DNA of 64,000 bases from Candidatus Rokuibacteriota bacterium (GTDB lineage Bacteria; Methylomirabilota; Methylomirabilia; Rokubacteriales; CSP1-6). Position numbers and translations under genes: made by a program. Location of the stretch: positions 51,249 through 115,248 of the forward strand of contig JAHFDN010000001.1 of NCBI GenBank assembly GCA_023248995.1, read 5' to 3'. Under the pieces are notes generated by a model. It was given only the letters and a program-made list of their open reading frames with translations. It made no database searches and had not been told where the DNA came from. Below, one piece after another: positions 1 through 64,000 of this stretch; position 1 is the first letter of the stretch, and each line of letters starts with the position of its first letter.

Positions 1-697
1 TGCGACTCGAGCGGGGGAAGATGTCGAAGATGATGGACTGGTGGGGCCGAATGGGGCCCGAACCCTGGTTGTGCGGGTCCACGCCGTCGAGCCCGCACGC
101 GACGATCGTGTGCTGGGCCACGCAGTCGTTTTCCATCAGCGACACGTTGATGACCTTCTTCATCTGCTCGACCGTCAGCGGCCGGCCGCGCCAGCGCACC
201 TCTTCCCCCCTGATCCGGCTCTCCCGGAGGACCCCGAGCGCAGCCCGGAAGGCGGTCTCGGTATGGCGCTGTGTCTCCGCGATCGCCGCGATTTCCTCCG
301 CGGACTTGACGAGGCGTTCCGGGAAGAACGGGTCGGGGCGCGCCGCCACCCGCACGCCCTTTTCCCGCAGGCGATCGGCGTACTCCAGGGGGAAGGCGGA
401 CGGCACGCTCACGAGGGGGACCCCGTACGCCTCCAGGAGCAGCCCGACCATGTCGATCAGGTGGGGAGATGGCCAGCGCTGGCGGGCTTTGCCCTCGTAT
501 TCGGAGAGGGAGAGCACCTCGTCGACGCGGGCCTGGGCGCGCGCGCGGTCGATTTCCAGGTCGCTCATGAGCAGGATCTTGCGCTCGCCCACCTGGAGGA
601 AGACGAAGGGGTCGGGCGCCAGAAAGCGGGTCGCGTAGTAGAGGTTGGCGTCGGCCTCGCTGGTTGCGATAAGGAGAAGGGCCGGCTCCCGGGTCAC
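1..697 (-). CDS. Xaa-Pro aminopeptidase / M24 family metallopeptidase (3' end runs off the window)
   Basis: Not in the ORF track. Manual minus-strand translation from GTG 697 gives MTREPALLLIATSEADANLYYATRFLAPDPFVFL... and later ACGPHNQGSGPIRPHQSIIFDIFPR, typical of M24 peptidases. Extended -10 TGCTATCCT 6 nt upstream. Confidence 0.8.
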   Translation of the reverse strand, partial: MTREPALLLIATSEADANLYYATRFLAPDPFVFLQVGERKILLMSDLEIDRARAQARVDEVLSLSEYEGKARQRWPSPHLIDMVGLLLEAYGVPLVSVPSAFPLEYADRLREKGVRVAARPDPFFPERLVKSAEEIAAIAETQRHTETAFRAALGVLRESRIRGEEVRWRGRPLTVEQMKKVINVSLMENDCVAQHTIVACGLDGVDPHNQGSGPIRPHQSIIFDIFPRSSR

Positions 698-755
698 GTA
701 GCTAGGATAGCACGCGGCCTCGGCGGCCTCAACGCGCGGCCGACCGGGGCGGGCG

Positions 756-1646
756 TCAGGCCCCCTCGCCCGCCTTGCGCAGCGACTTGATGAACCGCAC
801 GGCGGTGGGCGAGAGGTGCTTCTGCTTGCGGTAGATGATGCCGATCGGGCGCACCAGGTCCGGGATCCCGAGCGGCCGAGCCGCCAGGCTGCCGATCTCC
901 GTCTCCTTCACGACCGCGGGACGGGGGAGGATGCTGACCCCGGCGTCGATCGCGATGGCCTGCTTGATCGTCTCGATGTTGTCGAATTCCATGACCACGT
1001 TCACGCGCACGCTCTGCTGTTTCAGAGCCCGGTCGATGGCCCTGCGGATTCCCAGGTCGGGGTCGAAGGCGACGAATTTCTCCCCGTTCAGATCCGGCGG
1101 CATCACCACCCGTCGCCGGGCGAACCGGTGGCCGGGGTGACAGACAACCACCATCTTCTCGTCTCGCCACGGGATGACCGCGAGGGCGCGCATGGCGGGC
1201 GGGTAGGACATGATCCCGATGTCCGCCTCGTCGTTGATGACGGCCTCCACCACTTTGTGCGGGTGAAGGCACTCGAGTCGGACCTTGGCCTGGGGGTGGG
1301 CGGACATGAACGGCTGCATATGGCGGCTCATGTCGTGCAGGCCGACCGAGTAGATGGCGGCGACGCGGACGGTCCCGTCCAGCCGCGTCCGCGACGCGCC
1401 GACCCGGGCCTTGGCCTCTTCGTAGCGGTGGAGGAGGTCGCGGCAGGCGTCGTAGAGCGCCCGCCCCTCGGGGGTGACCGTGAACGGGCGCTTGGTCCTG
1501 TCGAGGAGCCGCACCCCCATGTCCGCCTCCAGCTGCTGCACAGACTGGCTGGCGGCGGACTGGGAGACCTCGTTGGCCGCGGCGCCGCGGGAGAAGCTCT
1601 TGAGGCGGACGACGTCGCAGTAGAGCTGGAGCGTTTCCAGGTTCAC
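756..1646 (-). CDS. LysR-family transcriptional regulator, divergent from gltBD (GltC-like position)
   Basis: N-terminal HTH NLETLQLYCDVVRLKSFSRGAAANEVSQSAASQSVQQLE...LLDRT, plus LysR substrate-binding domain. GTG start at 1646. Confidence 0.93.
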   Translation of the reverse strand: MNLETLQLYCDVVRLKSFSRGAAANEVSQSAASQSVQQLEADMGVRLLDRTKRPFTVTPEGRALYDACRDLLHRYEEAKARVGASRTRLDGTVRVAAIYSVGLHDMSRHMQPFMSAHPQAKVRLECLHPHKVVEAVINDEADIGIMSYPPAMRALAVIPWRDEKMVVVCHPGHRFARRRVVMPPDLNGEKFVAFDPDLGIRRAIDRALKQQSVRVNVVMEFDNIETIKQAIAIDAGVSILPRPAVVKETEIGSLAARPLGIPDLVRPIGIIYRKQKHLSPTAVRFIKSLRKAGEGA

Positions 1647-1662
1647 AGCGGCAGGATACACT

Positions 1663-1677
1663 ATTAGCATATCTGAT
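1663..1677. promoter_or_regulatory. Probable LysR recognition box (T-N11-A inverted repeat)
   Basis: ATTAG-CATAT-CTGAT imperfect palindrome with T-N11-A spacing, between the divergent lysR and gltB starts. Confidence 0.6.
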
Positions 1678-1775
1678 GCACAGTATTTTTCCTTTGGGCG
1701 TGACTTATGATTGGACTTCGTGTATCCTCACCCGAAAGATTGTTCCGGTCCTTCACAAGCCATGAGGAGGTCTCG

Positions 1776-4700
1776 GTGACCGACGCGCCGCACGCCAAGC
1801 CGCTGACCCCGGACGGGCTCCCCCCCGCCCAGGGGCTCTACGACCCGGCCCACGAGCACGACGCCTGCGGCGTCGGGTTCGTCGTGGACATGAAGGGGCG
1901 TCAGTCGCACGGCATCGTCCTACGGGCCCTGACCGTCCTCAAGAACCTGCTCCACCGTGGGGCCTGCGGGTGCGAGGTCAACACGGGGGACGGGGCCGGG
2001 ATTCTCATCCAGATGCCGCACGCCTTTCTGGCCCGCGAGTGCCTGACGCTGGGGATCGTCCTGCCGGCCTCCAGGTGGTACGGCGCCGGGCTCGTCTTCC
2101 TGCCCACCGACCCCGGCCAGGCCAGGCGCTGCCAGCAGGTCTTCGAGGAGATCGTCCGGGAGGAAGGGCAGACGATGCTGGGCTGGCGGGACGTGCCGAC
2201 CGACGACTCGCCCGTCGGGCCGAGCGCCAGGGCCGTGGAACCCGTCATCAAACAGGTGTTCATCGCGCGCGATCCTGCGATTCGAGACGACCGGCAGTTC
2301 GAGCGTGTCCTCTACATCGTCCGCAAGCGGGTCGAGCACGCCATCTACGGGTCGGAGATGGCGGCGCGGAAGCTCTTCTACCTGCCGAGCCTCTCCTCCA
2401 ACACGCTCATCTACAAGGGGATGCTCTCGGCAGACCAGATCGAGACCATGTTCCCCGACCTGACGGATCCGGCGATCGAGTCGGCGCTCGCCCTGGTCCA
2501 CCAGCGCTTCTCCACCAACACCTTCCCCTCCTGGCCTCTGGCTCATCCCTACCGGTATCTGGCTCATAACGGAGAAATCAACACCCTGCGCGGAAACATC
2601 AATTGGATGCGCGCCCGGGAGGCCCTTTGCGAGTCGCCCCTCCTGCCCGACCTGAAGAAGATCCTCCCCATCGTGCTCGAAGGCGGGAGCGATTCGGCGA
2701 TCTTCGACAACGTGCTGGAGTTTTTGGTCATGACCGGGCGGCCCCTGCCGCACGCCGTGCTCATGATGATCCCGGAGGCGTGGAGCGGCCACGAGTTCAT
2801 GGACGAGGACCTGAAGGCCTTCTACGAGTACCACGGCTGCCTGATGGAGCCCTGGGACGGGCCCGCGTCCATCGCCTTCACCGACGGCACCGTCATCGGG
2901 GCGGTCCTGGACCGGAACGGGCTCCGTCCCTCGCGCTACTACGTCACGAAGGACGGACTGGTCGTCATGGCGTCGGAGGTGGGGGTGCTGGACATCCCGC
3001 CCGACAACGTCCTCATGAAGGAGCGGCTGCACCCCGGCCGGATCTTCCTGGTGGATACCTCCCAGGGCCGGATCATTGACGACGCCGAGCTGAAGCGGGC
3101 CTTCGCCACCGAGCATCCCTACCGGGAGTGGCTCGGGCGGCACCTGGTCCCGCTCCAGAATCTCCCCGCACCACCCCACGTCCACGAGCCGGATCACGAG
3201 ACGGTGCTCCAGCGGCAGCAGGCCTTCGGCTACACCCACGAGGACCTCCGCATCCTGATGGGGCCCATGGCGAAGAACGGGGAAGAGCCGGTGGGCTCCA
3301 TGGGGACCGACACCTCGCTGGCCGTCCTGTCGAACCGCCCGCGTCTGCTCTACGACTACTTCAAGCAGCTCTTCGCCCAGGTGACCAACCCGCCCCTGGA
3401 CGCGATCCGCGAGGAGCTGGTGACCCAGATGTCCACGACGATCGGGCCCGAGCGTAACTTATTGATGCCCGAGCCGGAGAGCTGCCGCCAGATCAAGCTC
3501 AGGACCCCGATCCTGGACAACGAGGAGTTGGCCCGGGTCCGGTACGTGGATCGGCCCGGGTTCAGATCCATGACGCTGCCGATGCTCTTCCCGGTCGGCA
3601 AAGGGGGCCCGGGGCTCGAGAGCGCCCTGGAGGAGCTCTGCCTCAAGGCGAGCCAGGCCATCGCCCTCGGGTATACCTTCATCATCCTCTCCGATCGGGG
3701 CGTGGATAAGGACCTGGCGCCGATCCCGGCGCTCCTGGCGACGGCCGGCGTCCACCACCACCTGGTCCGCGAGGGGACCCGAACGCGCGTGGGGCTCGTG
3801 ATCGAGAGCGGGGAGCCGCGCGAGGTGCATCACGCGGCGCTCCTCCTGGGCTACGGCGCGGGAGCCATCAATCCCTACCTGGCCTTCGAGAGCCTGGACG
3901 ACATGATCCGCCAGGAGCTCCTGCCCGGGCTCGACCACGTGAAGGCGGTGAAGAGCTACATCAAGGCCCTGAACAAGGGAGTGTTGAAGGTCATCTCCAA
4001 GATGGGGATCTCCACCATCCAGTCCTACCGGGGCGCCCAGATCTTCGAGGCCATGGGCCTCGACAAGGAGTTCGTGGACCGGTTCTTCACCTGGACCGCC
4101 TCCCGCATCGGCGGCGTCGGGCTCGACGTGATCGCCGAGGAAGCGCGCCTCCGCCACCGGCACGCCTTTCCGGAGCGGCCTGTGGGGAAGCCTGACCTCG
4201 ACTGGGGGGGCGAATACCAGTGGCGGCGCGACGGGGAATACCATCTCTTCAACCCCGACACGGTCTTCAAGCTCCAGCACGCCACCCAGAGCGGCCGGTA
4301 CAAGATCTTCAAGGAATACACCCAGCTGGTGGACAACCAGAACCAGCACCTCTGCACGCTCAGGGGGCTCTTCGACTTCAAGGTGGCCGAGACGCGCATC
4401 CCCATCGAGGAGATCGAGCCGGTCGAGTCCATCCTCAAGCGGTTCGCCACGGGCGCCATGTCCTACGGCTCGATCAGCCAGGAGGCCCACGAGACGCTGG
4501 CCATCGCGATGAACCGGATGGGCGCCCGGTCGAACACGGGCGAGGGGGGGGAGGACCCGGCGCGCTACAAGCCTGATCCTAACGGCGACCTGCGGCGGAG
4601 CGCGGTCAAGCAGGTCGCCTCCGGCCGATTCGGCGTCACCAGCGAGTACCTGGTCAACTCGACCGATCTGCAGATCAAGATGGCCCAGGGCAGTAAGCCC

Positions 4701-6365
4701 GGCGAAGGCGGCCAGCTCCCCGGCCACAAGGTCTATCCCTGGATCGCGAGGGTCCGCTACTCCACCCCCGGGGTGGGGCTGATCTCTCCGCCCCCCCACC
4801 ACGACATCTACTCGATCGAGGACATCAAGCAGCTCATCCACGATCTGAAGAACAGTAATCCCAAGGCCCGTGTTCACGTGAAATTGGTCGCTGAGGTGGG
4901 GGTCGGGACGGTGGCGGCGGGAGTGGCCAAGGCGTTTTCGGACGTCGTGCTGATCTCCGGCCACGACGGCGGCACCGGGGCCTCCCCGCTCAGCAGCATC
5001 AAGCACGCCGGTCTCCCCTGGGAACTGGGTCTCGCCGAGACCCAGCAGGTCCTCGTGCTGAACAAGCTCCGCGACCGGATCACCGTCCAGGTGGACGGGC
5101 AGATGAAGACCGGGCGCGACGTGGTCGTGGCGGCGCTCCTCGGCGCCGAGGAGTACGGCTTCTCCACGGCCCCGCTGGTCGTGATGGGCTGCGTCCTGAT
5201 GCGCGTCTGCCACCTGAACACGTGCCCGGTGGGGATCGCGACCCAGGATCCCGAGCTCAGGAAGAAGTTCACGGGGAAGCCCGAGTTCGTCCAGAATTTC
5301 TTCCGGTTCCTCGCCGCGGAGGTCCGGGAGTACATGGCCCAGCTCGGCTTCAGGACCATGGACGAGATGATCGGGCGGGTGGACAAGCTCGACATGAAGA
5401 AGGCGCTGGATCACTGGAAGGCGCGCGGGCTCGACTACTCCTCGATCCTCTACCAGCCGCAGGTCGGGCCCGACGTGGCGATCCGCAAGGTGCGCGAGCA
5501 GGATCACGGCCTGGACAAGGCGCTGGACAGGACCACGATCATCCCGCTCTGCCGGCCGGCCCTCGACCGGCGCGAGCCCGTGGATCTTCGCCTGCCGATC
5601 CGAAACGTCCACCGGACTGTCGGGACCCTCCTGGGCTACGAAGTCACCAGTCGTTACGGAAGCGAGGGGCTCCCCGACGACACGATCAGGATCCACTTCA
5701 CGGGCTCGGCGGGCCAGAGCTTCGGGGCGTTCATCCCGCGGGGGATCACGCTCGTCCTGGAGGGTGACTCCAACGACTACCTCGGCAAGGGCCTGTCGGG
5801 TGGCAAGATGATCGTGTACCCGCCGCGGGAGTCTACCTTCGTTCCCGAGGAGAACATCCTGGTCGGCAATGTCGTGCTCTACGGAGCCACCAGCGGCGAG
5901 GCGTACTTCCGAGGCGTCGCGGGTGAGCGGTTCGCCGTCAGGAACAGCGGGGCGCGCACTGTCGTGGAGGGCATCGGCGACCACGGCTGCGAGTACATGA
6001 CGGGAGGTCGCGTGGTCGTCATCGGCGGCACAGGACGCAACTTCGCGGCCGGCATGTCCGGCGGCGTCGCCTATGTTCTCGACGAGGTGGGCGACTTCAG
6101 GATCCGCTGCAACCTCGGCATGGTGGATGTCGAGCCCCTGGTTGCGGACGAAGATGTGCGCGAGGTGAGAGAGCTCCTCCGTCGCCACGCCCGCTACACC
6201 CAGAGCACGGTGGCAGAAGGAATCCTCGCCCGGTGGGGCAAGACGCAACCCAAGTTCGTGAAGGTCATGCCGCGCGATTACAAGCGGTCCCTCAATGCCA
6301 TGAAGCGGGCCCAGGAGGAAGGAATCCCCTGGGAGAAGGCGGTGATGGAAGGGGCGCATGGGTAA
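1776..6365 (+). CDS. gltB: Glutamate synthase large subunit
   Basis: EHDACGVGF amidotransferase start, [30 protein letters not shown], CxxxxxCxxxxC 3Fe-4S motif, GXGXG domain. GAGGAGG RBS before GTG 1776. Confidence 0.98.
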
Positions 6366-7803
6366 GCCCACCGGCTTCATGGAGTGGAAGCGCGACAAGC
6401 AGCCGTACCGCGCGGTGGCCGAGCGGGTCCGGGACTGGAAGCTGCAGATGCTTCCGTGGCCCGAGGACACGCTCCAGAAGCAGGGCGCGCGCTGCATGGA
6501 CTGCGGCATCCCCTTCTGCCACGAGGGCTGCCCGCTCGGCAACCTGATTCCCGACTGGAACGACCTGGTCTACCGCGACAAGTGGCGGGAAGCGATCGAC
6601 CGCCTCCACGCGACGAACAATTTCCCCGAATTCACCGGGACCCTCTGCCCGGCCCCGTGCGAGGGCTCCTGCGTCCTCGGCATCAACGACGACCCGGTGA
6701 CGATCAGGGCGATCGAGCTGGCGACCATCGACCACGCCTTCGAGGCCGGATGGGTGAAGCCCGAGCCCCCGGTCGTGCGGACCGGCAAGAAGGTCGCGGT
6801 TGTCGGCTCAGGGCCCGCCGGGCTGGCCGCTGCCCAGCAGCTCAATCGCGCAGGGCACTGGGTGACGGTCTTCGAGCGGGACGACAGGATCGGCGGCCTC
6901 CTGCGCTACGGGATCCCCGAGTTCAAGATGGAGAAGCGGGTCCTTGACCGGCGCCTCCAGCTGATGGAGAAGGAGGGGGTGGACTTCCAGGTCAACGCCC
7001 ACGTGGGAGTGACCGTGTCCGTCGAGGACCTGCGCCGGGAGTTCGACGCCATTCTCCTTGCCGGTGGCGCGACGCTCCCGCGAGACCTCAAGGTGCCTGG
7101 GCGCGAGCTCGGCGGCATCCACTTCGCCATGGAGTACCTGACCCTCCAGAACAGGCGCTGCGAGGGCGACCCGATCCCCGACGAGGGGTTCATCACCGCC
7201 GGCGGGAAGCGGGTCGTCATCATCGGGGGCGGCGACACGGGGGCCGACTGCCTGGGCACCGTCCATCGCCAGGGCGCCGCCTCGGTCCACCAGTTCGAGC
7301 TCCTTCCCCGCCCGCCCGACGAGCGTGCTCCCGACAACCCCTGGCCCCAATGGCCGGTCATCTTACGGACATCCGCGGCCCACGCGGAGGGAGGGATCCG
7401 TGAATACGCCGTCTCGACCACTCGCTTCTCGGGGGAGAACGGCCACGTGAAGAAGCTCCACGCTCACCGGGTCGAGATGGTGCGGGAGGGCGGGCGCCTC
7501 GACTTCAGGCCGATCCCCCACACCGAGTTCGAGCTGGAGGCCGAGTTGGTCCTTCTGGCCATGGGCTTTCTTGGCCCGGAGCGGGACGGCGCCTTGAGTC
7601 AGCTCGGCCTCAAGCTGACGGAGCGCGGCACCGTGTCGCGGGACGTGAACTGGATGACGAGCGTCCCCGGCGTGTTCGTCGCCGGGGACATGCAGCGCGG
7701 CCAATCCCTCATCGTCTGGGCCATCGCCGAGGGCCGGAGCGCCGCCCGGGGGGTGGATCTCTACCTCATGGGCCGCTCCGATCTCCCCGCCCCTCTTCCG
7801 TAG
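6358..7803 (+). CDS. gltD: Glutamate synthase small subunit
   Basis: MGKPTGF start, [47 protein letters not shown]. Overlaps the gltB stop. Confidence 0.98.
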
Positions 7804-7807
7804 CCCC

Positions 7808-8296
7808 ATGCCCCTCAGCCGGCAGGAGCGCGAGCGCCTCATCCAGCAGTACGCCGACGGCCCGTCCCGCCTGCGCGCGGCCTTCATGAGGATCGCCGAG
7901 GAGGCGCGGAAGTGGCGCCCGGCGCCGGGGGAGTGGTCGGCGCACGAGATCGTCTGCCACTGCGCCGATTCGGAAACGAACGCGGCGGCCCGGATCCGCT
8001 ACGTCGTCGCCGAGAAGGATCCCCTGGTCCTGGGCTACGACGAGAACGCCTGGGTCCAGCGCTTCGACTACCACTCGCACCCGATCGAGGCGGCTCTCGC
8101 GACCGTGGACGCCGTTCGCGCCAACACCTCGGCGCTCATCCGGCGGCTTCCGGGCGAGGCCTGGGCGCGCGAGGGGCAACACACCGAGTCAGGCCGCTAC
8201 ACGGCGGAGGACTGGCTCAGGATCTATGCGGCCCACCTGGAGGAGCACGCCCGCCAGATCGAGAATAATCTCGCCGCCTGGCGGGCCCGCCAATAG
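7808..8296 (+). CDS. DinB/YfiT-family putative metal-dependent thiol transferase
   Basis: WSAHEIVCHCADSE and HLEEHARQI His-triad pattern; PLVLGYDENAW. Confidence 0.85.
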   Translation: MPLSRQERERLIQQYADGPSRLRAAFMRIAEEARKWRPAPGEWSAHEIVCHCADSETNAAARIRYVVAEKDPLVLGYDENAWVQRFDYHSHPIEAALATVDAVRANTSALIRRLPGEAWAREGQHTESGRYTAEDWLRIYAAHLEEHARQIENNLAAWRARQ

Positions 8297-8397
8297 GTCA
8301 CTCCGAGTATTACCCCCCCTGTGCGCTCCTCTTCCGATGTGGTCCCGGAGGGGCCCGAGGGATCGATCCCGTCCTTCGGGGGTCAGGTTCTTCTGTC

Positions 8398-8459
8398 GCC
8401 TAACGATAAAGCTCACCGGCGTGCCGCTTTTGCGCGTCCGGTGAAGCGAACGGTTAGCC
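8398..8459 (-). mobile_element. Integron attC recombination site (62 bp)
   Basis: Minus strand: R'' GGCTAAC, 5-nt spacer, L'' GCTTCACC, GG(A)CGCGC-AAAA-GCGGCACGCC, L' GGTGAGC, 6-nt spacer, R' GTTAGGC. Extra-helical bases are present and the upstream gene's TAA lies inside R''. Confidence 0.88.
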
Positions 8460-9599
8460 AGCCCGGCGCAAGGATGTCGTTCCAATAGAACCATGCTCGG
8501 CGTCCCAAAGAAGGTCGGCTTCCGAGAAAGCCTGGCGAGCGTGACTGTATGCCACTACGCATACCGGCGGCCACTTCCACTGTTGATGCACCACACCCGC
8601 ACGCTCCGTCGAGAATCTGATCGTACCGCGCGTACCCTCCAACTCCATGCGGCGCAACGCATCGCGGACGTTCGGCGGTTCCGTAGTCCCAGCGTCCTCG
8701 AAAGCGCGCGCGAGCACGAGCACACTATCGAACCCTTCGAAGGCGACGAATGTCGGTTCTCGGCCGTACTGCTTCTTGAAGTGCATTGATATGCGCTTTC
8801 CGTTGCCCGTGGGGCGGTCCGGTCGCGTGTACGAGAGGAAAGGGACCTGTATGGCACCGGTACCAGCAATCTCCCACCAGTCCGGAAACACCGTGCGTCC
8901 CGCAGGATCTCCGAAAAAGCATGCAGGCGGGACAAGGCCATGGTTGTGCGCCTCGCCCACGACCGAACGCAGTGGTTCCGGGTAGGCCATGAGAAGGAGC
9001 AAGATGTCCGGGACCGCAGACTCCGATTGCTTCGCCTTGACTTGCCGGATCCAGGACGCTGCATCGGCCAGTCCTGGAGCAACTGAAAGCCGCGTAAAAT
9101 GTACGCCTAAGTTTTGGAGCCGACCCTCTATTGCTCTTGAGCCGTTGTTCCAATAACGATTATCTTCTTGAAGCGCGACGACATGCTGAAAACCCTGTGA
9201 CGCTAAAAAGTCGGCGTAGATAGCCCAACCGTAGGATTGAGGTGGTGCAAGACGAAACACGAAACCCAACCTGCGGGCTGTGATGTCATCCAGCGTCGCG
9301 GACGCGCATACGAAGGGGAGGCCGGAACGCTCCACTGGCTCTACGATGGCATCAGCAACCACGCTGTGGAACTCGCCGGCCAAGGCGTGGACGCTTTCTC
9401 CAAGCAGCCTCTCGACAGCGGCCACACCTGCCTCCGGTCGGCCATGTGTGTCCTCAAATAAGAGAGTCAACTGCCTGCCCAGCACGCCACCCGAGCCATT
9501 AAGTTGCTGCACGGCGAGACTCATCCCGTCCTTGAGTTCGCGTCCTGCCCAAGGAATGCCCGGCAACGTCAGCGGGCCAAGACCGCCGATACGTATCAC
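8454..9599 (-). CDS. Branched-chain-amino-acid-type ABC substrate-binding protein (type I PBP fold) carried as a gene cassette
   Basis: IRIGGLGPLT..G....G...AVQQLNGSGGVLGRQLTLLFEDT, FVFRLAP, LEGTRGTIRF. Visibly lower GC, no signal peptide, no permease genes. Confidence 0.85.
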   Translation of the reverse strand: MIRIGGLGPLTLPGIPWAGRELKDGMSLAVQQLNGSGGVLGRQLTLLFEDTHGRPEAGVAAVERLLGESVHALAGEFHSVVADAIVEPVERSGLPFVCASATLDDITARRLGFVFRLAPPQSYGWAIYADFLASQGFQHVVALQEDNRYWNNGSRAIEGRLQNLGVHFTRLSVAPGLADAASWIRQVKAKQSESAVPDILLLLMAYPEPLRSVVGEAHNHGLVPPACFFGDPAGRTVFPDWWEIAGTGAIQVPFLSYTRPDRPTGNGKRISMHFKKQYGREPTFVAFEGFDSVLVLARAFEDAGTTEPPNVRDALRRMELEGTRGTIRFSTERAGVVHQQWKWPPVCVVAYSHARQAFSEADLLWDAEHGSIGTTSLRRAG

Positions 9600-9830
9600 C
9601 TTCTCCCCCTTTACGTCGTTACCTCACACACCTCATTGTGGAGCTGGCTAACTAGAATTAGGTAGAAGCGTATATCACGGCAAACCTTGCAGTTGGCCGC
9701 AACCTATCGCGGAGACGCATCGCCAGGGTCTACCGCGTATCTCCAGGTTCTTCCGGGGAGTTGCCCTCCGGAGACCCAGGCGCTGCCATGTTATGCAGCA
9801 TCGCGTTGCGGCCTATCCCGGCGTGCCTTC

Positions 9831-9887
9831 CGTGGCATCGACCTCTACCTCATGGGCAAGTCCGACCTCCCCGCTCCCCTCCTCTAA
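9831..9887 (+). repeat. Displaced copy A of the gltD 3' end (RGIDLYLMGKSDLPAPLL*)
   Basis: Aligns with gltD 7747-7803; 41 bp identical to copy B. Confidence 0.9.
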
Positions 9888-9910
9888 GGGGGCACGAGGC
9901 GCCCCTAACG

Positions 9911-10123
9911 CTATAGAAGGTCGCGAAACTTTTCGACGGTTAGGCCGGCGTCGCGCACGATGCCGCCCAGCGTGTAAGCGTTAACGGGATTGTGACGGGG
10001 AATGGTAAGAATGCGGACGCCGTCGGTCATAACGACGTGCTTACCTTCACGGACAATGCGAAACCCGGCCTTCTCCAGCGCGCGCACGGCATCTCGGTGG
10101 TTGACGCCGGGGATCTTGGGCAC
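9911..10123 (-). CDS. hicA: HicA-family mRNA interferase toxin
   Basis: VRALEKAGFRIVREGKHVVM...TIPRH...TLGGIVRDAGLTVEKF. Confidence 0.9.
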   Translation of the reverse strand: MPKIPGVNHRDAVRALEKAGFRIVREGKHVVMTDGVRILTIPRHNPVNAYTLGGIVRDAGLTVEKFRDLL

Positions 10124-10125
10124 GC

Positions 10126-10323
10126 CTATGAGGTGACTTCGACTTCGCGGACGACCGCCCCTTTCAGGAGTCCTTCACGCGCGGCGAGGTACTCGCGAAT
10201 CGCGTCTTTGATGTTCGCCAGCGCCTCCTGTTCGGTGGCACCCTGCGACCAGCACCCCGGCAGCCCCGGAACCGAAACACTATAGCCTTCGTCCCTCTTC
10301 AGCAACGCAATCTTGTATTTCAT
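10126..10323 (-). CDS. hicB: HicB-family antitoxin (short, no DNA-binding domain)
   Basis: GYSVSVPGLPGCWSQGATEQEALANIKDAIREYL. Confidence 0.9.
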   Translation of the reverse strand: MKYKIALLKRDEGYSVSVPGLPGCWSQGATEQEALANIKDAIREYLAAREGLLKGAVVREVEVTS

Positions 10324-10329
10324 GGCTCA

Positions 10330-10358
10330 AGTATATACCGGAGAGATGCTACCGTCTA
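10330..10358 (-). promoter_or_regulatory. Sigma70-type promoter of hicBA (leaderless)
   Basis: TAGACG-17 nt-TATACT-6 nt-ATG. Confidence 0.65.
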
Positions 10359-10392
10359 ACAGGAATCGCCATGTCCCATTTCCGATACACCG

Positions 10393-10465
10393 GCCGAGGG
10401 GGAGCGCCGCCCGCGGCATCGACCTCTACCTCATGGGCAAGTCCGACCTCCCCGCCCCGCTTTGA
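10393..10465 (+). repeat. Displaced copy B of the gltD 3' end (...SAARGIDLYLMGKSDLPAPL*)
   Basis: Aligns with gltD ~7726-7803 with a 2-bp deletion near its 5' end; 41 bp identical to copy A. Confidence 0.9.
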
Positions 10466-11124
10466 CGCGGAGGGGGCCTCGACGCCCCCATCCGTACCTC
10501 CCCTGGAAAATTGATAATCACACTCCGCATTGCCAAGTAGACGACAACTCCGTTCAGGACGTGCCAGAGGAAGTGGGTGCCGATTAGCAAATAAGGGCAT
10601 ACAACTTTATCAACTGTGCGAAAAACGAGCGAGAGTGAAAATACCCCCGTTGTCGCGAGCAGCAGGAAATGACCTCTCTTTCGTTGCTGGAAATGGTACA
10701 GTCCCAGGCTGAGTAGCAAAAGGAATGAAGGAGAATAGATGAGTGAGCCGTTGAGGATGTTCGGGAATTGCCTCCCGAGATAGGCTGCAGCAGCGAAGCC
10801 GACTGTGCAAGCGGATGCAAGCTCGATGCGTATTCCCACAACTGTGCGCGTGTACAGCCACAGAAACCAGAGCTGAAACAGCAGAATGGGGAGCGCGTCT
10901 AGGACCCTCGCCCATCCCGTCGCGAACGTGTGGAATGCGATGCTCCCAACGCCGATGGTGACAAACAAGGCGATTAGCCCCGAGCTCCCCGCCGACAGAG
11001 CATTCGCACGTCGGGCCAGAGACCAGGCCGCCCAAGCAGCGATCAGAAAGGACAGATTGGTGGACGCATTGACTGGTTCCGCAAATAAACCGGGACCCAA
11101 GCGTTCACAGTAGAGATCGATCAC
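10426..11124 (-). CDS. Ceramidase/CREST-superfamily membrane protein
   Basis: YCER...AEPVNASTN, GSIAFH, D.LPI, GTHFLWHVLNG. Low GC. The C-terminus reads into the antisense strand of gltD copy B. Confidence 0.85.
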   Translation of the reverse strand: MIDLYCERLGPGLFAEPVNASTNLSFLIAAWAAWSLARRANALSAGSSGLIALFVTIGVGSIAFHTFATGWARVLDALPILLFQLWFLWLYTRTVVGIRIELASACTVGFAAAAYLGRQFPNILNGSLIYSPSFLLLLSLGLYHFQQRKRGHFLLLATTGVFSLSLVFRTVDKVVCPYLLIGTHFLWHVLNGVVVYLAMRSVIINFPGEVRMGASRPPPRQSGAGRSDLPMR

Positions 11125-11160
11125 GCGTTACCGCGCTGGTGGAGCGGCCTAAAGATCGCG

Positions 11161-11238
11161 CCTCAACGCTCCTCCGACACTAGGCTGACGCCACGGCGTG
11201 CCTTCCGTGGCAGCTCGCCTGGCGCTCAGGCGTTGAAG
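11161..11238. repeat. Imperfect palindrome (degenerate attC/REP-like hairpin)
   Basis: TCAACGC...AGGC..GCCACGG-CGTGCCTT-CCGTGGC..GCCT...GCGTTGA. 19 bp of it (11194-11212) recur at 9819-9837. Confidence 0.55.
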
Positions 11239-11279
11239 ATCCGATCAGCCGGCCTCCGCACCCAGCCGGCCCCCGTCGG

Positions 11280-12302
11280 TTAGCCGCCGCGGGTGTGCAT
11301 CTCGAGGTGGGGGTCCTGACGCAGCTCGCCGATCTGGACCAGGGGGCTCCGGCTGCCGAGGGCCAGGCGCTCCTCGGCGCCCCGGTCGGCCCGCTTGTGC
11401 CAGATGGGGGCGATGAGGGCCTTGAGCTCTGCCTTCGAGGCGCCACGCCGCAGGGGCCCCCGGAGGTCGGTCCCGTCCTTCGCGTAGAGGCAGAGGTACC
11501 ACATGCCATCGGCGGTGAGGCGGCTCCGGTCGCAGGAGCGGCAGAAGGGCGCCGTCGTCGAGGAGATGATCCCGAAGACGGTCCCGTCGGGTAACCTGAA
11601 GCGGTCCGCCGGCGCCGAGCTTTCCTCGATCACGGGTTGGATACGGCCGTAGTGACCCTCCAGTCGCTCCAGGATCGCCGTGCGGGGGAAGACCTTGTCC
11701 ATGGACCAGAGCGTGGCGCCGCCGACGTCCATGTACTCGATGAAGCGCACCTCGGCGCTCACTTTCTTGCCGTACTCGATGAGGTCCACCAGCTCGTCGT
11801 CGTTGGTCCCCCGCATGACCACCGAGTCGAGCTTGAGCCCCTTGAAGCCTGCCCGCCCCACCGCCTCGATTCCACGGAGCGCCCTCGCCAGATCGTCGCG
11901 GCGCGTCAGGCGCCTGAAGCGCTCGGGCTGGAGCGTGTCGAGGCTGACGCTCACCCGATGGAGTCCCGCCTCGTAGAGCGCCTGGGCCTGCTCGGCCAGG
12001 AGCACGCCGTTGGTCGTCATGGCGAGGTCCCGGATGGCCGGCTTGGCGGCGAGCATCCGGACGAGCGCTGGCAGATCCCTGCGCAGGAGCGGCTCCCCGC
12101 CTGTCAGCCGCACTTTGTCCACGCCGAGCTCGGTGAAGACGTCCGCGAGGGAGCTGATCTCCTCGAAGTGAAGGAGATGCTCGCGGGGGAGCCAGACGTA
12201 CTCGTCCTCCGGCATGCAGTACTGGCAGCGCAAATTGCAGCGGTCGGTGACCGAGATGCGGAGGTTTCGAAGCGGGCGGCCCAGGGTGTCGAGGTGGGGC
12301 AT
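11280..12302 (-). CDS. moaA: GTP 3',8-cyclase
   Basis: LRISVTDRCNLRCQYCMP, RLTGGEP, FCRSCDRSRLTADG...CL, C-terminal GG. Confidence 0.97.
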   Translation of the reverse strand: MPHLDTLGRPLRNLRISVTDRCNLRCQYCMPEDEYVWLPREHLLHFEEISSLADVFTELGVDKVRLTGGEPLLRRDLPALVRMLAAKPAIRDLAMTTNGVLLAEQAQALYEAGLHRVSVSLDTLQPERFRRLTRRDDLARALRGIEAVGRAGFKGLKLDSVVMRGTNDDELVDLIEYGKKVSAEVRFIEYMDVGGATLWSMDKVFPRTAILERLEGHYGRIQPVIEESSAPADRFRLPDGTVFGIISSTTAPFCRSCDRSRLTADGMWYLCLYAKDGTDLRGPLRRGASKAELKALIAPIWHKRADRGAEERLALGSRSPLVQIGELRQDPHLEMHTRGG

Positions 12303-12309
12303 GGACGGT

Positions 12310-12615
12310 TCAGATCTCGATGAAGACCCCGGTGCCTTCCACCTTCACCGGAAAGCAGGCGACCTTGACCGCCGGGTTGTTGGTGTTGGCACCCGTGCTG
12401 ACGTCCCACCGCCAGCCGTGCCAGGGGCATGTCACCACGGAGCCTTCCAGTTCCCCCTCGCCGAGCGGGCCGCCGCGGTGAAGGCAGGTATTGTCCAGGG
12501 CGTAGAAGGTTCCGTCCACGTTGAAGAGGGCGAGGGTCTTGCCTTGCACCTCGATCACCTTGGCCTCGCCCGGGTTGAGATCGGCCTTGTCGGCAATCTT
12601 GGCCAGTGTGCCCAT
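12310..12615 (-). CDS. Rieske [2Fe-2S] ferredoxin
   Basis: CLHRGGPL...CPWHGW. Confidence 0.93.
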   Translation of the reverse strand: MGTLAKIADKADLNPGEAKVIEVQGKTLALFNVDGTFYALDNTCLHRGGPLGEGELEGSVVTCPWHGWRWDVSTGANTNNPAVKVACFPVKVEGTGVFIEI

Positions 12616-12635
12616 GTTCTCTTCTCCTTCGAAGC

Positions 12636-13322
12636 TCAGCCGAGGGACCAGAGGATCTCCTCTATCGGCCGCTTGACACAGGTGAAGATCGGCGTGTCAC
12701 GGACCGTGTAGAGCGACCCTCTGGTCTCGCGGAGCCGCATGACCAGCGTGACGAACTCCTTGGGATCCTCGCCCTCGAACGACACGACGAAATCCTGGTC
12801 GTCGAGGCCGAAGGAGTAGGCGGTGTTGATGCGGATTGCCGGGAACTTGTGCCCCACCCGGATGTGTTCGCTCATGAGCTTCTGCCGCTCTTCCATGGGC
12901 AAGAGGTACCACTCCCGGGTCTTGACGAAGGGATAGACAAAGAGGTATTTGGCCTGGCCGGGCTCGACGGTGACGGTGACCTCTTCGGTGTGCCCCTTGA
13001 GGTAGATGGACTCGCGCGTCACCGCCAGGAAGCTCCAGGTCTGCTCCAGGTAGGGCGCCATCGCCGTCTTCCTGAGCGCCTCCATGAGGCCCTGGATCTG
13101 GTCGAGCTCAGGGGCGATGATCCAGAGGAGGAAGTCCGAGTCCTTTTTGAGGCCGAGCGTCGAGTACGGGCGGAGGAGCAGGCGCCCGTTGAAGTCATCC
13201 ACCCGGGCCAGGTACTCGGCGATCGCCCTCCCCTTTTCGTCCTTGGCGAGGCCGTACCAGCCGGGGAGCGCCCGGAAGCAGGCATAGACCATGAAGCGTC
13301 CGGGGGGCGTCTGTTCGGCCAT
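12636..13322 (-). CDS. chdC: Coproheme decarboxylase / chlorite dismutase family protein
   Basis: YLFVYPFVKTREWYLLPMEERQKLMSEH, TAYSFGLDDQDF, RDTPIF. ATG at 13322. Confidence 0.8.
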   Translation of the reverse strand: MAEQTPPGRFMVYACFRALPGWYGLAKDEKGRAIAEYLARVDDFNGRLLLRPYSTLGLKKDSDFLLWIIAPELDQIQGLMEALRKTAMAPYLEQTWSFLAVTRESIYLKGHTEEVTVTVEPGQAKYLFVYPFVKTREWYLLPMEERQKLMSEHIRVGHKFPAIRINTAYSFGLDDQDFVVSFEGEDPKEFVTLVMRLRETRGSLYTVRDTPIFTCVKRPIEEILWSLG

Positions 13323-13330
13323 CGTGTCTC

Positions 13331-15049
13331 CTATACGGCCAGGGTCTCGGGGGCGAGGCCGGCCTTCTGGTACTCTCGGATCAGGCCGGACTTTTTCACG
13401 CCGACGTCGAGGTGATCCCACGGAAAGACTTCGTCCAGCGGCCGCTCGCGGCTCGTGTAGAAGGCAGGGTCGCCCTCCCATTGTCTGAGCGCCCGTCGCC
13501 AGTCTCCGCCCAGGCGCGCCGCGATCTCCAGAAAATCCGCCACGCGGCGGTCCCCGCGCGCCAGGAGCGCCTGGAGGGAGGCCTCCCGCGGGTTTTCGTG
13601 GAGCACCCGCACGTTGGGGAAGCGCCGGACGCCGCGCTTGATGACCCCGAGCTTGTCCTCGAGGCTCCGCGGATCGTCGAAGGGCGCCCACTGAAAGGGC
13701 GTCCAGGGCTTGGGGACGAAGGAGGAGATCGACAGCGTGAGCTTGCCGAACGGGTGGCCGTCCGGATCGAGCACGCGCAGCCTGTCCAGGAGGCGTCCAG
13801 CAAGATCCGGGATTGCCTCTATATCCTCGCGGGTCTCGGTGGGGAGCCCGATCATGAAGTAGCACTTGAGGTTCGGGATCCCATGCCGCCGGAGGAGGCC
13901 GCAGGCCTCGTAGAGCTGTTCGTCGCTGATGGTCTTCCGGATCACGTGCCTGAGCCGCTCGGTGCCGGCCTCCGGCGCCATCGTGAGCGTCCGATGGCCG
14001 CCGCGCTTGAGCGAGGCGACCAGGTCCTCAGTCAGGCTGTCCGCTCGCAGCGACGAGATGGACACCTCGACGCCGTGCTCCTCGAGGATCTTCATCAACT
14101 CCCCGATCCACGGGTAGTCGGAGACGCACGCCCCCACCAGCCCCACGCGGCGTCCGTCCTTGGCGATCTTGGCCACCGTCTCCCTCAGCGACTCCAGGCT
14201 CCGGTGACGGACCGGCCGGTAAATCTCGCCCTCCAGACAGAAGCGGCACCCTCTGCCGCACCCTTTACCCACCTCCAAGAGCGACATATGCCCGTACTCC
14301 GCCCGCGGCGTCTTCAGGAGAGAGATTGTCTCGAACTGGTTCACGTCCTTCAGGCGGCGCTTGAGCACCACGGGCGGCACGTTCGCGTGCCGGGGAACGA
14401 CGGCGGCCACGCTCCCGTCATCGGTGTGGCGGACCTCGTAGGCATGGGGAAGATAGATGCCCTGGATCGAGGCGAGCCGGTCCAGGAAGGCGTCCCGCTT
14501 GCGGCCGGCCGGGTCGAGGCCCTCGAAGGCCTCGCGATAGGAGGACACGATCTCGCTAACAATCTCCTCCCCTTCCCCCACCACCACGAAGTCCATGAAG
14601 GGGGCGATGGGCTCGGGGTTGGCGAAGGCGCACACGCCCCCCATGAGGATCAGCGGGTCCTGGGGCCGGCGCGCTTCCGGGCGTAGCGGGATGCCTGCCA
14701 TGGCGAGCAGCCGCAGCACGTTGATGTAATCGCCCTCGTAGGTCACCGAGAACCCGACGAGGTGGAAGTCGGAGAGGGGGCGCTGGGACTCGAGCGAGAA
14801 CGGCGGGGTGCGCGTCCTCAGATATTCATCCAGGTCCTCGGGGTCGGGGAAGAAGACCCGCTCGCAGACGACGTCGGGGAGGCGGTTCAGGCAGGCGTAG
14901 ATAGCCTGGAACCCCAGGTTGGACATCCCGACCGCGTACGTGTTCGGGTACACGAGGGCGACGGAGATCTTGCCTCCCCAGTCTTTCGCGATCCCTCCCT
15001 GTTCGAGAGCCAGGAGGGCCTGCGCCTTTTTCTTGAGGTCCCAGGACAT
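13331..15049 (-). CDS. B12-binding-domain radical SAM protein (uncharacterised)
   Basis: YPNTYAVGMSNLGF, VVVGEGE, GCGRGCRFC, APEAGTERLR, YFMIGLPTE, FVPKPWTPFQW. Confidence 0.9.
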   Translation of the reverse strand: MSWDLKKKAQALLALEQGGIAKDWGGKISVALVYPNTYAVGMSNLGFQAIYACLNRLPDVVCERVFFPDPEDLDEYLRTRTPPFSLESQRPLSDFHLVGFSVTYEGDYINVLRLLAMAGIPLRPEARRPQDPLILMGGVCAFANPEPIAPFMDFVVVGEGEEIVSEIVSSYREAFEGLDPAGRKRDAFLDRLASIQGIYLPHAYEVRHTDDGSVAAVVPRHANVPPVVLKRRLKDVNQFETISLLKTPRAEYGHMSLLEVGKGCGRGCRFCLEGEIYRPVRHRSLESLRETVAKIAKDGRRVGLVGACVSDYPWIGELMKILEEHGVEVSISSLRADSLTEDLVASLKRGGHRTLTMAPEAGTERLRHVIRKTISDEQLYEACGLLRRHGIPNLKCYFMIGLPTETREDIEAIPDLAGRLLDRLRVLDPDGHPFGKLTLSISSFVPKPWTPFQWAPFDDPRSLEDKLGVIKRGVRRFPNVRVLHENPREASLQALLARGDRRVADFLEIAARLGGDWRRALRQWEGDPAFYTSRERPLDEVFPWDHLDVGVKKSGLIREYQKAGLAPETLAV

Positions 15050-15084
15050 GGTTTCGCTTGTTTTGTGATGAGTTACGTCGAATC

Positions 15085-15114
15085 AGTCTAGCAGAAGCGC
15101 GCGCGGAGGGTCAA
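15085..15114 (-). promoter_or_regulatory. Sigma70-type promoter of the radical SAM-chdC-Rieske-moaA run
   Basis: TTGACC-18 nt-TAGACT with extended TG. Confidence 0.55.
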
Positions 15115-15123
15115 GGCGAGTGG

Positions 15124-16563
15124 CTAACCCTTGATGACCCCGATGGGCTTGAGCCGGGCGACCTTCTTCGAGATGCCGAACCGCTCCACGACCTCGACGA
15201 CCTCGCGGACGTCCTTGTAGGCCTCGGGCATCTCCTCTTCGAGGGCGTCCCGTCCGGTGGCGCGCGCCAGGATGCCCTTCGATTCGAGCTCCCGGGCGAT
15301 GTGGCGCCCGCGGGCCGCCTTGACGGCGGCGGTCCGGCTCATCAGGCGCCCCGCGCCGTGGCAGGTGCTGCCGAACGTCTCCCGCATGGAGCCCTCCGTT
15401 CCCACCAGGACGTAGGAGTAGCGGCCCATGTCACCGGGGATCAAGACGGGCTGGCCGATGGCGCGGTAGGCGTCCACCAGTTCCGGGTGGCCGGGCGGAA
15501 ACGCGCGGGTCGCCCCCTTCCGGTGGACGAGGAGGTGGCGCCGTTTGCCCTCCACCTCGTGCTCTTCGTCCTTGGCGATGTTGTGGGCCACGTCGTAGAC
15601 GAGCGCCATGCCGAGCGCGGCAGGCCCGACCCCGAACACCCGGGCGAAGATCTCCCGCGTGAAGTGGGCGAGGCACTGCCGGTTCGCGAAGGCGAAATTC
15701 GCCGCCGCGCGCATGGCGCCGAGGTAGTCGGTCGCCTCCGGGGAGCCGAGCGGCGCGCAGGCGAGCTGACGATCCGGGAGCTGGATGTCGAACTTCCGGA
15801 GCGCTCCCTCGAGTCGCCGCAGGTAGTCGGTGCAAACCTGGTGGCCCATGCCCCTGGAGCCCGTGTGGATCATGACCGTCACCTGGCCGGCGAAGAGCCC
15901 GAGCACCTCCGCGGCGCGCTGATCGTAAAGCTCTTCCACCGCCTGGATTTCCAGGAAATGATTGCCCGAGCCGAGCGTTCCCAGCTGGTGTTTCCCGCGC
16001 TCGTAGGCTTTGGGCGAGACGGCCTCGGGGTCGACTCCCTCGAGGCGGCCGTTCGATTCGATCCGTAGAAGATCTGGGGCTTCGCCGAACCCGTGCTCGA
16101 CGGCCCAGCCGGCGCCGCGTTCGACGAGGCGGCGCTCGTCGGCGGGGGAAAGTTTGACCCGCCCGCGCGATCCCACCCCGGCGGGGATGGCCTGGTAGAG
16201 TGCGTCCACGAGCTGGCCGAGGCGCGGAAGCGCGTCCTTCGCCTGGAGGTCCGTCCTGAGGAGCCGGACCCCGCAGTTGATGTCGTAGCCGACGCCCCCG
16301 GGACTGACGACCCCCGTCTCGATGTCGGTGGCGACCACGCCGCCGACGGGCAGGCCGTAACCCTGGTGGATGTCGGGCATGGCGAACGAGGCCTTGACGA
16401 TCCCGGGGAGCGTGGCGGCGTTGGCGACCTGCTCGAGGGAGGCGTCGCGACGGATCTGGGCCATCAGCGACGCGTCCGCCAGGACCAGGCCGGGAACCCG
16501 CATGCCCGGCTTGGCGTCGGGGGGGATCCGCCAGAGGTACGGACCGACCTGCTCGATCTTCAC
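15124..16563 (-). CDS. rtcB: RNA-splicing/repair ligase RtcB (long, archaeal/eukaryote-like form)
   Basis: MPDIHQGYGLPVGG, GYDINCGVR, GTLGSGNHFLE, HTGSRG, HNIAK, HRKGATR, HGAGR, EEMPEAYK, C-terminal KG. Confidence 0.96.
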   Translation of the reverse strand: MKIEQVGPYLWRIPPDAKPGMRVPGLVLADASLMAQIRRDASLEQVANAATLPGIVKASFAMPDIHQGYGLPVGGVVATDIETGVVSPGGVGYDINCGVRLLRTDLQAKDALPRLGQLVDALYQAIPAGVGSRGRVKLSPADERRLVERGAGWAVEHGFGEAPDLLRIESNGRLEGVDPEAVSPKAYERGKHQLGTLGSGNHFLEIQAVEELYDQRAAEVLGLFAGQVTVMIHTGSRGMGHQVCTDYLRRLEGALRKFDIQLPDRQLACAPLGSPEATDYLGAMRAAANFAFANRQCLAHFTREIFARVFGVGPAALGMALVYDVAHNIAKDEEHEVEGKRRHLLVHRKGATRAFPPGHPELVDAYRAIGQPVLIPGDMGRYSYVLVGTEGSMRETFGSTCHGAGRLMSRTAAVKAARGRHIARELESKGILARATGRDALEEEMPEAYKDVREVVEVVERFGISKKVARLKPIGVIKG

Positions 16564-16605
16564 GGGACCTCCGTTTCCTGTCTCGAGGTCCCGAACGCGA
16601 CTCGC

Positions 16606-17043
16606 CTAGACGCCCATGATCTGGACGTCGATGCTGCGCTGCCGGGGACCATCCAGTTCGGCGACGATGATGCTCTGGAACCTTCCCAGGGACAACTCTC
16701 CCTCGCTGATCCCGACGGCGACGCTTCGCCCCAGGAGCGCGGCCCGCAGGTGGGCGTGGGCGTTGCCGCGCTCGCAGTCGGAATAGCGGGGGTCGTCGTG
16801 GCGGTAGCCGTTTCGCTCCCTCACCAGCCGCTCGAACAGCGACTTCAGATCCTCCACGAGGGCGGCCTGGAATTCGTTCACGAACAGCGCCACCGTGGTG
16901 TGGAGCGAATTGACGAGGAGGATGCCTTCTTTGACGTCCGCGCTCAGGACGATGTCCCGGATCTGCCTCGTGATGTCGTGGAGCTCGGTACGCTTCTCAC
17001 TCAGGAGCGTGAAGGTCTTTCGCACTACCTTGAGCGTCTGCAC
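16606..17043 (-). CDS. yjbQ: YjbQ/UPF0047 family protein
   Basis: HTTVALFVNE, YRHDD, NAHAHL, LGRFQSI...ELDGPR. Confidence 0.9.
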   Translation of the reverse strand: MQTLKVVRKTFTLLSEKRTELHDITRQIRDIVLSADVKEGILLVNSLHTTVALFVNEFQAALVEDLKSLFERLVRERNGYRHDDPRYSDCERGNAHAHLRAALLGRSVAVGISEGELSLGRFQSIIVAELDGPRQRSIDVQIMGV

Positions 17044-17099
17044 GCCGATCCCCTCCCCCAAGGCGTTCCGTCCGGTGGTTGTGCCTGCTGCGGGTCCCG

Positions 17100-17188
17100 T
17101 GGTGCCGAGGGGGGGATTCGAACCCCCACGGCCCGGTCGGGCCAGCGGATTTTAAGTCCGCGGCGTCTCCCAGTTCCGCCACCCCGGC
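17100..17188 (-). tRNA. tRNA-Leu(TAA)
   Basis: Cloverleaf with long variable arm, GACT-TAA-AATC anticodon loop, GTTCGAATC, encoded CCA. Confidence 0.96.
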
Positions 17189-17212
17189 GTGTACCCGCGA
17201 CGAGAGCTTGAA

Positions 17213-17288
17213 TGGAGGCGGCGAGCGGATTCGAACCGCTGAATAGAGGTTTTGCAGACCTCCGCCTTGGCCACTTGGCTACGCCGCC
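17213..17288 (-). tRNA. tRNA-Cys(GCA)
   Basis: GGCGGCGTAGCCAAGTGG...GTCT-GCA-AAAC...GTTCGAATCC...CCA. Confidence 0.96.
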
Positions 17289-17302
17289 GACCCGTTCAGA
17301 TC

Positions 17303-17377
17303 TGGAGCGGGAAACGGGATTTGAACCCGCGACCCCTACCTTGGCAAGGTAGTGCTCTGCCGCTGAGCTATTCCCGC
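17303..17377 (-). tRNA. tRNA-Gly(GCC)
   Basis: GCGGGAATAGCTCAG...CTT-GCC-AAG...GTTCAAATCCC...CCA. Confidence 0.96.
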
Positions 17378-17392
17378 AAATAACCGCGCGAA

Positions 17393-17421
17393 ATTGTAAC
17401 AAGGGCACCTAATCCTGTCAA
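17393..17421 (-). promoter_or_regulatory. Strong sigma70 promoter of the tRNA operon
   Basis: TTGACA-17 nt-TACAAT with extended TG, followed by a GC-rich discriminator-like stretch. Confidence 0.85.
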
Positions 17422-17440
17422 CTTACGGGCCCTCGGGCGC

Positions 17441-18439
17441 TCAGGACGCCTCGCCGCGGAAGTACCTGGCGGCGTCCTCCGGCGGGGTGGGATTGATGAA
17501 AAAGCCGCTTCCCCACTCGAAGCCGGCCACCTTGATCAGCTTCGGGATGATCTCCAGGTGCCAGTGGTAGTGGTCCAGGTGCGGGGTGCGGAGGGGCGCG
17601 GTGTGCAGCATGAAATTGAACGGGGGGTCCTTGAGGGTCTGGTTCATCCGGCGCAGGAGGTCGCCCACGATGCCCGCCAGGCTCTGGGCCTCGTCGCGCT
17701 CGATCTCCTCGTAGGCGGCGCGGTGGGCCGCGGGGAGGATCCAGGTTTCGAAGGGGAACCGCGGGGCGAAGGGCGCCAGCGCGACGAAGCCGCCGGATTC
17801 CAGGATGACACGGCTCTGGTTTTGCCGCTCCTGTCGCACGATGTCGCACCAGACGCAGCGCTTTTTCATCCGAAAGTATCCCTGAGCGCCCTCGAGCTCT
17901 TCCTCGACCATGATCGGCACGATGGGGGTGGCGATGAGCTGGGAGTGCGGGTGCTCGAGGGAGGCGCCGGCCGCCTCGCCGTGGTTCTTGAAGATCAGCA
18001 CGTAGTCGAAGCGCGGGTCCTTCCTGAGGTCCACGATGCGCTCCCGGTACGCCCAAAAGACCTCCGTCACCGCTTCTTCGGGCAGACTGGCGAGGGTCGC
18101 GCCGTGGTCCGGCGTTTCGATGATGACCTCGTGGGCCCCGATGCCGTTCATCCGGTCGTAGAGCCCCTCGCCCTGCGGCTCGATCTCACCCTCGATGCGC
18201 AGCGCCGGAAACTTGTTCGGGACGACCCGCAGGGACCAGCCGGGGCTGTTCGGGGGAGCGTCGGAGGGCCGAAGGGCGAGGATTTCGGGCGGCGTCTTCC
18301 CCTCGTTCCCCGGGCAAAACGCGCACGGGCCGCCTTTCGTTCGGACCGGGGCCGCACCGAAATCCGACGGGCGCCGGGCCCGCTCGGTGGCGATGATGAC
18401 CCAGCGCCCGACGACGGGATCTTTCCGGAGCTCGGGCAC
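17441..18439 (-). CDS. galT: Galactose-1-phosphate uridylyltransferase family
   Basis: ELRKDPVVGRWVIIATERARRP, CAFCPGNE, NKFPAL, GASLEHPHSQ. Confidence 0.93.
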   Translation of the reverse strand: MPELRKDPVVGRWVIIATERARRPSDFGAAPVRTKGGPCAFCPGNEGKTPPEILALRPSDAPPNSPGWSLRVVPNKFPALRIEGEIEPQGEGLYDRMNGIGAHEVIIETPDHGATLASLPEEAVTEVFWAYRERIVDLRKDPRFDYVLIFKNHGEAAGASLEHPHSQLIATPIVPIMVEEELEGAQGYFRMKKRCVWCDIVRQERQNQSRVILESGGFVALAPFAPRFPFETWILPAAHRAAYEEIERDEAQSLAGIVGDLLRRMNQTLKDPPFNFMLHTAPLRTPHLDHYHWHLEIIPKLIKVAGFEWGSGFFINPTPPEDAARYFRGEAS

Positions 18440-18440
18440 G

Positions 18441-19475
18441 CTAGCGTCCTCCGGGAGCGCTCGCCGCCGGGAGCGGGTCTTCCTCCGACCGGGCCTCCCG
18501 CCGGAGGAGCGACCCGAGCGCGGCCTCCGGGGTCTTTCCGTCGAAGAGGACGGCGGCCACCTCCTCGCAGATCGGCAGCGCCACGCCGGCCCGGCGCGCG
18601 AGCACGATCGCGGAGCGGCTGGTGCGCACGCCCTCGGCGATCATGCGGGTTTCCCGTTGCGCCTCTGCGAGCGTCTTTCCACGCGCGAGCGCCAGGCCGA
18701 GGGCCCGGTTCCGGCTGAGGGAGCCCGTGCAGGTCAGTACGAGGTCGCCGATCCCCGCCAGGCCCGCGAACGTCGCGGGGGATGCGCCGAGGGCGACCCC
18801 CAGGCGCGTGATCTCCGCCAGGCCCCGGGTGATCAGCGCCGCACGCGCGTTTTCGCCGAGGCCCAAGCCGTCCGAGATGCCGGTGGCAATGGCCATGACG
18901 TTCTTCAGCGCGCCGCCGATCTCCACGCCGACGACGTCACGGTTCGTGTAGACCCTGAACTCCCGCGAGGAGAGCTGCGGCTGGAGGGCACGGCCAACCT
19001 CCTGGTCAGACGAGGCCACGACGGCGGCGGTCGGCCGCGACAGGGCGACCTCGCGGGCGAAGGTCGGTCCCGACAGCACGGCCACGGGAGACGCCGGCAG
19101 GTGGGTGCTTACGAGCTCGGACATGCGCCGCGAGCGCTCTGGCTCCAGTCCCTTGGTCGCCGAGAGGGTCGTCGTCCCGGGGGGAACCCAGCGCGCCGCC
19201 AGTTCCATCACGGCGCCAAACACGTGGGCCGGCACCGCCACGACGACGAGCCCGGCGCCGTCCAGCGTCTCGGCGAGGTCGGCCGTCGCGCGGAGCCCTT
19301 TGGGAAGCGGGACCCCGGGAAGGTACCAGGGGTTCTCGCCAGTGGACCGGATCAGCTCCGCCAGGGCCGGTTCGTGCACCCAGAGCCGGGGCGAGTGGCC
19401 GAGCCGACCCAGGTGGACCGTGAGGGCGCTGCCCCAGCTGCCGCCCCCGATCACCGCAACCCGCACGCCGGTCAT
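18441..19475 (-). CDS. gpsA: NAD(P)H-dependent glycerol-3-phosphate dehydrogenase
   Basis: GGGSWG, TKGLE, SGPTFA, GGALKNV, GIGDLVLTC...SRN. Confidence 0.96.
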   Translation of the reverse strand: MTGVRVAVIGGGSWGSALTVHLGRLGHSPRLWVHEPALAELIRSTGENPWYLPGVPLPKGLRATADLAETLDGAGLVVVAVPAHVFGAVMELAARWVPPGTTTLSATKGLEPERSRRMSELVSTHLPASPVAVLSGPTFAREVALSRPTAAVVASSDQEVGRALQPQLSSREFRVYTNRDVVGVEIGGALKNVMAIATGISDGLGLGENARAALITRGLAEITRLGVALGASPATFAGLAGIGDLVLTCTGSLSRNRALGLALARGKTLAEAQRETRMIAEGVRTSRSAIVLARRAGVALPICEEVAAVLFDGKTPEAALGSLLRREARSEEDPLPAASAPGGR

Positions 19476-20071
19476 GAGACGGACACCTGCTCGCCCAGCT
19501 TTCGCTCGGTGCCCGCCAGGAGTCGTGCCACATTATCACGATGCCGCAGCGCGATGATGAGACCGACCGCCAGCGCTGCCAGCGGCCCGCTCGCATGATA
19601 CCGAAGGAGCGCACCGCCGATGGGCAGACACAGGACCGCGGCCAGCGACGCCAGCGAGACGTAGCGGAACGTCAGCGTGATCACGACCCAGACCAGTACC
19701 GCGGGCAGCACAGCCAGCGGCATCACGTTCAGGAAGGCTCCCAACGCGGTGGCCATCCCCTTGCCGCCCCGGAAGCGGAGGAAGACCGGCCAGCAATTGC
19801 CGACGACCGCCAGCAGGGCGCCGGCACTTGCCCACCAGGGCTCCGGCCCGAGGCCGGCCGCGAGCCACACCGCGGCGTAGCCCTTCGCACCGTCCAGGAG
19901 CAACGTGAGCACGGCGGGCCCTTTTCCGAGCGTGCGGAGGACGTTGGTCGCGCCGATGTTTCCGCTGCCGTGCCGGCGGATGTCCACGCCCGAGAACCGG
20001 GCCACGAAGTAGCCGATCGGCAGCGCACCGACGAGGTAGACCAGGATGAGACCGGCGAGCGTCAGGACCAC
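19472..20071 (-). CDS. plsY: Acyl-phosphate glycerol-3-phosphate acyltransferase
   Basis: DIRRHGSGNIGATNVLR, FRGGKGMAT, RHRDNVARL. GTG overlaps the pgsA end. Confidence 0.95.
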   Translation of the reverse strand: MVLTLAGLILVYLVGALPIGYFVARFSGVDIRRHGSGNIGATNVLRTLGKGPAVLTLLLDGAKGYAAVWLAAGLGPEPWWASAGALLAVVGNCWPVFLRFRGGKGMATALGAFLNVMPLAVLPAVLVWVVITLTFRYVSLASLAAVLCLPIGGALLRYHASGPLAALAVGLIIALRHRDNVARLLAGTERKLGEQVSVS

Positions 20072-20637
20072 CGGTCGGCGTCTCGGACGAGGGCGTGGTA
20101 GTCCGCCTTGCGGAAGAATCGGTAGAAGTAGTCGGCTCCGGAGAGCACGGTCAGCGCCAGCGCGACCCACAGCGCCGCGTGGGAGACCCAGTAGAAAGGC
20201 ACGTAGTCGGACGGCACGCCCCTCTCCAGGATCAGGAGCGTGATCGCGACGTACTGGGTGGCCGTCTTGTACTTCGCCAGCGTGGAGGCGGGAACGACCA
20301 CGCCGACCCAGGCGGAGATGCCCCGGAGCGCCGTGACGGCGAACTCGCGCCCGATGATGACCACGACCATCCATGCCGGGACGATTTCGACCTGCACCAG
20401 GGAGATGAGCGCCGCCGCGACCAGCAGCTTGTCGGCGACCGGATCGAGCAGCTTGCCGAGCGTGGTCACCTGATTCGTCCGGCGCGCGATCAGCCCGTCG
20501 AGCCAGTCGGTGAGCGACGCCGCCACGAAGATGACCGCTGCGAGGAGGACGTGGACGCGCGAGGAGGAAATCAGGAACACCATCACGAGGGGGACCAGAA
20601 CGATCCGGACCAGCGTGAGGGAGATGGGGATATTCAC
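20062..20637 (-). CDS. pgsA: CDP-diacylglycerol--glycerol-3-phosphate 3-phosphatidyltransferase
   Basis: TDWLDGLIARRTNQVTTLGKLLDPVADK. Confidence 0.95.
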   Translation of the reverse strand: MNIPISLTLVRIVLVPLVMVFLISSSRVHVLLAAVIFVAASLTDWLDGLIARRTNQVTTLGKLLDPVADKLLVAAALISLVQVEIVPAWMVVVIIGREFAVTALRGISAWVGVVVPASTLAKYKTATQYVAITLLILERGVPSDYVPFYWVSHAALWVALALTVLSGADYFYRFFRKADYHALVRDADRWS

Positions 20638-20701
20638 GGCTTATGCACCCGCCGACCGGGAGAACGCTGGTTTCTGTGTGAGCCGCAGCAAATGCCCTGT
20701 T

Positions 20702-20730
20702 ATTATCGGTTCGCCGGCGCGAAATGTCAA
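20702..20730 (-). promoter_or_regulatory. Sigma70-type promoter of pgsA-plsY-gpsA-galT
   Basis: TTGACA-17 nt-GATAAT. Confidence 0.65.
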
Positions 20731-21461
20731 GGTGCGCCGCCTCCCGCGCGCCGGAGCACGCCGTCCTGGAGGATCGGCACGAGCGGGTAGGCGTCGAGCC
20801 GAAGGCACGCGGCCAGGTCCGCGTGGCGGCCGATGCGAGCCAGGTGGCGTCCCCAGGTCGAGTCGATGGCGAGGTCCTCCAGCCGCTGGCGGTACTCGCG
20901 GGCCACGCCGCGCGAGATGCTCGCCGGGTCGGCCAAGTCGCACGGCGTCCCCGCGGCCACGAGCGCCTCGACGATCAGGCCCGCGCAGACCGAGTCCTCC
21001 AGCGAGGCGTCCGCCCCGTCGCCCGCGCACAGGAGGGTGACGTCTCGTGCCTGGTCTTGGAGCCACCGCGCGACCGCCGTGACGTTGACCAGCGCGCCCA
21101 CCGCCGTCGCCCTCGCCTCCCCCGCGCGCAGCAGCGCAGGCGTCCCGTTGCTCGTGGTCAGGATGATCGTCTTGCCGGCGACCCGGTCGGCGGTGTATTC
21201 CAGCGGCGAGTTGCCGAGGTCGAACCCGGCGATCGGCTCCCCGCCGCGCTCCCCCGCCAGCAGCAGCTCGCCGGAAGGGAACTCGCGGGCGCGCTCGCGG
21301 GCGTCCGCCGGCGTCAAGACCGGCACGATGAGGCGGCAGCCATGCGCGAGAGCCGTCGTGATCGTGGTCGCCGCGCGGAAGACATCTATGACGACGACGG
21401 CCTGGGAGTGGAGGCCCTCCGCGGCGAGCTGGGCCGGGGCGAGAGCCGCGCGCACGCGCAC
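20727..21461 (-). CDS. comB: 2-phosphosulfolactate phosphatase (ComB) family
   Basis: VVIDVFRAATTI, LAGERGG...GFDLGNSP, TTSNGT, LEDSVCAG. Confidence 0.9.
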   Translation of the reverse strand: MRVRAALAPAQLAAEGLHSQAVVVIDVFRAATTITTALAHGCRLIVPVLTPADARERAREFPSGELLLAGERGGEPIAGFDLGNSPLEYTADRVAGKTIILTTSNGTPALLRAGEARATAVGALVNVTAVARWLQDQARDVTLLCAGDGADASLEDSVCAGLIVEALVAAGTPCDLADPASISRGVAREYRQRLEDLAIDSTWGRHLARIGRHADLAACLRLDAYPLVPILQDGVLRRAGGGAP

Positions 21462-21466
21462 GGGGG

Positions 21467-22678
21467 CTAGGTCCGGCGGTCGCGGAGGGCGCGGATCCTC
21501 AGGCGAAGCGCGTTGAGGTTGATGAACCCCTCCGCGTCGCTCTGCCGGTACACGCGGTCGGCTTCGAACGTGGCAAAGTCGGGTCGGTAGAGACTCTGGG
21601 GTGATCTTCGCCCCAGGACGGTGGGGCTTCCCTTGTAGAGTTTGAGCCGCACCGACCCGGTCACATCCTGCTGGGCGTCGTCCATCAGCCGCTGAAGCGC
21701 GATCCGCTCCGGGGAAAACCAATAGCCGTAGTAGATCATCTCCGCGTAGCGTGGCATCAGCGAGTCGCGGAGGTGCAGCAGCTCGCGGTCCAGCGTGAGG
21801 GACTCGATGGCGCGGTGGGCGACGTGCAGGATCGTTCCCCCGGGCGTCTCGTACACGCCGCGCGACTTCATGCCCACGTAGCGGTTCTCCACCAGATCCA
21901 CGCGGCCGATGCCGTGTTCCGCTCCGAGGCGATTCAGGCGCTCGAGCAGGTCCGCCGGGCCGAGTCGCTTGCCGTCCACGGCCACCGGGGTTCCCGTCTC
22001 GAAGTCGATCTCCACCTGGGCGGGAACATCGGGGGCTGCCTCCGGAGAGACGGTGAGCAGGAACATCTTGGGTGGCGGCTCGGCCCAGGGGTCCTCCAGC
22101 ATGCCACCCTCGTAGGACATGTGGAAGAGGTTGCGATCGGTGGAAAACGGGTGCTCGGCGGTGACGGGCACCGGGATCCCGTGCCGCTCGGCGTAGGCGA
22201 TGAGCGCCGACCGCGAGCCCAGCTCCCATTGTCGCCAGGGCGCAATGACCCGCAGGTGGGGCGCCAGGGCCGCGTAGGTGAGCTCGAACCGGACCTGGTC
22301 GTTTCCCTTGCCGGTGGCGCCGTGGGCGACCGCGTCGGCCCCTTCCTGCGCGGCGATCTCCACCTGGCGCTTGGCGATCAGGGGGCGCGCGATGGACGTG
22401 CCCAGGAGATAGCCGCCTTCGTACACGGCGTTGGCCCGGAGCATGGGGAAGACGAAGTCGCGGACGAACTCCTCGCGGAGGTCCTCGACGAAGACGCGGG
22501 AGGCGCCGGTCTTGAGCGCTTTGTCCCGCACGGTGAGGAGCTCCTCGCCCTGTCCCAGGTCCGCGCAGAAGGCGACCACGTCGCAGCCGAAGGTCTCGAT
22601 GAGCCAGCGGAGGATGACGGAGGTGTCCAGGCCACCCGAGTAGGCCAGCACGACCTTCCGCACGGGCTGCTCAGGCAT
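21467..22678 (-). CDS. argG: Argininosuccinate synthase
   Basis: [40 protein letters not shown]. Confidence 0.98.
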
Positions 22679-22973
22679 GGGAGGCTTGCCCCAGCTGGAA
22701 ACCGAGCTCGCGCGACTTCGCGCTCTTCGGCGGGTGCGGGTAGAGCGTGATCCGCTTGATGCTGTAGTAGAGGCAGTAGATCTGCCGGGTCGCCTCCTCG
22801 TCGTAGGCCTGGAGGCAGAGCCAGTTCTCCCGCGTCTGGAGGAAGCTCCGGACGTGGAGGACGCTGCCGTCGTCCAGGAGGAATTCCACCACGGGGCTGG
22901 CCACCTTGTGCTCGCGGGCGAAGGACCGCGCCTGCTCCTGGAAGTGCTGCTCGAAGAAGGCCCGGTCAAACAT
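22671..22973 (-). CDS. Hypothetical 100-aa protein inside the arg operon (possible Sm-like fold)
   Basis: Host-like codon usage; overlaps both the argF stop and the argG start. Confidence 0.75.
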
Positions 22974-23883
22974 CGCCGCTTCCGGTGAGGTGCAGGATCA
23001 CCGCCTTCTGGGCGTGCAGCCGGTTTTCCGACTGCTCCAGGACGATGCTCTGCGGCCCGTCGAGGACGGCCTCGGTGATCTCCTCCCCGCGGCGGGCGGG
23101 CAGACAGTGCATCACGAGCGCCCCAGGCTTGGCCAAGCCCACCAGGCGCTCGTTCACCTGATACCGCCGGAACGCCTCGAGCCGTGTCGCCCGCTCGGCT
23201 TCCTGCCCCATGCTGACCCAGACATCCGTGTACAGGACGTCCGCCCCCTCGGCGGCCTCGCGCGGGTCGGTCGTGAGCTTCAGGTGTCCGCCCAGCGCGC
23301 GCACCGCGGCCTGGATCTCGGGGGCCGGGGCGTACCCGGGCGGCGTGGCGACCGCCATCGGAGTGGCGAGGAGCGCGGCCAGGAGCAGCAGCGAGTGGCA
23401 GACGTTGTTCCCGTCCCCGATCCAGGCGAGCCGGGTCCGGCCGAGGTCCACGCCGCGCTCCCAGAGCGTGAAGAAATCGGCGAGGGCCTGGCAGGGGTGC
23501 TCGAGGTCCGAGAGGGCGTTGATCACCGGGACCGTCGCGTGGGCCGCGAGCGTCGCGACGGTGGCGTGAGCGAGGGTGCGTGCTGCGATGAGGTCCACCC
23601 AGCGGCTCAGATTTCGCGCGACGTCCGGGATGGACTCGCGCTCGCCGAGTCCGATCTCCTGAGCCGGGAGGTAGATCGCCGCCCCTCCCAGTTGCGTCAT
23701 GCCGACCTCGAAGGTGACGCGGGTGCGGAGGGACTGCTTTTCGAAGATCAGCGCGATGCTCTTGCCGGCCAGCGGTGCCGTCCGGTCCCCGGACTTCTGG
23801 CGGGCCTTGAGGGTCGCAGTGAGCCGGAAGAGGCTCAGGACGTCCTCCCGGCGCAGATCCCGGATCGACAGGAGGTGGTTCAT
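22966..23883 (-). CDS. argF: Ornithine carbamoyltransferase
   Basis: [29 protein letters not shown]. Confidence 0.96.
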
Positions 23884-23887
23884 GAGC

Positions 23888-25084
23888 TCATGCCGCTTGC
23901 GCCGCCAGCGCCGCACCCAGGATGGCCAGCGCCCGATCGCACGTGGCCTCGTCCACGATGAGCGGCGGCGCCAGCCTCAGCACCGTGTCGCCCGCGGTGA
24001 GGATCAGCAAGCCAGCCTCCCGGCACGCCGTCACGACCGGGGCCGCCGGCCGTGCCATCTCGACGCCGAGAAGGAGGCCCTTGCCGCGCACGTCCCGGAT
24101 CACGGGGTGCCGGGCCTTGAGCCCCTGGAGACCGGCGGTGAGATGTCTGCCCACGCGGGCCGCACGCTCGGGGAGCTTCTCCTCGAGCAATGTCTCGAGG
24201 GCCGCGAGCCCCACCGCGGTGACGAACGGCGTTCCCCCGAAGGTGGAGGCGTGGCTGCCGGGCGTGAGCGCCTGCCCGATGGGGTCGCGCGTGATCATGG
24301 CGCCGATGGGGATCCCGTTCGCCAGCGCCTTGGCGAGCGTCATGACGTCCGGCTCGACGCCCGAGTGCTGGTAGGCCCAGAGCTTTCCCGTCCGCCCCAT
24401 GCCCGTCTGGATCTCGTCCAGGATCAAGAGCGCGCCCGCCTCGTCGCAGAGCTTCCGGAGTCCCGGCAGATAGTCGTCGTCCGGAACGATCACGCCGCCC
24501 TCGCCCTGGATCGGCTCGACGAGGACCGCGGCGGTCCGACTGTCCAGGGCGAGCTCCACGGCGCGCAGGTCGTTGTAGGGAACGTGCTTGAAGCCGGGCA
24601 CGAGGGGCTCGAACCCGCGCTGGTACTTCTCCTGGCCCGTGGCGGTCAGCGTGGCCAGCGTGCGCCCGTGGAAGGAATTGCGGGCCGCGATGATCTCGTA
24701 GCGGTCGCTCGCGAGGTGCTCGCGGGCGTACTTGCGGGCCAGCTTGATGGCCGCCTCGTTGGCCTCGGCGCCGGAGTTGCAGAAAAAGACCCGGTCGCCG
24801 AAGGAGTGCTCGCAGAGAAGCTTGGCCAGGCGGGCCTGGGGCGCCGTGTAGAAGAGGTTCGAGGTGTGGATGAGCGTCGCGGCCGCCTCCCGGATGGCCT
24901 CCGTGACCCTGGGATGACAGTGACCGAGCGCGACGACCGCGATGCCGCCGGTGAAGTCCAGGTATTCGCGCCCGTCGGAGTCCCAGACCCGGACCCCCTC
25001 GCCTCGCACCAGGCAGATCGGCGCCCGGGTATAGGTGGGGACGTGGAATCGGTTCGACCACTCGATCAGCGTTTTGGTGTCCAC
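23888..25084 (-). CDS. argD: Acetylornithine aminotransferase
   Basis: NSGAEANEAAIKLARK, FHGRT, EPIQGEGG, DEIQTGMGRTG, LAKAL. Confidence 0.95.
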   Translation of the reverse strand: MDTKTLIEWSNRFHVPTYTRAPICLVRGEGVRVWDSDGREYLDFTGGIAVVALGHCHPRVTEAIREAAATLIHTSNLFYTAPQARLAKLLCEHSFGDRVFFCNSGAEANEAAIKLARKYAREHLASDRYEIIAARNSFHGRTLATLTATGQEKYQRGFEPLVPGFKHVPYNDLRAVELALDSRTAAVLVEPIQGEGGVIVPDDDYLPGLRKLCDEAGALLILDEIQTGMGRTGKLWAYQHSGVEPDVMTLAKALANGIPIGAMITRDPIGQALTPGSHASTFGGTPFVTAVGLAALETLLEEKLPERAARVGRHLTAGLQGLKARHPVIRDVRGKGLLLGVEMARPAAPVVTACREAGLLILTAGDTVLRLAPPLIVDEATCDRALAILGAALAAQAA

Positions 25085-25094
25085 GCGCCCTCCG

Positions 25095-25988
25095 TTACAG
25101 CACGATTTCGGTGCCGATGCCTGCGTTGGTGAAGATCTCCAGCAGGATCGCGTGCGGAATGCGGCCGTCGATGATGTGGCACTTCGCCGTCCCGCCTTCC
25201 AGCGCCTTGAGCGACGACTCCACCTTGGGAAGCATCCCGCCTTCGATCACGCCGCCCTTGATCAGCCGCTCGGCGTCCTTCCGGGTGAGCGTGCAGAGCA
25301 GCGTGCCATCCTCCCCCTGGATCCCCTGCACGTCCGTCAGGTGGATGAGCTTCTCGGCCGTCAGCGCGGCCGCCACGTTGCCGGCCACCAGGTCGGCGTT
25401 GATGTTGTAGGTTTCCCCCGCTGCCCCGACGCCGACGGGCGCGATGACCGGGATGAAGCCGTTCTGCTCCAGGAGGCGAATGACCTGAGGGTTCACCTCC
25501 TCGACCTCGCCGACCAGCCCGATGTCCACCTCCTGGCCGTCCGGCGTCCGATGGGCGAGGCGGCGCGCCCGGATCAGGTTGCCGTCCTTGCCCGACAGGC
25601 CGACGGCCCGGCCGCCGTGATGGTTGATCAGGCCCACGATCTCCTTGTTGATCCTGCCGACGAGGACCATCTCGACGATCTCCATCGTCTCGTCGTCGGT
25701 GACCCGCATACCGCCCACGAAATGAGGCTCCTTGCCCAGACGCTTCATGAGGGCTCCGATCTGCGGTCCCCCGCCGTGGACGATGACGGGGTTGATGCCC
25801 ACGTACCGGAGCAGGATCACGTCCAGGGCGAAGGATTCCTTGAGGCCGGGCTGCTCCAGGGCGGCCCCGCCGTACTTGATGACCAGGGTCTTGCCCTGGA
25901 AGGCCCGGATGTACGGCAAGGCCTCCATGAGGATCTCGGCACGCTGGATCAAGGGGGTCATCTGGGGGCTGTCCATGCGCGCGCTCAC
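25095..25988 (-). CDS. argB: Acetylglutamate kinase
   Basis: [37 protein letters not shown]. Confidence 0.97.
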
Positions 25989-27364
25989 AGGATGTACCGG
26001 GCTAGGTCCTCGTCCTTGACGATGTCCGCGAGCCGGGTGTGGACGTAGCCGCCGTCGATGGTCAGCTCCTTGCCCGGCATGTCCGGGGCGGCGAAGGAGA
26101 TCTCGTCCAGCACTTTTTCCATGATCGTGTAGAGGCGGCGGGCGCCGATGTTTTCCGCCCGCTGGTTGACCAGCGTGGCGATTTCGGCCACGGCCGCTAC
26201 GGCGTCCGGGAGAAAGTGGAGCACCACTTCCTCGGTCTTGAGCAGCTCCACGTACTGGCGGATGAGGGCGTTTTGTGGCTCCGTCAGGATTCGGATAAAG
26301 TCCTCGCGCGTCAACGGGTCCAGCTCGACGCGGATCGGAAATCTCCCCTGGAGCTCCGGGATGAGGTCGGAGGGCTTCGACACGTGGAACGCGCCGGCCG
26401 CGATGAAGAGAATGTGATCGGTCCTGACGGGTCCGTACTTCGTGGTCACCGTGGATCCCTCGACGATGGGCAGGAGGTCCCGCTGCACCCCTTCCCGCGA
26501 TACGTCGGGACCGTGGCCGGCCTCGCGTCCCGCGATCTTGTCGAGCTCGTCGAGGAAGATGATCCCCGAGTCCTCCACGCGGTGGATCGCCTGGGCGATC
26601 ACTTCGTCCATGTCCACGAGCTTCTGGGCTTCCTCCTGGGTCAGGAGCCGTCTGGCCTCCGCCACCCGGACCTTCCGGTGCTTGGTTTTGGTTGGAAGCA
26701 TGTTGGCGAGCATCTCGCGGAGATTGATGCCCATCTCTTCCATCCCCTGCCCGGAGAAGATCTCCACGATCGGAGTCGTCTGCGACTGGACGTCCAGCTC
26801 GATCGGCCGCTCGTCCAGCTTGCCGGCGCGCAGCTGCTGCCGCAGTTTTTCCTTCGTCGCCTGCCGCGAGGCGTCCGGCGAAACTTCCTCCAGGGTCTGG
26901 CTCTGGAACGGCTCCGACTTCCGCCGGGGGAGCAGCAGATCCAGGAGGCGCTCCTCGGCGAGCGCTTCGGCCTTCCCCCGCACTGCCGTGGTCATCTCGG
27001 CCTTGATCATGTTCGCGGCGAGCTCGGTCAGGTCGCGGATCATGGACTCCACATCGCGCCCCACGTAGCCGACTTCCGTGTACTTGGACGCCTCTACCTT
27101 CAGGAACGGCGCCTGGGCGAGCTTGGCCAGGCGCCGGGCGATCTCCGTCTTGCCGACGCCCGTGGGGCCGATCATGATGATGTTCTTCGGGGCCACCTCG
27201 TCGCGGAGCTCGAGCGGCAGGTTCTGCCGCCGCCAGCGATTCCGGAGCGCGATGGCCACCGCGCGCTTGGCTCGCTCCTGCCCGATGATGTAGCGGTCGA
27301 GCTCCACGACGATTTGGGCGGGGGTCAGCGGCGCAACCGCATGCTCGCTTCCTGTGTGCTTCAT
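25985..27364 (-). CDS. hslU: HslUV protease ATPase subunit
   Basis: [35 protein letters not shown]. Confidence 0.98.
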
Positions 27365-27948
27365 AGCTCTTCGACCGTGACCCGGTCGTTGGTGTACACG
27401 CAGATGGCGGCGGCGATCCGCATGGCCTCCTCGACGATCTGCTTGGCGTCGAGATCGGAGTGGGCGATCAGCGCCCGGGCGGCGGCCAGCGCGAACGGGC
27501 CCCCGGAGCCGATGCCGACGACGCCGTCGTCCGGCTCGATGATCTCGCCGCTTCCGGACAGGATGAAGGAGTGCTCCTTGTCCGCCACGGCCAGGAGCGC
27601 CTCCAGACGCCGGAGGATCCGATCGGTGCGCCAGTCCTTGGCGAGCTCCACGGCGGCGCGGGAGAGATTGCCCCGATACTCGTCCAGCTTCGCCTCGAAT
27701 TTCTCGAAGAGCGTGAAAGCGTCGGCGGCGGTTCCCGCGAAGCCGGCGAGGACCCGGTCGTGGTAGAGCTTCCGCACCTTGCGCGCCCCGGCCTTGACGA
27801 TGGTCGGCCCGATGGAGACCTGCCCGTCTCCGGCGAGCGCCACGCGGCCCTGGTGGCGCACGCAGATCACCGTCGTCCCCCTGATCCGCAGAAGGTCCCC
27901 GGCGCGTTCGCTTCCTCCCCGGGCAGGCGCGACGTTTCGACGGGTCAT
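27361..27948 (-). CDS. hslV: HslUV protease peptidase subunit
   Basis: [33 protein letters not shown]. Confidence 0.97.
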
Positions 27949-28820
27949 GGATGCGCCCTCGGATGAGCGGCGTCGTAGACCTTCATCAGATGGTCAGCGC
28001 TGACGTGCGTGTAGCGCTGGGTCGTGGACAGCCGGCTGTGGCCGAGAAGGTCCTGGATCAGGCGGAGGTCCGCGCCGGCGTCGAGCATGTGGGTGGCGAA
28101 TGTGTGCCGCAGCGTGTGGGGACTCACCCGTCGCGTGAGGCCGGCGGCGCGGGCCCGGGCCTTCACGATCCTGTGCACGCTTCTCTCCGTGAGCCGGTGG
28201 CCCCGGAGATTTCGAAAAAGCGGGCCGTCTCCCTCCCCGCGGGCGGCGAGGTAGGCGGCCAGCGCGGCCAGAGCCGCCTCGCCCACGGGGATGATGCGCT
28301 CCTTGCCGCCTTTCCCGCGCACCCGAACGGTACCCTGGAAGGGATCGAGATCCGCCAGGTCCAGGCCGCAGAGCTCGGCCACCCGAGCTCCAGTGGCGTA
28401 GAGCAGCTCGAGGATAGCCCGATCGCGTCTGTCAGCCAGCGACCGGCCTGGCGCCCGGTCGAGCAGCGCTGTGGCCTCGTCCACGGGGAGGAAGGAGGCG
28501 AGCTTCTTCGGCAATCGCGGCGTCGTCACGTCGCGCGCCGGGTTCCGCCCGAGCCGGCCTCGGCGGGCCAGGAAGCCCAGACAGCTCCGGATAGCGGCCA
28601 GCTTGCGTGCGATGGACGGGCGCGCCAGCCCCAGGTCGTAGAGCTCGGCCAGGTATTGCCGGAGCAAACGGGCGTCCACGTGCTCGATCCGCCGGACGCG
28701 GTGCCCCGACAGGAAGCGCCAGAACTGGTCCAGGTCCGTCCGGTAGCCGCGAAGGGTGTGGGGCGAGGCGCCCCGCTCCACCGCCTGATAACGGAGGAAG
28801 TGCTCGATCGGATCCGTCAT
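27945..28820 (-). CDS. xerC: Tyrosine recombinase XerC
   Basis: [54 protein letters not shown]. Canonical topA-xerC-hslVU context. Confidence 0.93.
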
Positions 28821-31078
28821 CCCGCGGCCACCTCCGCCTCGTGGGCGTAGTCGCACCCCTCGCTCGCGCACGCCCGGAGGAGCCGCTTGCCGCGGGCGTA
28901 TCGCTCCACGAGGAACGGGGCACCGCACCTGGGGCAGGGCTCGGGGATCGGTCGCTGCCAGAGCACGAACCGGCAGCGCGGGTAGTTGGAGCAGGCGTAG
29001 TAGGCCTTGCCCCGGCGGGAGCGACGCTCCACGAGCTGGCCGCCGCACTCTTTCTCGGGACAGGCGATGCCGGTGGTCAGCGGCTTGGTGTTCTTGCACT
29101 CCGGATACCCCTGGCAGGCGATGAACTTCCCGTACCGCCCCTCCTTGACGACCATGGGCTTGCCGCACTGCTCGCAGAGCTGGCCGGGCACGACCTCCGC
29201 GGCGCGCCCGCGGCCGTTTCCGTTGAGGTCCTGGGTGTACTTGCATTCGGGGTAGCCCGAGCAGGCAAGGAATTTTCCGAACCGTCCCCAGCGCTCAAGG
29301 ATCGGCTTCGCGCACTCGGGGCAGAGCTGCCCCGTAGGCGGCGGCGCATGCGCGCCGGCCTTCTTGAGCTCCTTCTCGAAACGCTTGTAGAAGCGCTGGA
29401 TCGTCTCGGTCCAGGCGGCGTCCCCCTCCTCGATCTTGTCGAGGTCCTCCTCCATCTGCGCGGTGAACTCCACGTCCATGATCCCGGGGAACAGCGGGAC
29501 GAGGAAATCGGTCACGTGCAGGCCCAGCTCGGTGGGGATCAGGCTTCCCTTCTCGCGATTCACGTATCCGCGCTCCTGGATCGTGCTCATGATCTGGGCG
29601 TAGGTAGAGGGGCGGCCGATTCCCCGCTCGTCGAGGATCTTCACCAGCGAGGCCTCCGTGTAGCGCGGCGGCGGCTGGGTGAAGTGCTGCTTGGGCTCCA
29701 GCCCCAGGAGCGCCAGTTGCTCCCCCACCGTCAGCGGCGGGACGACCGCCTCCCCTTCCTCCTCGGCGGCGGGCTCGGATTGCTCGCGGCTCTCGACGTA
29801 CACGGCCATGAATCCCTGGAACCGCACCGTGGAACCGCTCGCCCGGAAGAGGCAGTCGGCAGCCGCGATATCCGCCGACACCGTGTCGTAGATCGCCGGC
29901 AGCATCTGGCTCGCGAGGAACCGCTCCCAGATGAGCCGGTAGAGGGCGAGCTGATCCTTGGTCAGGAAACGCGTGAGCGCTTTCGGCTCTCTCGTCACGT
30001 CGGAAGGCCGGACCGCCTCGTGGGCGTCCTGGGCGCCCTTCTTGGACCGGTAGAGGGGCGGCGCCGCGGGGACGTAGTCGTTCCCGAAGCGCCCCGTGAT
30101 CCACCGCCTGGCCTCGTCCTGGGCCTCCTGGGCCACCCGGACGGAGTCGGTCCGCATGTACGTGATGAGCCCCACCGAGCCTTCGCTCCCGAGCTCGATC
30201 CCTTCGTAGAGCTGCTGCGCCAGGAGCATCGTCTTCTTGGCGCTGAAGTGGAGCTTGCGCCCCGCCTCCTGCTGGAGCGTGGAGGTGATGAAGGGAGGCA
30301 CCGGGTTCCGCTTGCGCTCTCCGCGCGTGACCGCCTTGACGGTCCAGCGGCAACCCTCGAGGGCGGCGAGGATCTCCTGGACGCGGGTTTCGTCAGGCAG
30401 ATCGGCCTTCTCGCCCCGTACCTCCTTGAGGGTGGAGACGAACTCGGGCGGGTTCTGAGCCCGCAGCCGGGCGTGAAGGCTCCAGTACTCGACCGGGACG
30501 AACGCCTGGATCTCGCGCTCCCGGTCGGCGACCAGCCTGAGTGCGACCGACTGCACGCGTCCGGCGGACAGCCCGCGCTGCACCTTCTTCCAGAGAAGCG
30601 GCGAGAGCTTGTAGCCGACGAGGCGATCGAGCACCCGCCGCGCCTGCTGGGCGTCCACCTTGCGCTGGTCGATGCGGCCCGGGCTCTTGAAGGCTTCCTT
30701 GATGGCTCGCGCCGTGATCTCGTTGAAGAGCACGCGGTACACCTTGCGTCCGTTGACACCGAGTTCCTGGGCGAGGTGCCACCCGATGGCCTCTCCTTCC
30801 CGGTCCGGGTCCGTGGCCACGTAGAGCGCCTCAACGTTCTGGGCCGCCTTCTTGAGCTCGTCGAGCACTTTGCGCTTCGCCGGCAACGTGCTGTACTCGG
30901 GTTTGAATCCCTTCTTCACGTCCACGCCCAGTTTGGATTTGGGCAGGTCGCGGATGTGGCCCATCGAGGCCTTGACGACGTACTTCGAGTCCAGATACTT
31001 GCGGATGGTCTTCACCTTCGTCGGTGACTCCACCACCACGAGGGACCGTTTGGACGCGGGGCGCTTCCTGGCCGTCAT
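28817..31078 (-). CDS. topA: DNA topoisomerase I
   Basis: VVESPTK, ATDPDREGEAI, SAGRVQS, ITYMRTDS, three C-terminal zinc ribbons. Confidence 0.98.
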   Translation of the reverse strand: MTARKRPASKRSLVVVESPTKVKTIRKYLDSKYVVKASMGHIRDLPKSKLGVDVKKGFKPEYSTLPAKRKVLDELKKAAQNVEALYVATDPDREGEAIGWHLAQELGVNGRKVYRVLFNEITARAIKEAFKSPGRIDQRKVDAQQARRVLDRLVGYKLSPLLWKKVQRGLSAGRVQSVALRLVADREREIQAFVPVEYWSLHARLRAQNPPEFVSTLKEVRGEKADLPDETRVQEILAALEGCRWTVKAVTRGERKRNPVPPFITSTLQQEAGRKLHFSAKKTMLLAQQLYEGIELGSEGSVGLITYMRTDSVRVAQEAQDEARRWITGRFGNDYVPAAPPLYRSKKGAQDAHEAVRPSDVTREPKALTRFLTKDQLALYRLIWERFLASQMLPAIYDTVSADIAAADCLFRASGSTVRFQGFMAVYVESREQSEPAAEEEGEAVVPPLTVGEQLALLGLEPKQHFTQPPPRYTEASLVKILDERGIGRPSTYAQIMSTIQERGYVNREKGSLIPTELGLHVTDFLVPLFPGIMDVEFTAQMEEDLDKIEEGDAAWTETIQRFYKRFEKELKKAGAHAPPPTGQLCPECAKPILERWGRFGKFLACSGYPECKYTQDLNGNGRGRAAEVVPGQLCEQCGKPMVVKEGRYGKFIACQGYPECKNTKPLTTGIACPEKECGGQLVERRSRRGKAYYACSNYPRCRFVLWQRPIPEPCPRCGAPFLVERYARGKRLLRACASEGCDYAHEAEVAAG

Positions 31079-32082
31079 GCGGATCGCACCTTGATGTAGC
31101 GCTGACCGGGCAGCTGCCGCACCCGGCCGTTCAATTCGAGGGTGAGGAGGAGCGCGGCGGTCCGCCCGGGGGCGACGCCGCTTCGCTCGATGAGGCGATC
31201 GATGTGGACCGGCTCGCTGCTTATCAGATCCAGGAGCTTCCCCTCATCGGCCGCGCCGATGGGCGCGCACGCCGGCGCCGCCACGGGGGCCTTGAGGCAT
31301 CGTCTCCACGTCTCGGGTAACTCTCCCACAACGTCTTCCCATCCCTGGACTAGTTTAGCACCGTCCTGGATCAGCCGGTTCGCGCCGCGGCTCATCTCCG
31401 ACGTGATCGGACCCGGCACGGCAAACACCTCGCGCCCGAGCTCGCCCGCGTGGCCTGCGGTGATCAATGCGCCCGAGCGTTCCGCCGCCTCGACCACGAT
31501 GGTTCCGAGCGCGAGTCCGGCGATCGTGCGATTTCGCAGGGGGAAGTGTCGTGGGAGCGCCGGAGTCCCCAGCGGGAACTGCGAGACCAACGCGCCGCGC
31601 GCGAGAACCTGCGAGACGAGCCGGCGGTTCTCGGGAGGATACACCACGTCCGCTCCGGATCCCAGGACGGCGATCGTGCGTCCGTCGGCCGCCAGCGCCC
31701 CGCGGTGGGCGGCGGTGTCCACGCCGCGCGCAAACCCGCTGACGATCGTGATGCCGCGCGCCGCCAGCTCGAAGGCCAGGTGCTCGGCCATTTGAAGGCC
31801 GTACGGCGTGGCGTGGCGCGATCCCACGATCGCCAGCGCCAGCGCGTCCTCCGGCAGGATCGCGCCGCGGATCAGCAGGAACGGGGGTGGAGCGACCATC
31901 GCCCGGAGCGACGCTGGATAGTCCTCATCGTCCGAGAGGACGAGGCGGGCGCCGACGCGCCGCGCCAGCTCGCGTTGCTCGGCGGCGCTGGTCGGCGCGG
32001 CGGGTGACGCCTCCTGCCCCCGGCTCACCCTGAGCGCCGATAGGACCGCCTCCCAGCCTCCTTGCTTGTCCTGTTCCATCAT
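31075..32082 (-). CDS. dprA: DNA processing protein DprA/Smf
   Basis: AIVGSR, VSGFARGVDTAAH, FPLRNR, VEAAERSGALITA, C-terminal winged helix. Confidence 0.95.
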   Translation of the reverse strand: MMEQDKQGGWEAVLSALRVSRGQEASPAAPTSAAEQRELARRVGARLVLSDDEDYPASLRAMVAPPPFLLIRGAILPEDALALAIVGSRHATPYGLQMAEHLAFELAARGITIVSGFARGVDTAAHRGALAADGRTIAVLGSGADVVYPPENRRLVSQVLARGALVSQFPLGTPALPRHFPLRNRTIAGLALGTIVVEAAERSGALITAGHAGELGREVFAVPGPITSEMSRGANRLIQDGAKLVQGWEDVVGELPETWRRCLKAPVAAPACAPIGAADEGKLLDLISSEPVHIDRLIERSGVAPGRTAALLLTLELNGRVRQLPGQRYIKVRSA

Positions 32083-32186
32083 CTCGAAATTCCTCGCTTG
32101 GTCGAATGGGTCCAAGTATACCGGAGCGTCAGGAAGCGTCAAGGTTTGGCGGAACCGCGAGGCCGTCGCCGCGCCCCGGATCGAGA

Positions 32187-32993
32187 TTAGCGCGCGCGAC
32201 GGACGGGCACGGCGGGTGCCCGGATGAGCGAGCGGGCCTGCCGGGCTGCTTCGGTGTCTGGGTACGCCTGGACGAGCTGCCGCCATGCCTCCCGGGCCCG
32301 CGTCGGATCGTTGAGGGCGCGGAAGCAGAGGCCGATCTTGAAGAGCGCGTCCGACGCTTTACCGCCCTGCGAATTCAACTCCACGACCCTCTGGTATTCC
32401 TTCAGCGCCTGCGCGTAGTCACGCTGCTCGTAGTAGGCCTGGCCGATCCAGAACTGCGCGTTGGCCACGAGCGGGTGCTCGGGAAAGCGCGCGATGAAAT
32501 CGGTGAACTCCAGCACCGCCTGCCCCTGCTGGTGGGCGCGAAAGTTCTCCAGCGCGGCCGCGTAGAGCTGCTCGGCCGGGCCTGCGCGCTGCGGCCGCTC
32601 CGGCTCCGCGGGCTTTACCGCGGACGTGGGACCGGTGGCCCGGCGGAGGAGCCCCTGGGAGAGCCCGTCGAGCGACCCGCGGATCCCCCGGACCGCTTCA
32701 TCGGTCTCCCCGAGCCGCGTCTCCAGCCGGTCCACCTTCTGCGCCGCCCCCTTTTCCGCTTCGGCCAGCGTGGTCATCTGGCCGTCGAGTCCTTTCAGGT
32801 CGGATACCGTCTTTGCGAGCTCGCGCGTGGTAGTCTCCTGCGCCTGTCTCAGCTCTTCCACCTGCTCCTTCACTTGAGCGATCTGAGCCCGCAACTCCTG
32901 GACGCTGCCGCGCGTGGCGCACCCCGCCACGGCCAGGAGGACCGCCGCGCTGCCGAACCAGACGGCCAGCGTCTCGGATGGAACGCGCTTCAT
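32187..32993 (-). CDS. Tol-Pal-associated CpoB/YbgF-like TPR lipoprotein
   Basis: Lipobox VAGC, coiled coil, TPRs (ANAQFWIGQAYY, DALFKIG). Confidence 0.85.
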   Translation of the reverse strand: MKRVPSETLAVWFGSAAVLLAVAGCATRGSVQELRAQIAQVKEQVEELRQAQETTTRELAKTVSDLKGLDGQMTTLAEAEKGAAQKVDRLETRLGETDEAVRGIRGSLDGLSQGLLRRATGPTSAVKPAEPERPQRAGPAEQLYAAALENFRAHQQGQAVLEFTDFIARFPEHPLVANAQFWIGQAYYEQRDYAQALKEYQRVVELNSQGGKASDALFKIGLCFRALNDPTRAREAWRQLVQAYPDTEAARQARSLIRAPAVPVRRAR

Positions 32994-33076
32994 CGCCAGG
33001 GCCCCTTTCGTCGGTGGTGGGAACGTAGCACAGCGTTTCAAAAAAAGTCAAGAAATTTAGGCTTCTTTTCGATAGG

Positions 33077-34081
33077 ATGCCCGTCGTGGACGAGGTGTCC
33101 TGGCCCTTCTACGTCTCGGCTGTGGCAACCGGGGTCGCGTTCGGCTACGTCACGCAGCGCGGCGGCTTTTGCCTCACCCGGGCTCTCTCGAACCTCTTCC
33201 TCATGGGCGACGCCACCATCGTGCGCGCCTATCTGCTCGCCCTGTTCGTCGCGACCGTCGGGGTCCACCTCATCCTGGGCGCGGGGCTGGTCCAGATCCC
33301 GATCCGCCCGTTTCACTGGCTCGGAAACCTCCTGGGTGGCTTCCTGTTCGGCGTCGGCATGATCCTCGCGGGCGGGTGCTCCGGCAGCACCTGGTACCGG
33401 GTCGGGGAGGGGGCGGTCGGCGCGTGGATCGTGCTCTTGGCATTCGCCATGGGTGCGACCACCACGAGCGTGGGGATTCTGGCCCCCGCGCGGCGAGCGC
33501 TTCAGGGTCCCACGGTGACGGTGGACGGTGTCTCTCCGACCCTGGCGAGCCTGATCGGGGTCTCGCCCTGGGCGGTCATCGGCGTCCTGGGTGTTCTGCT
33601 AGCGATCTTCCTCTGGCGAGGGAGCCCGGAGCCGGAGCACGCGAAGTGGCCGTGGGCCGTGACGGGAGTTGCCGTCGGCATGCTCATCGCCGTCGGCTGG
33701 TGGACCTCCAGCTTCGACCAGGCGCCCACGGGGATCACCTTCGCCAGCAACACCGGGCAGGCTCTCACGTACCCGCTCGTGGGCTATCCGAATCGCGTGA
33801 ACTGGAGCATGGTCCTCCTGGTGGGGGTTCCCATCGGGGCGTTCCTGGCGGCCTGGCGAGCGGGAGAGTTCCGGTGGAAGCTTCCGCCAGGCTGGAGCCT
33901 GGTCCAGCTCTTCGCCGGGGGGCTCCTCATGGGGACGGCTGCGATCCTCGCCGAGGGGTGCAACATCACCCAGGGGCTGACGCACTCGGCCACGCTCGCC
34001 CTCGGAAGCCTCGTGGCCTTCGGCGCCATGTGGGTCGGCGCCTACGCCGCCGTCTGGGTGATGTTCCTCAGAAAGGGCTAG
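33077..34081 (+). CDS. YeeE/YedE (TsuA-like) sulfur/thiosulfate transporter
   Basis: Multiple TM helices; three conserved Cys motifs RGGFC, AGGCSG, AEGCNI. True start may be GTG 33086. Confidence 0.9.
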   Translation: MPVVDEVSWPFYVSAVATGVAFGYVTQRGGFCLTRALSNLFLMGDATIVRAYLLALFVATVGVHLILGAGLVQIPIRPFHWLGNLLGGFLFGVGMILAGGCSGSTWYRVGEGAVGAWIVLLAFAMGATTTSVGILAPARRALQGPTVTVDGVSPTLASLIGVSPWAVIGVLGVLLAIFLWRGSPEPEHAKWPWAVTGVAVGMLIAVGWWTSSFDQAPTGITFASNTGQALTYPLVGYPNRVNWSMVLLVGVPIGAFLAAWRAGEFRWKLPPGWSLVQLFAGGLLMGTAAILAEGCNITQGLTHSATLALGSLVAFGAMWVGAYAAVWVMFLRKG

Positions 34082-34094
34082 CCGGCCGCCGCAC

Positions 34095-35063
34095 CTACCT
34101 CGCCGAGATCACGATCCCGTGAGGGTCGGACTCAGCGGTGAGCCCCACCTTGATTGTGTGGGTCTTGGTGTTCGTGGCGAGGTTGACCACGTCCACCGCG
34201 TGGGCACGGCGGCTGGTCACCCAGAGCTCCATCCCGTCGGGAGAGAGGTCAAGGATATCCGGGAGCTCTGAGACGGGAACCTTGGCCAGGACTTTCCGGC
34301 CGGGAACGTCCAGCACCGCCACGAAGTGCTCCTTTCGGACGGAGACGTAGGCGCGCTTGCCGTCCTTGGAAAGCACGATGCCGTGCGTGTCAGCGCCGAT
34401 TTTGATCTCGGCGACCACCTCGTCTTTCTTCGTATCGATCACCGAAACGATATTGTCGCCCCCCTCGGTAACCCAAACCTCGCCGCCTCCAGGGGCGGTC
34501 ACGGTCCCCATGGTGTCCTTACCCGCGAAGAGCTTCTTGATCACCTCGCCCGACGCCGTGGCAATCACGTAGACGTCGCCTGAACCACCGTTGGCGACGT
34601 AACCCTTCTTCCCGTCCGGGGTGAAGGTGACCAGCATGGGCTTGCTTCCCACCTTGATGGTGCGGACCACCTTTTGGCTGGCCAGATCGATGACCGACAC
34701 GGTGTCGGCCTGGACGTTGGCCGTCCAGAGCTGCTTCTCGTTGGGGGTCAACGTGACCCCGTGGGTCCCCTTGTCGGCGGGGATCACGGCCACTTCGGTC
34801 TTGGAGGCGGGATCGAAGACGGAGACCGAGCCGGACCCGACGTTGGCGGTGTAGAGCCACTTACCATCCTTGGTCAGGGCCGCGTTGTGGGGCTTGACTT
34901 GAGAGATCTTTACTGTCTCAATGACTTTTTTGGTCTTTCCGTCAATGATCGAGATAGAGTTCTCCCCCTGGTTCGTGACGTAGACCGTATAGGCCATTGC
35001 CGGCGCGACCACTGTCAGGGCGAGCAGGAAAGCGGTGAAAATAAAGAGAGAGCGTCGCAGCAT
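34095..35063 (-). CDS. Secreted YVTN-type 7-bladed beta-propeller
   Basis: Sec signal ending APAMA; seven repeats of P/T-x-G...S/TPDG..Y-V-x-N...VSVID. Confidence 0.9.
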   Translation of the reverse strand: MLRRSLFIFTAFLLALTVVAPAMAYTVYVTNQGENSISIIDGKTKKVIETVKISQVKPHNAALTKDGKWLYTANVGSGSVSVFDPASKTEVAVIPADKGTHGVTLTPNEKQLWTANVQADTVSVIDLASQKVVRTIKVGSKPMLVTFTPDGKKGYVANGGSGDVYVIATASGEVIKKLFAGKDTMGTVTAPGGGEVWVTEGGDNIVSVIDTKKDEVVAEIKIGADTHGIVLSKDGKRAYVSVRKEHFVAVLDVPGRKVLAKVPVSELPDILDLSPDGMELWVTSRRAHAVDVVNLATNTKTHTIKVGLTAESDPHGIVISAR

Positions 35064-35089
35064 GGACTTTCCTCCATCACGCGGCCGAG

Positions 35090-35857
35090 CTAGGCCGCAG
35101 GGTGAATAGCCTGGGCAGCCTCCCAACGCTGGCCCTGGCTGTTGATGAACACGATACGGAGTGTGCCTCCGCCGCTGATTTTCAACGGGAATCGGATCAA
35201 CGGGTTCGGGCTGACCGCCGAGGTCATCTGAAACTCGCTGATCTTCTGGTCGTCGAGGAAGACGAGCATCTGCCTGACGTAGAACTCGGGCTGCTCGCGG
35301 ACGAACTTTCCGCCCTGGAGGGCGAGGCCAGTGTAGGAGTTGTGGTCCAGCTTGGTCCGCACCTCCACCACCTCGCCTGCCCGGAGCGAGCGCGGCAGCC
35401 GGATCATCGGGTTTCCGAGACGCTCTCGCGCCATTTTCTCAGGGGCAGTCGTACAGCCGCCCTCTGCGACGCGGACCTCTCGGGCGCCCGTGAAGCGACC
35501 GTGGCGGGTGCACTCGCCTACGACCTTGACGACCCCGCCGATCCCGGAGCGGAAATGAAAAGCCACCCACGCCCGGCCGTTGGCCGGCGTAAAAAAGAAT
35601 TTTCCCTTGTAGGCGACGGGGTCCGTCTCCAGGCTCACCTCGAGCGACCGAATAAAATGGGCGGGCTCCATCGGATGGTCCATGGAGATCTGGAGGGGAA
35701 CGGCCACCGGATCCTCCGCCAGTACCGGGAGGTCGATCTGGGGCCGGTGGGCTGACTCCCCCTTTTCCTGCGCCCACGAGCCACGGGAAACCAGGGCCGG
35801 CGAGAGACCGGCGACGAGCGATCCGGCCATGAACTTCCTTCGGTTGAGAATTGTCAT
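35090..35857 (-). CDS. Tat-exported SoxY-SoxZ fusion with superoxide-reductase-like metal motifs
   Basis: NRRKF twin-arginine signal; LAEDPVAVP (SoxY), GGC arm, HNSYTGL and AVSPNPLIRF (SoxZ); HRP, HPMEPAHFI and CTRHG (SOR-like). Confidence 0.85.
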   Translation of the reverse strand: MTILNRRKFMAGSLVAGLSPALVSRGSWAQEKGESAHRPQIDLPVLAEDPVAVPLQISMDHPMEPAHFIRSLEVSLETDPVAYKGKFFFTPANGRAWVAFHFRSGIGGVVKVVGECTRHGRFTGAREVRVAEGGCTTAPEKMARERLGNPMIRLPRSLRAGEVVEVRTKLDHNSYTGLALQGGKFVREQPEFYVRQMLVFLDDQKISEFQMTSAVSPNPLIRFPLKISGGGTLRIVFINSQGQRWEAAQAIHPAA

Positions 35858-35876
35858 GTTTCCCGATCGGGAAACA
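35857..35876. promoter_or_regulatory. Perfect 20-bp palindromic operator or 5' hairpin
   Basis: TGTTTCCCGA|TCGGGAAACA between the -10 box and the ATG. Confidence 0.75.
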
Positions 35877-35904
35877 CTATAATGTGCCGGAACGATCCTG
35901 TCAA
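35876..35904 (-). promoter_or_regulatory. Sigma70 promoter of the SoxYZ-propeller operon
   Basis: TTGACA-17 nt-TATAGT. Confidence 0.8.
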
Positions 35905-37127
35905 GCCCCATCGTGCGGCGGCAGCGGCTTCAGGAGAATGACCGTGACCTCTCCCCCGGGGGGAATCGTGCTATCGGGAGGCACCACCGCGAGCCCGTCC
36001 GCCGCGACCATGGAGGTGACAATCGCCGATCCCTGGTCGCCGGTCAGCCGGGCGCCGTACCCCTGGCGATCCGCGGTGAGCCTCACGCGGAGATATCCCC
36101 GCCGCCCGCCCGGGTTCGGGATCGGCGCGAGAGCCCGGGCGCGGAGCATCGGGCGATGAAGTGCCGAGTGGCCGGCCATCTTCCGGAGGGCCGGTCGGAC
36201 GAAGAGCTCGAACGTCACCATGGCTGACACCGGGTTTCCGGGAAGCCCGAAGATCGGCCGGTCGCCCACGGAGCCGAAGGTGATGGGCTTGCCGGGACGC
36301 ATGGAGACCTTCCAGAGGTGCTGCTCCGCTCCGAGGCGGGTGAGCGCCTCTCGCACGAAGTCGTATTCCCCCACCGAGACGCCTGCCGAGGAGATCAGGG
36401 CGTCCGCGGCGAGCCCCCAGCGGAGTTGTTCCTCGATCGCCTCGCGGCGGTCCGGCGCCAGGCCCACGTTGACGGGTTCAGCGCCCGCCTCGAGGACCTG
36501 GGCCATCAGGGCGTAGGTGTTCGAGTTCCGGATTTTCCCAGGCCCGAGCGGCGTCCCGAGGTCTACCACTTCGTCTCCCGTCGAAAGGATCGCCACGCGG
36601 GGACGCCGGAAGACCAGCGGGCGCGACTGACCCAAGGTCGCCAGGAGCCCGACCTCGGCCGGGCCGATGACCTTCCCCGGCTCGAGCGCCGTCTCCCCCG
36701 CCCGGATGTCTTCGCCGAGCGGCCGGACGAAGACTCCGGGCTGGACGAATCGCCGAACGCGGATGCGCTCACCGAGCGTCTCGACCTCTTCCTGGGGAAC
36801 GACGCTGTCCGCTCCTTCGGGCAGCGGGGCCCCGGTGAAGATCCTGAATGCCTCGTCTCGCTCGAGCGGGCGGGCGGCGACCAACCCCGCCGGGATCGTT
36901 CCCACGACGCTCAGCTCGGTCGGCCGCTCGGGGGTCGCTCCACGCGTGTCGGACGAGCGCACGGCGTAGCCGTCCATGGACGAATTTGGCCACGGGGGGA
37001 TGTCCCCCGCGGCGACGGACGGCTCGGCGAGCACCCGCCCCAGGCACGCCAGGAGGTCTGTCCGTTCGGTGCCGAGCCGGTGGACGCGAGAGAGAATCTG
37101 CTCGAGGGCTTCTTCGACGGACAGCAC
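35901..37127 (-). CDS. moeA: Molybdopterin molybdenumtransferase
   Basis: SSMDGYAVRS, IFTGAPLPEGADSVV, STGDE, MRPGKP, GLPGNPVS. Confidence 0.96.
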   Translation of the reverse strand: MLSVEEALEQILSRVHRLGTERTDLLACLGRVLAEPSVAAGDIPPWPNSSMDGYAVRSSDTRGATPERPTELSVVGTIPAGLVAARPLERDEAFRIFTGAPLPEGADSVVPQEEVETLGERIRVRRFVQPGVFVRPLGEDIRAGETALEPGKVIGPAEVGLLATLGQSRPLVFRRPRVAILSTGDEVVDLGTPLGPGKIRNSNTYALMAQVLEAGAEPVNVGLAPDRREAIEEQLRWGLAADALISSAGVSVGEYDFVREALTRLGAEQHLWKVSMRPGKPITFGSVGDRPIFGLPGNPVSAMVTFELFVRPALRKMAGHSALHRPMLRARALAPIPNPGGRRGYLRVRLTADRQGYGARLTGDQGSAIVTSMVAADGLAVVPPDSTIPPGGEVTVILLKPLPPHDGA

Positions 37128-37160
37128 GCCCCTATGGTATCACCGCCGCGGCGCGCGGGA

Positions 37161-38279
37161 TCAGGCGTGAAGCCGGGCGAGAAACCAGTCGCGGCTCAGG
37201 ATGAACAGGGACAGGAAGCCGGCCGTGATGAGCATCTCGGTGAGACCGCTCGGAAAGGCGGCCCCCGCCGAGATGGATGGAACGACGAGCATCACCCGCT
37301 CCAGGAAGAGCGCCACGAGGCCCAGCAGGGTCACGAGGACCAAGGGGCCGTGCCGCTCCGGCGGCCGGCCGGTGAGCCGCTTCAGGAGGTAGACGAAGGG
37401 GAGCACCCACCCCACGACGAAGATCACGAAGGCGAGCAGCCGCCAGGGATCCACGAAGAATCTACGGAGAAAGAACTTGGTCTCGACGGGGACGTTCCCG
37501 TACCAGATGACCAGGTATTGCGACCAGAAGAAGTACATCCAGAGCGTGCTCGTGGCGAAGACCAGCTTGGCCACGTCCTGGACCGCGGCGGGGGGGATGG
37601 CGGCCAGCCCCGTGGCGTTGGCGCGCACGCTCAGAACGGCCAGGAGGGCGAAGCCGGCGTAGAGCGTGCTGACGACGAAGTACCCGCCGAAAAGCCCGCT
37701 GTACCACCGAGGGTCGAGGGACATGACGAGGTCGAAGCCGAAGAGCGACAGCACGACCACGTAGAGGAAAAGCACGGCGGTCGCCAGGGCGGCGCGCCGT
37801 CCCTTGTCTCGCCGCTCCGTCTCGGGGTCGGCCGTTCCTTGCCTGAAACCGGCGCGCACGAAGGCGAAGGTAAGCGCGTAGAGGACCAGGATCCCCACGC
37901 CGATGCGGGTGGCCATGAAGGGGACATTCAGCCAGGCCGCTTTGACCGGGATCGGGCTCGTCACCCACGGGTAGAGCGTGGCGCGGCCGCCGAAGAGAAT
38001 CAGGAAGAGGACGAACGAGACGGGGAGAAAGCCGGCCGTGGTCAGCGCGATCCGCTTGACGCCCGGCGACCAGCGGGCTTCCATGAGTTCCATCATCGCG
38101 GCGATCGCCGGCCCGGTCACCGCGAGCCCGGACCAGAAAACCAGGTTGATCAGGTAAATCGCCCAGGTCCGCTCGGCCGCCCGAGTCACCCCGAGGACAA
38201 ACGCAGCACCCCCGGCGAGGGCGATCGCCGCCAAGAAAAGCCGCGACCCCGGGGATAAGCGCTGTCCTCGGGCGATCAT
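37161..38279 (-). CDS. actF: Alternative complex III subunit F (NrfD-like membrane protein)
   Basis: KAAWLNVPF, DLVMSLDPRWYSGLFG, WMYFFWSQYLVIWYGNVPVE. Confidence 0.85.
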   Translation of the reverse strand: MIARGQRLSPGSRLFLAAIALAGGAAFVLGVTRAAERTWAIYLINLVFWSGLAVTGPAIAAMMELMEARWSPGVKRIALTTAGFLPVSFVLFLILFGGRATLYPWVTSPIPVKAAWLNVPFMATRIGVGILVLYALTFAFVRAGFRQGTADPETERRDKGRRAALATAVLFLYVVVLSLFGFDLVMSLDPRWYSGLFGGYFVVSTLYAGFALLAVLSVRANATGLAAIPPAAVQDVAKLVFATSTLWMYFFWSQYLVIWYGNVPVETKFFLRRFFVDPWRLLAFVIFVVGWVLPFVYLLKRLTGRPPERHGPLVLVTLLGLVALFLERVMLVVPSISAGAAFPSGLTEMLITAGFLSLFILSRDWFLARLHA

Positions 38280-38779
38280 TTGGCGGCGATGCTCCTCAGG
38301 TAATGCACGACGTCCCAGCGCTCCTCGGCGGACAGGGCTTCGCCGTAGGCGGGCATCACCGCTCCGCCGGTGCCGATGACGTGCTGGAGGTAGCCGTCGG
38401 TCCGCGCCTTCTGGATGGAGGGATGGGTGATGTCGGGAGGGGGGATGAACTTCGGCGAAACCAGCCCGTCTCCCTTCCCTCCGGCCCCGTGGCAGGGGGT
38501 GCAGTAGATCGCGAACAGAGCCTTGCCGCGCGCCACCGATTCGGGCGTGGCCTTGACGGGGTTCGGTCGCCGTGCGGCGAGATCCCGCGCTTCGCGCGGC
38601 GGCGTCAACTCGCCCCCGGAGCGCGGCAGGGTGCCGGCCGGCATCTCGAAGGTCCGCTCGCCGGGAACGATCTTGGGGGTACTGGTCATGTTGTCGGTCC
38701 AGCGCAGGACAATGACGCCTCCCATCAATCCCCCCGCCGCGAGGATCGTCAGGAGGACCAGGCCGAAGACGTACTTCAC
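38276..38779 (-). CDS. actE: Alternative complex III subunit E (monoheme cytochrome c)
   Basis: N-terminal TM helix, CTPCH, GDGLV, MPAYG. Confidence 0.88.
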   Translation of the reverse strand: MKYVFGLVLLTILAAGGLMGGVIVLRWTDNMTSTPKIVPGERTFEMPAGTLPRSGGELTPPREARDLAARRPNPVKATPESVARGKALFAIYCTPCHGAGGKGDGLVSPKFIPPPDITHPSIQKARTDGYLQHVIGTGGAVMPAYGEALSAEERWDVVHYLRSIAAK

Positions 38780-39282
38780 CGCCGCACCTCCTCCGCCCCC
38801 GCCTCCTGAAGGCATGTGCGGACGGCGGCGACCAGGTCCGGGGAACAGGTGACCGCGATCCCGAAGCGATCCACCGTGAAGCGCGGGTCATAGGTGGGCG
38901 AACGGCGGAGCGACGGGAGCTTCCCCAGCACCAGGATCGCCAGCAGTGAGGACAGGCCTCCCAGGAGAATCGTCAGCTCGAAGGCGATGATCACGAAGGG
39001 CGGGATCGAGACGATGGGCTTCGCGCCGGTGACCAGGCCCCACTTCAGCGAGGTCCAGATCGGGAGGGCGAATCCCGTCACGGTCCCCGTGAGCCCACCG
39101 ATGAGCGTGAACAAGCGGACGGGACTCACCGGTCGGCCTTCCTCCAACGCCGCCTCGATCTCTTCCACCGGGACCGGCAGATAGACGGAAAAGTCGGTGA
39201 ACCCCCGAGCCCGTAAGTCCCGGATCGCCCTGACGGTCGAATCCACGTGGGCAAAGATACCGAGGATGCAGGCGGCGGCCAT
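38776..39282 (-). CDS. actD: Alternative complex III subunit D (DUF3341)
   Basis: GAKPIVSIPPFVIIAFELTILL, YDPRFTVDRFGI. Confidence 0.88.
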   Translation of the reverse strand: MAAACILGIFAHVDSTVRAIRDLRARGFTDFSVYLPVPVEEIEAALEEGRPVSPVRLFTLIGGLTGTVTGFALPIWTSLKWGLVTGAKPIVSIPPFVIIAFELTILLGGLSSLLAILVLGKLPSLRRSPTYDPRFTVDRFGIAVTCSPDLVAAVRTCLQEAGAEEVRR

Positions 39283-40616
39283 CAGTGGTGAGGGTCCTTC
39301 AGGGGATGTGGGAGGGTTTCTTTGACCTCGACGATCGAGACGGAGGGCATCACCTTGATGAACCCGAGGAAGAGGATGAAGAACCAGGCGAAGCTACCGA
39401 TCACGATGAGGGTATCGGTCAGCGTTGGGTAGTAGATCCCCCACGTGTACGGGTAGAAGTCATGCCCGAGACCGGGGACGATGATGTTGAAGCGCTCGAA
39501 CCACATCCCGATCAACACGAGAATCGACACGACGTACAGAGTGGGGGGATGAATCCGAGCGCGCCGGGAGAAAAGGACGAGGGGCACCAGGCTGTTACAG
39601 AAGTACTGGAGCCAGAACGCCCAGGCGTAGTTCCGTGTGGCCTTCCAGAAGAGCGAGGCCCGCTCGAAGTGATCGCCGCTGTACCACGCGGTGAACGCCT
39701 CGCAGACGTAGAAGTACGTGAGGACGAGGCTGGTGACGAGGATCAGCTTCGCGATGGCGTCCAGGTGCCGGTTGGTGATGTAGGCGTAAAGGTTGAACAG
39801 CGGCCGCATCGGGATGATCAGGACCAGGACCATGGCGAAGCCCGAAAAGATCGCGCCGTCCACGAAGAACGGGGCGAACAGCGTCGAATGCCACCCGGGG
39901 ACGAGCGCCATCGCAAAGTCCCAGGAGACCACGCTGTGTACCGACAGCACCAGCGGTGTGGCCAAGGCCGCCAAGAGCCCGTAGGCCCGTCGGTAGTGGC
40001 GCCACTGTCGATCCGTCCCCTCCCAGCCGAGGGCGAGAACACCGTAGATCTTCCGCTTCCAGCCGGTCGAGGCGTCGCGGATGGCGGCAATGTCCGGGAG
40101 CAACCCCACGGAGAAGAAGACCACGCTGATCGTCAGGTAGGTGGAGATGGCGAAGACATCCCAGACGAGCGGCGATCGGAAGTTCGGCCAGAGGTAGCGC
40201 TGGTTCGGGTACGGGAGCAGCCAGTAGGCGAACCACATGCGGCCGGCGTGGATGAGGGGGAAGAGCCCGGCGGTCATGACCGCGAACACCGTCATCGCTT
40301 CGGCGCCGCGATAAATCGAGGTACGCCAGCGAGCCCGGAACAGGTACAGGATCGCCGAGATGAGGGTCCCGGCGTGACCGATGCCGATCCAGAATACGAA
40401 GGACGTGATGTACATCGCCCAGTTCTGGGGCGTCCGCTTTCCCGCAGCCCCCATGCCGATGTAGATCTGCCACGTCCACGCCAGGATCCCCGCGGTCAGG
40501 ATCAGCCCGACGATCGACATCCAGCCGAAGTAGGCTGGTGAGGGCGTCCAGAGGGTGCCGATGACGTCCCGGTTGACGTCGGCGTAGGTCGGCTGGTGGG
40601 CGTCGTCCCGCCTCAT
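39282..40616 (-). CDS. actC: Alternative complex III subunit C (quinol-binding NrfD protein)
   Basis: FVFWIGIGHAGTLISAIL, PNFRSPLVWDVFAISTY, LSVHSVVSWDFA, GMWFERF. Confidence 0.95.
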   Translation of the reverse strand: MRRDDAHQPTYADVNRDVIGTLWTPSPAYFGWMSIVGLILTAGILAWTWQIYIGMGAAGKRTPQNWAMYITSFVFWIGIGHAGTLISAILYLFRARWRTSIYRGAEAMTVFAVMTAGLFPLIHAGRMWFAYWLLPYPNQRYLWPNFRSPLVWDVFAISTYLTISVVFFSVGLLPDIAAIRDASTGWKRKIYGVLALGWEGTDRQWRHYRRAYGLLAALATPLVLSVHSVVSWDFAMALVPGWHSTLFAPFFVDGAIFSGFAMVLVLIIPMRPLFNLYAYITNRHLDAIAKLILVTSLVLTYFYVCEAFTAWYSGDHFERASLFWKATRNYAWAFWLQYFCNSLVPLVLFSRRARIHPPTLYVVSILVLIGMWFERFNIIVPGLGHDFYPYTWGIYYPTLTDTLIVIGSFAWFFILFLGFIKVMPSVSIVEVKETLPHPLKDPHH

Positions 40617-43564
40617 GTCTTGCCGTGGTCGCGGGTGACCTTCTTGAGGTAGGTAATCGCGGGCCGGGTCCCGAGCTCGTCCAGCACATGGTAGCCGCGC
40701 GGCGACCGAGACACCCTGGACGCCCGGCTCGACGGGTCCTTCAGGTTGCCGAAGACGATCGCCTGTGTGGGACAGGTCTGCTGGCAGGCGGTCAGGATAT
40801 CGCCGTCCGTCACCTTGCGCCCCTCATCGCGGGCACGGTCCTTCCCCCCGATAATCCGCTGGATGCACATCGTGCACTTCTCCATGACCCCCAACTGGCG
40901 GACCGTGACGTCCGGGTTGAGCTGGAGAGGCAGCGGATCGGGGAAGGCGTAGCTGCTGGACGCCGGAGAGCCGTAATCCCACCAGTTGAACCGCCGCACG
41001 TGGTAGGGACAGTTGTTGTTGCAGTAGCGCGTGCCGACGCAGCGATTGTAGACCTGAGCGTTGAGCCCCTCCTGCGTATGGTAGCTGGCGAAGACCGGGC
41101 AGACCGGCTCGCACGGGGCGACCTCGCAGTGCTGGCAGAGCATAGGCAGGAAGAGCGTGTCGGGATGGTGTGGGGGGCCCTCCTGCCAGCGCTCGATGCG
41201 GAGCCAGTGCATGTCGCGCCCGTAGGCGACCTGTTCCTTTCCCACCACCGGAACGTTGTTCTCCGCCTTGCACGCGATCACGCAGGCCTGGCATCCGATG
41301 CACGAGTCCACGTCGATCGTCATTCCCCAGCGGTACTCGGGATACTTGAGATCGGGATACATGCTGGGGTGGCTGGCCTTCTCGGGGACCGCACCCCGGA
41401 GCTCCAGCTCGCGGGCGGCGGTCAACCCCACGTGCTGCGCGAGTTCCCGTTCATCCTGGTTGGCCGTCGCCTGGGGAATGGCCAGGGGACGCCGGCCCCC
41501 GGTCTTGGTCAGCGTGAGCCTGACGGACAGGAAGGCGAGACCTCCCGGCGTCGGTGCTTGAGGCAGGAGGGCCAGGGGATTGGCGCCTCGATCTTTCGCG
41601 TAGCGGCCGTACCTGGTGTGCCCTTGGCCGATGGGAATGGCAACGGCATCCGGGTGGAGCGACTCGGAGATGTAGGCCGGTAGCTCGATCGCGCCGTGGG
41701 GGGAAGCGATCCTCACCAGATCGCCCTGGCGGACCTGGAGCGTCCTGGCGCGCTCGGCGGGAATTTCCGCCCAGGAGTCCCACGCCACCTGAGTCATGCT
41801 GTCGGGGGCTTCCTGGAGCCAGGGCTTGTTGGCGCCGCGCCCGTCGTAGAAGCGCAATGAGGGGTACGTGAGGAGCGTCGGCCCCTGGGCGCCGTCCTCG
41901 GTCGCCGTTCGCTTGCTCGCCATGGCGACCGGCTGCGCCTTCACCGGGACCGTCGGCACCCCCCTCCAGACGCCACCCCGCCGGAGCGCTTCTTCCCAGA
42001 ACTGGTCGAAGGGGGTGCCGGGGGCGACCTCCCTGGCGATCCCCCGCCATTGCTCCTTCAAGTAATCCTGGAAGGTCGCCCAGCGAAGTGGGCCTTTCCC
42101 CTCAGCCGAGCGCAGCGCCTGGCGGCCCACGGCGATGAGGACGTCGCCGACGGCTCTCGAGCCGAAGACCGGGGCCATCGTCGGCTGCATCAGCCCAACG
42201 ACGCCTTCGCGCGGCGAGAAATCACCCCAGGACTCGAGCGGATGGAGATCGGGCAGGATGAGGTGAGCGTGCTCGCTGGTCTCGTCCGGCTGGTTCGCGA
42301 AGCTCACGACCAGCGGCACTTTCTTGAGGGCATCGGCGAAGGCGGTCGTGGCGGGCAGGGTGAAGACCGGGTTCGCGTGGACCACGAGGAGGACCTCGAT
42401 CTCCCCTCTCCTCATGCTCTCGGTCAGGGCCAGCACGTCGGCGTACGAGCTCGCCTTGCCGAAGGCCGAGTCCGGGCCGAAGCGGACCGTTCGCCCCACG
42501 TTGCCCGTTGCGTAGTTCAAGAGGTGGATTGCCACCTGGACGTCCACCGCGTCGATCCCCGTGACCGCCACCCCGCCGCCGACGGCGAGCCCGGGCTTGG
42601 CCTTGGCGAGGGCGCGGGCCACGCGCTTGATGGTTTCCGCGGGGACGCCCGACTGGCGGGCGATCGCCCCGACGTCCGGCGCGCCGATCGCGCCTCTGAG
42701 CGCCGCCAGGTCCACGCCCGGGGCCTGGAGCCCTTCGTCGAGGATCACCTTGAGGAGCGCCACGGCGAGGAGCCTCTCGGTTCCCGGCGTATTCCGGATC
42801 CACTCATCAGCGTTGGCGGCGGTCATCGAGAGCCGCGGCTCCACATGGATCGAGGTGCCCGCCCTGCCGTGCGCCAGCGCGTGCATCCGGGCGAAGCCGC
42901 GGGCGTGGGCCACCGGCGACAGCCAGGTCTCCAGGAAGTCCGCGCCGAAGGAGAGGACGACATTCGCGTCCTCGAACGCGTAGTCGGGGATCGCGTCGCG
43001 GCCGAAGACCACGCGACTTGCGGCGCGAACCGCCTCGTAGTTGAAGGGCTCGTAGGCGACCCGGCGGCGCGCCCCCAGGGCCCCGCCCCACGCGTCCATC
43101 AGCCGGCCGAGGCTCCCGCTCTCGAGCTGGGTCAGGACCGCGATCCGGCGGCCCTGTTTGTCCTTGATGAGCGCGGCCAGGCGCTCGGCGAGGAATTTCT
43201 CGGCTTCTTCCCAGGCGACGGGCTTGGGGGCGCCCGACGCGTCGCGCCGGAGCGGCCCCCGCACCCGGTCCGGGTTGTAAAGCCCCTGGAGACCGGCCTG
43301 GCCGCGGATGCACAACGTCCCGCGATTCACCGGGTGGTCGGGATTGCCCTCGAGCTTGACGATGCGTCCTTCGCGGTTGCGTGCGACGACGCCGCAACCC
43401 GCCGGGCATTCGCGACAGACCGAGGAGAACCACGAGGCGACACCAGGCACGAGGTTATCGGGCGGGATCACCAGAGGCAGGATCTGCTCCGGGCTTCGGG
43501 CGCACCCGGTCATCGCCGCCGCGGTCGAGGCGCCGACGATCTTAAAGAAGTCCCGCCGCTTCAT
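40613..43564 (-). CDS. actB: Alternative complex III subunit B (molybdopterin-oxidoreductase-like plus Fe-S domain)
   Basis: KRRDFFK Tat signal, KLEGNPDHP, GANKPWLQE, CIGCQACVIACKAENN, CQHCEVAPCEPVCP, CVGTRYCNNNCPY, MEKCTMC. Confidence 0.93.
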   Translation of the reverse strand: MKRRDFFKIVGASTAAAMTGCARSPEQILPLVIPPDNLVPGVASWFSSVCRECPAGCGVVARNREGRIVKLEGNPDHPVNRGTLCIRGQAGLQGLYNPDRVRGPLRRDASGAPKPVAWEEAEKFLAERLAALIKDKQGRRIAVLTQLESGSLGRLMDAWGGALGARRRVAYEPFNYEAVRAASRVVFGRDAIPDYAFEDANVVLSFGADFLETWLSPVAHARGFARMHALAHGRAGTSIHVEPRLSMTAANADEWIRNTPGTERLLAVALLKVILDEGLQAPGVDLAALRGAIGAPDVGAIARQSGVPAETIKRVARALAKAKPGLAVGGGVAVTGIDAVDVQVAIHLLNYATGNVGRTVRFGPDSAFGKASSYADVLALTESMRRGEIEVLLVVHANPVFTLPATTAFADALKKVPLVVSFANQPDETSEHAHLILPDLHPLESWGDFSPREGVVGLMQPTMAPVFGSRAVGDVLIAVGRQALRSAEGKGPLRWATFQDYLKEQWRGIAREVAPGTPFDQFWEEALRRGGVWRGVPTVPVKAQPVAMASKRTATEDGAQGPTLLTYPSLRFYDGRGANKPWLQEAPDSMTQVAWDSWAEIPAERARTLQVRQGDLVRIASPHGAIELPAYISESLHPDAVAIPIGQGHTRYGRYAKDRGANPLALLPQAPTPGGLAFLSVRLTLTKTGGRRPLAIPQATANQDERELAQHVGLTAARELELRGAVPEKASHPSMYPDLKYPEYRWGMTIDVDSCIGCQACVIACKAENNVPVVGKEQVAYGRDMHWLRIERWQEGPPHHPDTLFLPMLCQHCEVAPCEPVCPVFASYHTQEGLNAQVYNRCVGTRYCNNNCPYHVRRFNWWDYGSPASSSYAFPDPLPLQLNPDVTVRQLGVMEKCTMCIQRIIGGKDRARDEGRKVTDGDILTACQQTCPTQAIVFGNLKDPSSRASRVSRSPRGYHVLDELGTRPAITYLKKVTRDHGKT

Positions 43565-43586
43565 CGCGCTCTCGCCCCCTCGTCGT

Positions 43587-44165
43587 TCAATGATGACAGA
43601 CCACGCACTCGAGCGGCGCCTTGGTCTGCTTCGTGGCGTTCATCGTCGTGTGGCATTCTACGCACCAGCCCATGGTCAGCGGGGTCGAGGACCGCGCCAG
43701 GCCCAGGAGGTTCAGGAGGTCGTTGGTCAGGTTCTGTCCCGTCGTGGCCCCGACGACAGCCATGGTTTCGACGGGTCCGTGGCACGTCTGGCACGTGACT
43801 TCGGCGCGGACGTGCGGCTTGTGCGGGAAGTGGACGTACTCGGGAACCTTGAACACGCGAACCCATGGGATCGGTTTTTTCTCGTTGAAGAACGCCGCCA
43901 GCTTCTGGATCTCCGGACGGTCGGCCGCCGTGATCTTGTGGCAGCCCATGCAGCGCGAGACCGAGGGAAGCCCGGCGTACTCGGAGCGTCGCGCGTCCGC
44001 GTGGCAGTACTGGCAGTTGATCTTGTACTGCCCGGCGTGGATCTGGTGGCTGAAGGCGATGGGCTGGGCCGGAGCGGCGGGCTGGGCGCCGGCGGAATGC
44101 GCCAGGGAGAGGATGGCGGCGAAGAGCGCGAGAGTCGCTACGCCGACGCCCACCTGTCTCCTCAT
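43587..44165 (-). CDS. actA: Alternative complex III subunit A (pentaheme cytochrome c)
   Basis: QPIAFSHQIH; five CxxCH motifs (CQYCH, CMGCH, CQTCH, CVECH, CVVCH); LTMGWC. Confidence 0.93.
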   Translation of the reverse strand: MRRQVGVGVATLALFAAILSLAHSAGAQPAAPAQPIAFSHQIHAGQYKINCQYCHADARRSEYAGLPSVSRCMGCHKITAADRPEIQKLAAFFNEKKPIPWVRVFKVPEYVHFPHKPHVRAEVTCQTCHGPVETMAVVGATTGQNLTNDLLNLLGLARSSTPLTMGWCVECHTTMNATKQTKAPLECVVCHH

Positions 44166-44265
44166 CTCGCGTGACGGGCTCCTCCGGGCCGGCGAACCGA
44201 AAGCGCGTGCTGTGCTTGGCTGGAACGGAGTCGGAAGGCGTGACCCCGGGGCCGAAACCCCGTGA

Positions 44266-44295
44266 ATCCTAGCACCCGGTTTCCCTTCCCGTCAA
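44266..44295 (-). promoter_or_regulatory. Sigma70-type promoter of the act operon
   Basis: TTGACG-18 nt-TAGGAT with extended TG. Confidence 0.6.
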
Positions 44296-44301
44296 TAGGG
44301 T

Positions 44302-45579
<1,278 letters not shown>

Positions 45580-45580
45580 G

Positions 45581-46042
45581 TCAGAATCCCTTCAGCGTCA
45601 CGGGGAGAAACTCGCGCCGATCCTGGCTCCACGCGAACGCGGCCGCACCCGACAGCCTTCCGCCCAGAACCGAGACGACCACGTACGTCGCGTCGGGATA
45701 GATGGGCTCGCCCTGGAGGAGGGCGTTCTGCTTGTCGGTCTCCGAGAAGTATGCGCCCGCGTCGATGTGGGAGTGGTAGATCGTCCTCACCCGGTATCCT
45801 TCGCCTTCCAGGCGTCCAATCCGGAGAAGATCCTTCGGGTCGACCTGGTAGGCGACCCGCGCGTCGCGCGGGTGCCGGGACGGGTCCTTGATGTGGAGCT
45901 CGTTCTGAATGTTCCGGCAGGCGACCACGAGCCGATCGCCCGGCGCGCCGTTCCGCTCGAGCACGACGCCGCAGCATTCGGACGGGTATTCGGTCTCGGC
46001 TTGGGCGCGGATCCGCTCGAATTCCTCGCGGCCGAGGATCAT
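45581..46042 (-). CDS. JAMM/MPN+ metallopeptidase (Mec/CysO-cysteine peptidase-like)
   Basis: YPSECCG; [15 protein letters not shown] (HxH-x7-S-x2-D JAMM motif). Confidence 0.9.
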
Positions 46043-46317
46043 CGCCCTCCGGCCAGCGCCGGGATGATCGTCACCTCGTCGCCGTCCTTGAGCGGCGTCG
46101 CGAGGCCCTCGAGGGCGTCGATAGCCTCGCTGTTGACGTAGATGTTCACGTGAGCATGCACCTCGCCCCGATCGTTTCGCACCAGGCCCTTGAGCCCGCC
46201 GAACGTGTCCTCGAGCCGATCCAGGAGGCGGCCGACGTTCGGCGCCTCGACCTCGACCTTGTCTTTGTTGTTGGTCGCCCGTCGGAACGGGGTCGGAATG
46301 TACACCTGCACTGGCAT
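46039..46317 (-). CDS. MoaD/ThiS/CysO-type ubiquitin-like sulfur carrier
   Basis: [31 protein letters not shown]. Confidence 0.92.
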   Translation of the reverse strand: MPVQVYIPTPFRRATNNKDKVEVEAPNVGRLLDRLEDTFGGLKGLVRNDRGEVHAHVNIYVNSEAIDALEGLATPLKDGDEVTIIPALAGGR

Positions 46318-46351
46318 ACGCACGCCTCCTCGAAACGCCCCGGCCCTTTTT

Positions 46352-47296
46352 CTAGAACGTCAGGCTCAGGTAGCGCTCGCCCGTGTCGGGCAAGATGGTC
46401 ACGACGACCTGCTCGGGGTCGAGCCGCGCGGCCACCTGGCAGGCGGCAAACACGGCGGCGCCCGCCGATATTCCCACAAGCAGCCCTTCCTCGCGCGTCA
46501 GGCGTTTGGCCGTCGTGATGGCGTCCTCGTCCCGCACCTGGATGATCTCGTCGAGCACCTTGGGGTTCAGCACGCCCGGGACGAAGGAAGCCCCGATCCC
46601 CTGGATGGCGTGCGGGCGGCCCCTGCCGCCGGACAGAACGGGGGAGCGGGCCGGCTCCACGGCCACGATCTTGACGCCCGGCACCTTCTCCTTGAGCACC
46701 TCCCCGACCCCCGTGATGGTTCCCCCCGTCCCGACCCCGGCGACGAAGGCGTGGATCCGCCCCATGGTGGCGTCGAGAATCTCGAGCGCCGTCGTTCGCC
46801 GGTGGATCTCGGGGTTCGCCGGGTTCTCGAACTGCTGGGGCATGAAGTAGTCGGGATGCTCCCGGACGAGCTCCTGGGCGGCGTGCACGGCCCCGGTCAT
46901 CCCTTCGATCGCCGGCGTCAGGTGGAGCTCCGCGCCGAGTCGGGCCAGGAGCCGCTGGCGTTCCACGCTCATGTCGTCCGGCATGGTCAGGATCAGCCGG
47001 TACTGCCGCACCGCCGAAACGATCGCCAGGCCGATTCCGGTGTTGCCGCTGGTGGGCTCGACGATGGTGGACCCCGGCCTGAGCAGCCCGCGCCGCTCGG
47101 CGTCGTCGATCATGCTGACGGCGATGCGGTCCTTCACGCTTCCGCCCGGGTTGAGGGATTCGAGCTTCGCGAGCACGGTCGCGCCGCCCGGACTGGGCAG
47201 GCGGTTGAGTCGGACGAGCGGGGTACTGCCGACCAGCTCCAGCACGGACGCGGCGATCTTGGGGCGGTCCGTCGCTTCTCCTCGGCGTTGCGCCAT
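46352..47296 (-). CDS. cysK: Cysteine synthase A
   Basis: [53 protein letters not shown]. Confidence 0.95.
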
Positions 47297-47341
47297 GGCG
47301 CCCTTTCCTATCGAGGTGTCGTGGTTTGCCGGCAAAAAAAA

Positions 47342-47788
47342 TTAAATATGGTACATCGGCCGCGCGGCGCTCCGCCGCTGCTCGACCCGGCGACACAGGT
47401 CGGCGAACGAGATGCGGTCAACCACCCCGGAGACCGCCGCGGAGATCTCTCCCCAGAGGTCCTGGAGATCGCTGCTGTGGTCCGAGGCCCCACGCCGTGC
47501 GCCTCGCGGGCGCGCGTCCCCGCGCTCCAGGGAGCCTTCCATGGCACGGAGCACCGAGCCGACGGTGATCTCGTCCGGCGGCCGTATCAGGTGATAGCCG
47601 CCGGCCGAGCCGCGCTTCGACTGCAGGAAGCCCGCGCCCTTGAGCAGGAGCAGGACCTGCTCCAGATAGCGCTGCGGGATCGCCTGCCGCCCGGCGATAT
47701 CCTGAATCGGGATCAGCCCCGCGCCGTAGTGGAGGGCCAGATCCAGCATCGCCTTGATCGCGTATTCGCCCTTCGCCGAGATCCGCAT
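47342..47788 (-). CDS. Rrf2-family regulator lacking Fe-S cysteines (CymR-like)
   Basis: MRISAKGEYA, YLEQVL...SKRGSAGGY, C-terminal MYHI. Confidence 0.88.
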   Translation of the reverse strand: MRISAKGEYAIKAMLDLALHYGAGLIPIQDIAGRQAIPQRYLEQVLLLLKGAGFLQSKRGSAGGYHLIRPPDEITVGSVLRAMEGSLERGDARPRGARRGASDHSSDLQDLWGEISAAVSGVVDRISFADLCRRVEQRRSAARPMYHI

Positions 47789-47843
47789 TGACGCGTGATG
47801 GCCGGTGGACCGCCCCCACTCTACCGTCTGCCGTTTTCGCGTG

Positions 47844-48830
47844 TCAAGGCGTCCCGCCGCGCTCGAGGAGCCGGGCAGCGTCCTTGGCGAAATAGGTGAT
47901 CACGAGGTCCGCGCCGGCCCGTCGGATCCCGACGAGGGCTTCCATCATCGCGCGCTCCTCGTCCAGCCAGCCGAGACGGCCCGCCGCCTTGATCATCGCG
48001 TACTCGCCCGACACCGAATAAGCCGCCACGGGCATGCCGAACTCGCCCTTCACGCGCGCGATCACATCCAGGTACGGCAGCGCCGGCTTGACCATGACGA
48101 TGTCGGCCCCCTCGTCGACGTCCAGCGCCACCTCTCGCATCGCCTCCATCGCGTTCGCGGGATCCATCTGGTAGGAGCGTCGATCCCCGAACTGCGGGGT
48201 GGACTCGGCGGCGTCCCGGAACGGACCGTAAAAGCTGGACGCGTACTTGGCGGAGTAGGCCATGATCGGACTCTCCGGAAATCCGGCCTCGTCGAGGGCC
48301 TCGCGGACCGCCGCCACCCGGCCGTCCATCATGTCCGACGGCGCCACCATGTCGGCGCCTGCCTCGACGTGGGACACGGCGGTTCGCGCCAAGAGGTCGA
48401 GGGTCGGATCGTTCTTCACCCGCCCGTCCTCCACGACGCCGCAGTGGCCGTGGCTCGTGTACTGGCAGAGGCACACGTCGGTAATCACCAGAAGGTCCGG
48501 GATCGTGTCCTTGACGGCCCGAATCGCCTGCTGGACGATCCCCGCCTCCGCGTAGGCCTCCGATCCCCGCGGGTCCTTCTCTTTCGGGATCCCGAAGAGG
48601 AGCACCGCCGGGATCCCCATTCCCGCCGCATCCTTCGCCTCCTTGACGAGCTCGTCGACGGACAGGCGATACTGGCCGGGCATGGAGGGAATCGGCTCGC
48701 GGACGCCCCGACCGTGCACGGTGAACAGGGGGTAGATGAGGTCGTCCACGCGAAGCGTGGTTTCCCGGATCAGGCTCCTCAGGAGCGGCGACTCGCGAAG
48801 TCGGCGCGGGCGGAAGACCGGGTACGGCAT
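47844..48830 (-). CDS. hemB: Porphobilinogen synthase
   Basis: [34 protein letters not shown]. Confidence 0.98.
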
Positions 48831-48843
48831 TGGGCGGCTCCTT

Positions 48844-49650
48844 TCAGTTGTGACTCGAATAGTAACCGATGATCGCGCGGACCAACCCCGGAATCGTGTA
48901 CTCCGACGGCATGATGCGAGTGTCCCACCCGAACTCTGCCGCGGTGCCGGCCGTGATGGGGCCGATACACGCGACCACCACGTTCCGAAAGACAGAGCGG
49001 CGCTCGTCTTCGGAAAACATCGCCGCGAAGTTGCGCGCCGTGGACGAGCTCGTGAACGTCACCACGTCCACCTGATCGGCCGCGAGCGCGCTGCGCAACG
49101 CGGGGGCCCCCTCCTGCACGGGCAGGGTCCGGTAGGCCGGGACCTCCCGCACCCGGGCGCCCAGCCGCTCGAGCTCCGTCGCCAGCAGATCTCGCGCCTG
49201 GGCTGCGCGCGGCAGGAGCACCCGATCCTCGGGGCGGATCAGCGCCCGCAGGCGTTCCAGCAACCCCTCCGCCCGATACTCCTCCGGGACCAGCTCGGGC
49301 CGGATGCCCCACTCCTCGAGCGCCGCCGCGGTCGCCGGGCCGATGGCGGCGACGCGGGCGTTCGAGAGGTCGCGCGCGCTCTTTGCCTTCGCGGCGAGGC
49401 GGTGCCGAACGCTCTCGACGCCGTTGACGCTCGTAAAGATGATCCAGTGGAATCGCTCGAGCTCGGCGATCGCGCGATCGAGCGGCTCCCACGACTCCGG
49501 AGGCTCGATCCGGATTGTGGGGAGCTCGAGCACCACCGCGCCCGCCTCCTCCAGGAGGCGACGCAGGTGCCCCGCCTGCTCCCGCGCGCGGGTGATCACG
49601 ACCCGCCTTCCGGCGAGCGGGCGCGACCGAACACCCGGACTGATGGTCAT
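48844..49650 (-). CDS. hemD: Uroporphyrinogen-III synthase
   Basis: [34 protein letters not shown]. Confidence 0.93.
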
Positions 49651-50582
49651 GGCTTCCCCGCCTCGACCGCGCGGAGGATGGCTCCAGCCCCGCGGGCCAT
49701 GAGCTCCTCGGCCAGCCTCTGGCCGAGCAACCCGGCGCCGGTGGCAGCGCCCGTCGTCTGCCCGCGCAGCACCTGCCGACCGTCGAGGCTCGCCACGAGA
49801 CCTCGCAGAACGAGCTCGCCGTTCACAAACCGGGCGTGGGCGGCCACGGGAGTGTGACAGCTGGCCCCGAGGTGTCGCAGGAACGAGCGTTCCGCTTCGG
49901 CCCGCCATCGCGTCTCCTGGTGGTCCACGCCTTTCGAGAGTTCGAGCCACCGGCGGTCATCCGCGCGCGCCTCCACGGCGAGGATGCCCTGCCCGACGGC
50001 CGGCACGAAGAGGTCCGGGTCGAGCGGCTCGGCGCGGTCCGGCTCAAGGCCGAGCCTCGCGAGGCCGGCCGCCGCGATCACGATCGCGTCCCAGGCGCCC
50101 GCCGAAAGCTTCTGAAGACGCGTGTCCACGTTGCCCCGGATCGGCTCGATCCGCAGGTCGTCTCTCTCGGAGAGGAGGAGCGCCCGGCGCCTGAGGCTCG
50201 ACGTCCCGACGCTGGCGCCCCGGGGAAGATCGCCGAGGCCACCACCCGTCCGGCTCACCAGCACGTCGCGGGGGTCGTCTCGGGGGGGAAACGCCACCAG
50301 GCGAAGCGCGTCCGGAAGCGCGGCGGGGAGGTCCTTCAGGCTGTGGACTGCGAGATCCACGCGTCCGTCGAGCAACGCCTCCTCCAGTTCCTTGACGAAA
50401 AGCCCTTTCCCGCCGAGATTGCCGAGCGAGACCTGGGCCAACCGATCTCCCGACGTCTTCATCGGGACGATCTCCACGCTCACGACCGAACCGGATCGCC
50501 GCAGACAGTCGGCCACCATCGCGGCCTGACGAAGCGCTAGGGCGCTGCCCCGGGTCCCCAGGCGAAGCCGTTCCCCGCTCAC
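49647..50582 (-). CDS. hemC: Hydroxymethylbilane synthase
   Basis: GTRGSALA, GKGLFVKE, VHSLKD, GTSSLRR, RGNVDTR, LGASCHTP. Confidence 0.97.
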   Translation of the reverse strand: MSGERLRLGTRGSALALRQAAMVADCLRRSGSVVSVEIVPMKTSGDRLAQVSLGNLGGKGLFVKELEEALLDGRVDLAVHSLKDLPAALPDALRLVAFPPRDDPRDVLVSRTGGGLGDLPRGASVGTSSLRRRALLLSERDDLRIEPIRGNVDTRLQKLSAGAWDAIVIAAAGLARLGLEPDRAEPLDPDLFVPAVGQGILAVEARADDRRWLELSKGVDHQETRWRAEAERSFLRHLGASCHTPVAAHARFVNGELVLRGLVASLDGRQVLRGQTTGAATGAGLLGQRLAEELMARGAGAILRAVEAGKP

Positions 50583-51862
50583 TCGTCGTGCCGCCCACGG
50601 CCGAGGCCAAATAGCTCGTGGATCATCTCCGTCCAGCTGCGCCCCTGGCCGCTGCGGGACGACTCGCGGAGCTTGACGATCGGGGTGTGGAGGATCTTGT
50701 TGACGATCGACTGGGAAAGGGCGTCCATGGCCTGACGGGTCCGGAGATCCGCGTCGGGGAGGTTCTCCAGCGCCTTCGCCACCTCGCCGCGTCGGATGCC
50801 TTCCAGGCGCTCGCGCAGGGACACGATCGTCGGCACCACCTCCAAGTCGTGGCCGTGCGCCACGAACCGGGCCACTTCGCGCTCCACCAGCGCCTCGGCC
50901 TTCTGCGCCTCCCGCAGCCGCTCCCTCAGGTTGGACTCGACGACCTGCTTGAGATCGTCGATGTCATAAGAGAAGACGGTCTCGAGCTCGTTGATCCCCG
51001 GCTCGACGTCGCGGGGGACGCCGATGTCGATGAAGAAGAGGGGGCGTGAGCGGCGCGTCTCGAGCGCGCCCTCGACGTCCGTCTTCCGCACGATGGGCTC
51101 CGGGGCGCCGGTGGACGTGATCACGATGTCCACCGCCGCGAGCGCGCCCGGCCATTCGTCGAAGGGCACCGGGGTTCCCGCGAGCACCCGCGCCATTTCC
51201 TGCGCCCGCCTCCAGGTTCGGTTGGCCACGAAAATCGGGAACGCCCCCTGGTCCACCAGGTGCTTGGCCGCCAGCTCGCCCATCTTGCCGGCCCCGATCA
51301 GCAGCACGGACTTGCCGTCGAGACTCCCGAAGATTTTCCGGGCCAGCTCCACGGCGGCGTACGAGACCGAGACGGCATGTCGCGCCAGCTCGGTCTCAGT
51401 TCTGACCTTCTTGGCGACCCCGAAGGCCCGGCTCCAGAGGCGGTGGAGGCGGGGACCGACCGTCTGGCAGCCCTGGGCCAGGGCGAAGGCCTCTTTGACC
51501 TGTCCCAGGATCTGCGGCTCCCCGATGATCATCGAGTCCAGGCTGGCCGCCACGCGGAAGCAGTGGGCGACCGCCTCGGCTCCCGATTTGGTGTAGAGCA
51601 GGGTTTCGAGGGAGGTGGGGTCCACGCCGCGATGCTGGCCGAGTCGGCGGAACGCGAGGGCGCGCGCCTCCCCGGGCGCCTCGGCTACGCCGTAGACCTC
51701 GACGCGGTTACAGGTGGAGACGATCATCACCTCGGAGACCACGCCGGTGGCGCAGAGGTCCACGAGGATCTCGCGGAGCTTGTCCTCCTCCACGACCAGC
51801 TGCTCGCGCACGGCGATCGGCGCGGTCTTGTGGCTGAGACCCGAGATGAACAGCTCAGGCAT
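50579..51862 (-). CDS. hemA: Glutamyl-tRNA reductase
   Basis: GLSHKTAP, STCNRVE, SLDSMIIGEPQILGQVK, GAGKMG, DIGVPRD. Confidence 0.97.
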   Translation of the reverse strand: MPELFISGLSHKTAPIAVREQLVVEEDKLREILVDLCATGVVSEVMIVSTCNRVEVYGVAEAPGEARALAFRRLGQHRGVDPTSLETLLYTKSGAEAVAHCFRVAASLDSMIIGEPQILGQVKEAFALAQGCQTVGPRLHRLWSRAFGVAKKVRTETELARHAVSVSYAAVELARKIFGSLDGKSVLLIGAGKMGELAAKHLVDQGAFPIFVANRTWRRAQEMARVLAGTPVPFDEWPGALAAVDIVITSTGAPEPIVRKTDVEGALETRRSRPLFFIDIGVPRDVEPGINELETVFSYDIDDLKQVVESNLRERLREAQKAEALVEREVARFVAHGHDLEVVPTIVSLRERLEGIRRGEVAKALENLPDADLRTRQAMDALSQSIVNKILHTPIVKLRESSRSGQGRSWTEMIHELFGLGRGRHDE

Positions 51863-52671
51863 TACGAGCCGTGCCGGCCGGGGAGCAGGAGCCCGGCGCC
51901 GAGCGTCAGCGCGAGAGCGCCGAACCCGACCACGGCGAAGAAGGCCGCGCGCCGGCCGCGCCATCCCGCGATGGCCCGGCCCCCGAGCGTCGCGGCGTAG
52001 ACGAGCCATGCCAGGACGGAGAGAAGCGCCAGGGGGTCAAACGTGAACAGGCTGCCCCATGCGGTGCGGGCCCACAGGGCTCCCAGAAACAGGCCGAGCG
52101 TCAAGAACGGAAAGCCCAGCGTCAGCGCCCGATAGGTTATCCGGTCCAGCGTCTCGAGGGACGGGAGCCGGTAGTAGAGGGCGCCGGGGCGCTTTGCCTT
52201 CAGCTGCCGCTCCTGGAGCAGATACATGACGCCCCCGGCGAAGTTCAGGACGAAGGCCGAAATGCCCAGCATCGCCAGCGTCACGTGACCCCAGATCCAG
52301 GCGCTCCTCAGGGCGGGAGCCAGGTTGGTGAGGCCCGGCGGGAGCCACGCCGCCGAGACGCCCAGGACCGACACGAGCGGCAGCACGAAAGCCCCGAGCA
52401 CCTTGACCCCGTACTGCCGCTCTGCCCACAGGGTGAAGAGCACAGCGGCCCACGCCACCACCGACATGGCCTCGACGAGCGTGCCGAGCGGGGGACGACC
52501 CAGTTCGACCCCCCGGACGACAAGGGCCAGCGTGTGGACGACCCAGCCCCCTTGCGTCAGGAGTGAGGCGGCTCGATGGATACGGTCCTGGCGCTGGATG
52601 AGGTGCACCAGCGCCAGCGCGGTCGCGCCCACATACGCCAGGAGGGCCAGGTCCAGGAGCACCAGGTTCAC
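51862..52671 (-). CDS. ccsA: Cytochrome c assembly protein (CcsA/HemX-like)
   Basis: WIWGHV, YLLQERQLK, LPSLETLD, GALWA...WG, C-terminal GRH; upstream of hemA. Confidence 0.85.
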   Translation of the reverse strand: MNLVLLDLALLAYVGATALALVHLIQRQDRIHRAASLLTQGGWVVHTLALVVRGVELGRPPLGTLVEAMSVVAWAAVLFTLWAERQYGVKVLGAFVLPLVSVLGVSAAWLPPGLTNLAPALRSAWIWGHVTLAMLGISAFVLNFAGGVMYLLQERQLKAKRPGALYYRLPSLETLDRITYRALTLGFPFLTLGLFLGALWARTAWGSLFTFDPLALLSVLAWLVYAATLGGRAIAGWRGRRAAFFAVVGFGALALTLGAGLLLPGRHGS

Positions 52672-52729
52672 CAGGCCACCACCCTCACTCTCTCCCTGCG
52701 TCTGGAAACTCGGCAAAAAACCTACGAAA

Positions 52730-52758
52730 AGTCTATCAGCCCGGTGCCGCACTTTCAA
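52730..52758 (-). promoter_or_regulatory. Sigma70-type promoter of ccsA-hem operon
   Basis: TTGAAA-17 nt-TAGACT with extended TG. Confidence 0.65.
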
Positions 52759-52865
52759 GATAGAGTTGACAGACTCTCTCTTGTGCACCTGGAGCACGTG
52801 GGAGGACCAACCGATTCTGCCCGGAGGGGGAACTGGGAGGTACGATCTTCGTGGACGGCGGGCCG

Positions 52866-53747
52866 TCACCCCGGCGTTGAGCCCGGTGGCGCGAGCTGGA
52901 TCAGGCTCGGCGTGGCCCGCCAGTACCCTTTGCCGCGGGCGATCACATCCAGGTGCGGCGTCCCCCAGTCCTCGATCAGCGCGGACGCGGCGTTCCAGCG
53001 GACGCGGCGATCCACCCCCTTGATGTAGCCCCGACACACGTCGCACGCCTCGATCAGGTAGCCTTCCTCCTGCTCCTCGGCGGCCAAGCGCGTGAGCGTC
53101 CTGGCGTCGCGGTTATCGCAGAACGGGCACCGGAGTCGCCCGATGCTCCAACGGCCCCCGCAGAGCGCGCATGAGAGCCAGCGCTTGCCGTCGTCAGCGA
53201 GGTCGGCGAACGCGGGTGGGGCCGAGCAGAACGGGCAGGCGCCTACGTCCCAGAGGTCGGGCGAGAACAGGGGCTGGACCCGCCCGAAGTACGCCTCGAG
53301 CGGAGGACGGAGCCCGACGTAGGTGATGAAGGAGAGGAGGTCGGCGGAGATTCCCAGCGCCTCGCCCTCCCGGCGCCTCCCCTCGCCGCTCAACCCTGGC
53401 AGGAGCGATTCGGGAGCGAGCCGCCCCTCATCCCACGCCTCCGCGAAGCGGCTCACGGCCTGTGCCTCCTCCTCGCCCAGGGCGGCGAGTTCCTGCAGAA
53501 CCGGCGCCAGGAGCGGCTCGAGCGAGTCCCGGTCGAACGCGGGGGGCGAGCTGACGATGACCGCGACGCCGGCGTGCCAACGCCTCCGGCATTCGTCCTG
53601 GTCCAGACCAAGGACGGGGATACCAGGCGGCGCCCAGCGCCCCCACGCGTCGAGGACGACGCCAAAGAGATGGAGCGAATCCTGGAAGGCGGGTCTCCGC
53701 GTGAGGAGGTCTTCCCACTCGGCCGCAAGGGTTGCGTGCTGAGGCAT
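52866..53747 (-). CDS. fdhE: Formate dehydrogenase accessory protein FdhE
   Basis: CPFC, CALC..RW...RLRCPFC, CDVCRGYIK, HLDVIA...GY. Confidence 0.9.
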   Translation of the reverse strand: MPQHATLAAEWEDLLTRRPAFQDSLHLFGVVLDAWGRWAPPGIPVLGLDQDECRRRWHAGVAVIVSSPPAFDRDSLEPLLAPVLQELAALGEEEAQAVSRFAEAWDEGRLAPESLLPGLSGEGRRREGEALGISADLLSFITYVGLRPPLEAYFGRVQPLFSPDLWDVGACPFCSAPPAFADLADDGKRWLSCALCGGRWSIGRLRCPFCDNRDARTLTRLAAEEQEEGYLIEACDVCRGYIKGVDRRVRWNAASALIEDWGTPHLDVIARGKGYWRATPSLIQLAPPGSTPG

Positions 53748-53756
53748 GGGCGGGAC

Positions 53757-54512
53757 TCAGAGCAGGCTGACGTCCACCGCGTCGCCCGCGTAGAGGTTGA
53801 GGCTGTCGGACCGCACGTACCCGACGATCGTGACGCCGAGCTGCTCGGCGAGGCTGACAGCCATCTCGGTCGGAGAAGTCCGGGAGGCGATCAGCGGCAC
53901 GCCCATGCGCACGGCCTTGAGCAGCATCTCGGAGGAGATCCGTCCCGTGGACAGGAGGATCCGGTCGGTCGTCGGCACCTCCTTGAGCAGGGCTTCGCCC
54001 TTCACCTTGTCCACCGCGTTGTGGCGCCCGACGTCCTCGGCGACGATGAGCAGCCGATCTCCGTCGGCCAGCGCGGCGCCGTGGATCCCCCGGGACGCCC
54101 GATAGTTCACGCCCGCGGCGAACAGCTCGCGCATCCGGTCGGACAGCTGCTGGGGGCGAACCTTGAGCGCCGACCGGATCCGGGGAAAGAGGCGGGGGTC
54201 GATGCGGAACGTGATGCCGCCCCCGCACCCCGACGTGAGAATCCGCTCCGTGGGAAGCTCCACCTCGCGCATCAGGGTCACATCCGCCCTACCGTCCACT
54301 TCCGAGACCTCGAGCCGTCGGATGTCGTCGAGCGACCCGATAACTTTCTCCAGCCAGAGGTAGCCGACCACCAAACAGTCGAGCTTGAGGGGGGAGCACA
54401 GGAGGGTGATGAACTTTTTCCCGTTCACGTGGACGACGAGCGGCTGCTCGCGCACGACCTCGCCCTTGACCTCCTGGGCGCGACCCCCCTTTAGCTGGAT
54501 GAAGCTCCGCAT
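53757..54512 (-). CDS. fdhD: Formate dehydrogenase sulfurtransferase FdhD
   Basis: VREQPL, TSGCG, GIHGAAL, EDVGRHNAVDK, STGRISSEM. Confidence 0.93.
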   Translation of the reverse strand: MRSFIQLKGGRAQEVKGEVVREQPLVVHVNGKKFITLLCSPLKLDCLVVGYLWLEKVIGSLDDIRRLEVSEVDGRADVTLMREVELPTERILTSGCGGGITFRIDPRLFPRIRSALKVRPQQLSDRMRELFAAGVNYRASRGIHGAALADGDRLLIVAEDVGRHNAVDKVKGEALLKEVPTTDRILLSTGRISSEMLLKAVRMGVPLIASRTSPTEMAVSLAEQLGVTIVGYVRSDSLNLYAGDAVDVSLL

Positions 54513-54544
54513 GGGCTCCCCGGTCCGGATATTGTAACAGACGG

Positions 54545-55201
54545 TCAGCGGAAGCGCGCCTCTTCGACCCGGGCTAGGCTCTCGAGCTTGTGAACCCGCT
54601 CGTCGTACCCGATCTGACGGAAGAGATCCGCCAGCGACCCAAAGCGGCCGTAGTCGTCGGCGAACATGCTCTCGAAGGGCTCGGCCTCGAGTGCGGGATT
54701 CTCGGCCACGTACTCCATGTACTCGTGCTCGGCGTGATCCTCGAAGTGGGCGTTCAAGAGATAGCTCCGCGCCGGGCGGATGACATAGAGGAGCCACGAG
54801 ATGTGGTAGTAGATGAAGGCGATCACCTGGGGGAGGAGCCGGTACCAGGGGAAGTTTTCGTGGATGTGTTTTCTGTCCGTGAGCTCTTCCAGGATCAAGA
54901 GGTGCCACTGCTCGTTGTCCTGCTGGATCCGGCTCTCTTTGACCCGGTCGAAGATGCGTCGCGCCAAGTCGGGGTAGGCATGGGTATGGGTGATCGCAAT
55001 GTAGGCGACGTGCTCCCACGATTGGTAAGGCACTCGGGCAATAACCTCGAGAACCTTGAACTTGCTGAGGGTCTTACGACGGCCGTACAGCAGATCCATC
55101 CCGACGAAGAGGAGGCGGGCGAGCAGACCGTAGCGCATCCGGGGGGAGGCCAGAGTCTTCTCCTGCTCTAGCTTCAGCCGGTCTGAGGTCAACCGTTCCA
55201 T
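54545..55201 (-). CDS. Alternative oxidase / PTOX-like di-iron quinol oxidase
   Basis: FKVLEVIARVPY, NEQWHLLILEE, YLLNAHFEDHAEHEY, IGYDERVH: the E / ExxH / E / ExxH di-iron ligand set. Confidence 0.85.
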   Translation of the reverse strand: MERLTSDRLKLEQEKTLASPRMRYGLLARLLFVGMDLLYGRRKTLSKFKVLEVIARVPYQSWEHVAYIAITHTHAYPDLARRIFDRVKESRIQQDNEQWHLLILEELTDRKHIHENFPWYRLLPQVIAFIYYHISWLLYVIRPARSYLLNAHFEDHAEHEYMEYVAENPALEAEPFESMFADDYGRFGSLADLFRQIGYDERVHKLESLARVEEARFR

Positions 55202-55209
55202 CTAGCCGC

Positions 55210-55240
55210 AAAAAGGAAGAGGCCCCCACGGGGCCTCTTC
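55210..55240 (-). terminator. Intrinsic terminator after the fdh operon
   Basis: GAAGAGGCCCC-GTG-GGGGCCTCTTC followed by CTTTTT. Confidence 0.85.
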
Positions 55241-55263
55241 AGCATTCAGCGCGCCGCTTCGAG

Positions 55264-56199
55264 TCAGGAGAGGACGACCTGCCCCGCGGCCATGATCACG
55301 TGCTTGACCAGCAAGCCACCCAGCAGGATCAGGACGGCGGAAATGGCCACGAGCCCCGGGCTCCCGCGCTGGCGCCGGATCACCTCCAGAACCAGTGGTA
55401 CGATCGATCCCACGACCACAGCCCCGAGCCAGAAGGTCATACTGTACGGGCCGCTGACGAGCAACGCCAGTGACTGCGCCGCACCCTCCGCGCCGGACAT
55501 CTCGACCGTCAGGAGAAATAGGGCCAGGGTCACGACCTGCAGCAACAGGGCGGGGATTGTGACCCACCGCATCTGGTTGAGGCTCCCTCCTGCTTCTCGG
55601 CCGAGGAACGACAGGATCAGGGCGATCGCCGCGGCCCCCGAGGTCGCGCCGACTGCCAGGAACAGGGCGCCCAGGAAGCGTCCGTTCTGGAAGAGGGGGC
55701 GGGCGGTTGCGCCGAGGAGCACGCCGGGGTAGGCCGCGAGGAAGAAGGCGAAGAATCCCCCGAGGACCCCTGCGGTGCTGCGGAGCGCCGAGAGGTCGCG
55801 CCCCGGCCCCGCATCCTCCAAAAATACCGACAGTGCCGCCAGCAAGGTGAACAGGCCGAATCCCGTGAGGGCCCAGGCCCCCATGTTCATCGGCGAAAAC
55901 GGCTTGATATGGATCGCCCCCAGGTTGATCGCATCCATGCCGATCGTGGTGTCGGGCTTGGCCACCATGAGCATGTGGAGGAAGCGGCTCGGTATCCCGA
56001 GGTCAACGGTCAGGAGGATCGGCGCGGGGATCAAGGCGATGAGGGCCAGGTAGTAGCCGACCCTGACCACTTCACGGTTCCGCTTGCCGCCCACCAGATG
56101 GGCGATCGTGGCGATCACAAACGCCCCGCCGGCGAGCCCGCCGAGGAAGAAATAGAAGTCGATCAGAAAGGGCCAGTCCGCGCTCTTGAGGAGGGGCAT
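55264..56199 (-). CDS. NrfD/PsrC-type membrane anchor of formate dehydrogenase
   Basis: YFFLGGLAGG, DLGIPSRF, SPMNMGAWAL, YPGVLL. Confidence 0.9.
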   Translation of the reverse strand: MPLLKSADWPFLIDFYFFLGGLAGGAFVIATIAHLVGGKRNREVVRVGYYLALIALIPAPILLTVDLGIPSRFLHMLMVAKPDTTIGMDAINLGAIHIKPFSPMNMGAWALTGFGLFTLLAALSVFLEDAGPGRDLSALRSTAGVLGGFFAFFLAAYPGVLLGATARPLFQNGRFLGALFLAVGATSGAAAIALILSFLGREAGGSLNQMRWVTIPALLLQVVTLALFLLTVEMSGAEGAAQSLALLVSGPYSMTFWLGAVVVGSIVPLVLEVIRRQRGSPGLVAISAVLILLGGLLVKHVIMAAGQVVLS

Positions 56200-56202
56200 C
56201 GG

Positions 56203-56970
56203 CTACTCCTTTCCGCCCCGCTCCCTGAAGGCCACCAGGGCGCCGACCCCCACCAGCAGGGCCGAGCCGATGGACAGGAGCGAGTCCACGAAGACGTTGT
56301 TCTGCGGGAGCCGAGGCTTCTCCGGCAGGCCGTACACGGACGGCCGGTCCAGGAGCAGGAAGAACGCGTTGAGGCCGCCCAGGGGACCGTTCTGGTCCTC
56401 GCCGTAGAGCTGGGCGTTCTTGAAGCCCATCTTCTTGAGATCCTCGACGCGCTTCCGGGCCCTGGCGGCCAGCTCGTCCCTGAAGCCGAAACTGATGGAC
56501 TGGGTGGGACAGGCTTTGGCGCAGGCCGGGCCCAGGCCGTTGTGGAGCCGGTCGTTGCAGAACGTGCACTTGTTGGCGCGACCGGTGTCGTGGTTGAACG
56601 CCACCACGCCGAAGGGGCAGGCCGAGACGCAGTACCGGCAGCCGTTACAGATGTCCTGGTTGATGTTGACGGTGCCGTACTGGGTCCGGTAGATGGCGCC
56701 GGTGGGACAGGCCTCGAGGCAGCCCGCCTGGGCGCAGTGTTTGCAGACGTCGGACATCAGGTGCCACATGAGGGCACCTTTGTCATCCTTCTTTTCGATG
56801 AAGCGCACGAGGCGGTAGCTCTTGTCGGTGAAGTGGGCATGGTTCTGGTATGTTCCGGTCCACTCCGGCTCCTCTGCCGGGAGCTGGTTCCACTGCTTGC
56901 AGGCAACCTGGCAGGCGCGACAGCCGATGCACAGGGAGACATCCGTGAACATCGCGACCGTGCGGGCCAT
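56203..56970 (-). CDS. Formate dehydrogenase Fe-S subunit
   Basis: CIGCRACQVACK, CKHC...CLEACP, CNGCRYCVSACP, KCTFC...CAKACP; C-terminal TM helix. Confidence 0.93.
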   Translation of the reverse strand: MARTVAMFTDVSLCIGCRACQVACKQWNQLPAEEPEWTGTYQNHAHFTDKSYRLVRFIEKKDDKGALMWHLMSDVCKHCAQAGCLEACPTGAIYRTQYGTVNINQDICNGCRYCVSACPFGVVAFNHDTGRANKCTFCNDRLHNGLGPACAKACPTQSISFGFRDELAARARKRVEDLKKMGFKNAQLYGEDQNGPLGGLNAFFLLLDRPSVYGLPEKPRLPQNNVFVDSLLSIGSALLVGVGALVAFRERGGKE

Positions 56971-56972
56971 GG

Positions 56973-59900
56973 CTATGCCACCCCCTTCCTGACGTTACAG
57001 AGGAGCGCTTTGGACTCCTGAATGAACGTCGTGGGGTCACCCAGGCTCGCCACGAGGTCGTTGGTGATGTCGCCGCGGGAGGAGGGCATGACGCCCTGGT
57101 ACCCCCAGTGCCAAGGGATCCCGACCTGGTAGACCTTCTTGCCATTGATGATGAACGGCTGGATCCGTTCAGTGACCATGGCGCGGACCTTGATCTTGCT
57201 CCGCGGGGTCTCCACGGTGATCATGTCGCCGTTGTTGATCCCCAGCTCCTTGGCCATCTCCGGGCCGATCTCAGCGAAGTGGCCGAAGAAGAGCTCGGAG
57301 AGCCAGGGCACGTGGCGCGACATGCCGGCCGCGTGGTGCTCCGTGAGCCGGTAGGTGGTCAAGACGTACGGGTACTTGTCGGGACCGCCGAGTCGGTTCA
57401 GATCGCCGATGTCCCATACCTTGGCGACCGGGTTGTGGTCAACCTTGGACAGGAGGTTCTTGGTCGGCGACTCGTATGGCTCGTAGTGCTCCGGGAAGGG
57501 CCCATCCAGTATGGACGCGAAGAACTGCCCCTTGCCGTGGGCGTTCATGATGAACGCGTCAATGCCGCTGATCCCCTTGAGCGGCCCCTCCTTTGCCCGC
57601 GGCGCGTCCGGGGCCATGACTAGGCCGAAGTCGGGCACATCCAGCCCAATCCACTTCTTCTGCTCCGCATCCCACCAGATGAGCTTCTTCTTCTCGCTCC
57701 AGGGCTTCCCCTTCGGGTCGGCGGAGGCGCGGTTATAGAGGATGCGGCGGTTGGCCGGCCAGGCGAAGCCCCAGCCGTGGGCCAGGTAGTCACCGTCCTT
57801 TGGCCGCTCGCGACGGGCGGCCAGGTTCTTCCCCTCCTCCGGGTAGATGCCGCCGTAGATCCAGTTGCCGCCTGCCGTCAGGCCGTCGTCCCTGAGCTGG
57901 ATGAAGCTCTTGAGGTGGTCCCCCTTCTTGAAAAGGACCTTGCCGTCCTTGTCGGTGATGTCGTCGGTCGCGTACCCGTTGATCTCCTTCAGCACCAGCT
58001 CCATCTTGGGCTCCTTCTTGGGCCCCTGGGGCTGGTAGTCCCAGACGAGATCGATGATCGGCCGATCCTTCTTGGCCTTCGAATCCTTGTAGAGCTCCTT
58101 TACACGGTTCCCCACGTCCACGATGAAGGCCGCGTCAGACCGGGCGTCGCCCGGCGGGTCAACGGCTTTCGTGTGCCACTGAGCCAGCCTCATCGTGTTG
58201 GTGATTGAGCCGTCCTTCTCGGCGGCGGGAGCGCCGGGGATAAAGAAAACCTCCGCCTTGGAGGACTTGGGGTCGATCCCCGGCTCCTTCCAGACTGCGG
58301 CGGTGTCGGTCTCGAAGAGATCCACCACCACCATCCACTCCAGGTTCCTGAGGGCCATTCGGGCCATCTTGGCGTTGGGGCTGTCCACGGCCGGGTTCTG
58401 GCCCATCACGATGAACCCCTTGACCTGCTTTTTCAGCATCCCCACCAGGAAGTGCTGATGGGAATACGCATCCGCCTTCTCCCGCTTGGGGAGATAGTCG
58501 TACGCGTAGTCGCTCTCCTTGCTTGCCGCGGGTCCCCACCAGGCCTTGAGCTGGCTGACGACAAACTTGGGATTGTTGACCCAGAAACCCCCCTTGGGCG
58601 TCGTCTTCTCCAGGTAATCCATGAGGGTCGGGTGCGGCGCCTGCAAGGGCATCGGCGGGTAGCCCGGGAGCATGTGGTAGAGAGTTCCGAAGTCGGTCGC
58701 CCCCTGGACGTTGGAGTGTCCGCGAAGGGCGACCACGCCCCCGCCGGGCCGTCCGATGTTCCCCAGAATGAGCTGGAGCATGCAGAGCGACCGGATCTGC
58801 TGGACACCGTTGGTGGACTGGTTGAGCTGAAGGGCGTAGGAGATCGTGGAAGTCTTGTCCGGCCCTGAAGCTGAACAGAAAATATCCGCCACCTTCAGGA
58901 ACAGGTCCTTGGGAATCCCGCACACCCGCTCCACCATCTCGGGGGTGTAGCGGCTGTAGTGGCGCCGCAGGAGCTGGAAGACGCAGCTCGGGTCGCGGAG
59001 CGTCGGATCCTGCTTGGGGTAGCCATCCGCGTCAAGCTGGAACTTCCAGGTGGTCTGGTCGTAGCTCCGCTTGGCCCGGTCGTAGCCCGTGAAAAGGCCG
59101 TTGAAGTCGGTCGGCGTCCTGAACTGCGGGTCCACCAGGAACGGGGCGTTCGTGTAGTTCACCACGTAATCGTGGAAGTACTTCTTGCTCTCAATGGCGT
59201 AGCGGATCAGCCCGCCGAAGTAGACGGTGTTAGTCCCGGAGCGGATGGGGACCCAGATATCGGCCGTGGCCGAAGTGCGAGTGAAGCGCGGATCCACGTG
59301 GATGATCTTGGCCCCTCGCTCCTTGGCTTTCATCACCCACTTGTAGCTCACCGGGTGACATTCGGCCCAGTTCGAAGTGGGCATGATCACGTCGGCGTTG
59401 ATGACGTCGATCAGGTTCGTGGTCATGGCCCCTCGGCCGAAGGTCGCGCCCAGGGCCGGCACCGTTGCCGAGTGGCAGACACGAGCTGAGTTCTCCACGT
59501 TGACGAGGCCCATGCCGCGGGCCAGCTTGGCGATGAGGTAGTTCTCCTCGTTGTCGAGGACGGAGGAGCCGAGCCAGGCGATCCCCTCGCAGCGGTTGAC
59601 CGTGACTTCCTTGTCGCCCACCTTTGCCTTTTCGACGAAGGTCTCGTCCCGGCTCTTTTTGACCCGCTGGGCGATCTGCTCCATCATCCAGTCAAGAGGC
59701 TTCTCCTCCCACTTGTCGCTCCCGGGGGCGCGGTACATGCACTTCGTCCAGCGCCGCTCGTTGATCGACACCTGGTAGGTAGACGAGCCCTTCGGGCAGA
59801 GTGCGCCCTCGGTGTGGGGCGTGTTCGGGTCGCCCTCGATATCTATAATCTTCCCGTCCTTGACGTAGATCAGCTGGGCGCACCCGACCGCGCAGTAAGG

Positions 59901-60050
59901 ACAGACTCCGGGAAACGCCTTGGCTTCCTTGATCCGGATTGTGGTGGCGAAGGATTCAACGGCGCTCAGGTCGAGCGTGCGCCCTCCGACCGCCACTCCG
60001 CCCGCCGTCGCAACGCCGTACCTCAGGAAATCACGACGTGAAAGGGCCAT
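56973..60050 (-). CDS. fdnG: Periplasmic Mo/W formate dehydrogenase alpha subunit (FdnG-type, Cys ligand)
   Basis: SRRDFL Tat signal, CPYCAVGC...LCPKG, SARVCHS, LRGHSNVQG, WPANRRILYNRAS, TTYRLTEH. Confidence 0.95.
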   Translation of the reverse strand: MALSRRDFLRYGVATAGGVAVGGRTLDLSAVESFATTIRIKEAKAFPGVCPYCAVGCAQLIYVKDGKIIDIEGDPNTPHTEGALCPKGSSTYQVSINERRWTKCMYRAPGSDKWEEKPLDWMMEQIAQRVKKSRDETFVEKAKVGDKEVTVNRCEGIAWLGSSVLDNEENYLIAKLARGMGLVNVENSARVCHSATVPALGATFGRGAMTTNLIDVINADVIMPTSNWAECHPVSYKWVMKAKERGAKIIHVDPRFTRTSATADIWVPIRSGTNTVYFGGLIRYAIESKKYFHDYVVNYTNAPFLVDPQFRTPTDFNGLFTGYDRAKRSYDQTTWKFQLDADGYPKQDPTLRDPSCVFQLLRRHYSRYTPEMVERVCGIPKDLFLKVADIFCSASGPDKTSTISYALQLNQSTNGVQQIRSLCMLQLILGNIGRPGGGVVALRGHSNVQGATDFGTLYHMLPGYPPMPLQAPHPTLMDYLEKTTPKGGFWVNNPKFVVSQLKAWWGPAASKESDYAYDYLPKREKADAYSHQHFLVGMLKKQVKGFIVMGQNPAVDSPNAKMARMALRNLEWMVVVDLFETDTAAVWKEPGIDPKSSKAEVFFIPGAPAAEKDGSITNTMRLAQWHTKAVDPPGDARSDAAFIVDVGNRVKELYKDSKAKKDRPIIDLVWDYQPQGPKKEPKMELVLKEINGYATDDITDKDGKVLFKKGDHLKSFIQLRDDGLTAGGNWIYGGIYPEEGKNLAARRERPKDGDYLAHGWGFAWPANRRILYNRASADPKGKPWSEKKKLIWWDAEQKKWIGLDVPDFGLVMAPDAPRAKEGPLKGISGIDAFIMNAHGKGQFFASILDGPFPEHYEPYESPTKNLLSKVDHNPVAKVWDIGDLNRLGGPDKYPYVLTTYRLTEHHAAGMSRHVPWLSELFFGHFAEIGPEMAKELGINNGDMITVETPRSKIKVRAMVTERIQPFIINGKKVYQVGIPWHWGYQGVMPSSRGDITNDLVASLGDPTTFIQESKALLCNVRKGVA

Positions 60051-60127
60051 CGTCGCACCTCCTGTGAGCCGTCTCCGCAAGACGACCTTGTGAGAAGTTT
60101 CTCGTGCATTCCTCCCAACTGCGCCTG

Positions 60128-60156
60128 ATTAGAGGCAAAAACGGCTTGCCTGTCAA
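60128..60156 (-). promoter_or_regulatory. Sigma70-type promoter of the fdh operon
   Basis: TTGACA-17 nt-TCTAAT. Confidence 0.55.
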
Positions 60157-60166
60157 GCCCCAATAC

Positions 60167-60445
60167 TCAGCCCTTCTCGGGCGGCTCAAAGGTCTTGCGA
60201 TACTCCTCGAAGCATACTTGGAGTACCTCGCCAGCCTCTCGGGTCTTCCCGTGCGCAAGAAAGTCGACGATCCGGCGCCGCGTTTCGTGCTCCAGGATGA
60301 TTCCCCCCGACACGGGGTCGTACAGGCGGCAAAGCTGCAGGAGGGTCCGATTCACCGCCTGAGGGTCCGGGAACTGACTCCGGGCTTCGTCGAACAGCCT
60401 CCCGACAATTTCTGGAAGGTCCCGCCCCTCACGGCGCCTTGCCAT
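60167..60445 (-). CDS. Hypothetical 92-aa protein
   Basis: GAGGA RBS, overlaps the truA end, helical-looking sequence. Confidence 0.65.
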   Translation of the reverse strand: MARRREGRDLPEIVGRLFDEARSQFPDPQAVNRTLLQLCRLYDPVSGGIILEHETRRRIVDFLAHGKTREAGEVLQVCFEEYRKTFEPPEKG

Positions 60446-61214
60446 AGGTAGTCCTCGGCTCCTGGCGGCCAGTTGGATAGATGACTCGCAGCAGGGTGAG
60501 ACCGTGGGGGGGGGCCGTCGGACCGGAGCGCGTTCGGTCCCGGCCCAGAAGCAGTTCAGCCATCCAGTCGGCCGGACGCACCCCGCGCCCCACCTCGACC
60601 AGGCTCCCCACTATATTTCTGACCATGTGGTGGAGGAAGCTGTCGGCTGACAGCAAGATGGCCAGGCTTCCCCGCCGGGCGACCAGCCGTGCCGAGTAGA
60701 CGGTACAGGTCGGCGTGCGCACGCGCCCGGCGGCGGCGCAGAAAGCCGTGAAGTCGTGCTTTCCCCTGAGGGACCGGAGCGCGGATGCCATGGCTTCGGG
60801 CTCAAGCCTGTGGGAGACGTGCCAGGTGTAGCGGCGCAAGAGGGGGTCTGCCACTGAGCCGGTCTGGATCAGGTACAGGTACCGCTTGGAGAGCGCCGAC
60901 CGCCGGGCGTCAAACCCCGGCGCGGCGTCGGCCACCTCCCTGACGCGGATATCGGGCGGCAAGTGGCTGTTCAGGGCCGACCGGATGGCCAGCGGGTGGA
61001 GGCCGGTGTCCACGACGAGGCTCGCCACCTGACACCAGGCGTGAACGCCGGCGTCGGTGCGACTGGCCCCGACCACGTTCACCGGCTGGCCGAAGAGGCG
61101 TCCGCACGCCTCGGTCAAGAGCCCTTGGACCGTCGGGACCGATGGTTGGATCTGCCACCCGCGGTAGGCCCCGCCGTCGTAGGCCAGGACGAGGCGGAAC
61201 GTCCGGACAGACAC
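60429..61214 (-). CDS. truA: tRNA pseudouridine(38-40) synthase
   Basis: AYDGGAYRGWQIQ, ASRTDAGVHA, HDFTAF, FLHHMVRNIVG, TAPPHGL. Confidence 0.96.
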   Translation of the reverse strand: MSVRTFRLVLAYDGGAYRGWQIQPSVPTVQGLLTEACGRLFGQPVNVVGASRTDAGVHAWCQVASLVVDTGLHPLAIRSALNSHLPPDIRVREVADAAPGFDARRSALSKRYLYLIQTGSVADPLLRRYTWHVSHRLEPEAMASALRSLRGKHDFTAFCAAAGRVRTPTCTVYSARLVARRGSLAILLSADSFLHHMVRNIVGSLVEVGRGVRPADWMAELLLGRDRTRSGPTAPPHGLTLLRVIYPTGRQEPRTTYGKAP

Positions 61215-61219
61215 CGGCC

Positions 61220-61555
61220 TTACCGCCGGGAGTCGCGCCGGCTGCGCCACGGCGCCGCCGGTACAGCAATGAGCCAGAGGATCCCGACCAGAACCAGGAG
61301 CAGCAGCTTGAAGGCTGTCTCCCACCCGAAAAACCCCTCGCTGGAAGCGGGCAGGCTCCTGAGGTAGTCTTCGCGCTGGAGATCCTTCGGCTCGTAGTAG
61401 GCCGGGTCATAGCCGCCGACGGTCTCGACGAACCGCATGATCCACGGAACCGCTACGTAGGCGACGACGACCACCGTAAACAGCATGGCGAAGTAAAACC
61501 GACCGGGGCCCCTCAGCCACCGTCGGATCCGCCCCCGCAGAGACGCCCGAACCAC
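61220..61555 (-). CDS. Hypothetical two-TM membrane protein (start uncertain)
   Basis: Two hydrophobic segments flanking YDPAYYEPKD; fills the asd-truA gap. Confidence 0.6.
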   Translation of the reverse strand: MVRASLRGRIRRWLRGPGRFYFAMLFTVVVVAYVAVPWIMRFVETVGGYDPAYYEPKDLQREDYLRSLPASSEGFFGWETAFKLLLLVLVGILWLIAVPAAPWRSRRDSRR

Positions 61556-61559
61556 CCCC

Positions 61560-62564
61560 CTAACGAATCAGGAGTTCGGCGATCTGCACGGCATTGGTCG
61601 CCGCTCCCTTGCGGAGTTGATCCCCCGCCACCCAGAAGTTGAGGCCGTTGGCCAGGGACAGATCCTCCCGGATCCGCCCAACGAAGCAATCGTCGTGCCC
61701 TTCCACGCCGAGGGGGGTCGGGTAGCGGTTCTGACTCGGGTCATCCCAGACCCTGAGCCCGGGGAAGTCTCTGAACAGGCGCCTGGCCCTATCGGCCGTC
61801 ACCTTCGTCTCCGTCTCGACGTTGACCGCCACCGAGTGGGCCGTAAAGACCGGGACGCGGACCGTGGTGGGCGAGATCGGGAGGTCGGGACACTCGAGGA
61901 TCTTCCGGATCTCGTTGACGAGCTTCAGCTCCTCGCCCGTGTAGCCATTTTCGGCGAAGCTGTCGACATGCGGGATCACGTTGAAGGCGATCGGATGCGG
62001 GAAGAACTCGGCCCTCACCGCCTCCCCGCGGGCCCAGGCCAGTGTCTGCCGCCGCAGCTCTTCCACGCCTCTCACGCCGGCGCCGGAGACCGCCTGATAG
62101 CTGGTCGCGATCACCCGGCGGAGGCGCGCCGCGTCATGGAGCGGCTTGAGCGGCATCACGGTGACGATCGTGGTGCAGTTGGGGCTCGCGATGATGCCCG
62201 CGTGCTTCTTGATGGCGTGCGCGTTGATCTCGGGAACGATCAGGGGCACTGCCGGATCCATCCTGAAAGCGCTGGACTTGTCCACTACCACCGCACCCGC
62301 TCTGACCGCAAGCGGCGCGAGCTCTTTGGACTGGGCCGACCCGGCGGAGAAGAAGGCGACGTCTACCCCTTTGAACGCCTCCGGTCCCACCTTCTCCACC
62401 CGAATGCTCTCGCCTTGGAACGTGAGCGTTTTGCCGGCGGACCGCTCGGAGGCGTAGCAGCGGAGCATTTTCACGGGGAATTTCCGCTCCTCCAGAATCC
62501 GGAGCGTGCTACTCCCCACCGCTCCCGTCGCGCCCACGACCGCGACCACGCGTCCCGTCGCCAT
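61560..62564 (-). CDS. asd: Aspartate-semialdehyde dehydrogenase
   Basis: VGATGAVG, SSAFRMD, PNCTT, YQAVSGAG, DQLRKGAATNAVQI. Confidence 0.97.
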   Translation of the reverse strand: MATGRVVAVVGATGAVGSSTLRILEERKFPVKMLRCYASERSAGKTLTFQGESIRVEKVGPEAFKGVDVAFFSAGSAQSKELAPLAVRAGAVVVDKSSAFRMDPAVPLIVPEINAHAIKKHAGIIASPNCTTIVTVMPLKPLHDAARLRRVIATSYQAVSGAGVRGVEELRRQTLAWARGEAVRAEFFPHPIAFNVIPHVDSFAENGYTGEELKLVNEIRKILECPDLPISPTTVRVPVFTAHSVAVNVETETKVTADRARRLFRDFPGLRVWDDPSQNRYPTPLGVEGHDDCFVGRIREDLSLANGLNFWVAGDQLRKGAATNAVQIAELLIR

Positions 62565-62576
62565 GTCTCCCTGTCC

Positions 62577-63665
62577 TTAGCTGTACAGTGCGGCCACTTC
62601 CCGCGCAATCAGCTCGCCCATCTGAACCGTCCCTACGAGGGTGGTACCCTCCTGGCGAATGTCCGCGGTCCGGTAGCCTTTCTCGAGCACGCGCAAAACC
62701 GCCGCCTCGATCTTTTCCGCGTCCGGCCCCATGTCCAGCGAATGTCGGAGCAGCATGGCCGCGGAGAGGATTGCGGCGATGGGATTCGCGACCCCCGTGC
62801 CGGCGATGTCGGGCGCCGTGCCGTGGACCGGCTCGTAGAGCGCCGTCTTGCCGCCGATGCTCGCCGACGGGAGCATCCCCATGGATCCCGCCAGGATCGC
62901 CGCCTCATCTGAGAGGATATCACCGAAGGTGTTCTCCGTCACAATCGTGTCGAACTGGGTGGGGCGCGCGACCAGGGCCATCGCACAGTTGTCCACGAGG
63001 ATGTGCTCCAGCTTCACGTCCGGATAGTCCCGCGCGACGCCGGTGACGACCTCGCGCCAGAGTTGGGACACGACGAGCACGTTGGCCTTGTCCACCGATG
63101 CGAGGCGGCGGCGGCGCTTGCGGGCCACGTCGAAGGCGACCCGGGCGACCCGCTCGATCTCGCGCGAGGTGTAGATCATGGTGTTCACGCCACGCGCGCT
63201 CCCGTCGGCCATCCTCTCGATCCCATGGGGCTCCCCGAAGTAGAGGCCCCCCGTGAGCTCGCGGACCACCATGAGGTCGGTGCCCTCGACCACGGAGCGC
63301 TTCAGCGGCGAGGCGTCGATCAGCATGGGAAAGCACTTGGCTGGCCGCAGGTTGGCGTACAGGTCCAGCTCCTTGCGGAGCCGCAGGAGGCCGCGTTCCG
63401 GGCGCCGGTCGGTGGGGGCGTCGTCCCATCGGGGCCCACCGACCGCGCCGAACAGGATCGCGTCGCTCATCGCGCAGAGGCGGAAGGTGGCGTCCGGGAG
63501 CGGCTCACCGGTGGCGTCGATGGCGCCGCCGCCGACCAACCCCTCTTCGAATTCCAGAGCGGTACCCGATTCCCGGGCGACGACTTCCAGGACCTTCAGG
63601 GCTTCGGGGATGACCTCCTGCCCGATCCCGTCGCCGGGCAGAACAGCGACCTTGTGACGGGTCAC
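62577..63665 (-). CDS. leuB: 3-isopropylmalate dehydrogenase
   Basis: GDGIG, ANLRP, RELTGGLYFG, VDKANV, NTFGDILSD, EPVHGTAPDIAG. Confidence 0.97.
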   Translation of the reverse strand: MTRHKVAVLPGDGIGQEVIPEALKVLEVVARESGTALEFEEGLVGGGAIDATGEPLPDATFRLCAMSDAILFGAVGGPRWDDAPTDRRPERGLLRLRKELDLYANLRPAKCFPMLIDASPLKRSVVEGTDLMVVRELTGGLYFGEPHGIERMADGSARGVNTMIYTSREIERVARVAFDVARKRRRRLASVDKANVLVVSQLWREVVTGVARDYPDVKLEHILVDNCAMALVARPTQFDTIVTENTFGDILSDEAAILAGSMGMLPSASIGGKTALYEPVHGTAPDIAGTGVANPIAAILSAAMLLRHSLDMGPDAEKIEAAVLRVLEKGYRTADIRQEGTTLVGTVQMGELIAREVAALYS

Positions 63666-63677
63666 GGGGCTGGCGCC

Positions 63678-64000
63678 CTAGTCCCGCTGCGGGTCGTAAT
63701 CGGACGCTGTCGGTTTGGCCGTTTTGCCGAGCCCCTGCTTCTTTGCCACGTAATTCATCAAGCCGCCCGCGCCCATGATCTCCCGCGCGAACGCGGGCAG
63801 CGGCTCAGCCCGATACGTCTCGCCCTTGGTCAAGTTCCGGATCTCGCCCGTGACTGGGTTGAGTTCGAGGTCGTCGCCCCGCTCGATGCGCTCGGCCGCT
63901 TCCGTCTCGAAGAGGGGGAGACCCAGGTTGATCGAGTTCCGGTAGAAGATCCGCGCGAAGGATTTGGCGATGACGGCGGACACTCCCGCGGCCTTCATCG
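63678..64000 (-). CDS. leuD: 3-isopropylmalate dehydratase small subunit (5' end outside the window)
   Basis: VIAKSFARIFYRNSINLGLP, AGGLMNY; upstream of leuB. Confidence 0.88.
   Translation of the reverse strand, partial: MKAAGVSAVIAKSFARIFYRNSINLGLPLFETEAAERIERGDDLELNPVTGEIRNLTKGETYRAEPLPAFAREIMGAGGLMNYVAKKQGLGKTAKPTASDYDPQRD

What the first reader, a model, noticed from the sequence alone, without database searches (positions are those of the whole stretch)
7726..10465. Serial capture of DNA at the 3' end of gltD: two displaced gltD tails mark an integration hotspot
Seen: the last ~19-25 codons of gltD recur at 9831-9887 and 10393-10465, each with a stop codon. The two copies share 41 identical bp (GGCATCGACCTCTACCTCATGGGCAAGTCCGACCTCCCCGC) but differ from the live gene at synonymous or conservative sites (GID..MGK vs GVD..MGR). 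Different cargo follows each tail: DinB plus the SBP cassette, hicBA, and ceramidase. Known: elements integrating into the 3' end of a coding gene (e.g. e14/phage 21 in icd) supply a replacement tail and push the old one downstream. Inference: at least two nested integrations, newest next to gltD, with no integrase left in the units. The cause could be an in-trans recombinase or homology-facilitated capture during natural transformation (dprA is present).
Basis: partly seen in the sequence, partly recalled or inferred. Interest (0 to 1): 0.72.

Follow-up and report, generated by a model that had tools for sequence, protein, structure and literature searches.

The report
Displaced gltD gene ends mark insertions
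Behind the glutamate synthase gene gltD of an uncultured groundwater Rokubacterium lie two full spare copies and one partial copy of the gene's last codons, separated by foreign genes, which are scars of repeated DNA insertion at a gene end with no integrase in sight.

Summary
gltD (6358-7803) has two displaced ends with stop codons, at 9819-9887 and 10393-10465. They share 41 identical bases found nowhere else in the genome. I add a third, 19-base partial copy at 11194-11212.

- SBP, hicAB and the ceramidase-like gene are compositionally foreign (GC3 0.64-0.73 against 0.92 for neighbours). They are rare or not found in 182 other genomes of the order.
- DinB is not recent cargo. It has native composition, follows gltD in three other genera, and survives as a remnant in a fourth.
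- Only this genome, of 183, has more than one intact tail.
- The clearest mobile unit is a 480-base hicAB cassette, 92% identical to that of relative G007 where flanks are 82-83% identical. There it sits between duplicated DinB ends. In G012 it carries gltD-tail pieces in an unrelated context.
- The same layout (gene end, cargo, gene end again) recurs at thiI, with an empty site in a relative, and at two other genes of this genome.
- The genome encodes only XerC and XerD.

I favour homology-guided duplicative insertion over a trans-acting integrase, narrowly. This scan has noted similar layouts on other DNA.

The parts
6358..7803 (+). gltD (glutamate synthase small subunit), intact. The live tail is roughly 7726-7803.
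   Evidence: Pfam Fer4_20 + Pyr_redox_2. 86-88% aa identity to G007 and G137. GC3 0.92.
7808..8296 (+). DinB_2 family gene, 4 nt after the gltD stop. A conserved neighbour, not recent cargo.
   Evidence: Pfam PF12867. GC3 0.93. Same position in G007, G004 and G010. Tail remnant in G137.
8300..11190 (.). Block of foreign composition that holds all the displaced tails and the cargo.
   Evidence: GC falls from about 0.70 to 0.52-0.63 and returns to 0.72 at 11150. Cargo GC3 is 0.64-0.73 against a native median of 0.86.
8454..9599 (-). Orphan periplasmic-binding-protein gene (Peripla_BP_6). It has no signal peptide and in-frame stops just upstream, so it is probably a 5'-truncated remnant (inference).
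   Evidence: Pfam match starts at residue 2. Upstream translation. No homologue at E<=1e-60 in the other 182 genomes of the order.
9819..9887 (+). Displaced gltD tail 1 with stop codon. Its first 19 nt (9819-9837) are repeated exactly at 11194-11212. The 41-nt core is 9834-9874.
   Evidence: 88.9% over 63 nt to the G137 live tail.
9888..9905 (+). GC-rich hairpin directly after the tail 1 stop codon.
   Evidence: Sequence read. Homologous stretch in the G012 left flank (0 of 1000 shuffles).
9913..10392 (-). hicAB toxin-antitoxin cassette: hicA 9911-10123, hicB 10126-10323, plus 69 nt upstream of hicB. The best-defined mobile unit.
   Evidence: Pfam HicA_toxin and HicB_lk_antitox. 91.7% nt identity to G007 against 81.8-83.0% for flanks. 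91.9% to metagenome contig L079. Found in 19 of 183 genomes of the order.
10393..10465 (+). Displaced gltD tail 2 (24 codons and a stop).
10466..10503 (+). First hairpin of a REP-like intergenic repeat family, directly after the tail 2 stop. Tail 2 plus this hairpin looks like a former native gene end.
   Evidence: blastn to 5 other copies. 4 of those 5 lie within a few bases of a stop codon.
10426..11124 (-). Ceramidase-family membrane protein gene. Homology to relatives ends at about residue 205. The last ~27 codons are the antisense of the hairpin and tail 2, so its own 3' end is lost.
   Evidence: Pfam PF05875. tblastn alignments end at residues 200-205. Found in 5 of 183 genomes, at most 54% identity.
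11194..11212 (+). Third, partial gltD tail: an exact copy of the first 19 nt of tail 1, followed by unrelated sequence, about 70 nt from the moaA stop.
   Evidence: family D10. Only these two places genome-wide.
11280..12302 (-). moaA, the conserved right-hand boundary of the variable spacer.
   Evidence: Pfam Radical_SAM + Mob_synth_C. Syntenic in 8 of 20 relatives' stretches and in G137.

Best explanation
The gltD-moaA spacer of this Rokubacterium is a gene-turnover site. Foreign DNA entered at least twice, probably three times, by a duplicative insertion that uses the conserved end of a gene (last 15-50 codons, stop codon and terminator hairpin) as the recombination target. The most likely route is a single crossover (Campbell-type) between the resident gene end and a circular piece of DNA carrying a copy of that end. 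The crossover would be made by the cell's own homologous recombination rather than by a dedicated integrase. One crossover leaves the gene intact with a complete end, places the cargo behind it, and leaves a second copy of the end downstream. Repeating this stacks tails.

Shown: the tails, the foreign composition of the cargo, the lack of any integrase in the spacer or the assembly beyond XerC/XerD, the mobility of the hicAB cassette, and the same layout at three other genes of this genome with one empty site in a relative.

Inferred: the circular intermediate, the enzyme, and the number and order of events.
For: (1) Tails with stops and hairpins lie in direct orientation, with foreign cargo between them.
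(2) The same hicAB cassette (92% identical, flanks 82-83%) sits between duplicated gltD ends here (41 nt exact). In G007 and in contig L079 it sits between duplicated DinB ends (82 nt, 88%). The duplicated sequence therefore follows the target gene, not the cassette.
(3) In G012 the cassette lies between an AMP-binding enzyme gene and an amidase gene. It carries the 3' part of a gltD tail on its left and the 5' part on its right (0 of 1000 shuffles each). G160 shares the right flank. This permuted order is what opening a circle inside the tail would give.
(4) Other loci of this genome show the same layout. At thiI, a perfect 44-nt repeat of its last 11 codons and stop flanks a TAXI-TRAP transporter pair, and G012 shows the empty site. 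At a malate-synthase-like gene, the last 159 nt are repeated 6.2 kb downstream at 92%. At a glyoxalase gene, the last 46 nt and stop are repeated 5.1 kb downstream at 89%. Six more distant relatives keep those two genes within about 1 kb of each other. None of these cargoes holds an integrase.
(5) The duplicated sequences of the four genes share no evident motif (my reading, no formal test).
(6) The assembly holds only XerD and an XerC-like gene and no Resolvase-family match.
(7) Single crossover of a circular molecule is documented to duplicate the homologous segment (109-950 bp) around the insert (PMC3240628, passages read).
Against: (1) The homologies are short (41-159 nt) and diverged (82-94%), except for the perfect 41-, 44- and 19-nt blocks. 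That is poor substrate for RecA-type crossover.
(2) It is unclear how a foreign fragment first acquires a copy of the target gene's end.
(3) Perfect repeats of 41-45 nt are also what integrase att cores look like. The same genome has a classic 45-nt tRNA-Met 3'-end duplication around a 2.7-kb island without an integrase, so integrase-type scars whose integrase is missing do exist here.
(4) Metagenome-assembled genomes often miss mobile elements, so 'no integrase found' is weak.
(5) No ComEC or Ku family match was found, so the route of DNA entry is unknown.
(6) Tail 1 and tail 2 each resemble whole natural alleles (G137-like and G007-like) rather than clear reciprocal hybrids, but the stretches are too short to decide.
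(7) A test for a recombination breakpoint inside gltD was not significant (231 of 2000 permutations).
(8) The junctions are not read-verified.
Confidence: 0.45

Rival explanations
1. Site-specific integration by a tyrosine or serine integrase acting in trans or since lost. The units would be decayed, integrase-less islands stacked by accretion at the 3' end of a housekeeping gene, as with CIMEs at fda, rpsI and rpmG in streptococci, or e14 in icd. Each arrival would supply a replacement tail.
For: The layout has the same form as e14/icd with its icdC fragment (PMC13626634, passages read) and as CIME accretion arrays, which keep att sites but have lost recombination genes and measure 1.2-13 kb, or 130-220 bp for microCIMEs (PMC7563491, passages read). 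There are perfect identity blocks of 41 nt (tail 1 and tail 2), 19 nt, and 44 nt at thiI. A 45-nt tRNA-Met end duplication without an integrase is in the same genome. The permuted tail pieces around hicAB in G012 also fit excision and reintegration through a site inside the tail.
Against: No integrase lies in the spacer. The assembly has only XerD and an XerC-like gene and no serine recombinase. Among the 150 best tyrosine-recombinase matches listed for 41 relatives (119 further matches not listed), the one nearest to gltD lies 14-60 kb away and looks like the syntenic XerC. Four different protein genes would need several integrases with different att sites. The same cassette is flanked by gltD ends in one genus and DinB ends in another. 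The tail pattern and the cassette were not found in viral contigs, plasmids or phages. Only 1 of 183 genomes has extra tails, unlike a widely used att site.
Confidence: 0.3
2. One-ended homologous recombination of linear foreign DNA (a variant of homology-facilitated illegitimate recombination). The left end pairs inside gltD, and the non-homologous right end joins illegitimately a few dozen bases upstream of the resident stop codon, so the resident tail survives downstream.
For: This needs no integrase and no circle. The live 3' end of gltD looks somewhat closer to G007 and G004 than the rest of the gene does (G007-like versus G137-like sites are 32:16 right of alignment position ~1180, against 68:87 to the left). 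The cargo behind thiI begins with a C-terminal fragment of some other gene, as a random donor fragment would.
Against: The breakpoint test is not significant (231 of 2000 permutations reach the observed value). Described HFIR events usually delete recipient DNA rather than duplicate it (PMC3240628, passages read). The model does not explain the permuted tail pieces around hicAB in G012. No ComEC match was found.
Confidence: 0.1
3. A local segmental duplication of the gltD end and DinB region, followed by deletions and unrelated insertions. The tails would be leftovers of a decayed second copy, not of separate arrivals.
For: G137 shows that DinB can be deleted in place, leaving only its tail. 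In G007 and L079 a second DinB tail lies downstream of the intact DinB. The sequence after the 19-nt partial tail resembles the G137 sequence after its DinB remnant at borderline level (26 of 500 shuffles).
Against: The displaced tails differ from the live tail at 8 of 41 core positions yet are identical to each other (my reading). The cargo is compositionally foreign. The thiI case has an empty site and no second gene copy. The supposed decayed gltD tail in G007 is not above chance (108 of 500 and 143 of 500).
Confidence: 0.08
4. Assembly artefact: a chimeric join of strain variants at the conserved gltD tail in a metagenome-assembled genome.
For: The genome is a 57-contig metagenome assembly. 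One other tail duplication in it, on contig C10, abuts a run of N and looks like a scaffolding artefact.
Against: The left flanks of both displaced tails are unique non-gltD sequence, and the shared block is only 41 nt, shorter than a read. The hicAB-to-tail junctions recur in the independent assembly of G012, and the analogous DinB arrangement recurs in G007 and in a separate metagenome contig. Two runs of one study hold 0.90 and 0.88 of the sampled words of 7600-11400, though one may be the source sample and this does not test junctions.
Confidence: 0.05

Closest known systems
e14 (and phage 21) integrated in the 3' end of icd in E. coli K-12, leaving the icdC C-terminal pseudogene
   Same: An insertion inside the end of a housekeeping gene. 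The gene stays intact with a replacement end that differs at a few conservative sites, and the old end is left as a fragment beyond the insert (PMC13626634, passages read).
   Different: e14 is a prophage with its own site-specific recombination system. Here the units hold no integrase or phage genes, several tails are stacked, and the same thing happens at other genes of the genome.
CIMEs and accretion arrays at the 3' ends of fda, rpsI and rpmG in Streptococcus salivarius/thermophilus
   Same: Tandem units at the end of a conserved gene, separated by repeated att sites. The units have lost all recombination and transfer genes and measure 1.2-13 kb or 130-220 bp (PMC7563491, passages read).
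   Different: CIMEs derive from ICEs or IMEs, and cognate integrases sit in the same species, often in the same array. No ICE, IME or integrase was found here or next to gltD in the relatives examined.
Campbell-type single-crossover integration of a circular molecule carrying a fragment of the target
   Same: It gives target fragment, insert, then target fragment again in direct orientation (PMC3240628: duplications of 109-950 bp of lacZ; passages read).
   Different: That was a laboratory plasmid with engineered homology. Here the homologies are shorter (19-159 nt), partly diverged, and of natural origin. The circle is inferred, not seen.
Homology-facilitated illegitimate recombination (HFIR)
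   Same: Foreign DNA is captured next to a conserved anchor without an integrase (PMC3240628 introduction).
   Different: HFIR generally deletes recipient DNA of similar size, with 3-10 bp microhomology at the joint. Here the recipient end is duplicated.
hicAB type II toxin-antitoxin modules
   Same: HicA_toxin and HicB-like antitoxin domains, adjacent genes 2 nt apart, patchy distribution (19 of 183 genomes).
   Different: What is unusual is not the module but its flanks: duplicated ends of whichever gene lies upstream, and pieces of a former flank carried to a new context.

Membership tests
Integrase-borne island in a protein gene's 3' end (e14/icd type) | The target gene's 3' end is duplicated in direct orientation on both sides of the insert | tested here: met
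Integrase-borne island in a protein gene's 3' end (e14/icd type) | The live gene is kept intact by a replacement end with synonymous or conservative differences | tested here: met
   GVD..MGR (live) versus GID..MGK (displaced). gltD is full length, 86-88% identical to relatives.
Integrase-borne island in a protein gene's 3' end (e14/icd type) | An integrase gene lies inside the element next to one att site | tested here: not met
   The Pfam scan of the ORFs examined in 7808-11124 shows none. The genome has only XerD and an XerC-like gene and no Resolvase match.
Integrase-borne island in a protein gene's 3' end (e14/icd type) | Excision to a circle and an attP form outside the chromosome | not testable with these tools
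No match in viral contigs, plasmids or phages.
CIME / accretion array | Tandem units at one gene end, separated by repeated att-like sites and lacking recombination genes | tested here: met
   Three tail copies separate SBP, hicAB and the ceramidase-like gene.
CIME / accretion array | A cognate integrase-bearing ICE or IME at the same site in the same or related genomes | tested here: not met
   Extra tails occur in 1 of 183 genomes. Among the 150 listed tyrosine-recombinase matches in 41 relatives, none lies within 10 kb of gltD; 119 further matches were not listed.
HFIR | One homologous anchor, with the donor tract running into the gene body | tested here: inconclusive
   The maximum chi-square breakpoint is near position 1180 of gltD, but 231 of 2000 permutations reach it.
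HFIR | Recipient DNA is deleted at the illegitimate joint | tested here: not met
   The resident end is duplicated, not deleted. The expectation comes from PMC3240628.
HFIR | A DNA uptake system (natural competence) | tested here: inconclusive
   DprA is present. No ComEC family match in a 97%-complete assembly.
Campbell-type homologous single crossover of a circle | Direct duplication of the shared segment around the insert, with the repeat sequence set by the target gene | tested here: met
   gltD ends flank hicAB here and DinB ends flank it in G007 and L079. thiI, malate-synthase-like and glyoxalase ends flank other cargo.
Campbell-type homologous single crossover of a circle | A circular intermediate carrying one copy of the tail | tested here: inconclusive
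   Permuted tail pieces around hicAB in G012 and G160 fit it, but about 28 nt of the tail's middle is missing from both flanks, and no circle was observed.
hicAB type II toxin-antitoxin | HicA toxin domain and HicB antitoxin domain in adjacent genes | tested here: met
   PF07927 (1.4e-11) and PF15919 (1.1e-8). The genes are 2 nt apart.

The most novel reading that the evidence does not exclude
Streamlined Rokubacteria gain genes through an integrase-free, homology-hitchhiking route. Small cassettes such as hicAB would travel with a copy of a conserved gene end plus its terminator hairpin. They would loop out as circles by recombination between the flanking copies and re-enter at any matching, or merely similar, gene end. 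Each entry would duplicate that end. Displaced gene ends would then be a general, readable record of gene gain in genomes that lack conventional mobile-element machinery.
Probability: 0.2. Interest if true: 0.7.

Novelty: new variant of a known kind. Interest (0 to 1): 0.5.

Why it matters
Displaced gene ends are normally read as integrase scars. This 97%-complete genome encodes only XerC and XerD, yet it shows the scar at four protein genes, one with a clean empty site in a relative. One toxin-antitoxin cassette sits between duplicated ends of different genes in different genera. If the process is homology-guided and needs no integrase, it would help explain how insertion hotspots between core genes fill up without mobile-element genes. 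It would also give a sequence signature (tail number, tail divergence) for ordering gene gains in uncultured lineages. If a trans-acting integrase is responsible instead, this is the CIME and accretion principle extended to a candidate phylum and to new target genes. That would be useful but not surprising.

Tried and rejected

(2) Donor assignment from tail alleles. Against 55 distinct tails of relatives, tail 1 is nearest G137 (56 of 68), the live tail is nearest G007, G004 and G030 (59 of 68), and tail 2 ties among four genomes (56 of 68). No core matches exactly (best 34 of 35). The stretches are too short to name donors.

(3) Recombination breakpoint inside gltD. There is a hint at about position 1180, not significant (231 of 2000 permutations).

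(4) A 'decayed gltD tail' right of hicAB in G007. I first read one there, but it is not above chance (108 of 500 and 143 of 500 shuffles), so I dropped it. With it goes a one-step history for G007.

(5) A DinB-tail remnant after the 19-nt partial tail. Not significant against DinB tails (107 of 500). Borderline against G137's post-remnant sequence (26 of 500).

(6) Exact 41-mer in metagenome contigs: 0 matches. The hicAB promoter 27-mer gave 1 contig, with the same arrangement as G007. The degenerate tail core in species-representative genomes found only G137's contig.

(7) An attP-like copy on mobile DNA. The tail pattern and the hicAB 27-mer gave 0 matches in viral contigs. Window 9819-10503 gave no match in plasmids or phages.

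(8) The genome-wide repeat scan (86 direct-repeat pairs of 35-400 nt within 15 kb). Most pairs are paralogues, REP-like repeats or tandem repeats inside genes. Only the thiI, malate-synthase-like, glyoxalase and tRNA-Met cases were followed up. The C10 case abuts a run of N and is probably a scaffolding artefact. Pairs on C12, C39, C57 and others were not examined.

(9) Earlier notes for this genome near the window: none.

Full report
WHAT IS THERE

The window lies on contig C22 of a 57-contig, 2.34-Mb, 97%-complete metagenome-assembled genome. Its closest named relative is a Candidatus Rokuibacteriota groundwater genome.

- gltB (1707-6365) and gltD (6358-7803) are followed 4 nt later by a DinB_2 family gene (7808-8296).
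- On the minus strand follow a periplasmic-binding-protein gene (8454-9599), hicA (9911-10123), hicB (10126-10323) and a ceramidase-family gene (10426-11124).
- Then come moaA (11280-12302) and a Rieske gene.
- GC drops from about 0.70 to 0.52-0.63 between 8300 and 11150.
- Third-position GC is 0.92-0.93 for gltD, DinB and moaA. It is 0.64, 0.72, 0.73 and 0.65 for the binding protein, hicA, hicB and the ceramidase-like gene. The genome median is 0.86.

- The end of gltD recurs at 9819-9887 and 10393-10465, in frame and with stop codons.
- The 41 identical bases occur only at these two places in the genome. The matches to the live tail are far beyond chance (E 1.5e-14 and 6e-6 genome-wide).
- Tail 1 begins at 9819, not 9831. 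Including its first 19 nt, it matches the live tail of relative G137 at 88.9% over 63 nt.
- Those 19 nt recur exactly at 11194-11212, about 70 nt from the moaA stop, followed by unrelated sequence. This is a third, partial tail.
- Each full displaced tail is followed at once by a GC-rich hairpin. The one after tail 2 belongs to a REP-like repeat family. In 4 of the 5 other copies retrieved, the repeat starts within a few bases of a stop codon. Tail 2 plus its hairpin therefore looks like a former native gene end.

WHAT RELATIVES SHOW

gltD was found in 35 of 41 relatives. I fetched 20 downstream stretches.

- moaA lies within the stretch in 8 of the 20, at 1.5 to 12.2 kb from gltD. DinB directly follows gltD in 3 of them: G007, G004 and G010.
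- In G137 (gltD 88% identical) the spacer is about 0.8 kb. It holds only a remnant of the DinB tail right after gltD (0 of 500 shuffles reach its score) and a chlorite-dismutase-like gene.
- DinB is therefore an old neighbour of gltD in this family, retained here and deleted in G137. It is not the cargo of a recent insertion.
- A motif search for the tail peptide found one copy in 18 of the 20 stretches, none in 2, and no extra copy anywhere.
- Across the order, 111 of 183 genomes carry the 35-nt tail core within 3 mismatches. Every one except this genome carries it once.
- The ceramidase-like gene is in 5 of 183 genomes, at no more than 54% identity. This binding protein is in 1 of 183.
- Both cargo genes look damaged. 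The binding protein starts at the mature domain, with stops just upstream and no signal peptide. Homology of the ceramidase-like ORF ends near residue 205, and its last ~27 codons are the antisense of the hairpin and tail 2.

THE hicAB CASSETTE IS THE CLEAREST MOBILE PIECE

- Window 9913-10392 runs from the hicA stop to 69 nt upstream of hicB. It is 91.7% identical to G007, where the flanking genes are 81.8-83.0% identical. It is 91.9% identical to an independent metagenome contig with G007's arrangement.
- The cassette occurs in 19 of 183 genomes of the order.
- Here it is flanked by gltD tails (41 nt exact). In G007 it directly follows the intact DinB and is followed, 92 nt on, by a second DinB tail (82 nt, 88%). 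One cassette thus sits between duplicated ends of two different genes in two genera.
- In G012 the cassette (alignment 83.9% over 559 nt, flanks included) lies between an AMP-binding enzyme gene and an amidase gene.
- Even so, its left flank carries the 3' part of a gltD tail plus hairpin, and its right flank carries the 5' part of the tail (0 of 1000 shuffles each). G160 shares that right flank.
- The cassette therefore took pieces of a gltD tail to a new context, in the permuted order expected if a circle with one tail were opened inside the tail. About 28 nt of the tail's middle are missing from both flanks, so this is suggestive, not clean.
- G012 and G160 have no gltD assembled. G012's moaA contig has the G137-type neighbour.

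THE LAYOUT IS NOT PECULIAR TO gltD

I scanned the genome for direct repeats of 35-400 nt within 15 kb (86 pairs), using composition-based gene calls. Four further cases emerged.

(a) thiI. Its last 11 codons, stop and 7 nt are repeated perfectly (44 nt) 3.3 kb downstream, around a TAXI-type binding protein and a fused DctM permease. In G012, thiI runs straight into the gene that here follows the displaced copy. G015 and G005 also lack the transporter pair between thiI and the downstream rpiB and glyA genes. This is an empty site. The cargo begins with a C-terminal fragment of some other gene.

(b) A malate-synthase-like gene on contig C35. Its last 159 nt recur 6.2 kb downstream at 92%. A nested 110-nt repeat (93%) of its stop and terminator region surrounds TerC and Na/H-exchanger genes.

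(c) A glyoxalase gene convergent with it. Its last 46 nt and stop recur 5.1 kb downstream at 89%, around DUF748, MscS, a T2SSE ATPase and an ABC binding protein. The two displaced ends lie about 580 nt apart. In six more distant relatives the two gene families sit within about 1 kb of each other.

(d) A tRNA-Met whose 3' 45 nt recur perfectly 2.7 kb downstream, around ORFs with no Pfam match.

No cargo holds an integrase. The assembly has XerD, an XerC-like gene, one fragment, and no Resolvase-family match.

MECHANISM

All the cases share one form: an intact gene end, then cargo, then the same end again in direct orientation. A single crossover between the resident end and a circular molecule carrying a copy of that end gives exactly this form. 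The duplication of the shared segment is documented for laboratory constructs (PMC3240628, passages read). The open question is the enzyme.

Points that favour the cell's own homologous recombination:
- The repeat follows the target gene, not the cassette.
- Four unrelated protein genes are targets, with no evident common motif (my reading, no formal test).
- The repeats vary in length (19-159 nt) and are often diverged.
- Cargo edges look like random fragments.
- No integrase was found in the genome, next to gltD in relatives (only the 150 best matches were listed, 119 were not), or on viral, plasmid or phage DNA carrying these sequences.

Points that favour an integrase acting in trans:
- The repeats include perfect 41-45-nt blocks.
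- The tRNA-Met case is a textbook att scar, yet it lacks an integrase.
- Metagenome bins tend to lose mobile elements.
- CIME accretion arrays at the ends of fda, rpsI and rpmG are a close formal match (PMC7563491, passages read), as is e14 in icd (PMC13626634, passages read).

I put homology-guided duplicative insertion at 0.45 and the integrase reading at 0.30. The remainder goes to a linear one-ended variant (0.10), local duplication and decay (0.08), and assembly artefact (0.05). How DNA enters the cell is unknown: DprA is present, but no ComEC or Ku match was found.

HISTORY OF THIS LOCUS (INFERRED)

- The simplest reading is an ancestor like G137, with gltD close to moaA.
- Then came an insertion that placed hicAB between two tail-plus-hairpin copies (tails 1 and 2).
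- The ceramidase-like fragment was joined to the far side of tail 2's hairpin.
- An event bounded by the perfect 19-nt repeat (9819-9837 and 11194-11212) brackets everything from tail 1 to the ceramidase-like gene.
- The binding-protein fragment lies between DinB and tail 1.
- I could not order these events, and I could not name donors.

NOVELTY AND STANDING

- Displaced gene ends beside integrated elements are known. The variant here is that an almost complete, streamlined genome shows them at several protein genes with no integrase at all. In addition, one toxin-antitoxin cassette is seen between duplicated ends of different genes and carrying pieces of a former flank.
- Earlier notes of this scan describe similar integrase-less layouts in other phyla. 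I did not test those.
- The tallies include unpublished genomes (G009, G023). No specific claim rests on them.
- The main weakness is that the junctions could not be checked against reads.

Noticed in passing
L139 (G000:C22:186000-196000) 3515-3558 and 6898-6941: The last 11 codons and stop of thiI are repeated perfectly (44 nt) around a TAXI-type binding protein and a fused DctM permease. G012 shows the empty site. The cargo starts with a C-terminal fragment of an unrelated gene.
   Followed up: yes
L077 (G000:C35:42000-59000), about 2879-3045, 9072-9230, 9808-9853 and 14936-14981: Two convergent genes (malate-synthase-like and glyoxalase) each have a displaced copy of their end, 6.2 and 5.1 kb downstream. 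Ordinary transport and signalling genes lie between, with no integrase. A nested 110-nt repeat of the stop and terminator region also occurs.
   Followed up: partly
L146 (G000:C8:1-6000) 137-181 and 2868-2944: The 3' 45 nt of tRNA-Met are repeated perfectly 2.7 kb downstream, around ORFs with no Pfam match and no integrase. This is a classic att-type scar without its enzyme.
   Followed up: partly
window 10466-10503; G000 C22:121513, C21:28707, C21:79219, C45:10225, C44:18571; C17:2209-2532: A REP-like two-hairpin repeat family sits mostly right after stop codons. The genome has a single Y1_Tnp (HUH transposase) family match, possibly a REP-associated transposase.
   Followed up: partly
L075 (G137:C178:15000-32000), about 2812-2860: G137 has lost DinB but keeps about 45 nt of its tail, 37 nt after the gltD stop (0 of 500 shuffles reach the score).
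   Followed up: yes
L033 (G007:C12) 2414-2495 and 3079-3160; L079: In G007 and in an independent metagenome contig, hicAB is flanked by an 82-nt direct repeat (88%) of the DinB gene end. The two assemblies diverge right after the displaced DinB stop codon.
   Followed up: yes
window 8454-9599 and 10426-10520: The binding-protein gene has no signal peptide and has stops just upstream. The ceramidase-like ORF has lost its own end and reads through the antisense of a hairpin and gltD tail 2. Both may be remnants.
   Followed up: partly
G000:C10:74623-74661 and 74879-74917: A 39-nt gene-end duplication lies next to a run of N. It is probably an unmerged scaffold overlap, not biology.
   Followed up: no
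window 27945-29246 (-): The XerC-like recombinase ORF is 433 aa, with about 145 residues ahead of the Xer-type region. A tyrosine recombinase sits 14-60 kb from gltD on the same contig in many relatives, so it appears to be syntenic.
   Followed up: partly
G012:C8:2-751, G012:C56 end, G007:C88 end: In the closest relatives, contigs tend to end at or just beyond the ends of the same genes that carry displaced tails here. gltD is not assembled at all in G012 and G160. This fits repeats or strain variation at these sites.
   Followed up: no
G000 C12:611-921/1918-2227, C39:168225-173719, C57:63740-67757: Further direct-repeat pairs of 65-370 nt at 80-98% identity near gene ends or contig ends. Not examined.
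   Followed up: no

Follow-up and report, generated by a model that had tools for sequence, protein, structure and literature searches.

A possible periplasmic sulfur-carrier module: a SoxYZ-type protein with superoxide-reductase-like ligands, a ringed beta-propeller and a neighbouring YeeE-family channel

What does a secreted protein that resembles both the sulfur carrier SoxY and superoxide reductase (SOR) do beside a beta-propeller and a YeeE-family channel? This question is raised by three genes of Candidatus Rokuibacteriota bacterium, found in a stretch of 64,000 nucleotides, hereafter called the window. In the classical Sox system, loading of the carrier is the job of the haem protein SoxXA, and both the first attachment of sulfur to a carrier without SoxXA and the passage of carrier-bound sulfane across the membrane are poorly understood. 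The answer that we prefer, and to which we give about an even chance, is that the soxYZ-propeller operon encodes a module for carrying sulfur in the periplasm, a variant of the Sox carrier system with a link to YeeE; we infer its metals, its substrate and the transfer of sulfur to YeeE.

The gene map of the window places the locus directly downstream of genes for alternative complex III (ACIII), which lie upstream of moeA (35901-37127, minus strand). On the same strand follow an open reading frame for a SoxYZ fusion (35090-35911; likely start ATG at 35857, product of 255 aa) and one for a YVTN propeller (34095-35126; likely start ATG at 35063, product of 322 aa), with a spacing of 26 nt and a GGAGG ahead of the propeller ATG. 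The YeeE-like gene (33077-34081, plus strand, 334 aa) is convergent on this operon and hence not co-transcribed with it, the two stop codons being separated by 13 bp (34082-34094). Ahead of soxYZ lies a sigma-70-type promoter, TTGACA-17-TATAGT (35904-35876, minus strand), which matches at 11 of 12 positions and whose -35 hexamer shares bases with the stop codon of moeA; a promoter scan of 32800-36300 returned this site alone, where shuffled sequences gave 0.3 +/- 0.6. Between the -10 hexamer and the soxYZ ATG, and abutting the latter, sits a perfect 18-bp palindrome, GTTTCCCGATCGGGAAAC (35875-35858), which was read directly from the sequence and is a candidate operator; its 16-nt core is unique in the 2.34-Mb genome. 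Genes for CysK, a ThiS-like protein and a JAB protein map to 45581-47335, with an Rrf2 regulator adjoining. This layout agrees with the original prediction, which had described an operon with its own consensus promoter and operator, a 13-bp convergence on YeeE, adjacency to moeA and ACIII, and a cysK-cysO-mec module, except that the soxYZ start, formerly placed at 35911, is more likely the ATG at 35857, from which the product begins MTILNRRKF..., with a twin-arginine motif.

The control region can be followed in related loci, cited here by their L numbers. Promoter and palindrome are identical to those of the window in L004, while in L006 the promoter is nearly so and the palindrome is two positions off. 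TTGACA also appears in L005, L009, L012, L013 and L030, and other relatives have different palindromes in the same place. In L007, L008 and L010, the start codon of soxYZ and the stop of moeA share bases, which leaves no separate promoter there.

The carrier itself (35090-35857) is a Tat-signal fusion (RRKF motif) of a SoxY-like domain followed by a SoxZ-like domain. Pfam searches gave 59.9 bits for SoxZ (PF08770), 55.2 bits for SoxY (PF13501, cut-off 28.4) and, also above its cut-off of 22.2, 39.0 bits for Desulfoferrodox (PF01880). Scores against curated models were lower than their cut-offs, namely, 34.0 against 125 bits for SoxY (TIGR04488), 46.4 against 76 for SoxZ (TIGR04490) and 17.2 against 61.9 for superoxide reductase (TIGR00332). 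The SoxY-like half contains all five SOR ligands, His4Cys, plus a flexible GGC arm whose Cys lies 16 residues past the last metal ligand; H38, H62, H68, C117, H120 and C136 are invariant among 22 aligned carrier sequences (residue numbers of alignment A1, which run +1, its query of 35090-35860 having begun one codon before the start). Alignments to the Ignicoccus SOR 4BK8 (E=4e-5, ligands matched one-to-one) and to SoxZ 2OX5_Z (E=2e-5) cover the two kinds of relative, and with the AF2 model (pLDDT 80; arm and linker 56-60, flanked by two confident domains) Foldseek retrieved SoxYZ chains at TMt 0.80-0.83 and SOR 4BRV at TMt 0.69. Stand-alone SOR-type SoxY forms terminate exactly in ...GGC-stop in 15 loci; in the fused carrier, the invariant GGC runs into the linker to SoxZ, so that a C-terminal GGCGG arm is absent. 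A 100/100 branch divides a 56-row tree so that one side consists of the 41 SOR-type rows. Compared with SoxYZ from Paracoccus pantotrophus (2OX5, 2OXG), the carrier shares the two-domain Ig-like architecture, a Cys on a Gly-Gly arm that ends the SoxY domain, the Tat signal, a SoxZ partner and sulfur-oxidation neighbours. However, it has both halves in one chain, scores too low for the curated SoxY and SoxZ models, ends its arm in GGC rather than GGCGG and adds the five SOR-type ligands, and carriers of its type occur without SoxA in four of five gammaproteobacterial genomes.

The channel candidate (33077-34081) is the only full-length YeeE of the genome. It spans the Sulf_transp domain in full (PF04143, 232.6 bits), can be aligned end to end with YeeE of Spirochaeta thermophila (6LEO, E=5.6e-38) and, as had been proposed from its three Cys motifs, retains cysteines at 6LEO positions C22, C91 and C293. 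Over all of its roughly 330 aa it is homologous to TsuA and to SoxT1A/SoxT1B from Hyphomicrobium denitrificans, and it resembles SoxT also in adjoining a periplasmic SoxYZ-type carrier. Unlike these proteins, it scores 184.6 and 156.4 bits against TsuA equivalog cut-offs of 400 and 645, and its gene is convergent instead of operonic; the window ORFs and profile searches revealed no ArsR/SoxR, SoxS, TsuB or YeeD/TusA gene beside it, the single TusA gene of the genome being at C5:1015-1248. A further difference concerns the gammaproteobacterial relatives, whose YeeE-family neighbours have a YedE/FdhT-like permuted architecture. According to PMC11582611, YeeE-like SoxT was implicated in sulfane crossing only in 2024, with a model in which SoxYZ-bound sulfane enters the cell through SoxT and with three channel cysteines that are essential in SoxT1B.

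How far this association extends was seen in 57 related loci, 43 of which are SOR-type SoxY loci from Methylomirabilota, Nitrospirota, Gammaproteobacteria and SAR324. A YeeE/YedE-family gene is present in 23 of the 43, a propeller in 19 and both in 13; other neighbours in this set are SoxB-like (11), thioredoxin-like (11) and FccB (6) genes, and in two loci (L038, L047) YeeE is immediately preceded by TusA. The YeeE-bearing loci span at least three phyla and two different YeeE architectures. Within Methylomirabilota, what separates soxYZ from YeeE varies: the propeller in some loci, FccB plus a dihaem cytochrome c in others, and in still others no gene at all. The pair with the same ring recurs in other families of the phylum, adjacent in L092 and 2.8 kb apart in L090; in the Nitrospiraceae locus L033 the pair is found together with a cytochrome c. 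Gammaproteobacterial operons have SoxB-like, cytochrome c, thioredoxin-like and SCO1 genes in addition, and TusA in two of the loci. Neither YeeE nor propeller was seen in 14 of the 43, several of which end at contig edges; L016 and L019-L022 have both flanks present and unrelated genes around. YeeE is intact beside a soxYZ fragment in L040, and a partial YeeE (142 aa matched) accompanies another fragment in L053, and this retention beside decayed soxYZ implies that part of the within-phylum adjacency is inherited synteny. Based on this survey, the adjacency to YeeE does not belong to one genome only, and the sulfur theme first read from the window is reinforced by FccAB, SoxB-like, thioredoxin-like and TusA neighbours.

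The His4Cys set is invariant and complete, aligns to the ligands of solved SORs, including the homologous SOR/neelaredoxin centre II domain of Ignicoccus hospitalis (4BK8/4BRV), and fits superoxide reduction equally well. The fusion might accordingly be read as a periplasmic superoxide reductase, a 'TAT-SOR', removing superoxide that comes from the respiratory chain and drawing electrons from cytochrome c or ACIII; scaffolding or partner roles would then fall to the SoxZ half and the propeller, and the YeeE adjacency would be synteny without function. Such a role would suit the Desulfoferrodox score, the position directly downstream of ACIII, the periplasmic Cu,Zn superoxide dismutase that adjoins the closest propeller paralogue, and the existence of armless extracytoplasmic SOR repeats such as P0262. 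The Tat signal is likewise a feature of the TAT-SOR class, proposed bioinformatically and comprising seven SORGOdb proteins (PMC3116461). What superoxide reduction does not account for is the added GGC arm, invariant and forming the very C-terminus of stand-alone forms, the obligatory SoxZ domain or partner, and the SoxB-like, FccAB, thioredoxin-like, TusA and YeeE neighbours; moreover, TIGR00332 yields 17 bits against a cut-off of 62. In most SORs, a Lys precedes the first His, although the Ignicoccus enzyme works without it; the carrier has no such Lys. Altogether, we consider a superoxide reductase distinctly unlikely.

The propeller protein (34095-35063) starts with MLRRSLF..., a Sec-type signal, and is predicted to be secreted. 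It belongs to the YVTN repeat family (TIGR02276, seven repeat stretches, 181 bits), and its AF2 model (pLDDT 93.6) has seven blades, with 1L0Q as best fold match (TMq 0.88). One residue per blade, at the start of the innermost strand, contributes to a ring of H59, H101, M143, M185, H227, D269 and H315, which is invariant in eight sequences, M143 excepted, and this conservation suggests that the protein may bind metal. Beta-propellers with metal centres include the CuZ domain of N2O reductase and thiocyanate dehydrogenase. The window propeller resembles them in its seven blades and in having His on innermost strands, and NosZ 5I5J is among its fold matches (TMq 0.82), but its ligand pattern is another one and family-level membership is lacking (86 bits with the L-NosZ model).

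Among NCBIfam models, the best scores of the pair are for TIGR04557 (quinoprotein-associated SoxYZ-like, 96.7 bits for the carrier) and TIGR03866 (PQQ-catabolism-associated propeller, 188.9 bits), and the genome holds two PQQ dehydrogenases and pqqE. From this it could be argued that the two proteins are a PQQ-dehydrogenase accessory set serving methanol or alcohol dehydrogenases, comparable with PP_2677 (TIGR04557) and PedA2 (PP_2669, TIGR03866), likewise a fused SoxYZ and a YVTN propeller of undescribed role (PMC12997753). However, both scores are below the cut-offs (140 and 287.3, respectively), and the canonical SoxY of the same genome scores practically the same with TIGR04557 (96.3 bits). 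In addition, the PQQ cluster, on contig C10, has its own propeller without a His ring, which makes the ring a subfamily-specific trait, and a PQQ dehydrogenase was found in 0 of the 57 related loci, which disposes of the objection, foreseen in the original prediction, that homologues might regularly accompany PQQ alcohol dehydrogenases. These sub-cut-off scores, the empty survey and the separate ringless propeller largely refute an accessory function, which we regard as very improbable.

The ring may equally be looked at from the side of copper. The nearest propeller paralogue in the genome shares the M-H-D-H part of the ring and is encoded in an operon of CopC, CopD-cytochrome c, CusF, propeller and SodC; SCO1/SenC is found in eight of the 43 SOR-type loci, all eight gammaproteobacterial; downstream of the soxYZ paralogue in L020 comes a CusF-redoxin fusion; and L011 has a MerR-family regulator next to it. 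Together with the restriction of the ring to this subfamily, these observations would fit a periplasmic module for copper or another soft metal, in which the His/Met-ring propeller and the His4Cys/GGC domain both bind Cu(I) and pass it on, and to which the nearby sulfur genes are unrelated or only indirectly linked. Against this, the carrier domain has its homologues in SoxY and SOR instead of among known copper chaperones, and the Tat export suggests cofactor loading in the cytoplasm, which is unusual for copper. The links to SoxB-like, FccAB, TusA and YeeE would also go unexplained, and copper might be no more than the cofactor with which the propeller oxidises sulfur, in which case the proposal merges with the sulfur-carrier explanation. 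A dedicated copper module thus appears distinctly improbable to us. Whatever the metal, a direct contact between the two proteins is weakly supported by complex prediction, which scored 0.47 (best control, 0.19). The mark for such scores was passed by 58 of the 80 solved complexes and by 2 of 110 mismatched pairs, but only 7 of the 80, together with both of these mismatches, passed it with 0.60 or less. Contacts were at least 86% the same between runs, and the pLDDT of the partner was at least 92.

Returning to the sulfur carrier, the original prediction had called the pathway independent of Sox enzymes. This does not hold for the present genome, where contig C41 encodes canonical SoxY, SoxZ, SoxXA and SoxB, all above curated cut-offs (SoxY with 129.7 bits against 125 for TIGR04488). 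Profile search found DsrA absent from this genome (best 38 bits, cut-off 393), and among its CCG-domain genes, two of them examined closely, an sHdr-like operon was not recognised. Sox-independence fits the gammaproteobacterial relatives better: SoxA and canonical SoxY each exceed the cut-off in one of five genomes, and in four of five both are absent and the SOR-type SoxY is the only SoxY-like match, while DsrA is present in all five. Selenium had been offered as an alternative substrate, and nothing in the analysis favours it.

How might such a module work? A mononuclear metal of the carrier, probably Fe, would bind or oxidise reduced sulfur, be it sulfide, polysulfide or thiosulfate, and could help to load it on the arm Cys as persulfide or thiosulfonate, taking on the loading role of haem SoxXA. 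The His/Met-ring propeller, probably with copper, would be a partner of the carrier or an enzyme acting on it; it may be an oxidase or a transferase, or may provide the electron connection with cytochrome c and ACIII. Once released, the sulfane sulfur could enter the cytoplasm via YeeE, as a three-cysteine channel of the TsuA/SoxT type. Its fate would be assimilation or cofactor thiolation in this genome, which is without Dsr, with cysK-cysO-mec, TusA-cysteine desulfurase and molybdopterin as candidate sinks; in gammaproteobacterial relatives, it might go to TusA and rDsr for energy. It is tempting to speculate on full self-loading, in which Fe(His4Cys) beside the Cys arm, the copper propeller and cytochrome c together replace SoxXA, and a YeeE-family channel and TusA route the sulfane inward, a tentative proposal that we hold to be possible though rather improbable. 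If it were true, there would be a Sox-like pathway independent of haem SoxXA in marine Gammaproteobacteria, SAR324, Nitrospirota and Methylomirabilota, with sponge-associated gammaproteobacterial lineages among its users, and SoxY and superoxide reductase would have a common origin, of which the SOR-type carrier family would be a living intermediate.

The recurrence of this trio from a groundwater bacterium (SOR-site carrier, propeller and YeeE) in distant marine bacteria suggests that bacterial sulfur oxidation has a variant not described so far. Across its hosts, a carrier with a predicted redox metal site of its own is found beside a YeeE-family channel, a propeller, a thioredoxin-like protein and TusA, and the family is a testable candidate for both loading and membrane crossing. 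It also connects SOR and SoxY, families treated separately so far. The hosts are widespread uncultured groups, namely, groundwater and soil Methylomirabilota, marine Arenicellales, sponge-associated Gammaproteobacteria and SAR324, in which marker surveys using soxA or canonical soxY would overlook this capacity. The literature that we searched on SoxY-desulfoferrodoxin, TAT-SOR and Sox-YVTN yielded no description of an SOR-type SoxY carrier, and a term search in papers on SoxY diversity and Sox evolution met no mention of superoxide, desulfoferrodoxin or propeller.

Lastly, contigs from an RNA library of what is possibly the source sample cover 34000-34812 exactly, in three pieces, and a 686-nt contig from an RNA library of another study, about 94% identical, runs across the soxYZ/propeller junction; these give no more than a weak hint.

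The carrier gene, a SoxY-SoxZ fusion on the reverse strand (35090-35857), starts with the ATG at 35857, where a twin-arginine (Tat) motif, MTILNRRKF, is found; the listed long ORF begins too early. Its single chain matches the Pfam families SoxZ (59.9 bits), SoxY (55.2 bits) and Desulfoferrodoxin (39.0 bits, cut-off 22.2), and it stays below the cut-off of every curated NCBIfam model, the best being the quinoprotein-associated SoxYZ-like carrier (96.7 vs 140). In sequence searches of solved structures, the C-terminal half retrieved SoxZ (2OX5_Z, 2e-5) and the N-terminal half retrieved not SoxY but the Ignicoccus superoxide reductase, or SOR (4BK8, 4e-5), in an alignment that matches all five iron-site residues, four His and one Cys. 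Across 22 aligned family members, these His4Cys residues and a Gly-Gly-Cys (GGC) 16 residues downstream are invariant; residue numbers from this alignment stand at +1, the query having started a codon too soon. The AF2 model (pLDDT 80) consists of two confident beta-sandwich domains, the low-confidence stretch joining them beginning at GGC, and Foldseek matched it to SoxYZ chains (TMt 0.80-0.83) and to SOR (0.69). In relatives with separate SoxY and SoxZ genes, the Cys of GGC is the exact end of the SoxY protein. Given the SoxZ and SOR alignments, the invariant ligands and the fold matches, the carrier is, as judged from sequence and model, a SoxY-type protein built on a predicted SOR-type metal domain.

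Taken by itself, this ligand set would suit a periplasmic superoxide reductase. Besides the full set of SOR ligands, the same Tat-targeted chain includes SoxZ as a partner and an arm with a cysteine, and we regard a reductase role as improbable. Variants of the domain were also seen: three loci of one genus of the same class (L089, L090 and L093; genus g68) encode fused SoxYZ proteins with HPM..H and C..H ligands and the GGC arm, in which the first His ligand is replaced by Tyr. Separately, P0262, a lipoprotein-like protein of 396 aa, contains three tandem SOR-type domains and lacks the cysteine arm; therefore, extracytoplasmic SOR-like domains also exist without the SoxY feature.

The second gene of the operon, the YVTN beta-propeller (34095-35063, reverse strand), starts with the ATG at 35063 and a Sec-type signal (MLRRSLF...AMA/Y), its listed long ORF likewise beginning too early. 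A spacing of only 26 nt from soxYZ, with GGAGG ahead of the propeller ATG, makes soxYZ and the propeller gene one operon. The promoter and operator attributed to it were both borne out, the latter as a putative site: TTGACA-17-TATAGT at 35904-35876 matches the consensus at 11 of 12 positions and is the sole such site in 3.5 kb (0.3 expected), and a perfect 18-bp palindrome, whose core is unique in the genome, occupies the whole gap from the -10 hexamer to the soxYZ ATG. Six loci of relatives (L011, L012, L025, L027, L028 and L030) have another palindrome, of the CCATTGTC.ATGG / ATTG.C.AT.GG type, at the corresponding position following the -10 hexamer, paralogous loci included. Differing palindromes at one place suggest a dedicated but diverged operator, as far as sequence comparison goes. 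The neighbours named in the original prediction were also found, namely, a convergent YeeE-like gene (33077-34081, forward strand) whose stop lies 13 bp from that of the operon, moeA (35901-37127, reverse strand) and the alternative complex III (ACIII) genes upstream of soxYZ, and, about 10 kb away, the cysK, ThiS-like and JAB genes (45581-47335, the predicted cysK-cysO-mec module), which an Rrf2 regulator adjoins. This Rrf2 gene (47342-47788) and MerR- or ArsR-type proteins are candidates for the factor that would bind the 18-bp palindrome. The G+C content falls to 0.60-0.64 across 34000-36000, vs 0.66-0.71 in the flanks, and third-position G+C is 0.79-0.81 in the two operon genes vs 0.85-0.92 in neighbouring genes; with the gene content of the slot also varying among relatives, there is a hint of a cassette that was gained or swapped on its own.

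A possible sign of transcription comes from assembled contigs of RNA libraries. Contigs from a sample that may be the source of the DNA cover parts of the propeller gene, and this same-sample run has no contig on soxYZ or most of YeeE, which is uninformative in either direction. For a relative about 94% identical, from another study, one RNA-library contig bridges the soxYZ/propeller junction. These contigs give a weak hint that the operon is transcribed.

The propeller has seven YVTN repeats, modelled by AF2 as a confident seven-bladed propeller (pLDDT 93.6) whose fold is similar to that of 1L0Q (an archaeal YVTN domain), hydrazine synthase beta and NosZ; Foldseek assigned no function, and the ESM Atlas cluster names are generic ('lactonase/YncE/PQQ-dependent'). 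The residues H59, H101, M143, M185, H227, D269 and H315 are the first innermost-strand residues of successive blades, and from this position and their 42-residue spacing they would be arranged as a ring. All but M143 are invariant in eight sequences, at identities down to 38%. Of the 'metal propeller' originally proposed, the conserved His/Met ring of a secreted protein stands, and the metal is deduced from the ring, a predicted metal site, probably for copper. The propeller adjoining the PQQ methanol dehydrogenases of this genome carries Arg, Glu, Val and Trp at ring positions; by this sequence comparison, the ring is specific to the subfamily.

The genome has two further paralogous propellers. 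First, a paralogue outside the window (G000:C5:6000-14000, locus L070), 28% identical and with a partly matching ring ending M-H-D-H, is encoded in an operon together with CopC, a cytochrome c fused to CopD, a CusF-like protein and a Cu,Zn superoxide dismutase of the periplasm, a context that suggests copper handling by this propeller subfamily. Second, an ORF also outside the window (G000:C44:31962-33245) joins a c-type cytochrome motif (CxxCH) at its N-terminus to a YVTN propeller, several ring positions of which are His or Met. The copper genes around the first paralogue would suit a module for handling copper or another metal; the operon family itself lies repeatedly, in different phyla, with genes of sulfur oxidation and sulfur transfer, and we consider metal handling an unlikely explanation of it. 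Co-folding of carrier and propeller scored 0.47 vs 0.19 for the best control, with at least 86% of contacts agreeing between runs and partner pLDDT of at least 92. Of the solved complexes, 58 of 80 reach the mark used, as do 2 of 110 mismatches; scores at or below 0.60 account for 7 of the 80 complexes and for both passing mismatches. The model lends weak support to a possible carrier-propeller complex.

YeeE aligns over its full length with the solved thiosulfate channel of Spirochaeta thermophila (E=5.6e-38) and keeps all three functional cysteines, as predicted, without reaching the TsuA equivalog cut-offs. It is the sole full-length family member in the genome. A second YeeE-family locus (G000:C56:7735-8801) comprises two half-size parts in permuted order, a PmpA/PmpB-like split pair, with one TGA inside the second match. 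Relatives have two YeeE architectures, TsuA-like in Methylomirabilota and Nitrospirota and YedE/FdhT-like in Gammaproteobacteria and SAR324; therefore, the link with YeeE arose more than once. The selenium option offered alongside sulfur was dropped: the best model for the gammaproteobacterial YeeE, the YedE/FdhT selenium family, scores 145, far under its cut-off of 350, and no selenium genes were seen.

At E<=1e-5, 373 proteins match the carrier family; the best 120 of the 373 all have the three Pfam domains, and those with a name come from Rokubacteria/Methylomirabilota MAGs. The N-terminal domain matches 228 clusters (E<=1e-3, library of 1.84 billion representatives), which grade from SOR-type into canonical SoxY. 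Within the phylum, 99 of 251 genomes match at E<=1e-20, a count that overstates the family because canonical soxY-soxZ pairs read through the stop are also caught; about 46 genomes have a fused orthologue that is at least 48% identical, among them the unpublished G081, G221 and G222, which were used for no other claim. Scanning one genome per species gave 57 loci, 43 of them with the SOR-type core by pattern (L023, with HAM instead of HPM, is SOR-type by eye and outside the 43). A tree of the 56 rows cut out by pattern places 41 SOR-type rows on one side of a 100/100 branch; since true SORs and the canonical SoxY of this genome were left out, it shows one split and neither root nor direction.

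Adjacency to YeeE is not peculiar to this genome, a YeeE/YedE-family gene being present in 23 of the 43 SOR-type loci. A propeller is found in 19, both together in 13 and neither in 14, and the loci also include genes for SoxB-like (11/43), thioredoxin-like (DsbH/DUF255; 11/43), SCO1 (8/43), DUF302 (8/43) and FccB (6/43) proteins. First, in Methylomirabilota, the order is ACIII, moeA, soxYZ, a variable slot, convergent YeeE and cpoB, the slot holding the propeller, FccB with a dihaem cytochrome c, or nothing; the soxYZ-propeller pair with the same ring recurs in other families of the phylum. Second, Gammaproteobacteria (Arenicellales, Poriferihabitaceae and others) and SAR324 have a co-directional operon, (TusA)-YeeE-propeller-SoxY*-SoxB-like-SoxZ-cytochrome c-DUF302-SCO1-thioredoxin-like, where SoxY* is the SOR-type SoxY as a separate gene. 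Third, Nitrospirota have either SoxY*-SoxZ-cytochrome c-propeller (L033) or YeeE followed by SoxY*-SoxZ (L034 and L046), with a thioredoxin-like gene between them in L046. None of the 57 loci contains a PQQ dehydrogenase, and homologs are hence not consistently placed with PQQ alcohol dehydrogenases. An accessory role for such dehydrogenases, which would draw on the carrier's best NCBIfam match, was rejected as very improbable on this count and on the ringless PQQ-linked propeller of the genome.

Part of the adjacency to YeeE is inherited synteny, as an intact (L040) or partial (L053) YeeE gene persists beside decayed soxYZ. Several of the 14 loci with neither partner have both flanks intact and lie among unrelated genes. 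In the window, YeeE is convergent on the operon, and the TusA gene is not beside it.

The genome (2.34 Mb, 97% complete) does not sustain the label 'Sox-enzyme-independent', as contig C41 encodes canonical SoxY, SoxZ, a SoxXA fusion and SoxB, all above cut-offs. This soxY-soxZ-soxXA-soxB cluster (L069, G000:C41:2014-10386) is preceded by a molybdopterin oxidoreductase pair, one TtrB/DsrO-like and fused to an NrfD-like part, the other PhsA-like, both below cut-offs. The suggested check for soxAXBCD, dsr, sHdr and pqq genes gave a mixed outcome: besides SoxXA and SoxB, PQQ genes are present on contig C10; DsrA was absent by profile search; and no sHdr-like operon was recognised among the CCG-domain genes (nine matches in five ORFs), two of which were inspected closely, one encoding a GlcF-like protein grouped with GlcD/E, the other a small CCG protein next to a cupin. 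There are two sulfite-oxidase-family genes and a single TusA gene, adjoined by a cysteine desulfurase. Of five gammaproteobacterial genomes that have the operon, one has SoxA and canonical SoxY; in the other four, the SOR-type protein is the sole SoxY-like match. DsrA occurs in all five.

We put the chance that carrier, propeller and YeeE form a sulfur-carrier pathway at about even. The metal site would bind or oxidise reduced sulfur species and help to attach sulfur to the arm, the role of SoxXA, with the propeller acting on or with the carrier. Sulfane sulfur might then be released, perhaps by the thioredoxin-like protein where present, as has been proposed for SoxT systems (PMC11582611, accessible part), and would enter through YeeE and pass on to TusA, feeding rDsr in Gammaproteobacteria and, in this genome, more likely assimilation or cofactor thiolation. 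In its boldest form, the carrier's own metal site may replace SoxXA. The full canonical Sox set already in the genome counts against the sulfur-carrier pathway, as do the 14 loci with neither partner, the inherited part of the synteny and a convergent YeeE that has no TusA gene beside it.

The pairing of carrier and YeeE can be likened to SoxYZ with SoxT/YeeE in its working. Carrier, propeller and YeeE belong to known families at the Pfam and fold levels, but fall outside the curated SoxY, SoxZ, SOR (TIGR00332), TIGR04557, TIGR03866 and TsuA models. A 'TAT-SOR' class was named in 2011 from seven sequences, with no link to Sox in the accessible part of that paper (PMC3116461), and a term search in the available text of two recent surveys, one on the diversity of SoxY (PMC11237559) and one on the evolution of Sox (PMC13500833), found no mention of SOR-type ligands or of a propeller. 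In the accessible part of PMC12997753, neither the SoxYZ fusion linked to PQQ nor the propeller PedA2 has yet been assigned a function.

Elsewhere in the window, the listed 576-aa ORF of the last ACIII gene (37161-38891, reverse strand) overlaps, in a different frame, an actE-like cytochrome c gene (38276-38815), and its true start is probably close to 38300. Pfam and NCBIfam gave no match for this ORF, but the gene at the ActF position in relatives is 50-79% identical to it. Genes for a formate dehydrogenase-N type alpha subunit (TIGR01553, 1171 bits vs a cut-off of 814), a beta subunit and an NrfD-like membrane subunit occupy 55264-60080 (reverse strand), adjoined by a 218-aa protein (54545-55201) whose Pfam match to alternative oxidase (AOX) is weak. 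Three consecutive tRNA genes (Rfam RF00005, 53-70 bits) lie at 17103-17377 on the reverse strand.

Follow-up and report, generated by a model that had tools for sequence, protein, structure and literature searches.

A conserved ring of potential metal ligands in a secreted seven-bladed YVTN propeller encoded beside a SOR-like/SoxYZ fusion

The propeller gene and its neighbours

The window analysed here, a 64,000-nucleotide stretch of a Candidatus Rokuibacteriota contig, encodes a secreted seven-bladed YVTN propeller, whose features and neighbouring genes are collected in Table 1. The open reading frame extends from 34095 to 35126 on the reverse strand, and its start codon is most likely the ATG at 35063, which gives a protein of 322 amino acids; the gene upstream ends in a TAG stop at 35090-35092. 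The protein is a member of the YVTN beta-propeller repeat proteins, scoring above the cut-offs of both TIGR02276 (181.7 bits, cut-off 27.85) and the Pfam family PF21783 (YNCE-like; 74.2 bits, cut-off 27.1), and consists of seven YVTN repeats of 42 residues each. TIGR02276 matched seven stretches and the AlphaFold2 model (mean pLDDT 94.9, pTM 0.90) has 28 strands, bearing out the seven blades proposed earlier from the letters alone; the fold is supported both by this model and by its match to the solved structure 1L0Q (TM 0.87; Z 47.5). The original prediction also held that the protein is secreted. A signal sequence is indeed predicted, a hydrophobic N-terminus is present in all relatives, and we regard the signal as Sec-type because its RR is not conserved in orthologs. 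The mature propeller contains seven His, three Met and no Cys in 298 residues. Annotation names of propeller sequences were all generic, a search of the ESM Atlas with the propeller returned generic YVTN clusters only, and among the 150 matches listed from a phmmer library search almost all were giant multi-propeller proteins.

Table 1. Features of the propeller gene and its neighbourhood (positions in the window; relatives are the 39 non-redundant propeller sequences described in the text)
Feature	Position	Strand	Remark or basis
YeeE/TsuA-type sulfur transporter, convergent	33077..34081	+	PF04143, 232.6 bits; three Cys: C32, C101, C295
Seven-bladed YVTN propeller, secreted	34095..35063	-	322 aa; stop codon counted in coordinates
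Ring residue H315	34119..34121	-	DP-H-G; 7 residues before C-terminus; 38/39 relatives
T283 and R285	R285 = 34209..34211	-	Invariant, 39 relatives
Ring residue D269	34257..34259	-	LP-D-I; same in 39/39 relatives
R243	34335..34337	-	Invariant, 39 relatives
Ring residue H227	34383..34385	-	DT-H-G; same in 39/39 relatives
Ring residue M185	34509..34511	-	DT-M-G; same in 39/39 relatives
Ring residue M143	34635..34637	-	KP-M-L; alone of the seven in varying: M 21, A 15, Q 3 (n = 39)
N116	34716..34718	-	Invariant, 39 relatives
Ring residue H101	34761..34763	-	GT-H-G; same in 39/39 relatives; paired by hhalign with the NosZ S-P-H-G His
Ring residue H59	34887..34889	-	Blade 1, KP-H-N; same in 39/39 relatives
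N31	34971..34973	-	Invariant polar residue ending a YVTN strand, 39 relatives
Predicted signal peptide, residues 1-24	34992..35063	-	Ends AMA/YT; from sequence; pLDDT about 51-56 over residues 1-20
Putative ribosome-binding site GGAGGA	35070..35075	-	6 nt before the propeller ATG at 35063; read from sequence
Fusion: Tat-signal SOR-like/SoxY domain, flexible EGGC arm, SoxZ domain	35090..35857	-	Pfam SoxZ 59.9, SoxY 55.2, Desulfoferrodox 39 bits
Fusion arm Cys C136	35453..35455	-	
Five SOR-type ligand positions of the fusion	35501..35749	-	Invariant in 18/18 sequences, 60-91% identity
Fusion H120	35501..35503	-	SOR-type ligand position
Fusion C117	35510..35512	-	SOR-type ligand position
Fusion H68	35657..35659	-	SOR-type ligand position
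Fusion H62	35675..35677	-	SOR-type ligand position
Fusion H38	35747..35749	-	SOR-type ligand position
moeA (molybdopterin molybdenum insertion), upstream	35901..37127	-	Pfam
ACIII-like complex: ActB-like Mo/FeS subunit, NrfD-type ActC, ActD, cytochrome c, ActF-like membrane protein	37161..43564	-	Pfam
Cytochrome c of the ACIII-like complex	38276..38815	-	Pfam

The profile of the fusion protein aligned end to end with Ignicoccus superoxide reductase (SOR; E 4e-9) and with SoxZ (E 2e-9), and its five SOR-type positions aligned to the H, H..H and C..H motifs of a solved SOR sequence. Foldseek analysis of the fusion model gave mostly generic tandem Ig proteins; among the single-domain rows, SoxZ reached a TM of 0.78-0.80 and Ignicoccus SOR a TM of 0.65. 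The arm (residues 135-145) had a pLDDT below 50. On NF052577 the YeeE/TsuA-type transporter scored 184.6 bits, below the cut-off of 400, and the gene order of the ACIII-like complex is conserved in relatives. Multimer prediction lent weak support to a complex of propeller and fusion, with a median ipSAE of 0.59 against 0.00 for the best control; the runs agreed in at least 94% of contacts, with a partner pLDDT of at least 84. Of 157 solved complexes, 116 attained the ipSAE mark used, as did 2 of 215 mismatched pairs; those that attained it with a value of 0.60 or under were only 18 of the 157 and both mismatched pairs.

The ring residues and their conservation

The original prediction had pointed to one residue at the equivalent position of each blade, and direct translation confirmed all seven, H59, H101, M143, M185, H227, D269 and H315, in the blade contexts that had been given for them (Table 1). 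In the AlphaFold2 model each is the second residue of the fourth strand in its sequence repeat. Of the 42 repeat registers, only register 59 carried H, M, C, D or E in seven of seven repeats, while the next-best registers held four such residues each and represent structural Asp columns; the binomial probability that at least six of seven ring residues are H or M was 1e-8.

Conservation was examined in 39 non-redundant propeller relatives of 33-78% identity. Down to 33% identity five ring positions were invariant, and H315 was retained in 38 of the 39. There were 19 invariant columns among the 298 of the mature propeller, five of them ring positions (hypergeometric P = 1.2e-5), and ring residues supplied five of the 11 invariant residues other than Gly and Pro. 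An exchange of Met for Gln, as seen at position 143, is known for axial copper ligands of cupredoxins. Strand topology suggests that the invariant residues N31, N116, R243, T283 and R285 share the face on which the ring lies.

A single His at the ring's repeat position carries little meaning on its own, since it is common in generic YVTN proteins: within a set of 115 generic, word-biased YVTN matches, His stood there in three blades at frequencies from 36/91 to 43/114. The full set of residues behaved differently. Generic YVTN proteins from the same scans had unrelated residues at the ring positions (for example LLIVVL or WIISF), and a TIGR03866-like paralog in the same genome had R/E/E/R/V/W/W. 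Judged by these sequence comparisons, the ring is real and specific to the subfamily.

Comparison with copper propellers and other related systems

Nitrous oxide reductase (NosZ) was not in the top 49 of Foldseek but was found on VIA-align of Foldseek's top 1000. The propeller model superimposed colinearly on the NosZ propeller over 295 of 300 residues (Z 37.4, rmsd 1.8 A), the aligned ranges being 23-322 of the model against 18-444 of 1qni and 68-501 of 3sbp. The last ligand of CuZ, a periplasmic copper-sulfur centre, is His437 in 1qni numbering (excerpt of PMC13685413) and, from the titles of mutant structure entries, H494 in P. stutzeri NosZ. Both H315 and the last CuZ His lie seven residues before the end of the aligned range, so that by range arithmetic and spacing, rather than residue-level superposition, H315 appears to fall on this histidine. 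In NosZ genes of the same phylum a ligand His stands in the motif S-P-H-G-V-x-x-x-P-x-G-E-Y, which is the repeat motif of the propeller, and hhalign paired it with H101, in a weak match (E 0.0038, probability 8.8%) whose weakness speaks against a hub-copper enzyme. With the blades mapped by range ends and spacing, the ring seems to occupy the within-blade position that carries the CuZ histidines. The two proteins are alike in that each blade offers a single ligand position, at the beginning of the corresponding strand, and in their common P-H-G...P-x-G repeat motif.

The differences from NosZ are nevertheless considerable. CuZ has seven His, whereas the propeller offers four His, an Asp and two Met, and NosZ has a C-terminal cupredoxin (CuA) domain, whereas the propeller ends shortly after H315 and no cupredoxin family was among its Pfam matches; both the smaller number of His and the missing domain count against a hub-copper enzyme. 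PF18764 (NosZ) had no match in the whole genome, and on NF052460 (L-NosZ) the propeller scored 86.8 against a cut-off of 700. The propeller is not accompanied by nos accessory genes, and its gene context is that of sulfur, not nitrogen. Among the 46 ORFs of the window, Pfam analysis recognised no copper chaperone or maturation gene, a further point against a hub-copper enzyme.

Other YVTN propellers, fused to a cupredoxin and with His at four or five ring positions (P0029, P0052, P0053, P0107, P0120 and others), were at first taken for clade III L-NosZ; we do not class them so because they reached only about 92-110 bits on NF052460, against the cut-off of 700, and they form no part of our evidence. 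We also considered that the P-H-G His might be homologous to the structural His of the WD40 'GH' motif, and rejected this by register, the P-H-G His lying about five residues deeper into the strand from the S-P-D-G turn than what we take to be the register of the 'GH' His.

A profile of the subfamily detected the thiocyanate dehydrogenase (TcDH) of Pelomicrobium at E 2.2e-9, ranked 14th and over query residues 99-220 only (about 120 residues); a search with the gammaproteobacterial propeller of locus L077 did not bring it to the top. The propeller model aligned with the TcDH fold over 298 residues at 19% identity (VIA-align Z 34.9, rmsd 2.1 A). TcDH works in the periplasm on a sulfur substrate, holds three Cu ions in its central tunnel and uses a cytochrome c as electron acceptor (excerpt of PMC9456337). 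It differs in its length of about 470-550 amino acids, its insertions and its Tat signal, and in a gene context unlike that of the propeller.

No sequence kinship was seen to methanethiol oxidase/SELENBP1, which the original prediction had named alongside NosZ as a copper-bearing propeller, as SBP56 was absent from the 20 Pfam families matching the propeller at E <= 0.01. The highest-scoring named subfamily was TIGR03866 (PedA2-type), on which the propeller reached 190.6 bits, below the cut-off of 287.3, and the propeller sequence P0002 reached 257.5. PedA2 is secreted and similar in size; it is described as a YVTN protein of unknown function, encoded in pedA1A2BC, an operon required for growth that depends on lanthanides (excerpt of PMC6839425), and in Pseudomonas putida it clusters with a fused SoxYZ-like carrier (TIGR04557), a rhodanese and a SoxH-like hydrolase (excerpt of PMC12997753). 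In contrast, no ABC transporter or PQQ dehydrogenase lies near our propeller, its neighbours being the fusion, YeeE, MoeA and the ACIII-like complex; the fusion scored 96.7 on TIGR04557, below the cut-off of 140, and carries SOR-type ligands; and the TIGR03866-like paralog of the same genome (276 bits) lacks the ring residues. The closest solved structure was the archaeal S-layer YVTN propeller 1L0Q (E 9.3e-58, Z 47.5, rmsd 1.2 A, 34% identity), which has the same 42-residue repeat. At those ring positions that the alignment covers it carries M/Q/L/K/S/A; it belongs to a large surface-layer protein, and its entry names no cofactor.

Gene neighbourhoods and possible functions of the ring

The context of the propeller genes was sulfur-related throughout, in three kinds of neighbourhood and several phyla. 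The partnership with the SOR-like/SoxYZ protein that had been proposed for the propeller held in part: wherever position 143 was Met or Gln the fusion adjoined, but the association was not obligate either way. The fusion lay directly upstream of the propeller in all eight loci of relatives that could be assessed and in all six assessable M-type loci from metagenomes. Of 32 fusion loci of Rokubacteria type, eight had the propeller in the slot that follows the fusion, and the fusion did without it in the other 24, an observation that weighs against a hub-copper enzyme. In eight of the 32 the slot was taken by the flavoprotein of flavocytochrome-c sulfide dehydrogenase, never together with the propeller, and a cytochrome c followed in five of these eight. 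This enzyme (FccB/SoxF type) resembles the propeller in position only, sharing the slot between fusion and yeeE, and is likewise periplasmic (it has a Tat signal in L056), whereas its fold is unrelated and its cofactor is FAD. In seven Nitrospirae-type loci a monoheme cytochrome c gene directly preceded the propeller, and in L058 genes for a SoxA/TsdA-type cytochrome and a SoxB-like phosphoesterase were found near it.

A sister clade with Ala at position 143 (33 metagenome loci) occurred in sulfur-assimilation operons, where no fusion was found. In L149, L140, L142 and L134 the order was TauE, sulfite reductase, propeller, PAPS reductase, ATP sulfurylase, rhodanese, and in L151 it was ThiF, YeeE, rhodanese, TusA, propeller, TusA. 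YeeE was present in 7 of the 33 Ala-type and 4 of 14 Met-type metagenome loci. No redox partner was encoded near the propeller in these operons of cytoplasmic sulfur assimilation, so that a binding or hand-off role fits the Ala-143 context better than an oxidase; this too counts against a hub-copper enzyme.

That the protein is not a passive YVTN scaffold, as originally predicted, is the better reading, because the ring is subfamily-specific and lies at what appears to be the CuZ-His position, the protein is predicted to be secreted, and its M/Q form adjoins the fusion. Since the ring is fixed in distant relatives and is apparently placed where NosZ holds its copper cluster, this is probably a new metal-centre protein with a sulfur role outside the membrane. 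We favour a hub metal centre, probably copper, that acts on sulfide or carrier-bound sulfur, though with a confidence that falls somewhat short of an even chance. We infer each of its elements, namely the convergence of the side chains on the channel axis, metal binding at the ring, copper as the metal, the substrate and the electron path. The ligands at the channel mouth would be His59, His101, Met185, His227, Asp269 and His315, with Met, Gln or Ala at 143. They would hold a centre most likely of copper, possibly with more than one ion, built like CuZ of NosZ and the tri-copper site of TcDH but with a His4-Asp-Met set. In the periplasm the propeller would oxidise or transfer reduced sulfur, either sulfide or the sulfane sulfur that the SOR-like/SoxYZ fusion would hold on its Cys arm. 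The electron acceptor would be a c-type cytochrome, in this genome that of the ACIII-like complex whose genes lie upstream, and the sulfur would go to the YeeE channel, the product of the adjoining gene.

A metal-free pocket is possible, if on the unlikely side. The ring and the invariant Asn, Gln and Arg residues would then bind a sulfur compound (thiosulfate, sulfite or polysulfide) or the Cys arm of a carrier, and the propeller would be no enzyme but would serve, by capture and hand-off in the periplasm, transporters of the YeeE or TauE type. Across the wider subfamily the links are with transporters and sulfur handling and not with redox partners (L149, L140, L142, L134, L151), N31, N116, R243 and R285, which would lie beside the ring, are invariant, and YeeE-like SoxT proteins have been proposed to take sulfur from SoxYZ (excerpt of PMC11582611). 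Yet an invariant Met and an invariant Asp would be odd in an oxyanion site, the propeller has no Cys with which to carry sulfur, and the ring positions appear to coincide with NosZ metal ligands. The alternation of propeller and sulfide dehydrogenase in one slot and the pairing with cytochrome c in seven loci also argue against such a pocket.

It is quite improbable that the ring serves metal trafficking, storing or delivering an ion such as iron for the fusion's SOR-type site or copper for some other periplasmic protein, much as PedA2 is a YVTN propeller encoded in a lanthanide ABC importer operon. Sets of His and Met suit periplasmic Cu(I) binding, and the fusion has an invariant His4Cys site. 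The closest named family by score, TIGR03866, includes PedA2 of the pedA1A2BC operon (excerpt of PMC6839425), but the TIGR03866-like paralog of this genome is without the ring, no ABC transporter or metal importer adjoins the propeller, and the Ala-type clade has no SOR-like partner. Six fixed ligands around the hub look, moreover, like a permanent site and not one for transfer. Highly improbable is a passive scaffold that only holds partners together, with His, Met and Asp as structural features of the YVTN lineage: His is frequent at the P-x-G position in YVTN matches, no cofactor is known for many YVTN proteins, an S-layer domain is the closest solved structure and annotation names are all generic, yet the ring position is hypervariable family-wide while six of the seven are essentially fixed in the subfamily at 33-78% identity, five of the 11 invariant non-Gly/Pro residues belong to the ring, and the gene context is sulfur-related in three settings and several phyla.

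The hub-copper reading can be extended to a proposal that we consider unlikely but worth stating, in which the propeller founds a new family of secreted propeller enzymes, small and stand-alone, with a copper cluster. Their NosZ/TcDH-type hub would be rebuilt with His4-Asp-Met, they would oxidise sulfide or sulfane sulfur bound to a SoxY-type carrier, passing electrons to a c-type cytochrome and sulfur to YeeE, and the Ala-143 clade would serve assimilation. Such a family would be a non-flavin alternative to flavocytochrome-c sulfide dehydrogenase. In the literature searched (one library), we found no published account of this propeller, and no such site appeared among the publications listed on YVTN proteins and copper. 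Two types of seven-bladed propeller with a copper cluster at the hub were met there, N2O reductase and thiocyanate dehydrogenase (excerpts of PMC9456337 and PMC13685413). This class would be widened by a third family, much smaller, with its own ligand set and linked to sulfur uptake and oxidation. Part of the large pool of proteins annotated as 'YVTN/lactonase family protein' would thereby gain a function, and YeeE/SoxT-type sulfur import in Methylomirabilota/Rokubacteria, Nitrospirota and other groups would gain a periplasmic component that has been missing upstream of it. The hypothesis lends itself to direct tests, as it concerns a soluble protein of 30 kDa with six candidate ligands and an obvious set of partners.

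A YVTN propeller with a conserved ring of ligand-type residues

The propeller gene is a single open frame whose start is likely the ATG at 35063, with GGAGGA 6 nt upstream and the TAG stop of the preceding gene at 35090-35092. Its 322-residue product begins with a signal peptide ending in AMA, ahead of YT, and since the RR of this peptide is not kept among orthologs, export is probably Sec-dependent. Seven 42-residue YVTN repeats follow, with profile scores of 181.7 bits in 7 stretches (TIGR02276), 74.2 bits (PF21783) and 51.4 bits (PF10282). An AlphaFold2 model built from a 55-row alignment has 28 strands (mean pLDDT 94.9, pTM 0.90), and the protein is a member of the YVTN propellers. The original prediction, that every blade carries a potential metal ligand at the equivalent position, was confirmed: H59, H101, M143, M185, H227, D269 and H315 occupy that position in successive repeats, each as the second residue of a modelled strand starting P/T-x-G/N. 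This is the only one of the 42 repeat registers with ligand-type residues throughout, in a mature protein with 7 His, 3 Met and no Cys in total; the binomial probability of at least 6 of 7 ring residues being His or Met is 1e-8.

We found orthologs in 12 of 61 genomes of the same order, the window's own counted (62-95% identity; next best match 38%), all of which keep the ring; the 61 include two unpublished genomes (G009, G023), both with paralog-level matches only. Genome G011 carries tandem propeller genes (L021, 2-394 and 446-1390), the second copy being truncated by the contig end and 60% identical to our query over residues 2-132. Further relatives, down to 33% identity, were drawn from representative genomes scanned with the neighbouring fusion protein and from metagenome contigs scanned with the propeller alignment, and removal of sequences more than 85% alike left 39. 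The ring columns, which the original prediction had proposed to check among homologs, proved largely fixed: H59, H101, M185, H227 and D269 are among the 19 of 298 mature columns that are invariant (P = 1.2e-5 for at least 5 of 7 preselected positions), H315 is kept in 38 of the 39, and position 143 is Met in 21, Ala in 15 and Gln in 3. The other invariant residues apart from Gly and Pro are N31, N116, F147, R243, T283 and R285, all except F147 at YVTN-strand ends.

As judged from sequence, the ring position is free outside this subfamily. In generic YVTN proteins that came up in the same scan of metagenomes the ring positions are LLIVVL, WIISF, YLGMC and the like, a TIGR03866-like paralog in the same genome reads R/E/E/R/V/W/W, and 1L0Q reads M/Q/L/K/S/A. 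At this position His was frequent in three blades (36/91 to 43/114) among 115 generic hits of a word-indexed search, a sample biased to proteins that have words in common with the query; the complete pattern is confined to the subfamily.

Relation to copper-cluster propellers

The ring would lie at the mouth of the central channel, to judge from topology, the ranges aligned by VIA-align and a repeat motif of nitrous-oxide reductase (NosZ), which holds the CuZ copper cluster in a propeller. Propeller blades run from an innermost strand A to an outermost strand D, most propellers being closed by a velcro blade from both termini, and YVTN blades are described as clustering with WD40 blades (PMC3797127). 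Here the signal peptide leads into the first strand, and the P-H-G strand comes last (314-320), which fits its being strand A of a 1+3 velcro blade. The subfamily profile matched WDR5 (E 7e-8); in WD40 repeats, strand A is the one preceding the S-P-D-G-like turn.

When the propeller model was compared with known structures by VIA-align, only 1L0Q and the lactonases ranked just above the NosZ propellers, for which 295 residues aligned colinearly at Z about 37 and rmsd 1.8 A (model residues 23-322 against 18-444 of 1qni and 68-501 of 3sbp). The last CuZ ligand is His437 in 1qni numbering (PMC13685413) and, from mutant entry titles, H494 in P. stutzeri; these and H315 alike stand 7 residues from the end of the aligned range. 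On a mapping drawn from ranges, order and spacing rather than from superposition, P. stutzeri H494 would correspond to H315 (ranges), and H433, H382, H326, H178 and H129/H130 to D269, H227, M185, H101 and H59, respectively (order and spacing, as for position 143). The sole variable ring position, 143, would then map to the ligand-free blade of NosZ. Within this phylum PF18764 was matched in 3 of 201 genomes, and two NosZ genes have exactly seven propeller His in common, spaced as CuZ ligands. One of these lies within S-P-H-G-V-x-x-x-P-x-G-E-Y, a plain YVTN-type repeat, and pairs with H101 in a weak hhalign match (E 0.0038, probability 8.8%, 31 columns).

The subfamily profile also matched thiocyanate dehydrogenase (TcDH) of Pelomicrobium in the PDB (E 2.2e-9), a match that covers query residues 99-220 and does not show the propeller to be a TcDH; the fold match to our model has Z 34.9, rmsd 2.1 A and 19% identity. 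TcDH is described as holding three copper ions in its central tunnel and oxidising thiocyanate to cyanate and sulfur, with electrons passing to cytochrome c (PMC9456337). Our reading is that the propeller would work like the hub-copper propellers.

Assignment to NosZ itself was rejected: the propeller has four His where NosZ has seven, and lacks a cupredoxin domain; it scores 86.8 on NF052460 against a cut-off of 700, and PF18764 had no match in the window's genome. We also rejected TIGR03866/PedA2 (190.6 against 287.3; context wrong), PedA2 being described as a protein of unknown function within a lanthanide importer operon (PMC6839425, PMC12997753). The comparison with SELENBP1 found no footing, the Pfam scan giving no SELENBP1-family match for the propeller.

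The TIGR03866-like paralog, a second secreted YVTN propeller in the window's genome (G000:C10:64351-65229; L105, 1417-2391) with ring R/E/E/R/V/W/W, scores 276 bits on TIGR03866, just below cut-off; its gene neighbours encode a small membrane protein and a di-haem-like cytochrome c. Separately, fusions of a YVTN propeller to a cupredoxin (P0029, P0052, P0053, P0056, P0107, P0120 and others; about 385-500 aa) have His at 4-5 ring positions and may have copper centres of their own; because the L-NosZ model, with a cut-off of 700, gives them just about 92-110 bits, we regard them as an unnamed group.

Gene neighbourhood and the carrier fusion

The propeller closes a tightly spaced same-strand series that starts with an ACIII-like set, and faces a convergent transporter gene.

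Propeller gene and neighbouring features in the window
Feature	Positions	Strand
ActB-like Mo/FeS subunit, NrfD-type ActC, ActD, cytochrome c, ActF-like membrane protein	37161-43564	-
moeA	35901-37127	-
Tat-signal protein (SOR-like/SoxY-SoxZ fusion)	35090-35857	-
Propeller, open frame	34095-35126	-
YeeE/TsuA-type transporter, three Cys, convergent with propeller	33077-34081	+

In Pfam the N-domain of the fusion scores 55.2 bits for SoxY and 39 bits for desulfoferrodoxin, and the C-domain matches SoxZ. An end-to-end profile alignment with the superoxide reductase of Ignicoccus (E 4e-9) places H38, H62, H68, C117 and H120 on the H, H..H and C..H motifs that are the iron ligands of the reductase. 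All 18 of 18 sequences compared, at 60-91% identity, keep these five positions and also C136, which lies in the E-G-G-C arm joining the two domains. Away from its termini, the fusion model is of low confidence only in the arm (135-145), as expected if this swings; in structure, single-domain matches were to SoxZ at TM 0.78-0.80 and to the reductase of Ignicoccus at TM 0.65. A word-indexed search gave 345 relatives at E <= 0.001, with the same three Pfam families in the best 120 of the 345; among those listed, the source names shown were all Rokubacteria/Methylomirabilota. The genome also encodes a canonical SoxY ending GGCGG and a separate SoxZ (G000:C41; L116, 1279-2182), adjoining a molybdopterin-enzyme fragment, and the organism therefore has an ordinary carrier as well as the SOR-like fusion.

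The gene order (moeA, fusion, propeller, convergent yeeE) is seen again among relatives, and in 8 of the 8 of their loci with enough contig the fusion immediately precedes the propeller. The link is one-sided: across 32 Rokubacteria-type fusion loci (L025-L056, six from the 61-genome set) the slot 3' of the fusion is taken by the propeller in 8, by the flavoprotein of a flavocytochrome-c sulfide dehydrogenase in another 8 (L047-L049, L051, L039, L027, L055, L056, before yeeE; followed by cytochrome c in 5) and directly by yeeE in 6, the remaining 10 having something different there or reaching the contig end; relatives are not independent, and such counts overstate the number of independent observations. 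Propeller and flavoprotein occurred together in none of the 32. Nitrospirae and others have more distant fusions, or SoxY-like and SoxZ-like proteins as split pairs (34-42% identity), and in 7 of these loci there is a propeller, 38-51% identical, whose ring reads HH[M/Q]MHDH. A monoheme cytochrome c gene stands directly 5' of the propeller in 7 Nitrospirae-type loci; by Pfam, L071 adds further cytochromes c and BNR/Ycf48-like propellers, and L058 a SoxA/TsdA-type cytochrome domain and a calcineurin-like (SoxB-like) phosphoesterase.

Proposed role of the propeller

We propose that the propellers with Met or Gln at position 143 would be redox enzymes whose hub holds a metal centre and whose substrate is sulfide or sulfane sulfur bound to a carrier, because they are paired with a SoxY-like Cys-arm carrier and with c-type cytochromes, their slot alternates with sulfide dehydrogenase, and they are kin to two copper-cluster propellers. 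His/Met chemistry and Met/Gln exchange speak for copper, which with the NosZ and TcDH precedent would be the favoured hub metal; no copper-handling gene was recognised near the propeller in a Pfam scan of window ORFs. YeeE would be the entry route of sulfur to the cell, a role like the sulfur import proposed for SoxT proteins (PMC11582611).

The partnership with the fusion put forward in the original prediction gained weak support from complex prediction and is qualified by the one-sided link. The pair scored ipSAE 0.59 against 0.00 for the best control. Of 157 solved complexes, 116 reached the mark, as did 2 of 215 mismatches, but just 18 of the 157 and both mismatches did so at 0.60 or under; at least 94% of contacts agreed between runs, with partner pLDDT at least 84.

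The main rival explanation is that the propeller is a metal-free binding or hand-off protein, and it is kept alive by the context of the Ala-143 type, which is without redox partners. Genes of this sister clade (ring HHAMHDH; 37-44% identity) sit within sulfur-assimilation operons, of the assimilatory sulfate-reduction or the YeeE-rhodanese-TusA kind, arranged as TauE, sulfite reductase, propeller, PAPS reductase, ATP sulfurylase and rhodanese, or as ThiF, YeeE, rhodanese, TusA, propeller and TusA (L149, L140, L142, L134 at about 2100-7100; L151, L154). In metagenomes, the fusion was present in all 6 of the 14 Met-143 loci that extend 800 nt or more upstream, and a YeeE homolog in 4 of the 14; the 33 Ala-143 loci had the fusion, with this query, in 0 of 24 assessable and a YeeE homolog in 7. 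Ala-143 propellers keep signal-like N-termini, and export, a fixed His/Asp/Met hub and sulfur are the steady themes of the subfamily.

Several other sulfur-related arrangements were noted. In the ACIII-like set, which is followed by moeA on the same strand (window 35901-43564, minus strand; order kept in relatives), a multihaem ActA gene was not recognised, and this arrangement hints at possible genuine molybdenum binding by the ActB-like subunit. Two further minus-strand sets lie at 45581-47788 and 55264-60080, one being a cluster of Rrf2 regulator, PLP-dependent (cysteine synthase-like), ThiS-like and JAB genes and the other a second molybdopterin oxidoreductase, FeS and NrfD set of the polysulfide/thiosulfate reductase type. 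Gammaproteobacterial and SAR324 loci (L077, 6836-13040; L078-L092) combine YeeE with a split SOR-like SoxY and SoxZ; L077, the one scanned with Pfam, also has a SoxB-like phosphoesterase/5'-nucleotidase, DUF302 and cytochrome c. Six of the L077-L092 loci encode a larger YVTN-like propeller (about 425-510 aa), five of which read R-R/K-x-N-H-gap-N at the ring.
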